NCBI RefSeq assembly: GCF_963921235.1
Contig: NC_086108.1
Coordinates: 84,136,001 to 84,200,000, forward strand
From: Mobula hypostoma
Lineage: Eukaryota
Length of the DNA: 64,000 nucleotides
Reading direction: 5' to 3'
Made by a program: the position numbers and the translations under genes. The notes below the pieces were generated by a model. The model saw only the letters and a program-made list of their open reading frames with translations. It was not told the origin of the DNA and searched no databases. Position 1 is the first letter of the stretch, and every line of letters begins with the position of its first letter. Positions 1 to 64,000 of the stretch are shown here, one piece after another.

Positions 1-2777
1 GCAGGAGGGGTGTGATTGGCAACTAAATATTCCAGGATTTTGTTGCTTCAGGTGTGATAGAATAGGAGGGGCAAGAGGGGGAGGTGTTGCACTGCTTGTC
101 AGAGAAAATATAACAGCGGTGCTCTGGCAGGATGGATTAGAGGGCTTGTCTAGGGAGGCTATTTGGGTGGAACTGAGGAATAGGAAAGGTGTTGTGACGC
201 TTATAGGGGTGTATTATAGACCACCTAATGGGGACTGAGAACTGGAGAAGCAAATTTGTAAGGAGATAGCAGATATTTGTAGTAAGCACAAGGTTGTGAT
301 TGTGGGAGATTTTAATTTTCCACACATAGACTGGGAAGCCCATTCTGTAAAAGGGCTGGATGGTTTGGAGTCTGTCAAATGTGTGCAAGATAGCTTTTTG
401 GAGCAAAACATAGAGGTACCAACTAGAGAAGGGGCAGTGTTGGATCTCCTGTTAGGGAATGAGAGAGGGCAGGTGACAGAGGTATGTGTTGGGGAGAACT
501 TTGGGTCAATTGATCACAATACCATTAGTTTCAGTATAATTATGGAGAAGGATAGGACTGGACCTAGGATTGAGATTTTTGATTGGAGAAAGGCTAACTT
601 TGAGGAGATGCGAAAGGATTTAGAAGGAGTGGATTGGGACAGTTTGTTTTATGGGAAGGGTGTAATAGAGAAATGGAGGTTATTTAAAGGTGAAATTTTG
701 AGGGTTCAGAATCTTTATGTTCCTGTTAGGTTGAAAGGAAAGGTTAAAAGTTTGAGAGAGCCATGGTTTTCAAGGGATATTGGAAACTTAGTTCGGAAAA
801 AGAGAGGGATCTTCAATAAATATAGGCAGCTTGGAGTTAATGAGGTACTTGAGGAATATAAAGAATGTAAAAAGAATCTTAAGAAAGAAATTAGAAGAGC
901 TAAAAGAAGATACGAGCCTGCTTTGGCAAGTAAGGTGAAAATAAATCCAAACGGTTTCTACAGTTATGTTAGTGGCAAAAGGATAGTGAGGGATAAAATT
1001 GGTCCCTTGGAGAATCAGAGTGGATGGCTATGTGCGGAGCCAAAAGAGATAGGGGAGATTGTGAACAATTTCTTTTCTTCGGTATTCAATAAGGAGAAGG
1101 ATATTGAATTGTGTAAGGTAAAGGAAACAAGAAGGGTAGTTATGTAAAGTATGACAATTAAAGAAGAGGAAGTACTGGCACTTTTAAGGAATATAAAAGT
1201 GGATAAGTCTCCGGGTCCGGACAAGATATTCCCTAGGACCTTGAGGGAAGTCAGTGTAAAAATAGCAGGGGCTCTGACAGAAATATTTCAAATGTCATTA
1301 GAAGCGGGGATGGTGCTGGAGGATTGGCATATTGCTCATGTGGTTCCATTGTTTAAAAAGGGGTCTAAGAGTAAACCTGGCAATTATCGGCCTGTGAGTT
1401 TGACGTCAGTGGTGGGTAAATTGATGGAAAGCATTCTTAGAGATGGTATATGTAATTATCTGTATAGACAGAGTCTGATTAGAAACAGTCAACATGGATT
1501 TGTGCGTGGAAGGTCATGTTTGACAAATCTTATTGAATTTTTTGATGAGGTTACTAAGAAGGTTGACAAGGGTAAAGTGGTGGATGTTGTCTATATGGAC
1601 TTCAGTAAGGCCTTTGACAAGGGTCCACATGGAAGGTTAGTTAGGAAGGTTCAATCGTTAGGCATTAATACGGAAGTAGTAAGATGGATTCAGCAGTGGC
1701 TAGATGGGAGACGCCAGAGAGCAGTGGTGGATAACTGTGTGTCAGATTGGAGGACGGTGTGCAGCGGTGTGCCTCAGGGATCTGTACTGGGTCCAATGTT
1801 GTTTGTCATATATATTAATGATCTGGATGATGGGGTGGTAAATTGGATTAGTAAGTATGCAGATGATACTAAGATAGGTGGCATTGTGGATGATGAGGTA
1901 GGTTTTCAAAGCTTGCAGAGAGATTTAGGACAGTTAGAAGAGTGGGCTGAAAGATGGCAGATGGAGTTTAATGCTGATAAATGTGAGGTGTTACATTTTG
2001 GTAGGACTAATCAAAATAGGACATACATGGTAAATGGCAGGGCATTGAAAAATGCAGTAGAACAGAGGGATCTAGGAATAATGGTGCATAGTTCCCTGAA
2101 GGTGGAATCTCATGTGGATAGGGTGGTGAAGAAAGCTTTTGGTATGCTGGCCTTTATTAATCACAGCATTGAGTATAGGAGTTGGGATGTAATGTTGAAA
2201 TTGTATAGGGCATTGGTAAGGCCAAATTTGGAGTATTGTGTACAGTACTGGTCATCGAATTATAGAAAAGATGTCAATAAAATTGAGAGAGTACAGAGGA
2301 GGTTTACTAAAATGTTGCCTGGGTTTCATCTCCTAAGTTACAGAGAAAGGTTGAACAAGTTAGGTCTTTATTCTTTGGAGCATAGAAGGTTGAGGGGGGA
2401 CTTGATAGAGGTGTTTAAAATTATGAAGGGGATTGATAGAGTTGATGTGGATAGGCTTTTTCCATTGAGAGTGGGAAAGATTCAAACAAGAAGACATGAA
2501 TTGAGAGTTAAAGGACAAAAGTTTAGGGGTAACATGAGGAGGAACTTCTTTACTCAGAGAGTGGTCGCTGTGTGGAATGAGCTTCCAGCAGAAGTGGTTG
2601 AGGCAGGTTCGATGTTGTCGGTTAAAATTAAATTGGATAGATATATGGACAGGAAAGGAATGGAGGGTTGTGGGCTGAGTGCAGGTCAGTGGGACTAGGT
2701 GAGAGTAAGAGTTCGGCACGGACTAGAAGGGCCGAGATGGCTTGTTTCCGTGCTGTAATTGTTATATGGTTATATGG
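1..2777 (+). mobile_element. CR1-clade LINE, near-intact ORF2 (APE endonuclease plus RT) and 3' UTR; 5' part lies outside the window
   Basis: One frame from 2 to 2698 with two in-frame stops (TGA 236-238, TAA 1145-1147). Endonuclease motifs YYRPPN, VGDFNFP, LDLLL. RT motifs QHGF, DFSKAFD, GVPQGSVLGP, YADD. Short GTTATATG repeat tail. Confidence 0.95.
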
Positions 2778-4033
2778 CTATAATTATTTAAATAAAGATC
2801 TGTTTTTGGAGACCTGTGTCAACTATTTATAGTAAAAATGCACCTGTATCTGGAAGGTCCAACTGCTGGTGAATCAGTATCCCGGTAAAAACTACACCAA
2901 GAAGACAAAAGAAGACTCCAAGCAACCCTGTGAAAAGTTATTGAAAACACAAGTCGGGAGATGGATACAAGAATATTTCCAAGTCAATCCCTTGGAGTTA
3001 AGTCAATCATCAAGAAATAGAAAGAATATGGCACAGCTGTCAATCTGACTAGAGCAGGCTGTCCTCAAAAACTGATTGACCATGCAAGAAGGGGACTAGT
3101 GAGGGAGGCCACCAAGAGACCTATGACAACTCTGAAGGAGTTACAAGCTTCAGTGGCTAATTAGGGAGAGTGGCAAAGAGAAAGTCACTGTTGAAAAAAA
3201 CTCACATGAAATTTCAGCTTGAGTTTGCCAGAAGGCATGTGAGAGACTCTGAAGTCAGCTGGAAGAAGGGTCTATGGTCTGATGAAACTCAAACGGAGCT
3301 TTTTGACTATCAGACTAAACGCTATATTTGGCATCAAAAACACACCATGCAGCATCTTGGTGGCTGCATCATGCTGTGGGGATGCTTCACTGTAGCAGGC
3401 CTTGGGAGGCTTGTGAAGGTAGAGGGTAAAGTGAATGCAGCAAAATAATAGGAAGTCCTGGAAGAAATCATGATGCAGTCAGCAAGAGAACTGCGACTTG
3501 GGAGGTGGTTTGTTTTCCATCAAGACAATGACCCCAAGCATAAATCTAAAGCTACACAGGAATGGCTTAAAAACAACAAAGTTAATGTCCTGGAGTGGCC
3601 AAGTCAAAGTCTAGACTTCAATCCAATTGAGAATTTCTGGCTGGACTTAGAAAGGATTGTTCACTCACAATCCCTATCCAATCTGACAGAGCGTGAGCAG
3701 TCTTGTAAAGAAGAATGGGGAAAATTGCAGTGTCCAGATGTGCAAAGCAGATAGAGACCTATCCACACAGACTCAAGGCTGTAATTGCTGCCAAAGATGC
3801 ATCAACTAAATACCGACTTGAAGTGGGTGAATACTACTGCAATTTTTAAAATGTATTTGTAATTAATTTAGATCATTTTGTAGAGATCTGTTTTCATTTT
3901 GCCACAAGAGTCTTTTTCTGTTGATCAGTGTCAAAAAAAGCCAAATTAAATCCAATATGATTCAATGTTGTAAAACAATAGAACACGAAAACTTCGGGGG
4001 GGGGGAGGGTGAATAGTTTTTTTATAGGTACTG
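2778..4033 (+). mobile_element. Tc1 DNA transposon, degraded; left end apparently displaced by the CR1 insertion
   Basis: Transposase fragments WSDET, GCIMLWGCF, QDNDPKH, WPSQS-DFNPIENFW. Right end ...ataggtactg|TA. Same family as 28578-30371. Confidence 0.9.
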
Positions 4034-4444
4034 TAGGATATTGAAGATACCCTCTCCTGCTCTTCCTGCAGTGGGACTGCAGGATCTTTCAATTTAATTA
4101 GGAGGATATACGAGGCCTCAACACATCACATGAAAATCAGCAATTTCAGTGCCAATCTACCATTCCAGCGGGGTTTTTGAACAGTTGCCTTATTAGAGGA
4201 GGTTCGGCAAAGGTGTATAAATATGGCCTTATATTTTAAAAAGAGTATCACCTGATAATCCAAGTATTAAAATTGATGAAAATTATTATTTTGTATGTTA
4301 TGATTTCTCCCTTTTTTCTTACTTTTTCCAATCCTAGATCATGTACAATTTTCCATTTTAAAGGGCAGTAATCGGAAGCAACTTCCTCCCTGTCCTGTTC
4401 CAATCATCATGTTGAAGCAAGGACAGTAAGCTTGCAATGATCAA

Positions 4445-4965
4445 CTTCAGTCCAGTTTATATTCAATCAACCGTACACATGTATACCACCAAACAGAACA
4501 ATATTCCTCCGGAACAAGGTGCACACGAGCATAAATATAACTCATTCACCTAACAAGTTAAGAAGTAAACAGTATAATGCTAGTGGTGCTTCAAACGTGA
4601 TGAGACCAGAGTGGTGGTAGGGAGTTCAGTAGTCTTACGGCCTGGGGAAGAAGCTGTTGCCCAACCCAACAGTGCTTGTCCTAGTTCTATGGTACCTCCT
4701 GCCTGATCGTTTGGGGGGGGGTCGTGGGTCAAAGAGATTTTTGGACAGCTGGGTTCACTAAAAATGCTAAGGGCCCTGCATATGCAGCATCCCTGATAAA
4801 TATCTCTGAGGGGTGGAAGAGAAACTCAATGATCCTCTCAGCAGTCCTCACAATCCTTTATAGGAACTTACAGTGAGATGCCCTGCAATTCCCATACCAG
4901 ACAGTTATGCAGCTGGTCATTGCACTCTCACTGGTACGCCTGAAAGAATTGGTTAGAATGGGTGG
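4445..4965 (-). mobile_element. Rex1/Babar-like LINE 3' fragment (approximate ends)
   Basis: LTNSFRRTSESAMTSCITVWYGNC resembles the ORF C-terminus of the copy at 61301-62377. Confidence 0.7.
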
Positions 4966-7900
4966 GGAGTGGGGTGGGCGCTGGGGGAGCCTCTGAGATT
5001 GTCCATTATGTGCACCACCAGAAACATGGTGCCCTAACTCTCTCCACATTAGGATGTATAGGCTAATTTAGATTTAGACTCCTTAAGGGGATTGCTCATT
5101 TCTTCCCCCCGCCCCCCAACCCTGCCCCTACATTATCCCACTGCACGTCATAAAAGGGAGAAATCACCCATCCACTCATTGGGGCATTTTGCTTAATCAC
5201 CTTGACACTGCTCTACCAATAATGTTTATTATTAGTGTTAACATTCCCTCCCATCTGGTAATAATTTTTGCTTTAAGGATCTTTGTGCCTAGTGAAGTGT
5301 CACATTCTCTACAGTTCAGAGCAATATGATTTGCTTTATCCTCAATAGAGTTGCATATTCCTAGTCACTCAGTAAGCATAAACTTCCAACAAACAGTACA
5401 TTACAAAACAACTTCAAAGCACTAACAAGCTGGTAAGCCAGTACAGTTCAAAGGCATTTTTATACAAATAAATTATTCACGTTCAGTGAATGAACATTGG
5501 CATAGCAAAGGTTTATGGATTCCTCTCATTCATCGTCTCCATTGTGTAAAATACTGCTAGTGAAAACATGTTTACTTTTTTCTGAAATAAGGAGATCATA
5601 GGACTTTAGTTGATAAATATTCAGATCCTTTAAAGCAATCAACAGGTTTTTTTTGCTCTTGAAAAAACAAACAGGCTAGGTTAATCATATCTGGTGTATC
5701 AGATTTCAAATGCATATGAGTAAACAAGACACGGGAATATATTTTAAAGAAAATATCAGCAATCTTTACACGTCTCATTGTCACATTTCGGAATATAAAC
5801 AAGCTTCAGGGCTAGGATTAAATAACAGATATCAATTAATACCTTGGAACTAGCACCTGAGAAACAGCAACACGAATGATATCTTCATGTATGAGATATG
5901 GTATACTCATATGAGGCCATATTTGGAATTTTCCCCAAATCAGTTTTGCTTGGAATCCCCCTGGTTCAAACGGAGAAGGCACTGAATAAATATTGCCTCT
6001 TTTCTGTCTTCTTTCATGCAAAAAAATTTAACTCCTCCAACTCTAAAAGTCCAATTTGAAGCTTCAGTCTCTCTATCAATAATAACAACTTCAATCTTCC
6101 CAGATACTTCCTTCTTTCTCACTAATATAGTCTGCCTAGTCATGTGTTCCAAAGCCACCATTTTGGAGTCATAAGGTTTCCTCATTGTACAGCCTGTGCT
6201 GCACAGATGGGAATCCATGATGGCATGTCCTAACCTTTGAATTATTTTCTAAAATTTTTCTACAAATCACATTCACTTTCCTGACAGAGTATATTTGTAC
6301 TCATCACATTCCTTAAGTATGGGATCTGAGCAAAGCTCCAACTATACTCAACCCCATTATAAAACTGGTAATTATGAGATGACTAGAAGAATGAAAGAGC
6401 ATAATTCATCCAATTCAACCTGCCTCACTATTGAGTTTCAAGGACTCATTCACCATTTAGATCTCCTTCCTCCCTTGCTTTCAACCAGCTCCTCCTTTAA
6501 TTCATCAAGAATTACTCAATAAGTCAACCGTACATGACATTAAAAGAGATGGATGCTGATGATGATTAAGCTTGGATTACTATCTTCTGGATTAATCATT
6601 AGGAAATATTGCTGAGTATTGTTAAACAATTAACAATGTTATTACATAGAGGAACATAGATCTGTAAACTAGACTTACGAGTTTAAATATAGCTGGGAAA
6701 CTCTCTGAAATACTTGATTGTGTATTGCAATTGCATGATATGAAAAATAACAAGCAGTGTGGAATCAGCATGACATACAATAAGTACCACCAAAAATTGT
6801 CGTTTATAGTTTCAGACTTCAAAAACCAAAACTTGGAAAATTCTCCAAAATGCTTCAGGGCGATATATACAGTAAAACTGACAGTAACCTATCATTCTGA
6901 AGTAATTCAAACAAACTTTGCAAAAATTATAATGGAACTAAAAGAGAACAATGTTAATTAATACGAATTCTCAGGAACAAAGCTTTACACCATCTTAGGT
7001 GCAGTCATTGTAGATTGTTGAAGTAGGCAATCAACCCATGCAGGTCAGTGAAGAACTACAATGCAGGCATCAAGACCAGATAGAGAGCATTGCCAAGAAA
7101 TAAGGAACCCTACTATGACCTTGCTTTGCACCTCAACTTCAAGCGCTTCTAGGAAAACTCACTCTAAGAACATCATAGCCTTATCTCTCATATTATAAAA
7201 TTCCTATAATTGAAATTATCAGATTATCCTTGACACATGTCACATAACCAACATGTGCAAGAGGAAGACAATCTATAATAATGTTTGTATTGTTGAAGAT
7301 TCTGCTCATACAAACACATCAACAACAATTATATGCCAATTGGCCTGAAGTCAAAGGCTGTCCTTATGTTGACATCGATGATCATTTTTAACTTTCCAAA
7401 ACATCTTTTCAAAACTGTAATTGATAATTAAAAAGTATCTCAAGCCATGACCTCAACATGGTTAGGTCCTGGATGCTATGCAATTTTATAATAATAAATC
7501 TCTCTTTGTAAGCTGAACTGCTTCATCAATGAGTGGCGATTCAGTTGAGCATCAACAGTTATCTTGTTTTGAAGGTATGTGAATGTCCTCCCTTTGAAAT
7601 TTTAATCCAAAACTCTTGAACACCAAATTATAATGATAAGTAAGTTCAACTTCACAGTAGGTTAATCACCACAGTCTTGTTTAACTAAAATGAGAACTCC
7701 AAAATAAGAGAAAGAGATTATATTAAAAAAAAACGATTAGGAATTGCATTGAAACCAATCAAACAAAGGGTTCTGATATTATGCATTGACTATTTCCCCT
7801 TCCACAAATATTGTCTTGCTGGCAGAGCAAAATTTTATAAAATTCCTCCATTTGGACATTCAGTACTACTGTACACCACTTTTCAGATAACACCTCGCTG

Positions 7901-8399
7901 AAATAGGGTGACTAACCAGAACAGTTAAGATTTAGAGGGTGGAGATAGGTGGCAGGAAGGAAGAAAGCATCCGACCAATAAGCAGAATTGCAAAGAAAGC
8001 TACATTTCTAGTCAACTCAAAGAAAAAAAAGAAAATATTTTTTACTAAACAAAGAGAATTCTGATGAGTAATTAAAGATTGCAAATCAATCCTAGAATTA
8101 GAAATGATCTGGCTCAGAATTCATTCGCAGGCTGTGTATTAAGTTCAAACCTTGTTTTGAGAGTTCTCTTGCAAACAAAAAGAGGCATTGGACTAAATAA
8201 ACCAATTTCCTTCAGAAAACAATTCTATCTTTCAAAAATCTGTGCACTTTTCCTATCTTAGTCCAAGGCTCAGTAATAGAAAGCATTGTACTCCCAACAT
8301 TTACTGCAGGGCAGTATCAGATAGGCTTTTTGTCAGCTTCCGCTAATGACATTTCCCTGAAAGGTTTATAACAGTTATACCAGAGACCCTCATTGGCAC

Positions 8400-9990
8400 A
8401 GTAAATGCCTAGTTTTCTCAAAGAGAAATGTGACTCACTCGTAGCTGACAATCGAAGTTAAAGAGGGAATTAAATCAAAAGAAGAGGCTTATGAATTTGC
8501 TAGAAACAGAAGTTAACCTGTAGATTGGAAACATGACAGAACTCAGTGAAGGAGGACTACAGATTTTATTTTTTTACGAAGTAATAGAATGCTGGAGTAT
8601 AGTGGTGAGAAACAAAAAAAGGACTGTAAGAGTTCCTCCAGGTATCCAAAAAGAAAAACACCAGCCGTCTTTATTATCCTCTGTAGGGTCTTGTGGTCTG
8701 ATGCCTTGCAGCTACCAAAATGCAAAAAGATGCAGCCAGACAGGACACGCTTGATGGTGCTCCTGTAGAAAGTTGTTAGGATGGGGGCTGGGAGCCTTGT
8801 GTGCCTCAATCTCCTCAGAAAGTCCAGACACTGCTGTGCCTTCTAGACTAATGAAGAAGTGGTGTGGGTCCAAATTAAATCACCTTTTATGTGTAATAAA
8901 AGTAATAATGTATAAGAGGTAACCAGTGGATTTGGTGTATTCGGACTTCCTAAAAGCATTCCGAAATGTACTTCATAGGAGTTTGGTTAAAACGGTGAAA
9001 ACACCGGGAATTGGAGAAAATACAATGATACATTGTTGACTGGATTGAATGGTCTGAAATGGACAGGCTGTAACCAGTGGGGTTCGTAGGATTTTGTGCT
9101 TGAGTCACAGCGAATCACCATCTACATCAATGGTTTCGTTGAGGGCATCAAATGTCATGTTTCCAAGTTTGCTGACAGGTGGGAAAATGAGTATATAAGA
9201 TGCATAGATATCTTATGGGGACAGAGTCAAGAAGGCACAAGCTGAGGAAGAATGTGGCAATTGGAATATAATGTAGAAAAATGTCAAACCATCCAGACTG
9301 ATGCACAAAGAAGTATTTCTTAAAATGGTGAGGTTCAACATGATCTAGTTGTTCATGCACACATGGAGGCTTAATAAATGATTTGGCAGGCAAATGCTAT
9401 GTTAGCCTTTAAACATGAAAGGATTTAAATGTACCAGTAGGAAGACTTACTAGATAGAGGGCTTTTGGAACGTTGCACTTACAATATCATGTACAGTTTT
9501 GGAATCTTTATCTAAGAGAGGACTCATTACCAAAGAGAAAGTGCAGAAAAGATTTGCAGGACTTGTTCAAGCATCTCTGTGAGATCAAATTGAGCTGACT
9601 GGGTCTATGCTGTTTACAAAGTGAGAGAAATCTCATCAATACTTACAAAGTTTTTATGTGCCTTGACAGGCTAGACGTAGCTATGATATTTCCCCTGGCT
9701 AAGAAGTCTAGGACCAGGAGGCAGAACTATGAGTAAGGATTAAGCCATTTATGATGGAAGGGAAATTTTTTCACACGGAAAAGATGGCAAAACTTTGGAA
9801 TTCTCTACTCAGGAGTTATGTGGAGGGTTACTCATTCAGTTTCTTCAAATCAGAGAAAGATAAATCTTTGACTATTAAGAAAATCAAGGGAAATGGTGAC
9901 TGTGCATGCAATGAGGCTGAGGTTGCCTAGCCATGGTCTTGATGAAGACTGGGCAGGCTCAACCGGATGGTCTACTTCTGATTCTACTTG
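8400..9990 (+). mobile_element. Old degraded CR1 fragment, with a minus-strand Rex1-like piece at about 8660-8885
   Basis: Decayed RT and 3' UTR sequence similar to 1-2777. The insert reads ILTTFYRSTIKRVLSGCI. Confidence 0.7.
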
Positions 9991-10125
9991 TTATCATTTT
10001 CTCAACAGCACTATTTTCAATCTACTTTTAAGTTGAAGGATAAAAATTCATCGGTAAATGATCATGAAATCAATATTTCCATGAAACAGTAATTTTTCCG
10101 CCTCAAACAGCGAAAAACTTTGGAG

Positions 10126-12852
10126 CAACGCACACAAAATGCTGGTGGAACACAGCAGGCCAGACAGCATCTATAGGAAGAGGTACAGTCGACGTTTTGG
10201 GGCGAGACCCTTTGTCAGGACTAACTGAAAGAAGAGATAGTAAGAGATTTGAAAGTGGGAGGGGAAGGGGGTGATCCGAAATGATAGGAGAAGACAGGAG
10301 GAGGAGAGATGGAGCCAAGAGCTGGGAAGTTGATTGGCAAAAGGGATATGAGAGCTGAAGAAGGGGGAAGGATCATGGGATGGGAGACCTATGGAGAAAG
10401 AAAGGGGGAGGGGAGCCCAGAGGAAGATGGAGAGCAGGCAAGGAGTGATTGTGAGAGGGACAGAGAAAGAAAAGGGGGGGGGGAGAGCGAGAGAGAGAGA
10501 GAGAGAGGAAATAAATAAATAAGGGATGGGGTAAGAACGGGAGGAGGGCCATTAACGGAAGTTAGAGAAATCAATGTTCATGCCATCAGGTTGGAGACTA
10601 CCCAGACGGAATATAAGGTGTGGTTCCTCCAACCTGAGTGTGGCTTCATCTTGACAGTAGAGGAGGCCACGGATTGACATACCAGAATGGGAATGGGACG
10701 TGGAATTAAAATGTGTGGCCACTTGGAGATCCTGCTTTCTCTGGCGGACAGAGCGTAGGTGTTCAGTAAAACGGTCTCCCAGTCTGTGTCGGGTGTCACC
10801 AATATATAGAAGGCCACACCGGGAACACCGGACACAGTACACACCTTATCCTCGTTATATGCCAGGGATACGTTCCTTGAAGTTGACGCATAATGTGAAT
10901 AATTATTTAAATGGAGAAAATAGGGATGCGTTCCAGAGGGCTTCCTAAATATGTTTTATCTGTAACTTATTCACATTTTTATACCAACACGACACAAAGG
11001 CAGTATTACAAGACAACATTTGTATTACATTTAATCAATTTAAGGCAATATTCAATGTAATAAATCATAGAAAGTTAACATCCTCTGGTGTACAGTACTC
11101 ACCAACAGTGGCAGGTATGTTTGCTCCGGGAGATGAGTGGCTGTTGTGGTGTCGGGCAGCTTTACACGGATAAAGTGGATGGTTGTGGGTCGTCAGGATA
11201 ATATCAAGCACAGCAAGGGGGTGAAGGAAGACTCACAGAACTCTTAGAACTGCCGGCAGCAGCAGATTACAGTGATTTGCATAAAGTGGTGAGGGTTGTT
11301 GGCTTGGCAGCATTTTGTTTTTCAGCATAAATTTGCTCGTAGGGAAGAAGGGTTGACGGCAGGGAACGACTGAAATGCTGACTCATGTTCTAAACTTGGG
11401 TCCATGTCCATCGCCATTTGTGCCAAGTGTTCTGACTTCCACCATTCCCTCACCGTCGGTAAACTCCCAGGATTTTCAAAATCGTCTGTTGCTTACAGCA
11501 TCTGAGAGACAGTTCGCGGTAAAAAAATACCCACGCCTTGAATGTGGATTACACCTTGGTCGAGTGGTTGAATCAGTGATGTTGTGTTAGGCAGCAGGAA
11601 ACGCACTGTTATGTTAGGATCAATGCTGTCCAAATGTTTAGGATGGGCTGGCACATTGTCAAGCAACAAAAGAACTTTAAAGGCAAGATTCTGTTCCTGG
11701 CAGTAACGTCGCAGAGCTGTGTTACCTTCAGCTGATGTCGCGCTGTTTATAATTTCCAACGTTTTTTCAAGTGTTAAAGCGGTTCTCTGCCGCTCAGCTG
11801 ACAGTCCAAGACATAACATCGGACGCTTAGGAAGCATAGTTAAATATTTCAAGCACAAAATCACTGCACCGTAGGTAAAACCAACAAAAGTTTAAGATCG
11901 CGCATCCACACCTTGCCAAAACCAATGCAAGAGTGGCGGGAGTGAAATTGTGAGGCGCCCACACATGACTTGTATTGGCAGGAAAGCAGTGCTCCTCACA
12001 TAACTGTGAATTTTGGATGCATATAACGAGACGTTGGTAGAAATAGGTTCCTCGCGTAACTGTGAATCCGCATAGTCTGAAGACGCATATAACGAGGATA
12101 GGGTGTATAGGGTGCCGACTCACAGGTGAAATGTCACCTCACCTGGAAGAACTGTCTGGGGCCCTGAATGGTGGTGAGGGAGGAAGTGTAAGGGCAGGTG
12201 TAGCACTTGTTCCGCTTACAAGGATAAGTACCGAGAGGGAGATCGGTGGGAAGGGATGCGGGGGACGAATGAACAAGGGAGTTGCGTAGGGAGCAATCCA
12301 TGTGGAAAGCAGAAAGGTGGGGAGGGAAAGATGTGCTTGGTGGTGGGGTCTGGTTGGAGGTGACGGAAGTTACGGAGAATAATGTGTTAGACCCGGAGGC
12401 TGGTGGGGTGGTAGGTGAGGACAAGGGGAACCCTATCCCTAGTGGGGTGGTGGGAGGATGGGGTGAGAGCAGATGTGCGTGAAATGGGAGAGATGCATTT
12501 GAGAGCAGAGTTGATGGTGGAGGAAGGGAAGCCCCTTTCTTTAAAAAAAGGAAGACATCTCCTTCGTCCTGGAATGAAAAGTCTCCTCCTGAGAGCAGAT
12601 GTGGCGGAGACGGAGGAATTGCGAGAAGGGGACAGCATTTTTGTAAGAAACAGGGTGGAAAGAGGAATAGTCCAGGTAACTGTGAGAGTCAGTAGGCTTA
12701 TAGTAGACATCACTAGATAAGCTGTCTCCAGAGATAGAGACAGAAAGATCAAGAAATGGGAGGGAGGTGTCGGATATGGACCAGGTAAATTTGAGGGCAA
12801 GGGGAAAGTTGGAGGCAAAGTTAATGAAGTCAATGAGCTCAACATGCTCGTT
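10126..12852 (-). mobile_element. Penelope-like element, 5'-truncated: RT thumb, Cys-rich linker, GIY-YIG endonuclease and 3' end; interrupted by a Tigger element
   Basis: LPFLDLSV...VYYKPTDSHSYLDYSSFHP...SQFLRLRHIC, then CKRNKCYTC, then YCVRCSRCGLLYIGDTRHRLGDRFTEH...HFN...GMN. A 10-bp direct repeat aactttggag flanks it at 10116-10125 and 12853-12862. Confidence 0.92.
10842..12105 (-). mobile_element. Internally deleted Tigger/pogo-type DNA transposon nested in the PLE
   Basis: 21-bp TIRs caccttatcctcgttatatgc / gcatataacgaggatagggtg, followed by TA on the right. DDE_1 motifs KVLLLLDNVPAHP and PNTTSLIQPLDQGVI are fused to an N-terminal LTLEKTLEII. Confidence 0.9.
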
Positions 12853-13545
12853 AACTTTGGAGATAACGTTAGAAATTTATTTTTCTGAGCTGCACATTAA
12901 GCATTTCTTAGATCAAAGCAAGAGTTGGAATAAAAACATACTTACTGAAATATACTGTGCAAAAATTATCCTTGGTTTCCTATTCATAAAAAGTTGCACT
13001 TTTAATTTTTTATAATCGATACGGCATAGTGCTCTTTTCACTTCTTAGTAAGTTTCATGAGTCTTATATTAAATATGGCAATTATTCCACTGCTTTAATT
13101 GTTGGATTATTCAAGCTCTTTCATGAAATGATTTAACTCATTACCACTTTTTAAGATCTATTTACATGCAATATGTGCAAACACACACAGACAGAATGCA
13201 AGAGTAGAAACGCAGAGTGGATCTCACTTCTCAGGTTCGCCAGAAACTTGAATGCTAGAAGTGATTAAGACCAAATGTCATTTCTAAATGTTCTAATTGA
13301 TGAAATTAAGTGAGAGCTGATAACAGTACTCACCCTGGAATTAATCGCTGCTCTCATTTAGAAGTCATGAGAGAAAGAGATTTGCTTTGCTAACTAAAAA
13401 ACGAAAGCAAAATTCAAGGGAAAGGAATGCACATCTTGACGGTTTATATTATTCATTCTCAGCTTGTGGGCAACAGAGAAAGAGCCAGTGTTTATTCACC
13501 ACACCAAGCTGCCAAGGAGCTGGCAGTGGCTCCTGCCAGCAACTA

Positions 13546-15141
13546 CAGTTGCAAGTAAAAGTTTGTGAACCCTTTGCAATTACCTGGTCTTCTGCATTAA
13601 TTATTCACAAGATGTGGTCTGATCTTCATCCAAGTCACAATAACAGACAAACACAATTTGCCTAAACTAATAACACACAAACAATTGCACTTCTTGTTAA
13701 TAATGAGTACACCATTTAAACAATCACAGTCTAGGTTCAAAAAAGTACGTGAACCTCTGGGGTAATGCCTTCTGCAAAACTTATTTGAAGTCAGGGGTTC
13801 CAATCAATGAGATGAGATTGGAGGAGTGGGTTGTGGAGGTGCCCTGCCCTATGAACAACACACACACCAAGTCAGGTCCCTGACTGAGCCCGCTCTTCTC
13901 AAGAAAGATCTCTCTAAGTGCATCATGCCTCAATCAAAACATCATTCAGAGGACCTTAGAAGAAGAATTGTAGGGATGCATCAAGCTGGAAAAGGCTACA
14001 AAAATATTTCTAAAGACCCAAGTATCCATCAGTCCACAGTAAGAGAAACTGTCTACAAATGGAGGAAACTCAGTACTGTTGCTACTCTACCTAGGATTGG
14101 GTATGCTGCAAAAATTACACCAAGAGCACAATGTGTAATGCGGAAAAAAAGGTATCAAGACCTGCAGAAATTTCTAGAACTTGCTAAAGTCTCTGTTCAT
14201 GTGTCCACTATAAGTAAAATCTCATCCCTACACTGGTATTCATGGAAGGACACCACAGAGGAAACAACTGCTGTCTAAAAAAAACATTGTTGCACATCTC
14301 AAGTTTGCAAAAGACCACTTGGATGTTCCACAATGCTTCTGGGACAATGTTCTGTGGACAGATGAGACAAATGTTGAACTTTTTGGCAGAAATGCACACC
14401 ACTATGTTTGGAGGATAAAGGACATTGCAAACCAATACCGAAACCTCATCCCAACTGTGAAGCACGGTGGAAGGAACATCATGGTTTAGGGCTGCTTTGC
14501 TGCCTCAGGGCCTGGACAGCTTGCAATCGTTGAGGAAACAATGAATTGAAATTGTATCAAGACATTTTACAGGAGAATGTCAGGGTAGTGGTCCTTCACT
14601 TGACGCTTAATAAAAGTTGAATGATGCAACAAGACAATGATGCAAAACATGAGTAAATCAACAACAGAATGGTTTAAAAAGAAGGAATTTTATGCTTTGG
14701 AATGGCCAAGTCAGAGTTCAGACTTCAACCCAATTAAGATGCTGTGGCATGACCTACGGCTGTTCATGTAAGGTATCCCAGAAATATGGATGAACTAAAG
14801 CAGTTTTGTATTGAGTAAAGGGCTAAAATTCCTCCTTGTCGTTGTGCAAGTCTGATCAGTAGCGACAGGAAAAATTTGGTGGATATTTATTGCTGCTAAA
14901 GGAGGTTCAACCAGTTATTAAATACAAGGGTTCACATACTTTTTTTCAGCCTGGACTGTGAATGATTAAACAATGTGTTAAATAAAGACATGAAAAGTAC
15001 AAATGTCCATGTGTTATTAGTTTAGATAGATTGTGTTTATCTATTATTGTAACTTAGATGAAGATCAGACCACATTTTATGAGTAATTAATGCAGAAAAA
15101 CAGGTAATTGCAAAGGGTTCACAAACTTTTTCTTGCAACTG
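13546..15141 (+). mobile_element. Full-span Tc1 element with long (about 210 bp) IR/DR-type TIRs; transposase pseudogene 13925-14921
   Basis: TA|cagttgcaagtaaaagtttgtgaaccc...gggttcacaaactttttcttgcaactg|TA. MPQSKHHSEDLRRRIV start; WTDET and QDND motifs; frameshifts and stops. Confidence 0.95.
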
Positions 15142-15255
15142 TAAGTAACTTGCTACAGCACCTATGAAAATGTTTGAAGATCAATCACATTGATTTATGT
15201 CCAGAATCATATATTAGGAAAACAGATTATGGGTGTTAGACTTCTTTTTCTAAAG

Positions 15256-15322
15256 CAGGGGTTCACAGTGACCCCTCGGCTAATGGCAGGGGTCCAAAAA
15301 TAAAAAAGGTCGGAAATCCATG
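15256..15322. mobile_element. Small hAT (Charlie-like) MITE remnant
   Basis: caggggttc...ggaaatccatg ends, with a near-identical 8-bp flank ttctaaag/ttcaaaag. Confidence 0.55.
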
Positions 15323-17597
15323 TTCAAAAGGAAAATGATACATCAGTTGGGTTCTTGCAACTACTGTATATGATGGCTTCTACTTAATTCAGCTCTTTGT
15401 TTCTAATTTTTTAAGATTTTCTCTGTCATAATATAAACTCAAAAAATGAGCCCAAATGGGTTTCAAATGTTCTCTTTAAAATATTCCAAAATACTTGTAT
15501 GATATAGACATAATAAGAAATTGAATGCCTTCATCTTACTAAAGTATGCATCCAATTTCTTGTTTTTAAGTAAACTTTTCAATCTCTGCCACCAAGAAGG
15601 AAAAGTGCAGCACGTGCTTGGGAAAATAAAAGCCTCCACGTTTCCTTCCCAGTCACACCAAACTTTCAAGCATGTAATCACCACTGATTCATTGTTGCTG
15701 GGTGAAATCTTTGAGACTACCTGAATGATGGCACTGCAGGAACACCTTGGTCACACGACCACAGATCTGCACCTTTTCATGGACATCAGCTATCCTCACT
15801 CCTGACAAACCTTTTATAAAGTCCTATTAAAATAATGGCAATTTCATATAAATATACTTCACAACAGATATATCTATTACCTATCATCAAAGATCCCCAT
15901 AATCTAGTCCATGCCAAATTTACACAGACGCTATTGAGCAGGAGGTACAGAAGCCTGAAGTGCCACAGTTGCTTCCCTTCTACCATTCGATTCTTCAACC
16001 AACCAGCAAAAGTCTAACTGCTACAGTTTAGCAACACTATGACTGCAGTAACCACCTTGCACTTTGGATTTCCAAAATACAGGTGCAATTCCTATGAACT
16101 GAAAAGGCATACCAACAATGCAGATGAATGAATCGTCCATTGTAGAAACAAACCAGAGGAATGGATTCTAGTTCACCCCATGTTTCCTTCATGGTTCCTG
16201 ATGATCCTTACCCTATTCCTCCGAATAAGCCTGAATTGCTCTCTGCACTTGGGTGACTTCACAGGCATAAGATATTTCCTTAGACACCCTTTTGACACAA
16301 ATTGTCTAAAAATTTTTTTGGAGGCATAGGTCTCAGTTTCCCACCATCAACGTTGTGAAGCTAACTTCTCTGAATACCCAATACTTCTAACCTTAACAAA
16401 TCATTTATTGATGTGCTAAATTATGTTATTCATTTGGTCTGCAAGCTTCCTGAAACTAAGCAATCTATTCAGCCTGTCCATTTTGAAACAGCCAAGTTAA
16501 GTAACCCATTGTCTTATACTGCACTCATGAGCAGTAATAAATCAGCTCCTACTTCTAGACCCTACTTCTCACAGAACACCTGCTATATACAGAGTTTGTT
16601 TGCAAAGTTGGGCTTTTAACTTCAAACTGATTGCTGTTTTCCAGTTACATGTTAAGAACTGAAGACTGACTCCCATTCACGACCAGAAACCAAACAACTA
16701 TTATCAATTGGAAGTTTTCTCAAAAGTGTTTGGTATCATAAGTGGCAGCAACTATGTTTAGAAAGCAGGCTTTGTAAAACATGAGAAACAGGCTCACTGG
16801 CCTAGGAAGCTAAAACCTATTACAATTGCTCCCATGAATCAGCAGATGCACAGCAGCATCACACTGAAAGAGCAAAAGACTTAACTCTATTGCAGTTTGT
16901 TACATCATACAGAAACTTCTTACACGCTTCACACATAATAAACTACTTTGAAGCGCAGTTTCTATTATGCTGTAGGCAAACACCACATTTTGTATAAAAC
17001 AAAATTCCATCAAACAATGAGAAGAATAATCAGCTACTTTTTAAGTATTGCTTATCATGGGGAAAACATTGGCATGGCAACTCTGAGGAATTGGTTCATT
17101 TCTTCAAATAGGATGACATAATCATGAAAATATATTTCAATTTAATGTTATAATAAAGAGCAAGATTACAGAAACATAATTTTAGATTATATATTGAAGC
17201 TCTATAACTGAAATTATATCTACAATCTGCTGACACAATCAAAGCTGACAATCAGCCAAATCCATACTTTCCTTCAAAGACCAGCAGGAATGTCAATTCA
17301 TTCTCCTGATATGTATTAAATGGACAGTCCTACGTAACTGGTCAATATTTACTATTCGGTTTCAAATGCGAATAATATTAATTGTAAATCAGGTTATTAT
17401 TGTCACATGTATGGAAGGAGAGTGAAAAAACATCTTGCATAACATTCATTACCACAATGCACTGAGGTAGTACAAGGTTAAATAATAACATATTGCAGAA
17501 TAAAATGTTATAGCTGTAAAAAATGCAGTGCAGGCATACAATAAGGTGTAAGGTCATAGCAGGGGAGATTGTAAGGCTAGCAGTCCATCTTATCACA

Positions 17598-17900
17598 ATA
17601 AGACCATAAGGTCTGCTCCACTGTTAGCTCATGGCTGAATTATGTTCCCTCTCAACCCCATTATCTCGCCTTCTCCCATTATCTTTGACATCCTTACCAA
17701 TTAATTACCTATTAACCTTTGCTTTAAAGACACCAAATGGCTTGGCCTTCACAGCTGTCTGTGGCAATAACTTCCACAGATTCATCAACCCCTACCTAAA
17801 GAAATTCTTCCTCATCTCTGTTCCGAATGGGCATCCCTCCATTCTGAGGCTGTGCCCTCTGGTCCTAGACTTACCCACGACACCCTCTCCACATCCACTC
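17598..17900 (-). mobile_element. CR1 3'-end fragment within an older LINE tail
   Basis: taagaccataag tail, matching the CR1 3' fragments at 39329 and 40020. Confidence 0.7.
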
Positions 17901-18602
17901 ACAGTAGGAAACGACTCAGTAGTATTATAACAGAGGGATAGAAGCTGTTTCTGATAAGTGCTTTCAGGCTTATCCATCTTCGGCCCAATGGGAAGTGGGA
18001 GAAGAAAGAATGTCAGGTGACTGGGGTCTGATTATGCTGGCTGTTTTATCTCAGCTCTGAGAAGTGTAGACATAGAGAGGAGGGTGGTTTCCACTTGCTA
18101 TAAGGAGAGAACGGACAAACTTGCGTTGTTTTCTCTGGAGTGGGGGAGATCTGATAGAGGCTTATAACATCAGAGGTGCAGAGGGACCTAGGAGTCCTCG
18201 TGCAAGGCTCCAAGCAGGTTGAGTCTGTAGTAAAGAAGGCAAATGCAATGTTTCATTTATTTCAAGGGGAATACAATATAAAAACAAGGAGATACTGCTG
18301 AACCTTTATAAGACACAAGTCAGGCCGCACTTGAAAGATTGAAAGAATTAATTTTTTTCGCTTAAGTTGACATACAATGAGAGGAGGCATGATAGATGTG
18401 TTCAAAATCATTAAGGATATAAGGAAGGTGGATGCCTGCTGCCACTTCACAATTAATCCATCATCGAGGCCATGTGGCCATAGGTGGAGACTGGTTATGG
18501 AGAGGTTTCAGACTAACATCAGGAAGCAATTCTCTACACAGTGAGTTGTGAACACGTGGGACAAACAGTCCGAACTTTCAAAACTTTCTAATGTTCGAAT
18601 GA

Positions 18603-19850
18603 AGAGTTGATGCTTCAGGCCGAAACCCTTCATCTGGACTGAAAACCAAGGGGGAAGAAGACAGAATAAGAAGATTGGAGGACGGGAAAAGAGTACTAGC
18701 TAGGGGGTGATAGGTGAAGCCAGCTGGGAGGGAGAGGAAGTAATAAGCAGGGAGGTGACAGATGGAAAAGGTAAAGGGCTGGAGAAGAGGGAATCTGGTA
18801 GGAGAGTGGACCATGGGAGAATGGGAAGATGGAGGGGAACCAGAGGGAGGTGATAGGCAGATGAGAAGAGAAGGAGTGTTAGAGTGAGTTTTTTTGGGTA
18901 GATGATTTGTTTACACTTAAATGACTTTGGCCACCAGACTTCTATTTGACAAAGTACTGTGGATTGAGTACACAACAATGTGCTTCTTAAAACGGTGTGA
19001 ATGCCAGATGCTTCTGGCGCCATAGTTTGACCGGATGCTGTTTTTTCGAAGACAGTATTATCTATACATTATCAATATTAATCGTCTTTTATGTTAGCAC
19101 GTAAAATGCCAAATAAATGTATTGCGGATTTAACTTGCATTCCTAAAGGCTGTGGATACCAACCCAGACATGTTGGCGTCAGAAGGAAAGGATGAAGTCA
19201 GAAGGTGTGATGATTTGTATGTATCTTCAAAAGGAAGCATTGTCTATTAACTTTTTAAGTAGCGATTGCCTTTGTGTTCAGCATATAAATATCGAGCCCA
19301 CATTGGGCTAGCAGACCTTTCTACCGAAAGCGTCTCTGTCCGTATGATACCTGCTGTACCTTGTTGTGTCAAATAAAGAAGCTGCTTTGTATCTACCAGT
19401 GACTCTGTCTCTCCAGTGATTTCATCCACCCTACAACAGGAGTAAGAGGGAAGACCGAATGTAGAATAGAAAAGGAGAGAGATGGGGGCAGGGGGGGAGA
19501 AATTACTGGACGTTAGAGAAATCAATGTTCATGCCATTGGGTTGGAGGCTACCCAAACAGAATACGAAGTGTTGCTCCTCCAATCTCAGAGTAGCCACTT
19601 AATGGCAATAGAGGAGGCTATGATCCAACATGCTGGAATGGGAATGGGGGGTGGAATTAAAATGGTTGGCTACCAGGAAATCTTCTGTATTGCTGACAGA
19701 GCAAAGGTGCTCAACAAACCTTTCCAAAGGTCTTGGCTTGAAATATTGACTCTATATTCCTCTGCATGGAAGCTGTCTGACCTGCTGAAATCCTCCAGCA
19801 TTTTGTGCGTGTTACTCTGGATTTCTAGCAAACTGTAGAATCTCGTGTTC
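18603..19850 (-). mobile_element. PLE 3' fragment (GIY-YIG remnant at about 19500-19700) with an inverted end copy at about 19720-19850; interrupted by a solo LTR
   Basis: Similar to 10126-10800. Decayed hammerhead motif at about 18605-18640. Confidence 0.8.
18877..19438 (+). mobile_element. Solo LTR, 562 bp
   Basis: TGTT...AACA termini, perfect 4-bp TSD ggag (18873-18876, 19439-19442), TATAAA at 19284, AATAAA at 19372. PLE sequence resumes across the insertion. Confidence 0.8.
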
Positions 19851-22514
19851 TTGACTCAACTACAACAAAGCCAATGCAAGCTTAATGAACATCACAATTA
19901 TCTCCCATCTGGGCATAATGTAGTCTGCTGGACTCAAAATCAAACTCTCCAACTTCAGAATTTCACTATTTTTTTGTATTTTCTGGCTTCTGTGAATGTC
20001 CCACAACCTTTTCATTCATAGTACATCAGCTAATGGATTTTAACTTCTCCTTAACTCCCATATTATGTCTCCATTCTCACTCAATCAGATACTCTTTCCT
20101 TGCTCCACCCAATCCTCTCCCCATCTTCTACTAATTTGTTTCTTTGTTTCCCTGTTCTGATGAAGGTTCTTGTAACCATTTCACTGTCCATGGATACCTT
20201 CATCTCTGACCTTAAAACCTTTGAAATAATTTTGAGTTTTCATCCAATCTCTGTGGAACAGGAGCCCGAGAGGCTAGCTGGCCACTGCTACTCTGTCCTA
20301 GTGTAAATAACTAAGTGATTAGCCAGAACAAAATAGCTCACAATTTCTCTAGCAAAGCTGATTGGGTTTAATGGCCTCCTGTATGATATACTAGCTTAAG
20401 ATTTATACAGTATTGGAAAGACATTTTGTAAGTATAAATCTGTGCAATTTTATAATTTGAGTGGCATAAAATTACCATTGTTTAGTAACTCAACTTCTAT
20501 AGCTAGCTATTAATTACTTTGTGCCTAAGATAGAAAATATTTCTAATTTACAGCACAAACACCTTCAAATTAACTGGTTCAAGAATTTTAGAAAAAATTA
20601 AGTGTTGAGTTGTGTCTTCCCTAAAATTAAAGATTTTTAAGGCAAAATTAGTAGCTTATTTGAGGTTTCCATAAGACCGTAAGATATAGAAGAAGAAGCA
20701 GGCCATTCGGCCCATTGAGTCTGCTCCGTCATTCAATCATGGGCTGATCCAATTCCTCCAGTGTTTCCTGAAGATCTCCTCTATATCTTGAAGGAAAGTC
20801 TATTTAGGAGCTTAGAGAGACAGTGCTGTTTTCACTGAAACATTGATTAATTCACACTGATTGCAGGAAAACAGTTCATGCTATCAATTTTAAAAGACGA
20901 GTCCAAGTAAAATAAGTTCTGTCTTTTTTGCTATATTGATTTTCATCCATTTTGTCAGATAATACATAATATAGTGAATTGCAGTTTTAAATTATTACAA
21001 AATTACATAAAAATACAGAAAATATTCAGTCTATTTAATGTCAACAAAGATGTGATATGAAAGATAAAAAGAACTTGAGATTGCACCTATCGTGTACACT
21101 GCTGAAAAAGTATGGATCAAGATGCAACAGTGGTTTTCAAATGGGAATTGGAAAACTATTTTTGAAGTCTAAATAGTTGAAGTTAAAACAGTTGCAGGCA
21201 ATGGGCAAAAAAAAAGAGTAAATGGGATTTCTCCACGGAGGTAACACAGACTCAAGTGGGCCAACCGACTTAGATCCTTCTGAATATAACAACTATATAA
21301 TTTTCATCTTTTGAAAATGGCTTAAATGCTTCACTCTGAAGAATACTAATATTCCTTTAATGTGCCTGCTTACAACTTGGACACAACAGATTGTTTTATT
21401 TTCCATTTATCGTCTATTTTTAAAAAATATTCCGAACTTGCTCAAGTCTTCTGTGCAACTCTCTATAAGCCTTCATTCTGTGAAGCACATGCACTAGGCT
21501 AACATCAACCCAATGAATGATATTTGGAATACATCCACTTCTTACCATCACCGTTAGACTCTTTCCGTAAGTTAATCGGAGCATGAACAATTTTTTCCTC
21601 ACTTCTTTCCACAAAAGATAACACACTTCGCAAAGATGGACAATTATTTTGAATACCACTTAAACATAAAATAATATTTCTAAGTCACATGCCTACAACT
21701 CCTGTGCCTTGAGTTATTACTTCAGAATGTTTGGAAGTGCATCCGCTATTTTACATAAAAATAATTAAAGCTGAGTGCAATTTTAGATCCTATTACACTT
21801 GTGATGTACCACAGTGTAAACAGTTATTTTTGCGGTAGCCTCAGGAGATTAAATTAAGTTCACAAAAGGCCAAGTTGCAAAGAGTTTGTGGAAGTAATAG
21901 GCTTACTGCTCTGACTTATCTTTTCTTATTCCACATCTCCATGGATGACATACTTACCTAAAGTATACAAATCTTCTAAGTAGATTTTCATGTGTTTTTG
22001 ACAAGTTCACAGAATCTAAAAGATTATTATAGGCAAAATGTATTCAGTATAACGTTTCCACACTTAATAACTCAATTTGGTTATGAGACACTTTTATTTA
22101 TAACTAGATTGCTTTTCATCCTTTATTGCTTCAATCAAAACTGGGCCACTCCACCAATGCTCATTAGAAATAGGAGTGATTACAGTCTTTCCAGAGCTGT
22201 ATGTTGACCAAGCGGCATCCCCAGGAAGAATTGTTGACAGCTAGATATAGACTATGTATCCAGTATTAAGTTTTCTCAAATGACATATTTCTTAAAAATG
22301 GTACCCTTTTCTATCCTGGATACCAGTCAATGCAAAATTAAAACGTGCTTCATGGTTAAGCTCCCATTATAATTGTCCGTCGGCAGAACAGATCCTTAAT
22401 GAGTTAAGGGACTTAACAAAAGTGGGTTTCTGTGACCATAAAACTAAGGATAAGTATCGTTGCATCATATATCTCTGAATGTTGATTTATGCTCATCAAC
22501 TTGAAATTGATAGG

Positions 22515-22705
22515 GTGTCTGTAAGGAGTTTGCATGTTCTCCCCATGACCACGAGGCTTTCCTTCCGCAGTCCAAAAATGTACGAATTAGTAGGTTAATT
22601 GGTCATTGTACATTGTCCCGTGATTAGGCTAGGATTAAATCGGGGTTTACTGGATGGTGTGGCTCGAACAGCTGGAAGGGCTTATTCTGCACCGTATCTC
22701 AATAA
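22515..22705 (+). mobile_element. V-SINE/HE1-like SINE fragment
   Basis: Core ggagtttgcatgttctcccc...cagtccaaa...ggttaattgg. Confidence 0.65.
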
Positions 22706-23927
22706 GTAAATGAAAGTACTTTCCATTTGGACGTCTGTTGTCAGCAGCAAGAATTATGAGGTCAGAACTTCAAGTTCCAGGACACACAGAATAAATTCCC
22801 TCACTTTAAAACTGACTTTTTTCTTCTCCTTTAAAAGGGCACGGCAGCAAAAATTTCTGTCCCCTTTGCATATGATTGTTCTTGGAGTGCAAACAGGTGA
22901 GATGTTGTGTTCTGTTCCTGTCCAATGGAAGTTAGGTTGATACCACCAAAGTTATCTGTATTTGTGGGACGGGAATTTCTTTTGGACACATTGGGCAATT
23001 GCAAAGCACATGGAGAGCACATAATGGATATGATACCCTACTTCATGTTTACAATAAATAAGGCTGAAAATCAAACAAAATGCAAAAATTGCTGCTAGCT
23101 CAATATCATCTGTTTTCCACAGCCATTCTAGTGAAATTTATACTCTAGAATATAAGCATTTCTTTTTTTCACAACACATTACCCTAAATGAAGCTGCTTC
23201 ACAAAATAAGCATTCTGATTACAGAAATTTATAGCAACAAAGCATATTGCTCAACTTTAAAGTTGTACATATTTGGAACAGCCTGGAGGAAATGGTCTAA
23301 GGACAAAAAGTACCAGCTGCTCATAGCAACATTATACGCAAGCTGGGAAGGGGAGTGTCTGCTATCAGACATCTTAGAAAGCAAACCCTTTAAACTATTC
23401 ACTATCATTGAATTTAGAAGAAAAGCTAATCCTCAGGCATTTTCACATTTCTCTGTTCCGAATACTTAATCTGTTTATTGAATACGTTCAAACAAATAGG
23501 GAAAGGGGCAGAGTAGTTCAACAAGGACTAAATTAAATGATTAGATATAAGTTTATCTAAAGAACAGCAATGTGGACCAGAAGAGTAATTAATAATAAAG
23601 ATATTGTAACTGATACTGTAGAAATGGAACCGACAAGTGTATTTGCAAAATGTTCTATGCAAACACCAATCAACAAAGAGGAGTTATCTTATTGAAGACA
23701 CCAGTCCTCAGCTAGATTCCAGACAGATTTGCAGAAAAGGTTTTCTTACAAAGAATTAGCATCTGTGAGAGAATATTTAACTTCATGGTGATTTTTGTCT
23801 TACTGGGAGATCCAAGAATATAATTCAGGGTGAAAAATACAAAAACAAAATACAATTCTTCCCATTTCTTTTCCAGTCCTGATGAAGGGTCTCGGCCTGA
23901 AATGTCAACCATTTATTCCCATCCATA

Positions 23928-25550
23928 CAGTGGCACGTAAAAGTTTGGGCACCCCGGTCAAAATTTCTGTTACTGTGAATAGCTAAGCGAGTAAAAGATG
24001 AACTGATTTCCAAAAGGCATAAAGTTAAAGATGACACATTTCTTTAATATTTTAAGCAAGATTACTTTCTCATTTCCATCTTTTACAGTTTCAAAATAAC
24101 AAAAAAGGAAAAGGGCCCGAAGCAAAAGTTTGAGCACCCTGCATGGTCAGTACTTAGTAACGCCCCCTTTGGCAAGTATCACAGCTTGCAAACACTTTTT
24201 GTAGCCAGCTACGAGTCTTTCAATTCTTGTTTGGGGAACTTTCGCCCATTCTTCCTTGCAAAAGACTTCTAGTTCTGTGAGATTCTTGGGCTGCCTTGCA
24301 TACACTGCTCTTTTGAGATTCATCCACAGATTTTCGACGATGTTTAGATCGGGGGACTGTGAGGGCTACGGCAAAGTCTTCAGTTTGCGCCTCTTGAGGT
24401 AGTCCATTGTGGATTTTGAGGTGTGTTTAGGATCATTATCCTGTTGTAGAAGCCATCCTCTTTTCATCTTCGGCTTTTTTACAGACGGTGTGATGTTTGC
24501 TTCCAGAATTTGCTGGTATTTAATTGAATTCATTCTTCCCTCTACCAGTGAAATGTTCCCCGTGCCACTGGCTGCAACACAAGCCCAAAGCATGATCAAT
24601 CCACCCCCGAGCTTAACAGTTGGAGAGGGGTTCTTTTCATGAAATTCTGCACTCTTTTCTCTCCAAACATACCTTTGCTCATTGCAGCCAAAAAGTTCTA
24701 TTTTAACTTCATCAGTCCACAGGACTTGTTTCCAAAATGCATCAGGCTTGTTTAGATGTTCCTTTGCAAACTTATTATGCTGAATTTTGTGGTGAGGACA
24801 CAGGAAAGGTTTTCTTCTGATGACTCTTCCATGAATGTTATATTTGTGCAGGTGTTGCTGCACAGTAGAACAGTGCACCACCACACCAGAGTCTGCTAAA
24901 TCTTCCTGAAGGTCTTTTGCAGTCAAACGGGGGTTTTGGTTTGCCTTTCTAGCAATCCTACAAGTAGTTCTCTCAGAAAGTTTTCTTGGTCTTCCAGACC
25001 TCAACTTGACCTCCACCGTTCCTGTTAACTGCCATTTCTTAATTACATTACGAACTGAGGAAACGGCTACCTGAAAACGCTTTGCTATCTTCTTATAGCC
25101 TTCTCCTGCTTTGTCAGCATCATTTATTTTAATTTTCAGAGTGCTAGGCAGCTGCTTAGAGGAGCCCACGGCTGCTGATTGTTGGGATAAGGTTTGAGGA
25201 GTCAGGGTATTTATAAAGCTTTGATATTTGCATCACCTGGCCTTTCCTAAGAATGACTGTGAACAAGCCATAGCCTTAACAAGCTTAGGAAGGTCTGAGA
25301 CCTTGGTGAAAGTTACCTGAGAGCTCAAATCTCTTCGGGTGCACAAACTTTTGCATAGTGCTCCTTTCCTTTTTTTCCACTCTAAAATTGTACAAAACAA
25401 AAATAATACACTAAACTTGCTTAATCTTGTTGAAAACGATGTTCCATCTTTAACTTTATGACTTTTGGAGATCAGTTCATTTTTTACTCACTTAACTATT
25501 TATAGTAACAGAAATTTTGACCGGGATGCCCAAACTTTTGCATGCCACTG
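23928..25550 (-). mobile_element. Full-length Tc1 (DD34E) element, 1623 bp, IR/DR TIRs, inserted at a TA within a PLE end
   Basis: TA|cagtggcacgtaaaagtttgggcaccc...gggatgcccaaacttttgcatgccactg|TA. An inner repeat caaaagtttg(a/g)gcaccc lies about 190 bp inside. The host sequence ccata|gatgct rejoins across the insertion. Confidence 0.96.
24147..25169 (-). pseudogene. Tc1 transposase, 340 codons with no frameshift; GTG start and one TGG>TAG stop at 24366-24368
   Basis: Reading through the stop gives LP*PSQSPDLNIVENLW...AKGGVTKY*. WTDE / QDND / ENLW, with 34 residues between the second D and the E. Confidence 0.93.
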
Positions 25551-25819
25551 TAGATGCTATCTGACCTACTGAGCTCCTCCTGCACATTGGGTGCATTGCT
25601 CTAGATTTCCATCATTTGCAGAACCTTTTGTGTCAAAGAATTTAAAACTTGTATATTATTGAGACTCACATAATGCCAAGACATTTTAAAGCATATTTCA
25701 GCCACTAAAGTACTTCTGAAATGTTGCCACTATTTTACCCAGAAAATGTAATGGGTACTTTGCACTAAAGGGGTTCTACAGTTAACAGAGTATAATAACC
25801 AGTTGGGATACTACGTAAG

Positions 25820-26530
25820 GAACTGCAGATATTGGAATCCAGTGCAAAAAATAAACTGATGGAAGAACTCAGCAGGTGGAGACAAAGGGGTGGTTGATGC
25901 TTTGGGTTGAGAACTCAGAGTATAGAGAGGAGATAGCCAGTATAAAGATGTGAAAGGAAGGGGTGAGACAAGAGCTGGCAGGTGAGAGCTGAAGGATGGA
26001 ATGATTGCTAGTCACAGCAATGTGGGAGAGGGACATATACGAGAGTTTTGAGAAAGAGAGATTGGTTGGTAGATGATTGGTAAGAACACAAGGCAAAAAA
26101 AAGAGATAGACAGACAGACCTGGGTAGAGGAGGAAATGGGGAAGGATAGAGACAAAGACTTGTAGGTGATAGGTAGAACCAAATAAGGGAAGGGATGGGC
26201 AGACAGAACCAGGCAGGGAAGAACTTAGGGTATGTGAAGCAAAGGAGAAAAAAAATGCAGAATCCTATATTTCACTCTCCTCTCCTATCAGATTCCTTCA
26301 TCTCCAGCCCTTTACCATTCTCAGCCACCTGGCTATACCTCTCACCTTCTAGCTATCCCTCTTCCTCTCCCCCTTCCCACCTTTTTTATTCAGGTGTCTT
26401 CCTCCTTCCTTTCCAGTCCTGGAGAAGGGTCTTGGCCCGAACGATCGACAGTTTGTTCATTTCTGTGGATGCTGTCTGATCTGCTGAGTTCCTCCAGCAT
26501 TTTGTTATGTTGCCTTGAATTTCTTGCGTT
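25820..26530. mobile_element. Degraded inverted pair of PLE 3' ends
   Basis: Minus copy at about 25820-26260 (purine-rich) and plus copy at about 26270-26530 ending gatgctgtctgatctgctgagttcctccagc. Confidence 0.7.
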
Positions 26531-27444
26531 TGATTAATGGATAGGAAACAGGTCAAAACTGACTTTTATATGTTAGCAATGGTGATCCAAATAAGTGAAT
26601 AGAGTCCAGATTTTTAGAGAAAAAAATTTTATGGCCTTTATTCGAGCTCGGCTTTAAAATTGGGCCAATCTGTCAGTATTAAACACAATGGAGAAAATAA
26701 AGCATTCAGCAACATTAAAATATCATTGGTAATGGATGATCTAATGCTCTCAAACTGTACAAACAAAATATACCCTGCAGAAGCCACAAATTATTTGTTG
26801 CCAGCTCCTGTGATCTTCAGTAGCAGACAGAACTGACATTTCACAAGGAAAAAAAATGGGAAATTTGGGAATTTGTTAAAGAATATCATCAACTCCCTTA
26901 TGTTTTTCTGACTTGTGCACTGTCAAGTACAGTGTTTCAAAAAACATTAAATATTCTTAGACTCTCTTTCAACAGTTAGGCTTGACACTAATCTACAAAG
27001 CACAATAGAAATGTACATTACCAGCCTGTCACTTTCAGTAAGATATAGATTTAACCTTTCACTGAAACTTTACTACTGTGCTAATGACAGAAAAGGGAAA
27101 ATTAACCCCACATGGTCTGGTTCTTATTTTGGAATTTTACATTGAATGTAAGAAGGCTGTTTAGTACTTTATACAGTTTCACAGTTGTTGGAGCTTAATC
27201 GCAGAATATATTGTAGTTTTTATCTATACTGAATATGAACACCAATGGAACAGTGAATGGCTTGTAATAGAATTTCACTAGCTGTCATTACATAAAACAT
27301 CTCCACATTTCTTTCACTATCTGTTCTGTCGCAGTGCAGCAAAAATATAGTGGGTGACTGTTAAGACCGGAAGGATGATATGGTAATCAAATAACTGACA
27401 GTTATCTTGAAAGTTGTCAAACCTCTTGAGTGTTGTTCAAGTAA

Positions 27445-28130
27445 AAGTTTAATTATCATTCAACCATACATATGTATAAAGCTAAACTGAGCAGGATTTC
27501 TCTCGGGCCATGGTGCAAAGCACAGTACCTACAGTCACACGCAACATTACAATAGCACATAGAGTCACAAAAATAGTATTAGCATAACTCCCTAAGTGGC
27601 ATGCTCTGAAGAGTGATGGTGCATGGGACGTTGTCCTGGAGCCACGTTTCTTCAAGAGTAAGTACGTAGAAGATCCTCATTTCACACTGGCTAAGCCACA
27701 GATGAAGGCAAGTCAGCTTGTCTTCCAGACAGCGAGCCACTGGAGAGCTACACCGACGGGAGAACTGGTCAGCGGAGGCTGGCCCCCACCCCTGAAAGGA
27801 TTCCAGTGCATCCACTGTGCCTTTTTCTCTCCCACATTGCAGCATGAGGGCCTGGTTCACGCAATAACTATGGCCACGCAGCTTTCCCACTATTGGTCTC
27901 ATCAGTAAAATGGACTTGCAGTATTTTATATTACCAATGTCCAACAAGGTCTTGTCATCACAAGAAAAACATTTAAGACATGCATTTGCACCATTTGTTG
28001 GACCCTGGAGAGGCCACTGCAACCAACATGCCACCATTTTATTGAATGATGTAAGGACGTGGAGAGCTTGCCACCCAGTCCTTATAGATACTTATACGTA
28101 CTGTAGAATCAGCTGAGTAGCTCCTTTTAA
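27445..28130 (-). mobile_element. Rex1-like LINE derivative (endonuclease start plus 3' tail)
   Basis: LTLEETWLQDN endonuclease-like motif. Tail resembles 4445-4560. Confidence 0.55.
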
Positions 28131-28577
28131 GGCACCTCCACTACAACTGCTCTCAGACATTGATCATGCTATAAACATCACTGGGATGCTGTGAAGTCTG
28201 CCAAGTCTAAATGATGCCTGTGTGTTATTGCATGCAGATAGCCCCAGTTCTCGATGACAGTGTTCACCCAAAACTGAACAATAACTATAAAGGCTGAGGA
28301 CATTACAATGGCAAATTTTTTGAAGTATCATTGTATGGCAATTACTCATATACAGTTCAATTAGTAGCACTCACTGGTTTAAAAAGACAAAGGCACATCA
28401 TTTGATGTTCTGGGGCAGTAAGAGATGTGAGGATGATGTAAAGGGGTTTTGCAGGATTGTTAAGTGAACAGGAAAAAGATGTGGAATTTAATGTGGAAAA
28501 TGTGAGAACACCATTTTGGTTGAAATAAAGAGAGATTGAAAGGTACTGACATTAAGAGGGAACTCAGTCTCTAGGTA

Positions 28578-30371
28578 CAGTGCCTATTAAAAGTATTCCC
28601 CCTCCCCCTTGGAGGTTTTCATGTATTATTGTTTTAAAACATTGAATCACTGTAGATTTAGTTTGGCTTTTTTTTTTGACACTGATCAAAAGAAGACTCT
28701 TTTATGTTAAAGTGAGAACAGATCTCTACAAAGTCATCCCAATTAATTACAAATATAAAACACAAAATGATTGATTGCATAAGTATTCCCCTCCTTTAAT
28801 ACGACATACCAAATCACCAATGGCGCAGCCAATTTGTTTTGGAGGTCACATAATTCGTTAAAAGAAGATCACCTGTGTGTTGTTAAGGTGTTTCAATTGA
28901 ATGTAGTAAAATACACCTGTATCTGGAAGATCCAACTGCTGGTGAGTCAGTATCCTGGCAAAAATTACACCATGAAGACAAAAGAACACTCCAAGCAACT
29001 CTGCGAACAGGTTATTGAAAAGCACAAGTCAGGAGATGGATACAAGCACATTTCCAAGTCACTGAATATCCCTTGGAGTACAGTTAAGTCAATCATCATG
29101 AAATAGAAAGAATATGGCACAGCTGTAAGTATGCCTAGAGCAGGCCATCCTCAAGAAATGAGTGACTATGCAAGAAGGGCACTAATGAGAGAGCCCACCA
29201 AGAGACCTACGACAACTCTGGAGAAGTTACAAGTTCAGTGGCTGAGATGGAAGAGACTGTGCATACAACAACTGTTGCCCATGTGCTTCACCAGTTGCAG
29301 CTTTATGGAAGAGTGACAAAGAGAAAGCCACTGTTGAAAAAAAACTCACATGAAATCTTGGCTAGCGTCTGCCAAAAGGCATGTGGGAGACTCTGAAATC
29401 AGCTGGAAAAAGGTTCTATTGTCTGATCAAACCAAAATTGAGCTTTTTGGCCATTAGACCAAATGCTATGTTTGGGGTAAGCCAAACACAGCACATCATC
29501 AAAAACACACAGTGGTGGGTGCGTAGAATGCACTACTAGCAACAGTGGTAGAGGCGGATACAATCAGGTCTTTTAAGAGACTCTTAGGTAGGTACAGGGA
29601 GCTTAGGAAAACAGAGAATTATGCAGTAGGGAAATTCCAGTTTCCAAAGTAGGTTACATGGTCGACATAACATTATGGACCGAAGGGCCTGTAATGTTCT
29701 GTAGATTTCTATGTTCTATGTATGTATGTTAAAACACCATCCCTACCGTGAAGCATGGTGTTGGCTTCACTGCAGCAGGCCCTGGAAGGCTTATGAAGGT
29801 AGGGGGTAAAATGAATGTAGCAAAAGAGAACTGCGACGTGGGAGACTACTTTTTCCCAGCAAGACAATGACCAAAGCTATACAGGAATGGCTTAAAAACA
29901 ACAAAGTTAATGTCCTGGACTTAGAGTGGCCAAGTTAAAGTCCAGACCTCAAAGAATTGAGAACTTGTGGCTGAATTGGAAAGGGCTGATCACTCACAAT
30001 CCCCATGCAATCTGACACAGCTCGAGCAGATTTGTAAAGAAGAACAGGGGAGAATTTGCGATGTCCAGATGTGCGAAGTTAATAGAACACCTATCCACAC
30101 AGACTCAAGGCTGCAATTGCTGTTAAGGTTGCATCAACTAAACACTGACTTGCAGGGGGGTGAATGCAATCAATTATTTTGTTTAATAATTATAATAAAT
30201 TTAGATCAATTTGTAGAAATGTGTTTTCACTTTGACATGAAATGATCATCACTTTTCTGATAAACAGTGTCAAAAAAAGGCAGATTAAATCCCCTGTGAT
30301 TCAATATTGTAAAACAACAAAACATGAAAACTTCGGGGGGGGGGGATGTGAGTACTTTTTATAAGCACTTG
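28578..30371 (+). mobile_element. Tc1 element, degraded, inside an old CR1 (about 28400-30620) and itself carrying a CR1 3' fragment
   Basis: TA|cagtgcctattaaaagtattc left end and gagtactttttataagcact right end. MKTKEHSKQLCEQVIEKHKSGDGYKHISKSL. Confidence 0.92.
29509..29730 (+). mobile_element. CR1 3'-end fragment nested in Tc1
   Basis: Flanked by aaaacac at 29502-29508 and 29731-29737; ttctatg repeat tail. Confidence 0.8.
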
Positions 30372-30749
30372 AAACAAATCACTGAAAGTTAACAAGCACA
30401 CATTGCATATCAGAGACCAAACAATATATTAGCCTGTGCTGCAAGAGAATTTGAGCTCTATATTAGGAATGTATATATGATTATATGGGGCCCGAGAGAG
30501 ATTGCTTGTGAAATACTGTGCACAAATGTGGTTCCCTATCTAAGGAAGGATATACTTGTAATAGAGTGCAGGAAAGTTGCACCAGATTGATTACTGGGTT
30601 GGTGAGTGTTGCATGAGGATTGACATTAGATTGGTTTCCGCACTTGCAACAGCAAAGGAAAAAAATGTGGTAAGGTCCACCTTGCTTTCTATAATGAAAG
30701 TAACATCATACAATATGGCACAACGATCTCTATATCATTAGGGACACAG

Positions 30750-31025
30750 TGTGGAATAAGCCCCCACCCCTGGCCCATCAAGTCATGCCACCAGAAATCC
30801 ACCTATTATAACTCTAGCCTAATCATGGTACAATTTATAATGACCAATTCACCTCCTAATTTTTGGACTATAGGAGGAAACTGGAGCACCCAAAGAAACC
30901 CACGCATTCCATGGGAGGACGTATAAACTCTTCACAGAGGGACATCAAGATTGAACTGCAAACTTCGATGACCCCCTCCCCCAAGATGTAATAGTGTCAT
31001 GCTAACCACAATTCTACTGTGTTGC
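30750..31025 (-). mobile_element. V-SINE/HE1-like SINE
   Basis: ttttggact...ggaaactggagcaccc...gaaacccacgc is the reverse complement of the core seen at 22515. Confidence 0.65.
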
Positions 31026-31842
31026 CTATGCATGAACTCCTCAATAATGAAGATCCCTTGCAAAAATGAATAAATTGCAATAAAGTTGATTCCTATTAAT
31101 TATTGAAATTTCTCAATGTGGATTTTGACATACAACTGCTAATGTGAGGAAGCCAACACTTGTTTCATTAATGTAGGAGAATGATAAGAATTAACAGATT
31201 ATTTCAGCATATTTCTTGGGATTAATAACACATCAGATGCATACATTAATATAACAATGATCCTTTTCACAGCTCATTGGTATTAATGGATTTCTTTTCT
31301 CCTCCTATTTGGAATTCTATAAAAAAGAAAGCTAATCCTTGAATGGCACACTTAATATTTTATTAAATCATTTAGAGGTTAATTTGACTTGGTCCTAATT
31401 CAGTGCCAGAAGACTGTTAGCAATGGGTTAATCAAATTAATTAAGCAGCCAGTTATCTTCATTGATTATTATTGCATACAGTGCATGATAAACATAGATC
31501 AATAGTTCTTATGGCCATTCTGATGAAGATTGCACTCTGCTTCATTTAATGAACACTACTGCTCGCTGAGAAACTGCAAATTTGATCCTGTTGTGGCCAT
31601 TCAATAATCCATCTTATTCACATTACATCACCAGGGAGTAATAAAAGAACGATTTCCTAATGGTCATGTTATTGAATTAATCATATTTAACACTTTGCCC
31701 CCAAGGAAGAATTGAACTTCAAGATTAACTATATAAAACATGTAATAGGCTAGTTGCACTGAATACATACTGTAGATCTAATCTGCCACATTTTTATTGT
31801 TCCAGTCAAAATATCACAAATATCTGGGAAAAGATTACTTAC

Positions 31843-32029
31843 CACTTTTTCTTTATAAACAATGTATTTCAACCATTTAAAATCTTGAGGTTTGAATCCA
31901 GCAAAGACGAATAATGAGTCTTTCTCGTACCGTGCTGGTTTCTGAATAGCACCTTCCGGATATGTTATTCGCAGCGTTGTCTTTGAGCCAACGTCTTTTT
32001 CAAATCCTTTTACTGGAGCTTCATTAAGT
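31843..32029 (-). CDS. ST3GAL3: ST3GAL3 exon, 187 bp, second half of sialylmotif L and downstream catalytic region
   Basis: Acceptor ttattttgcag| and donor |gtaagt. Reads (R)LNEAPVKGFEKDVGSKTTLRITYPEGAIQKPARYEKDSLFVFAGFKPQDFKWLKYIVYKEKV, in frame with the 96-bp exon. Confidence 0.95.
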
Positions 32030-32518
32030 CTGCAAAATAAATTAGCAGAAAGCATACAATATTAGAAAAGAAGTTTCCTTTAACTGTTTTTTCAGACTGT
32101 GCACCCAAAAGCTTACCAAGGCAAGAATAATACTACTTTCCACAACTAACTTCTTATTCATTGCGCTGGACAGGCAACGGTTATCACAATGTTTCAATTT
32201 TACAATTTCTACTTTAAAATACTACTTCAAGCTGCTTCTCAAGATGAATTGAAGCAGGGTTGGCGAGCTTTGCCAAAATTGGCAACAATCTTTTAAAAAT
32301 TCTCTCGCATGCCATGGTAATTTTGAGCAGAAATTATCATTGATTAATGAATTAGTAACAATAATTTATTGAGGAAAAAGGTTGACTCCTGTTGCTTATT
32401 TATGTGTATTCACTGTTTTACCTATTTCAAAAAAAGTATAACATTGAAATAAGTGAAGATTTTAGAAAACCTGATCAAGAATGTTTCATTGTAATCTTTC
32501 AAAAAGACAATTGAAAAA

Positions 32519-32926
32519 TAAGCAACACACATCAAAGTTGCTGGTGAACGCAACAGGTCAGGCAGCACCTCTAGGAAGAGGTACAGTCGACGTTTCAGGC
32601 CGAGACCCTTCGTCAGGACTAACTGAAGGAAGAGATAGTAAGAGATCCCCATCCCCCTCCCACTTTCAAATCTCTTACTAAGTCTTCCTTCAGTTAGTCC
32701 TGACAAAGGGTCCCAGTCTGAAACATCGACTGTACCTCTTCCTAGAGATGCTGCCTGACCTGCTGCATTCACCAGCAATTTTGATGTGTGTGACTGACGA
32801 AGGGTCTCGGCCTGAAGCGTCGACTGTACCTCTTCCTAGAGATGCTGCCTGACCTGCTGCGTTCACCAGCAATTTTGATGTGTGTTGCTTGAATTTCCAG
32901 CATCTGCAGAATTCCTCGTGTTTGCG
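32519..32926. mobile_element. PLE-end cassette: one inverted copy plus two tandem copies (94-nt period), with a 10-bp TSD
   Basis: aattgaaaaa at 32509-32518 and 32927-32936. CTGAC cores at 32700 and 32794 on plus, and a reverse copy at 32585-32620. Confidence 0.9.
32585..32620 (-). ncRNA. Minimal type-I hammerhead ribozyme motif, intact core
   Basis: AGUC CUGACGA AGGGUCUCGGCCU GAAA CGUC GACU. Stem I AGUC/GACU, palindromic ACGU stem III, predicted cut between 32589 and 32588. Confidence 0.8.
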
Positions 32927-35439
32927 AATTGAAAAACAACATCATTTACAAATAGTATTGTTATTTTAACCATTTTCTATCCGAATATTGCTATGTATAC
33001 CAGGTCTGCAAAGATTTCAGAACATATCATACAACTTCACATGTTCTTGCAATTGTCAAGCAGGTGCTAAGCTAGCTTCTGACATTTTCTATGAAAATAT
33101 CTTACTGGTCTTTAGTTGTAAAAAAAATCATTTGCTGCTTTATTTGGCAGTAAAAATGATCAATATACAGTATATATTTTTATTATGGGTCAGCACTGCA
33201 TGCTATGCATCAATAAATTTTTGCGTGTACCATCTTGGGCACATGTACATTAAGTTTGTCACACCTCAAATAAAGAAATTGAGAAATACAAAATAAAATC
33301 TTTGGTTCCATCTTCACAACCTCCCATTGCTTTTCTTTATTCTTTTCTCTGCACTCAGACCCAGCTTTACTCTCACCGGTCTTTTTGTTCTATGCTGATG
33401 TCTCTTCTACAGTTCCCATCATTTTGACATTAATGGTGCCGGAATTTTCATCTCCATCAACAATACTCTTGGACATTTGCATGCACAGCCACTTCTCAAC
33501 CTCTCTGCTTTAAAATAAAACGTTAAAAATCCCTCACCAACCTTTTCTTTCTGCATCGTTTAAGAAGTATTTAGATAAGCAACTGAATCACCAAACTACA
33601 GAAAGTTAAGTGTTTAAAAAATGTGATTAGAATCGATAGGTTTCTGATGGTTAGCATGGACTACTGTTTCTGTGTTACATGATAATATGACTTTCTCTTT
33701 AGATGAGAATATCAAAACTTTCCAGAACAATAAAAATGTCAAAGGCAGAGTAATAAAATAACTATATTTAAATGGTTTCCATTCTAGGCAAACAAAGAAT
33801 AGTTGAATGAAAACAGAGCAAACCCCACAATCACTAGTACATGATTAATGAACCATATTCAACAAATTATTCAGGAAATAATTTTGGGGTTATTGTAACA
33901 CAATTGTATAAATTATTAACAGGGGTCTATTTTAAGTGTAAACGACATAAGGCAAAATGGAATGCATTAGCAATGGGAATGAAAGTAAGCTCAACAAAAC
34001 CGATTACAGTACAAGGCACTGTAGGGCTGACATAAAAATGTTTTTTTAAAATCTAAGTTTCACTTGTTCAGAAAGTTTGGCTTAAATCTCACTCCGGAGA
34101 CTTGTACACAAAATGCAGGTGAAAACTCCATTGCACGATGAGGGAGTTTCTTTTGACAAGTTTTCTGTTCCTTCAGACAGAGATTAAAATAAGTCACAGC
34201 ATTATTTCACAGTGTATTAGCTATCCTCAGTGGTAGTGTCCCTTTGCAATGCTTATTTCTCAACCTCTGACACAAAAAATATTGTTTCTGAGAGCTTTAT
34301 ATAAATATATTTGGTTACAACTTTGATGATATTACAACAGTGCCCATACTTCAAAGCTATTTCACTATTAAATGGCTTGAAACTTAAAGGATATGCCTTC
34401 TCTAGCTCTCATTCCAACAGAAGTGGCTCCAAAATATATAAAAATAATTTTATAAAATGATGAACAGCACTGATAAAGTAGAATTGAACATTTTTTGTAT
34501 ATAATAAAATAGAGAAAAAATTTGATGTAAAAAGTTTGGAAAATATCAAACTGCTCAACAGAAGAAGAATACTCATGCCTTAATTATTAATCCAGAAAGA
34601 AAAAAAATCTGGATTCTACGTAATACTGAGTTAATGTTGCGAAGAATGTGGTAGTTAACATGAGAAATAGTGCATGAAATTGGCATTCAAGCAGCACAGA
34701 CAAAACCTAAAATATTAAAGCTAGGAACTGAAGAACCATATCCCTGATTTCTCAGTTGAAAAAATGTGCATAGACCATGAACGTGGGGAAAAATGAAAAG
34801 TGGGTGTATATTTATATAAACACACCTGTTCAACATTTGCTAAACCTGAATAAATAGGCCACAAAGATAAACAGTGATCACAGAATTTCAGTCTGATCTT
34901 CACTACAGACCAATCATATTTTAAACAACGTCCAAGTTAAGTGATAGGTTTGAATAAAAGAAACATCTTCTATCAATACTTAATAATCCTTTGACTTTTA
35001 GGACAACTCATTGCCAGACCATGTGTCAGCATTTGATAGATAACACAGAAAATTTATTGAAGCTGTGCCATGCAAGGCCAAACAACACTCTATATACTTA
35101 CTTATAGTACTAGAAATAAATGTTCTAGAATGTAAAGCAGCAATAAAATCATTGGACAGGTCTTTTGAAAATACTTCCCTAATCAGTAATTTGTAGCATC
35201 TCTTGGAACAGTGTAATCTTTATTTCTTCAATCGCTCCAATCGTAAGTTTATTTTTAAATGGCTTCAATTATTCATTTATATTATTAGCCAGGGTAATTT
35301 TTGGAATGTGCATTAGAAATGGAGGCAGTTGGAAAAGAAGATGGTGATTGAGTGTTTATTTTTCAACTTCAGATGCCAGCTACAGAAGATACCAATATCT
35401 GAAAGTACCAGCTTCAGCCTAGATAACTTCTTTTGGCAG

Positions 35440-37995
35440 ATTTAATATCACTGGCATATGTCAATACAGTTGTTTTCTGGCAGCAGTAGACTGCAATACA
35501 TAATAACAGAAAAAAACCCACAAATTACAATAAGAAATATATATAAAAATAAATTAAATAAGTGAAAAGAAGTTTTTAAAAAGCAACAGAAGTGAGGTAG
35601 TGTACATGGTTTCATTCAGAACAGTGTCCATTCATGCTCTCTTCTCATTGCCGCCATCTGCAAGAAGGTACAGGAGCCTTAGGATCCACACCACCAGGTT
35701 CAGGAACAGTCATTACCACACAACCATCAGGCTCTTGAACCAGAGGGGATAACTTAACTCACTCCATCACTGAATTGTTCCCATAACCTTAGTGACATAC
35801 CAAGTCTTCTCAAACTTCTAATGAAATATAGCCATTGACATGCCTTCTTTGTAATTGCATCAATATGTTGGGCCCAGGACAGACCTTCAGAGATGTTGAC
35901 ATCCCAGGAACTAGAAACTGCTCACCCTTTCCACTGCTGATCCCTTGGTGAGGACTGGTTCCCTTGACTTCCTCTTCCTGAAGTCCACAAACAATTCCTT
36001 GTGTTGCAACACCACTCAATCCAGCTGATCTATATTGCTCCTGTACACCTCCTCATCACCATCTGAAATTCTGCCAACAATAGATGTGTCATCGTAAATT
36101 TATAAATGGTATTTGAGCCACACATTTGTGGGTGTAGAAAGAATAGAGCAGTGGATTAAGCACACATCCTTGAGGTGTGCCAGTGCTGATTGACAGCAAA
36201 GAGGAGATGTTATTTCAGAAGTGCTCTGACTATAGTCTCCCAGAGAGTAAGTCAAGGATCCAGTTGCAGAAGGAGGGATAGAAGCCCAGGTTTAAAGCTT
36301 GTTGTTTAGAACTGAGAGTATGATTGTGATGAATGCCGAGCTGTAGTCAATAAACAGCAGCCTAATGTATTGTCCAGGTGATCCAAGGCAGAGTAGGTAG
36401 CCAATGAGATTGCATTCACTGTACACCTATTGTGTCGACAGGCGAATTGCAGCAGGTCAAGGTCCTTGCTTAGGCAGGAGTTGATTCTAGCCATGACCAA
36501 CCTCTCAAGGCACTTCATCGCAGTAGATGTGAGTGCCATTGGGTGACAGACGTTGAGGCCGCTCACCCTGCTCTTCCTGGGCACTGATATGATTGTCGCC
36601 CTTTTGAAAATAGTGGAAACCTCTGACAGCAGCAGTGAGAGACTGAAGATGGCCTTGAACACTTCCGCCAGTTGGTTATCACCGGTTTTCAGAGCTCCAC
36701 CAGGTACACCATCAGGGCCTGACGCCTTGCGAGAGCTCACCTTCTTGAAAGATGTTCTGACATTGGCCTTCAAGGCAGAGAACACAGCGTTACCAGATGC
36801 TGCAGAGATTAGCACAGCTGCAGTTTCAGTCTCCCTTTCAAAGCGTGCATAAAAGGAGTTGAGCTCCTCTGGGAGGGAAGATCACAAGGCCATTACTTGT
36901 ATAAAGAAATGGGATGCAAACCCTGCCAAAATTGATGTGCATTTGATTCTGTCTCTAACTTCAACAGGAATTGTTTGTTCTCTCTTACAATAGCCTTACA
37001 CAGGTTGTACTGGGACTTTTTGTATAGTTCTGGATCATTGGTCTTGAATGCCACAGATCTAGCTCTCAGCAGACCACGAATTTTCTACTTCATCCACGGC
37101 TATTGGTTTGGGTTTATATGGTATGTTCTGGAAGGCAAACTTACCCACACAGATCTCAATCAAGTCGTTGACATCTGTGCTGCATTGATTCAGATTAGAT
37201 GAATCCCTGAATATTAGCTAGTCTACCAAATGAGTGCTCTCCACCTCCCTTGACCTTACCTTCTTGGTCCTCATCACTGGTGCTTTGGTCTTTAGTCTCT
37301 GCCTATATGCACAGCTAGAATTACAGTTCGGTGACTGGACATACCAAATTGGGCGTGGTAAATGTTTTTCGTGTTGGTATAACAGTGGTCAAGTGTTTTG
37401 GCTCCTCTGGTTCCACGGGTCATATTTTGATGGGTCATGCCGTAGGGTCTTGGCTCGAAACTTCGACTGTACTTTTCTCCATAGATGCTGCCTGGCCTGC
37501 TAAGTTCCTCCAGCATTTTGTGTGCGTTGCTCAGATTTCCAGCATCTGCAGATTTCTCCTATTTGTGATGTTGGTGGTAGCTGTTCAGAGTCTTCAAGCT
37601 GGCCTGGTTGAAATCTCCCACCATGATAGGAAAGGCATCTGGGTACGATGCTTTCTGATTGCTAAGCATGGTGCTCAGCTCCTCCAGTGCCTGCTTGACT
37701 CCGGAATATACACCACTACTTTGACGATGGCAAAAACTCCCTCAGCAGGTAAAAAGGGCAATACTTAATCGCTAGATGTTCCAAGTCAGGTGAAGAGGAT
37801 TGAGACAGAATCACCATGTCTGTGCACCACGATGAATTTTTCATAAAGCATACTCCACCCCACCCCCCCCACCATTAAAAGACTCAGTTGTCCTGTCTTT
37901 GGGGAGAATGGTGGAGCCCTCAGGCTGCAGCGGTGTCTAAAACGGTGGGGGAGAGGCATGTTTCTGTGAAGCAAAGTACTTAGCAGTCTCTGATG
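35440..37995 (-). mobile_element. Degraded Rex1/Babar-like LINE (endonuclease plus RT), with a PLE end inserted at about 37435-37565
   Basis: RGAKTLDHCYTN (endonuclease); RKASGPDGVPG, ALTSTAMKCLERLV and LQFACRHNR (RT). Confidence 0.85.
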
Positions 37996-38089
37996 TCCCA
38001 TCTGCTACAGGAATCTTGCACTGAAGTCTTCAGTTTTACTTTCCAAATACTGTACCAGCAGGGAACCTAATAGGAGAGCACAGCTTTCT

Positions 38090-38400
38090 TCCATGGCCTT
38101 CCATCCTCTCCTATTATATTCCCCCTTCTCCAGCCCTGTATCTCTTTCTCCAATCAACTTCCCAAACTCTTTACTTCACCATTCCCCCTCCCAGTTTCAC
38201 TTATCACCTTGTATTTCTCCCTCCCCTCCCCCCACCTTTAGACTCTACTCATCTTTTTTTCCCCAGTCCTATTGTAGGGTCTTGGCCTGAAATGTCAACT
38301 GTACTCTTTTCCATAAATGGCTGCCTGGCTTGTTGAGTTCCTCCAGCATTATGTGTGTGTTGTTTAGATTTCCAGCACCTGCAGATTTTCTCTTGTTTGA
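38090..38400 (+). mobile_element. PLE 3' end, decayed hammerhead
   Basis: Pyrimidine tract, then cagtcctattgtagggtcttggcctgaaatgtcaactg...gctgcctggcttgttgagttcctccagc. Confidence 0.8.
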
Positions 38401-38884
38401 GCTTCATTTACTCAGTAAGCAAGATATTTTGCAAACATAAAACATGAAAGAAAGCAGTTTACAGAAAATATTTTGCTTAATACAAATGAAAGCTTAAATT
38501 GAAAACCAGTGCCCAAATATTCAAATAAAAAAATGTAGACACCAAGTTACAAGCACTGGTAATGTGATAATATACAACTGAGCTTCACTCTATCAATATA
38601 TAGAAATACAATTTATTTGTTGCAACAGTAAAAAAAAACTTAAGAACTAGCTTTCCCCACAGCTTCAACTGTTAATACAAAAATAAAATATAGCAGATAC
38701 AAGAATTCTAAAATAAAAATAGAACATGCTGCAAAAAGTGAGCTAGTCAGACAGCATCTTTCGAGATACTGTCAACCATTAATTCTGTATTAACCTCTAA
38801 TCACTACTAACATCCTTTGAGAGCAGAAACCTACATGCCAATCACAAATACAAAGTTCTAGTTACTGAAATTCGAGTTATTGGT

Positions 38885-40455
38885 AATTGAGGAGACTGAA
38901 GTCCTTTGGAGTACGCAGGTCTACCCTTCACATTTCCTACCAGTCTGTTGTTGCCAGTACAACCTTGTATGTGGTGGTGAGTTGGGGCAGTGGCATAAAC
39001 ATGGGTGATTCCAACAGGCTTAATAAACTGATTAGAAAGCCTGGCTCTGTAATAGGAGTCAAACTGGACACACTGGAAGCTGTAGACAAAGAACCCTCCA
39101 GAAACTCCTAGCAATTCTGGACAATGTTTCTTACCCTCTGCATGCCACCTTGGCTGAACAAAGGAGTGTTTTTAGTAATAGACTAAGACAACTTTACTGC
39201 TCCAAAGAGTGATAAGAAGTCATTCTTACTCTCGGCCAATAAGCTCTATAATGAGTCAACATAGCCAGGGAAATGAAGACCCCTTCAGTTAGACTGTTAT
39301 TAACCACTGTTTACTAGACCTCTATTTAAGACCATAAGACATAGCTGTGGAATTGGCCATTCAGCCCATCAAGTCTGCTCTGCCCTTCCATCATGGCTGA
39401 TCCCGGATCCCACACAACCCCATACACCTGCCTTCTCACCCTATCCTTTGATGCCCTGACTGATCAGGAAACGATCAACGATCAACTTGCGCCTTAAATA
39501 TGCCCACGGACTTGGCCTCCACTGCAGTCTGTGGCAGAGCATTCTACAGATTTACTACTCGCTGGCTAAAAAAAAAAAATCCCCCTTCCTCTGTTCTAAA
39601 GGGTGGCCCCTCAATTTTGAGGCTGTGCCCTCTAGTTCTGGAAACATGCTCTTCACATCCACCCAATCTAGTCCATTCAACACTCAGTAGGTTTCAGTGA
39701 GATCCCACCCCGCCACATTCTTCTAAATTCCAGTGAGTACAGGCCCAAAGCTGTCAAACACTCCTCATATGTCAACCCCTTTATTCCTGGCTCTGTTTAC
39801 CACACCCTGCTATTGCAGACATGCTATGCAATACTACCATAACTTCTTGTCTGGATGATGTGAATGTACACCTATTACTGTATAATATTACGATAATTCT
39901 TGCAGTACCATCTTACCAATGTGAACTTGGAAATCTTGTAATCTTTGACCTGTAAATGTTGTACATATTAGTTTTTATTTTTTTTATTCTTTCTTACTTC
40001 TTTTCCAATATTTGTATATAAGACCATAAGATAAAGGAGCAGAAGTCGGCCATTCGGCCCATCGAGTCTGCTCCGCCATTTTATCATGAGCTGATCCATT
40101 CTCCCATTTAGTCCCACTCCCCCGCCTTCTCACCATTACCTTTGATGCCCTGGCTACTCAGATACCTATCAATCTCTGCCTTAAATACACCCAATGACTT
40201 GACCTCCACTGCCGCCCGTGGCAACAAATTCCATAGATTCACCACCCTCTAGCTAAAAATATTTCTTCACAACTCTGCTCTGAATGGGCGCCCTCTAATC
40301 CTTAAGTCATGCCCTCTTGTACTATACTCTCCCAACATGGGAAACAACTTTGTCACATCCACTCTGTCCATGCCTTTCAACATATATCTCTGCACTTGCA
40401 ATGCTACTGTGACAATGTAATTTCCTTTTCGACCAATAAAGCATCTGTCTATCTA
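38885..40455 (+). mobile_element. Rex1-like LINE 3' part with two nested minus-strand CR1 3' fragments (39329-39790 and 40020-40382)
   Basis: RRLKSFGV...YQSVVAS...RLNKLIRK. The first insert is flanked by ctctattta/ctctgttta. Tail aataaagcatctgtctatcta. Confidence 0.8.
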
Positions 40456-40644
40456 ATTTACAGTAAGGTTTCAAAGTTGCATTCAACCAACTATTGGGTA
40501 GGAGATTGAACCAGTTAAATTACGAAACTTTTCCCCAGCCCCAGCCAGATGGTCCAAAAGTTCTTGTCAGATGCAATTCCTGGACATTCAATATCTCCAA
40601 AGATTGAAAACATGACATAAATACGACTATTTCAAGTTAATGAG

Positions 40645-40845
40645 CAGCCGGCTGGTGGTGTAGTGATATCTGTATCGGACTTCAAGGCAATTGGTCTTGA
40701 GTTCGAACTTGGCCGTTCTTTTCCATCAGTGCTGGGTTGAGAATTGAGCCAGCAACACATCCTTGTAAAAAACTGATAGAAAATGCTAAAAAAAATGGAA
40801 GGGTTGCCACTAGATATGCCACAAGGTGTGGAAAGGAACAGAAAG
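40645..40845 (+). mobile_element. tRNA-derived SINE
   Basis: A-box-like tggtgtagtg and B-box gagttcgaac. The core tttccatc-gtg--gggttgag is shared with the copy at 43458-43782. Confidence 0.65.
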
Positions 40846-41716
40846 TTAATGAAACCCTCATCAGGGTACTAATTATATCAATAGCAATGACACAAGTTTG
40901 TGCTTGTAAGCACAATATATCCTCCATATATTTAATTATGATAAAAATACAAACGTAACTTGCAGCATATTTTTAATGTTAAAGAGAAGGATATTTAGCC
41001 ATCTGGATTACAGGGTGGAGAGCTGAGGGCAAATAAAAACTAAATATGAAAATATGAACACAGACATTTTTAAGTTTTGTATGAAACTGTAAACAAGGCC
41101 ATGTGTGCAGGTGAAACTATCTCTCAGTAATTCTAAGGATCAAATCCATGGTAGATATTTTGATTCAAATCACGCAGACCATAGAATTCTCCAGCTTTCG
41201 TATTCTTTTCATTGTAAACTAAGCACGAATGTATTACTCACATATGTGAACAATGAAGACAGCAATTAAGAGAGACTCAAATATCTTTCATGCAACAGCG
41301 TGTCAGACGTGTAAAATAGAGCAATCAGGGGACCTCATTGTAAATACATGAATGTAGAGTATTAAAATAGAAACACTCATATTTGTATTTTGATCCATTA
41401 ATCAAATGTGAGCATTTACAGTAATCATTATTTCAAATAGTCAAAGTTGCTTTATCATTATTTAGACTCCAGTGTCTGATATAAGCATGAAACCTTTCAA
41501 ACATTGTACAATACCATTCATCCTCTCAAAGTATCAAACAATGGGAGTAATTTCTATCACTACCATAACTCAACACTTGCTCATTTGTACCTAAGATACC
41601 TTAATTGTCAGTAATATCATAATTCTCTTTCTTATACTGTGCTCAGTCCAGTCTTCTCCCTACTCCCTTCTGTTGAGAAAATGCAAACCTGAAAAAAATA
41701 AGCTGACTGACCAATT

Positions 41717-42170
41717 TAAAAGTTGCTGGTGAACGCAGCAGGCCAGGCAGCATCTCTAGGAAGAGGTACAGTCGACGTTTCGGGCTGAGACCCTTCATCA
41801 GGACTAACTGAAAGAAAAGCTAGTAAGAGACTTGAAAGTGGGAGGGGGAGGGGGAGATCCGAAATGATAGGAGAGGACAGGAGGGTGAGGAATGGAGCCA
41901 AGAGCTGGACAGTTGATTGGCAAAAGGGATATGAGAGGACCATGGGACAGGAGGCCTAGGGAGAAAGAAAGGGGGAGGGGAGAAGCCCAGAGGGTGGGCA
42001 AGGGGTATAGTGAGAGGGACAGAGGGAGAAAAAGGCAAGAGAGAAAAAGAATGTGTGTGTATATAAATAAATAAATATCCCATCTGTTATTTATATATTT
42101 ATATACCCGTCTGTTTTTATATATACACACACACACACACACATTCTTTTTCTCTCTCTCTCCTTTTCTC
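41717..42170 (-). mobile_element. PLE 3' end, with a short inverted segment at about 42095-42170
   Basis: Close match to 10126-10520. Confidence 0.88.
41770..41805 (-). ncRNA. Minimal type-I hammerhead ribozyme motif, intact core
   Basis: AGUC CUGAUGA A GGGU-CUCA-GCCC GAAA CGUC GACU. Predicted cut between 41774 and 41773. Confidence 0.8.
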
Positions 42171-42589
42171 TAAAGTTATCCACTACCCTATCCACAAATT
42201 CACTTCTATAATACTCAGCTCTCTTCAGACTGCCTCCAAATTCAGACAGTTCAGGAGTCTCAATAAATTACTGACTTACTTTCAAGCCCCAAAGTTTGTC
42301 GACTCCATTTTTCACAAAAGTTCATCTGGCTATGCAAATTATCATTTCCTCTCCTGATGCATTCTAAATATATGGTCCGAACACAGAAGACCACATGTGA
42401 ACCACTCCATTTGGATTTCAAATAACATCCTTCTGAGATAGTGTTACAAATCACATCCTATCTGACTGTGATTAAGGTAATCGACCCATTTTCAGCTTTC
42501 TTAGTCAGTAGCCTTCAAAATATACAGTATAACTTTATTATTCTTCGATGACACCATTATTATTGTTGGACAGATAAATATATGGAAGT

Positions 42590-42837
42590 AACAACAGGAA
42601 GTCTGCAGATGCTGGAAACTCAAGCAACATACATCAAAGTTGCTGGTGAACGCAGCAGGCCAAGCAGCATCTGTAGGAAGAGGTGCAGTCGACATTTCAG
42701 GCCGAGACCCTTCGTCAGGACTAACTGAAGGAAGAGTGAGTAAGGGATTTGAAAGTTTCAAATTCCTTACTCACTCTTCCTTCAGTTAGTCCTGACGAAG
42801 GGTCTCGGCCTGAAACGTCGACTGCACCTCTTCCTAC
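42590..42837. mobile_element. PLE-end fold-back cassette with a 14-bp TSD
   Basis: aaatatatggaagt at 42576-42589 and 42838-42851. Inverted arms of 83 bp around G42755. Confidence 0.92.
42788..42823 (+). ncRNA. Minimal type-I hammerhead ribozyme motif, intact core; mirror copy at 42687-42722 on minus has GAAAUGUC
   Basis: AGTC CTGACGA AGGGTCTCGGCCT GAAA CGTC GACT. Predicted cut after C42819. Confidence 0.8.
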
Positions 42838-43204
42838 AAATATATGGAAGTGTTTGTTTCAGTCCTCTTCAAATTATCTCCCTTAACTATCCTTGAATTA
42901 GCACTGCTTCCTACACTCCTTTTCTGCAAATTTCCAAGCTGCTGTAAATTTAGCATGGACCACACATCAGTCTCTTCCCTTTCCTTCCTTTTATATTGCC
43001 ACCTCTATTTCAGGGAATAGTATAGCAACCAATATCCAACATAACTTCTATTTTCACCTGTGTCTTGTTAAGATTCTGTCCCATAGTCACAGTTTTCCCA
43101 CTTTATCTGCTCTGTAGATGAGACTTTTCATCCCAGTGTATTTTGGGTATCTTCCCTGTTCTTTAGCTGGGATCTGTCATTGAGAGACTCAGCAACATTT
43201 TGAG

Positions 43205-43397
43205 GACAACATTCCAAGTTCATGGGTATATTTAAGGTGGAAGTTGACAGGTTCTTGATTGGGCAGGGAATCAAAGGATATGGCATGAAGGCAGGTGTAC
43301 AAGGTTGAGTGGGATCCGGGATCAGCCATGATGGAATGGCAGAGTAGACTCAATGGGCTGAATGGTCTAACTTTGCTCCTATGTCTTATGATCTTAA
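43205..43397 (+). mobile_element. CR1 3'-end fragment
   Basis: Ends gggctgaatggtctaactttgctcctatgtcttatgatctta. Confidence 0.7.
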
Positions 43398-43457
43398 GGT
43401 TTTCTCAGTTCTCCAGTGCTAATGAGGGTCCATAACCTGAAAAGTATCTTTTTATTT

Positions 43458-43782
43458 GTGTGTGCCTGCGTGCATGCGAGTCAATGCGTGTGCGTGCATG
43501 CACGCCTGTGCATGCGCATCTGTGTGTCCGTGCGTGCATCTGTGATGACGTCCATTTCATGGCTTTTGACAAGGTGTGGAGCGAGAGAGAGACTGTGATA
43601 CGTCACTCCTCACACAGACATTTTCACAGTATTTTCCCTTTATTTTACGAGGCCAAGTTGTGATCTCGACACTCAACCCGACACAGATGGAAAGTGTACT
43701 TGGGAGCGGACCGGACTAGTTTCGAACCCGGGAACCTCCGCTCCCGGGTCCGGCGCCGATGTCGTTGTGCCACCAGCCAGCC
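43458..43782 (-). mobile_element. tRNA-derived SINE with an alternating purine-pyrimidine tail, inserted in a decayed PLE end
   Basis: Minus strand ggctggctggtggcacaacg (A box) ... gggttcgaaac (B box). Flanks aagtatctttt/aagtattttct. Confidence 0.75.
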
Positions 43783-44544
43783 CCAGAGAAGTATTTTCTA
43801 TTTCTCTCTTCATTAATGTCGCTTGATCTGCAGCGTCCTTTCAACCTTTTCTGTTCTTGCCTTGGATTTTCAGCACCTGCAGTTTTTTTGACCCAACCTC
43901 CCCTCCCTTGTTCCGTTGGGTCGTTGCCTTGTTCTGTTCATTGGCAAAAATCAGCTGTAACACCTTCCTTTCCATTTCTGCTCCACAACTTGTGATGTTC
44001 CTTGTTGCTCTTTGTTGGATTGCCAGAGGAACCACTACCATCATACAATTCTTCCTCACCACCACCTCTTCCAACCCTGGTATTTTGGGAAGAAAGCCAT
44101 TATTTTCAATTCAATCCAAAAGCCATGGCTCTATTTCTTCTGGAATTCACTATTCCATTCCACTCTGACCAGCCTCACATTTTCCACTTACCATTAAAGT
44201 CATCCAAATTTTACTATATGTATCCTAAATTTCCTGTTACTTTCACCCATCATATCTTTGCTTTATCTACGCTGGCTTATGGCTGAATCATGCCTCAGTA
44301 CTAAAAATCTTGTCCTTGTTTTCAAATCCCTCCATAGACATTACCTCTGCAATCACCTACAAATCTGCAATCTTATCTGTGCTCCTTCAAACAAGGTCTC
44401 AGTACATTCTCAGTTTTAAATGATTCTACCACTGGCAATCATGCATTCAACTGTTGACATCGTAGGATCTAGAATTCCTTCCCTAAACCACGATGCCTCT
44501 TTTCCCTACTTTATGACTCTTAGATCAGTATTCAATTATACTCG

Positions 44545-45165
44545 TGCCCAAGAGAGTGTGGTGACCTGCCTTAATGACCATTGCCCACTTACATCAACAG
44601 CAATGAAATGTTTTGAGAGGCCAGTAATGAAATATATCAGCTCCTTCCTGAGAGGTGACTTGGATCCTCTCCAATTTGTCTAATGGAGCAATAGGTTCAC
44701 AACAGATGCCACCTCATTGGCCCTTCCCTCAATCCTGGAACATCTGGGCAGTAAAGATGCATGCATCAGGATACTGATCCTGATGCTTATCAACTACAGC
44801 TCAGCATTCAATACCATCATCCCCTCAAAATTAATCAATAAGCTCCAAGACCTTGGCCTCAAAACCTCCATGTGCAACTGGATTCTGAATTTCATCATTT
44901 GCAGACCCCAGTCAGTTTAGATTGGCAATAACATCTCCTCCACAATCTCCATAAGCATAGGTGCACCACAAAGCTGTGTGCTTAGCCCCCTGCTCTATTC
45001 GCTTAACACCTATGACTGTGTAGCTAAGCACAGCTCCAATCCCATATTCAAGTTTGCTAATTGCACTATTGTTGTGGGCCGAATCCAAGGTGGTGATGAA
45101 TCAGCCTACAGGAAGGAGATTGAAATTTGGTTAGTGCTGTCATATCAACAACCTCTCACTCAAAA
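44545..45165 (+). mobile_element. Rex1-like RT fragment
   Basis: [42 protein letters not shown]. Confidence 0.85.
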
Positions 45166-45174
45166 CTTCTATAG

Positions 45175-46830
45175 ATAACATTGCTTTCATATCTGCTCTC
45201 ACCACTTCCTCTGGGAGTGTGTTCCAGGCACCTAGTGTTCTCTGTGTAAAACAAATGCTTTGTAACTCTCCTTTAAACTTCCCCCCTCTATCTTAAAGCT
45301 GTGTCATCTGGTATTTGATATTAATACCCTGGGAAAAAAGTCCCTGACTAGCTGCCCTATCCACATCTCTCATAATTTTGTATACTTCTATCAGGTAGCC
45401 CTGATGCTCCAGAGAAAACTACCCAATTTTGTCTAACCTCTCCTTCTGGCTTTCTCATCCTGGTGAACCTCCTTTGCACCCTCTTCAAAGTATGTAGATC
45501 CTTCCTGCAATGCAGGAAACCAGAACCACATGCAATACTCCAAATGTGGCCTAACCAAAGTCTTACACAGCTGGAACATGATCTGCCAAATTTTATACTG
45601 AATTCCCTGAGTAATAAAGACAAGTATGCAATACATCTTCATTACTTTCCTGTCTACTGTTTAACCACTTTCAGGGAGTGACAGACTTGCACGCCAAGAT
45701 CACTCTGAATATCAATCTCCTAAAAGTCCTGCCATTTATTGTATACCTCTCATAGCAAGTAAAGCACCTCACACTTGTCTGGATTAAACTTAATTTACCA
45801 TTTATTTCTTTGCCAATCAACCAGTCTATATCCTGCTGAATCCTTTGATAACCTTTCTCACTGTCCACAACTCTGTCAATTTTTATATCATTTGCAATCT
45901 TACTAATTAGCCTACCTAAATTTTTGTCCAAATCATTTATATACAATCACAAGTAAAAGAGGTCTCAGCACTAAGAATGCCACTGGTCACAGACCTCCAG
46001 TCAGACTAATACCCTTCCAACACTTTCCTCCTTATTCCTTGGCCATGTCAATTTTGAATCTAAACTACTAAGTCTCCGTGGAGCTGGTCTGCCTTAATCT
46101 TCTCAAATAGTCTACCATGAGGGATCTTGTAAAATGCATTAAAATCCATGTGGACAATATCCTCTTCCCTACCGTTTCTTCAAAATTCTCATTCAAGTTT
46201 GCAAGAGATCAGCCCCTCCTGCACAAAGTCATGTTGAATATCCCTAATAAAATAATACTTTTCCAGATGTGGACAGATCCAATACCTAAGAATCTTTTTG
46301 AATTATGTCACTGCTACTGATTCATAGCTCAAGGGTCTGTAATTTCCTAGTTTGCCTCTACTGCCCTTCTTAAACAGAGGAACAACGTTGTCCAGTGCTC
46401 TGGGACTTTGGCCGTGGCTAAAGAGGATGCAAATATCTCTGTCAGGGCCCCAGCAATTTCCTCTCTTGCCTCCCTCAATAACCTGGCTAGGTTCCATCGT
46501 GTCCAAGTGATTTATTCACCTTGATGTTCTTCAAGAGACCCACAAACTTCTCTCACTTCGGATCAACATTAGAGTTAGATGTAAGACAAGAAAATCTATA
46601 AATGATATAAATAAATAAATATTGTGAAAACAAAGGAATAATGAGATAGGGTTCATGCGCAAGAACGCCAGCACACTGCTTCTGATCTCGCTATCCTCCA
46701 CATCCTTCCCCTTGGTGAAAACCAATGTGAAATGCTTGTCCAAATCTACGGTGCCAGCACAACTTCCTTTCTTTGGCCTCACTGGCCTACCCTCTCCCTT
46801 GTTCGGGATTCTCTTTAATCCCACTCCACA
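45175..46830 (-). mobile_element. Degraded CR1 ORF2 and 3' fragment
   Basis: VVPLFKKGSRGKLGNYRP, YINDLD...ISKIAND, LVRPHLEYC. Confidence 0.85.
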
Positions 46831-48519
46831 ATGACATTTCGTGGCCCATTTTCAAAGATTCAAAGTAAATTTATTATCAAACTGTGGATGCAGTACACAA
46901 CGCTGAGATTCTTCTTCCCACAGACAGCCACGAAACAAAGAAACATCATGGAACCCGTTCAAAAAAAACATAAAATACCCAACGTGCAAAAAGAACAAAT
47001 CATGCAAACAGTAAAAAATGAGCCAAAAGTACACAGAATATAAAACATCAGACCACAGCGTCTTTGAAACAGTCTGGGAATGTTCAATTCAGCTCAGTTT
47101 AGTGCTATGTCATTCATTGAGTGCAGGCCGCAGTGCTGATGATAATATATCAGACCATCTTCTCTAGAACCTCCTGAGAGGGCTCAGTCTGAATTTTATT
47201 TGGCCAGTTTTGAAGGGCTCCAGTCATTTTACTACATCAAACACATTATATAAATGTTATTGCTGAATCATAATCAAGTATCACCTTCACATAAAATTAG
47301 GCTTATTGGTATTGTCAAATGGATGAGAGACAGCAAAAGTTGTTCAGCCCCAATATTACGGTCATGCATTATATCCTTTGAAATTACTCATTATTTGTAA
47401 TTAAGCACTTAAAGGTCAAGCAGAGTTGGTTGCAGAACAGCTGGACTTTTAGTTAAAGATCTGCCTAGGTTGTCTACCACCTGATGGCATGAAATTTAAT
47501 TCTCCAGTTTCCCTCCTTTATTCCTTTTCTCTCCCCTCCTGATCTATCCCATCCATCCTATGACTACCTTTCACACCCTGTTTCTTTCCTCATCCTCTGA
47601 TTGTTCCTATTTGCTTACTGCACTCCATCTAATTTGGTTCCATACTCTACCTTTCTTTCCTATCACATTCCATCTTTTACAGCCTCTTATTCCATCACCT
47701 ATACCCACTCAGCCAATGCTGCTGTTGCCATTCCCCTCTCTTCCATCTGCTTATCACCCCTCTTGGATCTACCTATCACCTTTCAGTTCCTGTTCTACCC
47801 TTTGCCTGCACATCTTTCAGTGCTGGTGAAGTGTCTCATCCCAAAACACTGGCTGTCCACTTCCCTCCACAGAAATTACCTGACCTGCTGTTCCTCCAGT
47901 ATTATGATCTTAGTTTAAGCTTCACCTTCCTTTCCTATCACATTATTCAGTTAGTCAGGTTTCTACTTGGTCAGATCTATTACTAAGATGAAGAGCTAGG
48001 AGAATATGAATTTCAGAATGGAAGCAAATGGAAATCATGTGAGTAGCTTGGTATGTGCATTTGCTACCAGGCACTCTCTGATACCAACAAGGGTGACTGC
48101 AAAGAGGTAATGAATAAATGAGAAAGATCAAAAGCAAAGTAAACTTGTTTATCCACAAGAAAAATAAAATTATATTGTGACCATTTCTCATTCCTAATTC
48201 ACTGATGCTGATAAAAAATTATCACAAGTAAACAAACAATGGGCTAAATGCCATTACTGTCAAATTCTGAGCCATTACAGAATGTGAAAATATACTCACA
48301 GGGCAGTCAATTGAATCCCAATTACATTTTATTGTGGCTTCTTTTAAAAATAATAATAAGCCGGGACAAAGTTGACATTTTGTTTTCTTTTCTCTGCAGT
48401 ATGTTGTTATAGTGGGATAGAGCAAGCTTTCCCTTCCTCAAAGTTCTTTTTCATGTTTTAAAAATAACTGCAGTCATCTATTGGTAGAATTTTGCCCAGA
48501 AGAAAAAACATTGCACTAT

Positions 48520-48815
48520 GAAACACACACAATATGCTGGAGGAACTCAGCAGGCCAGGCTGAGTACAGTCAATGTTTCGGGCTGTGACCCTTCGGCAGA
48601 ACCAAATTTTTTCTGAAATACTGTTCTTCCATTCTATCGTACTTATTTCTTATACTTTACAAATATCACACGCCAACAAAGGTCCTGATGAAGGGTCTCG
48701 GCCCAAGACGTCAACTGTACTTTTTTCCATAGATGCTGCCTGGCCTGCTGAGTACCTCCAGCATTTTGTTTATGTTGCTTGGATTTCCAGCATCTGCAGA
48801 TTTTCTTTTTGTTTG
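48520..48815. mobile_element. Inverted pair of PLE ends, decayed hammerheads
   Basis: Minus copy at 48520-48600; plus copy at 48681-48815 (cctgatgaagggtctcggcccaagacgtcaactg). Confidence 0.8.
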
Positions 48816-49204
48816 TTACTGCACCACGAAACCTGGTATTCCATTAGTATCCTCATTCCAAACTTTTCAATGTCTGGAATAAAGTTATATACTATGTAAA
48901 TTCACTTATTTTATTTTGGCTGGCAATTCTTTTCTCACTTACTCTTACATTTATCATGTCTACTCCTTTCTCCCCAGACTCTAGCTGTTTAAGAACATCA
49001 ACTTTCAGTAATTTCCATAAGCTAGCAATCTACAAGTTAAAGTTCACTGCTTCAGACCGTCCTGTCCAACTGCTTTGATCTTCACAATGCTGGTTACACC
49101 ATTATCCTACCACTGTCTAATGTATTGTTAGGGGACTTGGTTTCATTATTTTTTTACATGAGGTTCTTATGCTGTTAATACATGCAGCAAAAAATAACTA
49201 TCTG

Positions 49205-49345
49205 AGAACACAAGTGACTTTTGCAGATGCTGGAAATCTTGAGGAGCATGCACAAAATGCTGGAGGAACTCAGCAAGTCAGGCAACATCTATGGAAGTGA
49301 ATAAACAGTCGATGTTTTGGGCCAAGACCTTGCTTCTGGAGTCCT
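49205..49345 (-). mobile_element. PLE 3' end, decayed
   Basis: gcagatgctggaaatc...aaaatgctggaggaactcagcaagtcaggcaacatctatgg. Confidence 0.75.
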
Positions 49346-49895
49346 GGACCAAGTTCTATTGCTTCATTTGTTTCCAGGCATTATATTACAAGATTATAGC
49401 ATTTGTGTGTCGAGAATATTTTGAAAGTCATGAGCCACTGCAAGAGTGTAATAATTAAAAACTAGTGAAAATTGATCAAGACACCCAAAAGAAGATAGTT
49501 TGATCTCCAAAATATAAAACATTTAATGGTGAAATTGAATGAAAAAAGGTGAAGACCAGAAAGCTACAACAAAGGAGAAAATGGAAGAATTAAATAGAAA
49601 AACTTCACCATTTGTCTCCAACATTTACAGCTTTGCTGTTGCTGCTCTGTTCGGTTGTTTCTGTTTTGAAAACCTTGTTGTCCTTGAAAGACTCAATGTC
49701 TTTCATGCATATTCTACTGATAAAGTTATTCTTCCCTAACTCAAAACTTTTTAACATCCACATTTCCATGGCTCACTAACCATTATAACATCAAAACTAT
49801 CAACAATTTCTCAGGCCATTTTTGAATAGATCTGATCTCATTACAAAAATATGGGAAATACAAAGCACCATCATATAGATTTAACAAAAACTCAC

Positions 49896-49991
49896 CTTAT
49901 GACAACATCATAGTCATCAATTCTTGACCCAAGAGATTTGTTGGCTACTATTCCTCCATTGCCCATGATGATGCAGCGCTTGCAGCTTAAA
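49896..49991 (-). CDS. ST3GAL3: ST3GAL3 exon, 96 bp, first half of sialylmotif L
   Basis: Acceptor ctctttcag| and donor |gtgag. Reads (S)LSCKRCIIMGNGGIVANKSLGSRIDDYDVVI(R), a classic GT29 sialylmotif L. Not present in the ORF track. Confidence 0.93.
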
Positions 49992-52869
49992 CTGAAAGAG
50001 ACAATGATTATTTTAGTCTCTGAGAAAATGTCAATTCAATATCAAACTATACTTGAAATAAAAATCTTACGTTCACCCCACTACATCACTATTAAAATAG
50101 GCAAATGCAAATTTCTGTCAAAACTGAACTGCCAATTTCTTGGAAGTCTCTACGTGAAAGATATCCAATTCTTGTAATGGCAAAGGTAGGGTGAGTGATA
50201 GGTTGCATTTTACCCTTTGAAATGCTGTTTCCTTATTCCAATGAAGAAAGACAAAGTCCCTATAGTTAACAAGATAAGTAACCCTTAGGCTGCAGCATTA
50301 TTCAGGCTGGATAATAAATATGGTGGCCCATGGTTTTAAGCTTCAACTACGTTAGAAAGTATTGTGGAATGATGATTGAGGTACTGTGCCTACAGTTACA
50401 AATTCAAATCCTATCCAGGCAATTGAAAGTTTAAATTAAAATAGTTATGTACACATGAATATTCAAATTAGGATTATGCCACTCAGTCCTGATCAGCCCA
50501 CTCCACCATTTAATGAGAACGTGCTTATCTGTTTGTAACCGCAACTCCACATTCTGTTCTACCCACCGTATCCTTTCACCCCCCCACCCATTATCAAATA
50601 TCAATCTATCCCGGCCTTATTTTCTCCCAGAGACTCTGCTTCCTCTGCCCTTTGAGGAAGAGAGTTCCAGAGATCCCTGACTCTCAGAAAAATAAAACTG
50701 CAATGTTAAAGTCAGCATGAAATATATATTTTTAAATTCTTCAGGGACAGTAGTCTGCAATTTTTGTACCTGTTTTATCTTGAATGCGAACTGGGCCTAT
50801 AACTTGATTGGTTATTGATCAATGTGTGAATGGGCTGAACAAAGCACTTGGTCTGGGAGGTGGTGCAGGCAGCATCGGCAATTAAGATTAAACAAGAGGT
50901 GCTGGTTTCACCAGCTATATCCAACCTTCAAAATAAATATAACAAAACCTAAGCTGCATGACTTGAATAGATTATATTGTACAATTTGGGAAATACAATT
51001 GTTTTTTTGAAATCAATATGAAAGCACAATGGTTTGTAAGGACTCGGCTGATAGATATTTTTTGTATAAGTAGAAGCAGCTCCAAATAGATTGGAAACAT
51101 CCAAGCTAGGCAATGACTATATGCGAAGAAACAAATACATTTAATGTGGGAGTTGAAAATGGTCCGGAACACGTTGACAGCTAGCCGAGGTGTCCGTGGA
51201 GAACTGCTGGCCAGCTGCACACTCAACAGCATGTTCCAGACATCCGCATCTGCGCACTCCAGTACAGAAGTTGGGATCATGTTGGAGGGCAGAGGTGCAC
51301 TCATCTAATCTCAAATCCCGGGATATGCTGTAAATTGGCAAATCAAGCATCAGGACGCATTTCCTATCTAGCTCTTGAGCTTTATGCCACCTACTGAATG
51401 CATTGAATGTGGTTGCCAACTGTCATTTTAAAGGAGAATTTTAAGTCTATTTTTCCTTTATTTTAATACTTATTTACATTTTGTAGTAATTTAACAGTAG
51501 TTTCTTATATTCTTAGACAAAATTATCATTTTCAATGTTCATGTCTATATTTTGTTCGTGGACATTAGGACACAGTGAAATTATGCCGCCAGTAGCCCAT
51601 CAGAGCAGACCACGGACTTAGTTCCTGCCACCTAGCGTGAGCCACTGAGATGATGCTGTCGGTGTGCTGGAAACCAGACTGCCACTGGTCTAGTGTGTAC
51701 AATGACTGTAAGACATAAGCCAATGTAGCATGATCTCATTCAAACATTAATTCTGAGTATTTGCAAAGTGATGTTCATTCACTGGGCAACAGAGAAACAA
51801 ACCAACACTTGAACACAACTCATTTTCTTTTATTGAAAGCTTAGAAAAATGAACTGATAATTAGAGGAACATTAGTTTGGCAAATGTGGTAGGAAAATAA
51901 AATTTATTACACTTGAACTAAAACAAAAGCAGCCAGGGAGTGAAAAGGAAATGTACACAAACCAACATGGAATTACAAAAAAGGAGGTTGGGTTCCAGAG
52001 ACTTATTAAAATCTTTGAGGATGTCCTATTGTTTCAGGATGAAGGCGATTTGGGAGATATTAAACATATTGACTTCAGAAAGTATTCAACATGTTTTTTT
52101 ACACAAAACCAATGGCAAAAATAAAATCTCTTGGGATTATGAGGGAAATTTGGAATTGGAGTATTAACTGGCCAGATAATAGGAAACAGAAGAGTTATCA
52201 ATGGCAATAATTCTAATTGAGCAGCTGTGACCAAAGTTCCCAAGGGATCTAACCTGGAATTCCTGCTGTTTATAACATTTATTAAAGTTCTCAGTAAAGG
52301 TATTGTGAATATAAAATTAAAGAAGACATGATTTATATAAAATGTTTTTAATAATTCCAAGAAACATTTTATTTTAAAGAATGTCAACTCAGACTTAGCT
52401 AGATGATGAATTTTTTAATCAATCATTTGTTAAATTACTATATATATTAAATATCTTCAATAATTCCAGGAAATTTCAATAATGAGAATTGAAATCTTGG
52501 TACATGTGGTAACTTTCAGCCAATGACCCTGTTAAAGTGCTGCTTATAATTTTGTTCTGATTAGTGAAATTAATTCTACTAATCAAAATCATCTGCAATT
52601 TATTAGAAAACAGACTGCGGCCATAAACCGTGTGTGATTAGAAGAACCAGAAGGCATAATTGCTGTCATTTTACCAGATGCAAATAGACAAATAAAATAT
52701 CTATTCCATATCCTGGGAAAACACACATTTTGGACCAGTGGAAAGTTTAATGCCACCACCTGCACCTGTAAAGTATATTCTAATTGACCTATCAATTCAA
52801 TTCTTTGAAAGAAATCTTTCAAAAGTTTGCTTCTCTCTCTGGGGAGATACCAATAAAACATATCATTAA

Positions 52870-54830
52870 CAAATTTATCATTAACCAGTGGCTAGCAGGA
52901 GAAGTTAAAGATCATATTGCATCAAAGGAAAAGGCTTTTAAAATTACAAAAGAGCTGGAAGCCCTTTGGGAAAATTTCGGAACTCAGCAAAAGGAGGAGA
53001 AAACAAATATAGAAATAAATGTGAAGTGTATGAACAGAATATAAGAATCTCCTCAAATATGTAAATGGGAGAATGAAGCAAAGATTAATATGGATTCCTT
53101 TTCAGCTGAGGTAAAAGAAATTTTTATTGGGGAATGGTGAAATGAAAGAAAAATTGAACAAATACTTTGTATCTGCCTACACCAGATAGGAAAACCCTCC
53201 AGGAAATGGTGGGAGACAAATGAGCTCAAAGAAATAAGTATTGGTGAACAGTTAGTACTGGAGAAATGTGTGACAGAAAGGTAATAAATCCTCAGGACTA
53301 CTTAACCTACAATCAATGGTATGAGCTGGCAATTCTACAACTCCATAGATTCTAGAACATCTCCAACATATTAAAGATTCAAAGTACATTTATTATCAAA
53401 GAATGTATAAATTATACAACCTTTAAGATTTGCTTACAGGCAGCTGCAAAGCAAGAAATGTGAAAGAACCCAATTAAAAAAATAAAGACCAACTCCCAAT
53501 ATGCACAGGGCAAGAGTGCTAACAATAGAAGTGAGCAACAAAAACAGCAGCAGTAGCGGTCCAAATCCTGGGAGTAGCCTAGAGTAGGCGCAAAGCCTCA
53601 GTATTCAGTTCATCATATTAAATGATTATGAACCAATTAGCCAGACTAGGTAAAATGCAGGGATTGGGCGAGTCAATATGAATTTAAGAAAGGAAAGTAA
53701 TTTCCGATGAATTTGTTAGCCTTTTGTTGAGGTTTTATTGAGATAAGATTGCAGCAATTGATACTGTGAATTTAGACTGCAATAGGTGCCACATAAACTA
53801 TTATTAACTGAATTAGAATGCATGACAATGGAGGTAACACATATTGGTATGAATTAAGCAGTGGTTAATGTACAAAAAAAGAGTAGGAATAAACTAGTCA
53901 CTTTCATTTGGGAAGCTGTGACCACTAGGCTTCTTCAGGGATCAGAGCTTGGCCCCAGCTGTTTGCAATCCTTGTCAATGATGTGGATGAAGAGAATAAA
54001 TGATATATATTCATGTTTGCTGACAAAACAAAACTGGATGGCAGTATGGGCCAGAGGACGATGCAGAGGGGTTATATACAGGTTAAGTGAATGGATGAGG
54101 ACATGACTTATGAGATATATTGTGAAAAAATACAAGGTCATTTACATTCATAGGATAAAATAAGAAGGCAAAATATTTTTTTTAATGTTAAGGTGTTGAC
54201 ATTAAGATGGAGCGTGTGTCCTTGCAAATGAATCACGGAAAGTTAGCATGCAGAGTTAGCAAGCAATTAGGAAGGCCAACGGGATGATATATTCAAGTTC
54301 TCTTGCTATAGGAGGAGAGTAGAGGTGTTTAAGCACAAAAAACACTGATGACACCACATCTGGAATATTGCACACTGTCTAGACTCCCTAGCTAAGGAAG
54401 TTCAACAGATTGATTACTGGGATGGCAGGTTTGTCTTATGAGGGAAGATTTAACACACTGGACCTCTACTCTCTGGAGTTTAAGTAAAATGAAAGGCTAT
54501 CTCATTGAAAAATGCAATATTTGTCAGGAGCCTGACAGCAAAGATCTAAAGTTGAGGTTTCTTCAAGATTTCTCGTTGCAGCGTCTAGAGGGTGGCCATT
54601 CATGACTGAGCTGAGAAAAATTCCTTCATCCAGAAGGAAATGAATCTTTGGAATTTTCTGCCTGAGATGGCTTTGGAGGCACGGTCACTGAGTTACACTC
54701 AAAATGGAGATTAATAGATCTTTAAATATTAAAGGAATCAAGGAATATAAAATTTGAGTTACAAAATCAACCATGGTCTTATACTATGTCAGAATAAGAA
54801 TCAGAGGCCAAATTACACTGCAGTTTCTAT
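52870..54830 (+). mobile_element. Old CR1 ORF2 remnant with a LINE-tail insert at about 53375-53620
   Basis: LLQGSELGP RT remnant and a CR1-like 3' region. Confidence 0.7.
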
Positions 54831-54963
54831 TTAAAGTCATAGAGTCATAGAAAATTACAGAAGAGAAGCAAGCCCTTCAGCCTATCCAGTCCATGCTGAA
54901 CCATTTAAACTGCCTACTCCCATCGACCTGCCTTCATATGCCTCCCATCCATGTACCTATATA

Positions 54964-56535
54964 CAGGTGTCCCCCGCTTTTCCAACGTTCGCTTTACAAA
55001 ACCTCACTGTTACGAAAGACCTATATCGGTTCCCTGTTTTCTCTAACAGAAGGTATTTTCACTGTTACGAAGAAAGGCAGCACGCGGAAAAAGGCAGTGC
55101 ACGAAAGAAAAGGCAGCATGCACCCCAAGCAGCCGCTCTCCCCCGGATTCGGAACAGCATTCTCGCCGACATTGCTTTAACACATGCCTGTGAGCAGCCG
55201 TTAGCAAGATGAGTTCTAAGGTATCGAAAAAGGCTAAAAGAACTTGTAAGGGTGTTACACTTAGCGTAAAACTAGACATAATCAAGCATTTCGATCATGG
55301 TGAACCAAGTAAGGACAAAGTGAGTTTGGCTTGTGGAACTTGACGAAGATGATGTTGAAGAGGTTTTGGCATCCCATGACCAAGAACTGATAGATGAAGA
55401 GCTGATGCAATTGGAAGAGGAAAGGATAACAATCGAAACCGAATGAGTAATGATAAAGTACAACTTTAATTTTGAAAGGGTACATTGGCTTAGGGCATAT
55501 TTGCAAGATGGTTTGAGTCCTTACAAAGAACTGTATGATAGAAAAATGCGCGAGGCTCAGCAGTCAAGCATACTGTCGTTTTTCAAGACTTCCACATCAG
55601 ACACAGCAGACGACGAACCTCGACCTTCGACATCGAGGCAGGCAGACATAGAAGATGACCTGCTTGCCCTGATGGAAACAGACAATACCCCAGTGTCTCA
55701 CCACCCCAACCCCCAGGCCGCGGACAGATACCAATTCGCGGAGAATGCAGCGGTAGCCGGGAGGCATCCAGCACATCTTTAAGAAAAAAGTCGAAATAAA
55801 CATACTAATTAATTAGGTGCCGCCTGGCACATAAATGTCGGCCCAGATCAGAGGTGATGCAATCGGCAATCGCCTCTGATCTGGGCCGACATTTACGTGC
55901 CAGGCGGCACCTAATTAATTAGCTTGTTTATTTCGGCTTTTCTCTTAAAGATGTGCTGGGTGCCTCCCGGCTACCGCTGCACCCCTGCATGCTTCGCAGA
56001 TCGGTATCGGTTTGCTGCCCGGAGGGTGAGGGCCACTGCACCACCCAACCTCTGACGACTCAGCTGAACACACCATCATCAGTGTGCTCAATGTCTTCCC
56101 AATTCCCGTAAGTGATACTACACTGTACATACATTATTTCTACTTTATATATGCTGTGTATTTTTACGTGTTATTTGGTATGATTTGGCAGCTTCATAAC
56201 TTAGTTACTGGAGAGCGCTTGCGCCGTGTTTTTGGCGAGAGCGCATGCCTGAGATTTTCGCTACGGAGAACAGTTCAGGCAATGATTGTAGAAAAGTATT
56301 TCTACTTTATATAGGCTGTGTATTTATCAGATCATTCCTGCTTTTACTATATGGTACTGTTATTTTAGGTTTTACGTGTTATTTGGCATGATTTTGTAGG
56401 TTATTTTTTGGGTCTGCGAACGCTCGCAAAATTTTCCCATATAAATAAATGGTAATTGCCTCTTCACTTTACAACATTCCAGCTTACGAACCATTTCATA
56501 GGAATGCTCTACCTTCGGATGGCGGGGGAAACCTG
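54964..56535 (+). mobile_element. Non-autonomous Tigger/pogo element, 1572 bp, with a large internal palindrome
   Basis: TA|caggtgtcccccgc...gcgggggaaacctg|TA. ATG at 55209 gives MSSKVSKKAKRTCKGVTLSVKLDIIKHFDHGE (CENP-B-type HTH), joined to a C-terminal YKELY...QSSILSFFK. The DDE domain is deleted. Confidence 0.88.
55746..55981. repeat. Inverted repeat with arms of about 115 bp and a very short spacer
   Basis: tgcagcggtagccgggaggca...cagatcagagg and cctctgatctg...tgcctcccggctaccgctgca. The ORF track shows AAVAGRHPAHL on both strands. Confidence 0.95.
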
Positions 56536-59500
56536 TAAACTTCTTTTGAATGTTAAAATCGAAATCGCATCCACCACTTGCACTGGGAGCTCATTCCAAA
56601 CTCTCACCATCCTCTAAGTGAAGATGCTTCCCCTCATGTTACCCCTTAAATATTTCACCTTTCACTCTTAACCCTTAACCCATGATCTCTAGTTGTAGTC
56701 TTACCGAACCTCAGTGCAAAAAGCCTGCTTGCATTTACCCTATCTATATCCCTCATAATTTTGTATACCTCTATTAAATCTCCTCTCAGTCTCCTACATT
56801 CTGGGAAATAAAGTACTAACCTATTCAATCTTTCTTAAAACTTAGGTCCTCCAGTACCAGCAACATCCTTGTAAATTTTCTCTGCACTCTTTCAATCTTA
56901 TTTACATCTTCCCTGTAGGTAGGTGACCAAAATGGCGCACACTATTCCAAATTAGGGCTCACCAATGTCTTAACTTCAACTTAACATCCCAACTCCTGTA
57001 CTCAATTTTATGATTTATGAAGACCACTGTGCTTTCTTACTGACCTATAACCCTCTGATGCCATTTTCAATGAATTATTGACCTTTTTACCAAGGTTACT
57101 TTGTCCTACAACACTCCTTAGTATCCTACTGCTCATTGTGTAAGAGCTTCCATGGATGGTCCTCCCAAAGTGTAAAACCTCATACCTGTCTGCATTAAAT
57201 TCCATCTGCCATTTTTCAGTCCATTTTTCCTGCTGTTCCAGATCCCACTGCAAGCTTTCATAGTCTTCCTCACTGTCCACTATACCACCAATCGTTGTGT
57301 ATTCCTCGAATTTGCTAACCCAGTTAATCTTATTATCATTCAGTTCATTGATACAGATGACAAACAACAACGGACCTAGCAACCTGCAGTAATTCACTAC
57401 TCACAAGCCTCCAGTCAGAGAGGCAACCATCAACTATCACTCTCTGGCTTCTCCCGCAATGCTAACGTCTAATCCAATTTCCTACCTCAGCTTGAATGCC
57501 AAGCGATTGAACCATCTTGACCAACCTCCCATGCAGAACCTTGTCAAGTGCCTTGCTGAAGTCCATGTAGACAACATCCAACTGCACTGCATTCATTAGT
57601 TTTCCTCGTAACATCCTCGAAAAACTATAGAAGATTGATTAGTCATGACCTACCATGCACAAAGCCATGCTGATTATCCCTAATTGATCTCTGCCTCTCC
57701 AAATACTCATATACCCAGTCTCTTAGAATACCTTCTAATAACTTTCCCACTACCAATGTCAGGCTCACTGGCCTATAATTTTCTGCTTTATTCTTACAGC
57801 CTTTCTTAAACTGTGGAACAACATCAGCTATCCTCCAATCCTCCAATACCTCATGAACTACTAAGGATGATTTAAGTACCTCTGCCAGGGCCCTGGCAAT
57901 TTCTGCAATTGCCTCCCACAAGGTCCGAAGGAGCACAATGTCGGGCCCTGGGGATTTGTCCACACTGATTTGTCTCAAGTCAGCAAACAACTCCTATGTA
58001 ATTTGTATAGGATCTATGACCTTGATGCTGGTTTGCCTCACTTCTATAGACTCCTGAGTAAATACAGATGCAAAAAAAATTCATTTAAGATCTCCCCACC
58101 TTTATTGGCTTCACACACAGATTACCATTCTGATCTTCCAGAAGACCAATTTTGTCCCTTTTGCTCTTAACGTATCACTTGAAAACCTTAGATTCTCTTT
58201 AAACTTGTCTATTAGGGCAAACTCATGCCTCCTTTGAGCCGTCCTAATTTCTGTCTTAAGTGTTTTCTTGCATTTCTTATACTCCTTAAGTACCTCATTT
58301 GTTCTTACCTGCCTATACCCACCATGAATCTACTTTTTTCTTAACCAGGGCCTCAATATCTCTCGAAAACCAAAACCTGTTATCCTTGCCTTTTTTCTGA
58401 CAGGCACATACAAGCTTTGTATTCTAAAAATCTCACTTTTGTAGGCCTCCCACTTACTGAGCACTTTTACCAGCAAACTGCCTGATCCACTTGCCAGATC
58501 CTTTCTGATACGATCAAAATTGGCATTTCTCCAATTTAGAATCTCACCCCGAGAACAGACCTATTTTTTCCACAATTACCTTGAAACTAGTGGCATTATG
58601 ATCACTAGGTAGAAAGTGTTCCCCTACACAAACTTCTGTCACCTGCCCTGTCTCATTCCCTAATAACAGATCAAGTATTACACACTCTCTCTTGGGACTT
58701 CTGCATACTGATTACGGAAACTTTCCTGAACACCTTTGAGAAGCTCAATCCTATCTATTATGGGAGTCCCAGTCAATGTGTGGAAAGTTAAAATCACCTA
58801 CATCACAACCTTCTGCAACAATCTGCAATCTTTCAACAAATTTGTTCCTCTAAATCCAGTGGACTATTGGGCGATCTTTAATATAGTTCCATTAACATGG
58901 GCATATCTTCCTTATTCCTCAGTTCCACTTATAAAGTCTCACTAGATGAGTTCTCCAGTCTGTCCTAACTGAGCACTGCCGTGGCATTTTCTCTAACTAG
59001 TAACGTCACCCCATCCCTCTTCATCCCTCCCACTCTATCACGTCTAAAACAATGTTACTATTGAGCTGCCAGTCCTACCCCTCCTGCAACCAAGTCTCAC
59101 TAATGGCTGCAATGTCATAATTCCATGTGTTGATCCATGACCTGAGCTCATCTGCCTTTCCTACAATACTTCTTGTATTGAAATATACACAAATCAGAAC
59201 ACAAGATCCACCACACTGAACTTTTTGCTTCCTGACTTTGTATAAGGTCTTAACAACATCTGTCTCTGCAACCTTCCCACTATCTGTTCTGGCACTCTGA
59301 TTCCCATCCCTCTGCAACTCTAGTTCAACACCCACCCCCATCCCCACTGTTTCCCAAACAGTACTAACAAACTTTCTTATAATTCACTGAATGTATCCAA
59401 CATCAAGCTGATGATTATCATTTGCTATTAAATCATTAAGTATTTTCGTTGCTGATCTGAGCTATTCTACAATTGATTCCACATTGACCACATGATACAT

Positions 59501-60356
59501 ACACTGGATGATCTCCAAAATGTGGTTCACTGCATGATTTTGAAATCGGACTGAATGAAGTTTGAAGTGACATTCATTGTTCATCTAGGGTAAGCCTGCA
59601 AGGTAAATCAGCTGTCCCAAAGTCTATTGTGGTCAGGGGTAATTGATTAAGTAGTACAACATGTGTGACAATCAACATTAACAATAAATTTTAAAGTACG
59701 CTTTTTCAAGTGAAAACCATAATGTGCACTCTCAGGGTCCTATTCATTTACATATAATTTACAATATGGTCGGTCATAAGTGGACAATGAATAGAGGAGA
59801 GAAAGCAAAAAAATGATAGATAATTTTCAAGAAGTAACAACCTACATAGCAATTTAGTGTGATTAAAGCAATGATAGCCAAAAGGTGCAATGGAAACTGT
59901 CATAATGTAGTCATGGAAGAAAGCGGTGCATTCAAATGTATATAGTTACAGAAGTGAGGAGCTTTGATGGGATTTAAGCAGATAATGATACAGATGGTAA
60001 TTTAAAAGTTAATTCTCTGAACAAAAACAGCCCTCACAGTTTTGCAAGGATAGGGGTAGAGGGTGTAATACAGGTGGAAAAACAACGACTGCATCCTCAA
60101 TGAATAATCATTTCAAGGATGCATTTTAGCTTTTTCCATGAACATTACTAAAAGCTTTGTGAGATATCCATCATTTCTCAATATAACAAAAAAAAAACAG
60201 ATTAAAGAATAATGCAGCCATGAGCCCCTAATCATCCATTTCCCTTTATGTTTATAGTTATCTTGAAATAGCGGAATTTCAACTTCATAAACACAAGTCT
60301 CAGAATGCCACTTTCAAAATTACAATGAGTTGTACAATTCTGACATTGTACAAAGA

Positions 60357-62947
60357 CAGTGCCTTGAAAAAGTATTCAGCCCCACAACTATTTTCACATT
60401 TTACTGTCTCAATTTCTAAATTTAAAATATATTGAAGTAGGATTTTTTTGAGCTAAACTATAAAACATTGTGTATCATGTCAAATCAGAAGAAAAATTCC
60501 AAAACCTGACCACAATTTATTAAATATTAAAAAAACAAATTGTGAGGCAGGAAAAGTATTCATCCCCTTTGTAATTACTACACTAACTTTCCTCAAGTGC
60601 AGTATTGTAAATTACCTTACCAACTCAGCCAATTTGCTGATGTATAAAATTAGAGGACCACTCTCTCTGCAAAGTCCAACGGTGTGGGAGATTTTCAACA
60701 GAGCAAACCAAAATGAAGACAAAAGAGCATTCAAGGCAAGTCAGGGAAATTATATTAGAGAAGCACACATCTGGAGAAGGGTACAAGATCATCTCAAAGG
60801 CACTGAACATACCTTGGAGCTCAGAGCAGTCCATCATGAAAAAGTGGAAAAAATATGAAACCACAGCCATACTGCCTAGGTCAGGCTGCCCCTCAAAACT
60901 TAGTTGCCGGAGAAGAATGGGACTCGTAAGAGAGGCAACTGTGATGCCAACAATCATTCTGAGTGAGCCGCAAAAGTCAGTGGATGCAAATGGAGATGAA
61001 ATTGATAGCTCCACAATCTCTAAGGCCTTGCACAAAAAATGGTATTTGTGGAGGAGTAGCAAGGAAGAAGCTCTGGCTTAAAAAATGCATATCCTTGCCC
61101 ATAAGGACTTTGCAAAGTCTGACTATGCTGATATTGTGAAGATGTGGAAGAAGGTCTTGTGGTCAGATAAGACTAAAGTGTAACTTTTTGGCCTCAACCC
61201 TATGTGGTATGTCTGGTATAAACCTTATAGCTTTCAAGAGCAGGGACTAGAAATCTGCTCTGGATTGATAGGAAGATGAATGGTGCTAAATACAGAGAGA
61301 CTGGAAGTGCAGATTGGAAGCAGCATCTCCAACACCATCGCACTGAGCATGGGGCCCCTCCAGGGCTGTGTGCTCAGTCCACTGCTGTTCACTCTGCTGA
61401 CCCACGCCTGTGCAGCAATACACAGCTCCAACCACATCATCAAGTTCGCCAATGATACGACCGTGGTGGGTCAAGAACGATGAGTCAGCATACAGAGAGG
61501 AGGTGCAGCGGCTAACGGACTGGTGCAGAGCCAACAACCTGTCTCTGAATGTGAACAAAACAAAATAGATGGTTGTTGACTTCAGAAGGACACGGAACGA
61601 CCACCTTCCGCTTAACATCGATGACTCCTCCGTAGAGATCGTTAAGAGCACTAAATTTCTTGGTGTTCACCTGGCGGAGAATCTCACCTGCTCCCTCAAC
61701 ACCAGCTCCATAGCAAAGAAAGCCCAGCAGCGTCTCTACTTTCTGCGAAGGCTGAGAAAAGTCCATCTCCCACCCACCGTCCTCACCACATTCTACAAAG
61801 GATGTATTGAGAGCATCCTGAGCAGCTGCATCACTGCCTGGTTCAGAAATTGCAACATCTTGGATCGCAAGACCCTGCAGCAGATAGTGAGGTCAGCTGA
61901 CAAGATCATTGGGGTCTCTCTTCCTGCCATTACAGATATTTACACCACACTCCACATCCGTAAAGCAAACAGCAATATGAAGGACCTCACACACCCCTCA
62001 TACAAACTCTTCTCCCTCCTGCCATCTGGCAAAAGGCACGGAAGTATTCAGGCTCTCACGACCAGACTATGTAACAGTTTCTTCCCACAAGCCATCAGAC
62101 TCCTCAATGCCCAGAGCCTGGACTGACACCAACCTACTGCCCTCTACTACGCATATTGTCTTGTTTATTATTTATTGTAATGCCTGCACTGTTTTATGCA
62201 CTTTATGCAGTCCTGGGTAGGTTTGTAGTCTCGTGTAGTTTTTATGTTGTTTTACATAGTTCAGTGTAGTTTTTGTATTGTTCATGTAGCACCATGGTCC
62301 TGAAAAACATTTCGTTTTTACTGTGTGCTGTACCAGCAGTTATGGTCGAAATGACAATAAAAAGTGACTTGACTTGATACCTTGGATTAAAAACCTGCTA
62401 GCCTCTGCCAGAAAGCTTAACCAGGGGAGCAAGTTCATCTTTCAGCAGGACATCAACCCAAAGCATACTGCCAGAACAACCATGGAGTGGCTTCAAATGA
62501 AGAAAATTGATGTCCTTGAGAGGCCCAGTCAGAATCCTGACCTTAACCTGATCGAACATCTCTGGCAAGACCTCAAGATCACTACTCGTCAACAAATCTG
62601 GCACAGATTGAGCAATTCTGCAAGATGGCAAATCTTGCTCCATCACAGTATACAAAGCTAATAGAGACTTATCCAAAATGACTACTAACTGTAAGAGCTG
62701 TGAGAGGTGGTTCAACCAAGTACTGAGCAAAGGGGGATGATTACTTTTGAACTGCTGACATTTCAGTTTTTGAATTTTTAGCTTCTCATGATTTTCAATT
62801 TTCTCTATTTTGAGCTCTTCTGTGAAAAAAGGAGCACAAGTAAATTCACAAATAAAAATTCTCAGTTAAATTGATCAAGATCCCTAGTTGTAACACTCAT
62901 TTATGTGAACGAAGTGTTGGAGGAATTAATACTTTAACAAGGCACTG
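60357..62947 (+). mobile_element. Tc1 element, degraded, interrupted by a Rex1-like LINE
   Basis: cagtgccttgaaaaagtattc...aatactttaacaaggcactg|TA. MKTKEHSRQVRE at 60713; FQQDINPKH...SQNPDLNLIEHLW. Confidence 0.92.
61301..62377 (+). mobile_element. 5'-truncated Rex1/Babar-like LINE
   Basis: QGCVLSPLLFTL, KFANDTTVVG, KKAQQRLYFLRRLRK, NSFFPQAIRLLN. Tail aataaaaagtgacttgacttga. Confidence 0.9.
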
Positions 62948-63323
62948 TAAATATTTATTGCCACATTGGAGAATTTCGAAGATAATGGGGAATGAACTTA
63001 ATACATCTAGGGAACAATATCCAATGTTTAATGACAAACCACCTCTCTCAAATTGATGCCAGGCTGACAATGCCTTATTTCTTTAACAGGGCAACTGTTC
63101 AATATACATGGATTTTGAGCAGACTTGTCGATTTGAGAGGAAAAAAATCCATGCGTTGAGATTAAACTGACAGCATACAGGATTAAAGTCCCAGCGGCTT
63201 GCAATCAGCAACAATTTTACAAAATATATAAAGCTGTGTGAATTTTAATACCCTAAGCCTGAACACAATTTTCACAATTTCTCCTTTCCTTCCTATGTCT
63301 TTGTAACATTGCAGTGTACTTAC

Positions 63324-63387
63324 CTATCCAGATATGAAGTCAAAGTGTACTGTTTTGTAACCCCCAGTATTTTCTGTATAACTGCTT
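63324..63387 (-). CDS. ST3GAL3: ST3GAL3-type sialyltransferase internal exon, 64 bp
   Basis: Acceptor ttgtttcttgcag| and donor |gtaagt. Reads (E)AVIQKILGVTKQYTLTSYLD(S), resembling the ST3Gal III segment before sialylmotif L. The phase-2 end AG joins the first T of the next exon to give Ser. Confidence 0.85.
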
Positions 63388-64000
63388 CTGCAAGAAACAA
63401 AAATAACAAAAAGAACACTTAGAATCAAGAACACTACAGCACAGAAAACAGGCCATTCGGCCCTTCTAGTCTGTGCCAAAAATAATCAAATAAGAAATAA
63501 AAAATATGGTCCACTGCTATTGCTTTCTTCTCACTGCTGCATATCTTTTCATTTTAGCTTAAACATCAAAAGCTGGTGAATCATATTTCACACTTCATTC
63601 ACTGTAAAGTACAAGAAATTTTCTGCAATGCATTAATGATTAGACAACACTGCTGTGTCTTTGATAAAAATATATAAGTCAATGTTGTACACAAGTCTAA
63701 AATAACGAATGCATAAAACCAGAATTTGATTGAAGTACTCAGCAACTCAGGTCACATCTGTGGAAGAGAAACACAGAGTCAATATTTCAGTTTAAAGACC
63801 TTATCAGAAAGAGTTGGCTTTAGAGATGTGGATACAATCTTCCAAAGTTCCATCACACCTGGAGTTGTTCCTGTGGATGGGTTATTCCTCCAATATTTGA
63901 CTGTCGTTTTCAGAAGGCAAATTACTGCAGCTGGTGTTCAGTTATATTCTGAGAAACTTCTATCACTGGATTGAGAATGACTTGCTTCCATTCCAGTTCT

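What the first reader, a model, noticed from the sequence alone, without database searches (positions are those of the whole stretch)
41770..41805. Intact hammerhead ribozyme motif, sense in the ST3GAL3 pre-mRNA, within a common PLE-end repeat
Seen: the short repeat scattered through this window (more than a dozen copies) is the 3' end of the PLE at 10126-12852. This copy has every hammerhead core base: CUGAUGA, a GC-rich stem II, GAAA, the GUC triplet, and stem I AGUC/GACU. Stem III is only the palindrome ACGU. Established: PLEs carry minimal hammerheads that cleave efficiently only as dimers through such a palindromic stem III. Inference: this copy is transcribed in the intron with no adjacent antisense hammerhead arm, so it is the best candidate for real intronic self-cleavage.
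Basis: partly seen in the sequence, partly recalled or inferred. Interest (0 to 1): 0.75.

Follow-up and report, generated by a model that had tools for sequence, protein, structure and literature searches.

The report
Young Penelope hammerhead in ray intron
An undamaged copy of a tiny self-cutting RNA motif (minimal hammerhead), a kind already described for Penelope jumping genes, sits in the gene's own direction inside an ST3GAL3 intron of what is likely a manta-type ray; it is likely intact only because it was inserted recently, and likely cuts little or nothing because such motifs need a partner copy, so it is real but ordinary.

Summary
41770-41805 (-) is a complete minimal type I hammerhead, sense within a 17.9-kb ST3GAL3 intron (exons identical in protein to Mobula birostris). 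It lies at the end of a 5'-truncated Penelope-like element (PLE) with a Neptune/Nematis-type linker and fits the 2014 min-HHR consensus. It is the best preserved of 16 motif copies in the window.

The inference of real intronic cleavage is not supported. Published min-HHRs do not cut as monomers and cut poorly as dimers. The two nearest sense copies with an intact core are predicted to be locked in hairpins, so this copy has no free partner. The monomer is predicted to fold its own core shut. A relative about 5% diverged carries other sequence at this site, so the copy is likely young rather than conserved. Among window copies the core decays no slower than the rest, with no compensatory changes and no strand bias. 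Cleavage itself was not testable here.

The scan has noted this same kind of feature many times on other DNA, in this genome too. New member of a known kind; interest 0.1.

The parts
41770..41805 (-). Minimal type I hammerhead motif, all core bases present; predicted scissile bond 41774/41773
   Evidence: consensus in PMC4209133 Fig. S3
41716..42172 (-). The insertion that carries it: 5'-truncated PLE end (about 41718-42075, no coding sequence), then a short inverted duplicate (about 42076-42172)
   Evidence: flanks joined by other sequence in run X18
32030..49895 (-). Host ST3GAL3 intron, 17,866 nt; the motif is 8.1 kb from the 5' and 9.7 kb from the 3' splice site
49896..49991 (-). ST3GAL3 exon upstream of the motif (96 nt, AG/GT bounded)
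31843..32029 (-). ST3GAL3 exon downstream of the motif (187 nt; Pfam PF00777, E 4e-17)
63324..63387 (-). Further upstream ST3GAL3 exon (64 nt)
42576..42837 (.). Younger inverted pair of PLE ends with a 14-bp target duplication; sense motif 42687-42722 is predicted to be fully paired with its antisense arm
32520..32930 (.). Inverted cluster of three PLE ends; sense motif 32585-32620 has an intact core and adjoins an antisense arm
10126..12860 (-). Longest family member in the window: 5'-truncated, broken PLE (RT C-terminal part, CX4CxxC linker, GIY-YIG with CxxC, 3' region, hammerhead with two core changes at 10187-10222), split by a DNA transposon at 10845-12108

Best explanation
This is the intact minimal hammerhead at the end of a truncated Penelope-like retroelement copy in an ST3GAL3 intron; it is likely intact because the insertion is young, and it likely cuts the pre-mRNA rarely or never because it would need a second copy or the element's protein. 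How the motif works (from the literature, not shown here): two copies pair through ACGU and swap stem I strands, so that each core cuts the other copy after GUC; in the active element this is thought to process the tandem transcript. Shown here: the motif, its strand, its place in a PLE end, the lack of a tandem partner, and other sequence at this site in a relative. Predicted: the monomer pairs G5-G8 with C15.2-C17 and closes its core; both intact sense neighbours sit in long hairpins. Inferred: the motif is kept by selection in the active master elements and decays neutrally once inserted.
For: Fit to the min-HHR consensus, including the extra base after A9, G10.1-C11.1 and palindromic 15.2/16.2. 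Parent element with GIY-YIG (Pfam E 0.00078, 20.1 bits, below the 22.6 cut-off) and RT C-terminal look-alikes (Atlas 0.97, PF26215 on 73% of the top cluster). Family is very abundant: 135,790 contigs of run X1 laid on 41200-43100. 11 of 16 motif copies have core damage; non-CpG core positions differ at 17 of 144, other non-CpG motif positions at 19 of 269 (p 0.14). No two-sided change in 10 pairs over 15 copies. 7 sense and 9 antisense copies (p 0.80), intact core in 3 sense and 2 antisense. Core-closing helix has pair probabilities 0.95-0.97 in the 36-mer, and the open-core fold costs 2.6-5.7 kcal/mol. 42687-42722 pairs with its own arm with probability 1.0. Published assays: monomer none, dimer low; protein needed; 1 of 9 Xenopus retrozyme dimers cut.
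Against: No cleavage or RNA-end data exist for this locus. Nearest-neighbour models ignore hammerhead tertiary contacts and penalise every open core, so the energy gaps are upper estimates; the core-closing helix falls to 0.24-0.34 once 50-200 nt of flank are added. The decay and strand counts rest on 16 copies and have little power. The orthologous-site result rests on one contig in X18 and one in X11 whose middle letters I could not see, and the tool skips 42108-42172. The family is so abundant in nuclear RNA that partners in trans cannot be excluded. The motif at 42687-42722 is transcribed before its arm's partner geometry is known in vivo; folding during transcription was not modelled.
Confidence: 0.85

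Rival explanations
1. Low-level cleavage in trans: this copy pairs with another intact copy of the family from any nascent RNA, or is folded by the PLE protein, and a small share of ST3GAL3 pre-mRNA is cut.
For: Stem I and ACGU are shared across copies, so most intact copies could pair. The family is heavily represented in the two runs guessed to be RNA. Protein-assisted cleavage was shown for the Anolis PLE hammerhead. A fast engineered hammerhead in an intron lowers mRNA up to 20-fold in zebrafish.
Against: The double-hammerhead fold is predicted at -14.7 kcal/mol against -20.2 for two folded monomers and -23.4 for the best inactive duplex. No strand bias among window copies. No reads ended at the site in Anolis RNA-seq.
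Confidence: 0.1
2. Cleavage in cis through a double hammerhead with the sense copy 917 nt upstream (42687-42722) or 9.2 kb downstream (32585-32620).
For: Both have an intact core and the same stem I; a crude ideal-chain estimate gives about 8 micromolar and 0.3 micromolar local concentration.
Against: The upstream copy's antisense arm is transcribed first and adjoins it; duplex -166 kcal/mol, pairing probability 1.0. It has U at 15.2. Heterodimer folds are weaker still (-10.3 and -12.1). The upstream pair is absent in runs X6 and X18.
Confidence: 0.03
3. A domesticated intronic ribozyme that tunes ST3GAL3 splicing or level, like the conserved amniote intronic hammerheads.
For: Sense, intronic, core intact; precedent for conserved intronic hammerheads in RECK, CTCL and DTNB.
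Against: Other sequence at the site in a relative about 5% diverged; no stable stem III; no Rfam hammerhead match at gathering or at E<=10; the rest of the PLE end is retained at ordinary repeat identity.
Confidence: 0.02

Closest known systems
Minimal hammerheads (min-HHR) in pLTRs of metazoan PLEs, including fish Xena, Poseidon and Neptune (Cervera and De la Pena 2014, PMC4209133)
   Same: Type I, CUGANGA plus one extra base, G10.1-C11.1, no loop 3, palindromic 15.2/16.2, short stem I, near the 3' end of truncated PLEs, mostly single dispersed copies, some in opposite strands close together.
   Different: Stem II is at the short end (4 bp). No cartilaginous fish is among the 56 motifs of their Fig. 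S3 as I read it.
Poseidon hammerhead of Anolis (PAc; Frangieh et al. 2024, PMC11167929)
   Same: Hammerhead at the pLTR end, some tens of bases before the insertion end; dispensable for insertion in vitro.
   Different: The ray element has the CX4CxxC linker that Penelope/Poseidon lack; no protein-assisted cleavage has been tested for it.
Non-LTR retrozymes of vertebrates (Li et al. 2026, bioRxiv 10.64898/2026.07.22.740005)
   Same: Type I hammerhead of PLE origin, present in the one chondrichthyan genome sampled; monomers are scattered and regarded as inactive offspring.
   Different: Retrozymes are head-to-tail arrays; this copy is a lone truncated PLE end.
Conserved intronic hammerheads of amniotes (RECK, CTCL, DTNB; reviewed in PMC6155905)
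   Same: Type I hammerhead, sense in an intron.
   Different: Those are conserved at one site across birds and mammals and, from recall, have a stable stem III and loop contacts and cut as monomers; this one is lineage-restricted and has neither.

Membership tests
PLE min-HHR (Cervera 2014) | Core CUGANGA, GAAA, NUH | tested here: met
PLE min-HHR (Cervera 2014) | One extra base between A9 and 10.1; G10.1-C11.1 pair | tested here: met
   A at 41794; G41793-C41782 (feature list)
PLE min-HHR (Cervera 2014) | Palindromic 15.2/16.2, no stable helix III, short helix I (type I) | tested here: met
   ACGU 41778-41775; 4-bp stem I
PLE min-HHR (Cervera 2014) | Located in the terminal repeat of a PLE | tested here: met
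   Homologous position 10187-10222, about 330 nt after the GIY-YIG stop and 60 nt before the element end
PLE min-HHR (Cervera 2014) | Compensatory changes within consensus families | tested here: inconclusive
   0 of 10 pairs with a two-sided change in 15 window copies; these are decayed copies of close subfamilies, so none is expected. Contig matches of four other runs often stop at the motif edges
PLE min-HHR (Cervera 2014) | No cleavage as monomer, low cleavage as dimer | not testable with these tools
   Needs an in vitro assay; only folding predictions here
EN+ PLE, Neptune/Nematis type | RT followed by C-terminal GIY-YIG with CxxC between GIY and YIG | tested here: met
   Translation; Pfam GIY-YIG E 0.00078, under the curated cut-off; RT piece has no Pfam hit but Atlas look-alikes at 0.97
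EN+ PLE, Neptune/Nematis type | CX2-5CxxC linker between RT and endonuclease | tested here: met
   CX4CxxC near 12215-12190; definition in PMC8557442
EN+ PLE, Neptune/Nematis type | 5' truncation and adjoining inverted copies | tested here: met
   definition
EN+ PLE, Neptune/Nematis type | RT phylogeny | not tested
   The RT core is missing from the window copy
Domesticated intronic hammerhead (RECK type) | Conserved at the orthologous intronic site | tested here: not met
   Other sequence at the site in X18 and probably X11
Domesticated intronic hammerhead (RECK type) | Stable stem III, match to Rfam hammerhead models | tested here: not met
Non-LTR retrozyme | Two or more consecutive head-to-tail units each with a hammerhead | tested here: not met
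   Nearest same-strand motif is 917 nt away in a separate insertion

The most novel reading that the evidence does not exclude
Ray genomes hold so many intact, mutually compatible minimal hammerheads in introns that copies on different nascent RNAs pair up in trans, or are switched on by the Penelope protein where it is expressed. They would cut host pre-mRNAs such as ST3GAL3, making a genome-wide, transposon-triggered RNA-cleavage layer held off in the monomer by a built-in core-closing helix.
Probability: 0.04. Interest if true: 0.75.

Novelty: new member of a known kind. Interest (0 to 1): 0.1.

Why it matters
As it stands it matters little: one more copy of a motif found by the thousand in fish and amphibian PLEs. 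It extends the list to rays, for which my searches found no dedicated description. The open question it touches is what PLE hammerheads do in vivo. A very abundant, recently active family with dated insertions is good material for one genome-wide test: whether intact sense-strand copies are depleted from introns. A single locus cannot answer that. If trans or protein-triggered cleavage were real, a transposon would be cutting host pre-mRNAs at scale.

Tried and rejected
Rfam: no match in the window at gathering score; none to a hammerhead family at E<=10 in 41500-42100. I read this as the models lacking the minimal form (inference), not as evidence against the motif. No whole genome is held, so no genome-wide copy count or strand-bias test. 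Sequencing runs: no RNA holder listed. Two runs guessed to be RNA gave patchy identical cover of the unique flanks (X5 41188-41525, X10 42272-42487); no listed piece bridged flank and motif, and contigs cannot show ends or strand; not used for or against. Summed depths are not copy numbers. Presence of the insertion in organism B (X6) is only suggested: its contig enters the repeat by 27 letters, under the tool's 31-letter standard. Structure search by sequence for the RT piece gave nothing significant. Earlier findings by sequence: none. Lunse et al. 2017 on PLE hammerhead dimers is not held; I saw only its title in a reference list and a review's account. My first guess of a Poseidon element was dropped after the linker motif was seen. 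Five partial nhmmer hits of 21 were left out of the motif counts, and 32793-32879, which lacks stem I, was left out of alignment A1. Supplements of the bioRxiv preprint are closed and may list shark retrozyme families related to this one.

Full report
Observation. The 36 bases at 41770-41805 read on the minus strand as a type I hammerhead: a 4-bp stem I, CUGAUGA, one extra A, a 4-bp stem II that starts with G-C, GAAA, the palindrome ACGU in place of stem III, and C17 at 41774. The exact string occurs once; two more copies lie within 3 mismatches, and none of 100 shuffles gave a match. A loose hammerhead pattern is not enriched (20 against 12.7 expected), the 36-mer has z -1.14, and Rfam gives no hammerhead match. 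What identifies the motif is its fit to the published min-HHR consensus, position by position (PMC4209133: main text parts 1-2 of 4; supplement parts 1-2 of 3).

Host gene. The exon 32029-31843 encodes a Glyco_transf_29 piece whose best relatives are elasmobranch ST3GAL3 proteins. tblastn with 8 of the 120 listed proteins found three minus-strand exons, all identical in protein to P0002, named Mobula birostris ST3GAL3a; splice sites were read. The motif is sense in a 17,866-nt intron. No later exon was found in 1-31842.

Element. The sequence around the motif aligns with the end of the element at 10126-12860. That element is 5'-truncated and broken. It holds an RT C-terminal piece (no Pfam hit; Atlas look-alikes 0.97 with PF26215), a CX4CxxC linker, and a GIY-YIG domain with CxxC between the two motifs (Pfam E 0.00078, under the cut-off). 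By PMC8557442 (passages) this linker marks Neptune and Nematis and is absent from Penelope/Poseidon; no RT tree was made. A DDE_1 transposon splits it at 10845-12108. The insertion that carries our motif, about 41716-42172, has no coding sequence and ends in a short inverted duplicate, a layout described for PLEs.

The family in the window. nhmmer gave 21 hits at E<=1; 16 have a near-complete motif and 5 partial ones were left out. 5 of 16 keep the whole core; only this one also keeps all stem pairs with G10.1-C11.1 and ACGU. It differs from the majority at two positions, both CpG transitions at tolerant sites (N7 and loop II). Three other intact copies have U at 11.1, which can be read as a G-U pair or as an A-U pair in a shifted register, so they are not clearly dead. 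Non-CpG core positions differ at 17 of 144 and other non-CpG motif positions at 19 of 269 (p 0.14): no sign that the core is protected after insertion. No pair shows a two-sided change in 15 copies. Sense and antisense copies number 7 and 9 (p 0.80). These counts are small. In public contigs, many matches begin at 41768 or end at 41805 with unlike sequence beyond (X1: 284 and 202; X18: 2115 and 1437, X11: 1707 and 1200; the two counts need not be the same contigs). I infer related subfamilies that share the hammerhead block and differ in the flanks, which is what selection in active master elements would leave.

Age. In X11 (about 3%) the left-flank contig runs on for 349 unlaid letters. In X6 (18 differences in 1207 flank bases) the contig enters the repeat by 27 letters, which suggests but does not prove presence. 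So the insertion likely arose after the split from organisms C and E and replaced target sequence. The neighbouring inverted pair 42576-42837 is younger: it has a 14-bp target duplication and an empty site in X6 and X18. Intactness is thus explained by youth. Limits: one contig per run, middle letters unseen, 42108-42172 skipped by the tool.

Can it cut? Cervera 2014 saw no activity for a single min-HHR and low activity for dimers and trimers. [quoted passage not shown] The Anolis PLE hammerhead cut only with the element's protein, and no RNA-seq reads ended at the site (PMC11167929, parts 1-2 of 4). 1 of 9 Xenopus retrozyme dimers cut (bioRxiv 10.64898/2026.07.22.740005, parts 1-2 of 5 and passages). 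For this copy the monomer is predicted to pair G5-G8 with C15.2-C17 (0.95-0.97 alone, 0.73 with 25-nt flanks, 0.24-0.34 with longer flanks, where other folds take over); the open-core fold has probability 0.015 to 0.0001. The three other intact copies tested fold the same way. The double hammerhead scores -14.7 kcal/mol against -20.2 for two monomers. These models omit tertiary contacts and are a guide only. In a fold of 42900-41650 the sense neighbour pairs wholly with its own antisense arm and our motif stays free of it. A fast engineered hammerhead in an intron can lower mRNA 20-fold in zebrafish (PMC11856399, passages), so real cleavage would matter; nothing here shows it. RNA data were uninformative.

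Comparison. It works like, and passes the sequence tests for, the min-HHRs of metazoan PLEs. It fails the tests for conserved intronic hammerheads of the RECK type (PMC6155905, passages) and for tandem retrozymes. Six searches found no paper devoted to ray or shark PLE hammerheads; the 2026 preprint includes one chondrichthyan genome, its supplements are closed, and the library lacks most subscription papers, among them Lunse et al. 2017. Earlier notes of this scan describe the same kind of feature at other places in this genome and in other shark or ray genomes; I stated my reading before seeing them and they did not change it.

Verdict. Observation confirmed; interpretation partly supported; new member of a known kind; interest 0.1. 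Main reading 0.85, low-level cleavage in trans or with protein 0.10, in-cis dimer 0.03, domestication 0.02.

Noticed in passing
window 41770-41805, 32585-32620, 42687-42722, 42788-42823: All four intact copies tested are predicted to pair core G5-G8 with C15.2-C17. With C at N7 (the window majority) this helix is fully Watson-Crick, a possible built-in off state of the monomer; many fish min-HHRs in Cervera's Fig. S3 have A at N7 and could not form it.
   Followed up: partly
window 42576-42837: Inverted pair of PLE ends with a 14-bp target duplication, absent (clean empty site) in runs X6 and X18: a very recent insertion, so the family was active lately. It would form a long hairpin in the pre-mRNA.
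   Followed up: partly
window 41716-42172: The insertion seems to have replaced about 390 bases of target sequence rather than duplicated a target site (X18 contig).
   Followed up: partly
window 32520-32930: Three nested PLE ends (one sense, two antisense) about 500 nt upstream of the 3' splice site of the 187-nt exon; a predicted long hairpin and possible A-to-I editing substrate.
   Followed up: no
window 10845-12108: 1264-bp DNA transposon with short terminal inverted repeats and a DDE_1 remnant (pogo/Tigger-like) inserted in the PLE between linker and GIY-YIG.
   Followed up: partly
window 239-2698 (+): LINE with endonuclease and RT in two long open stretches separated by one stop (Pfam Exo_endo_phos_2 and RVT_1): a fairly young copy.
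   Followed up: no
window 24366-25232 (-); also 13811-14278, 60625-61077, 62398-62865: Tc1-type transposase piece of 288 aa; the other three frames look like Tc1 remnants by eye only.
   Followed up: no
window 61569-62126 (+): Open frame matching PF09004 (ALKBH8_N), probably the C-terminal part of a LINE RT remnant.
   Followed up: no
window 41768 and 41805 (contig loose ends): Thousands of contigs from other ray runs stop matching at the edges of the hammerhead, pointing to a sister subfamily with the same motif and a different tail.
   Followed up: partly
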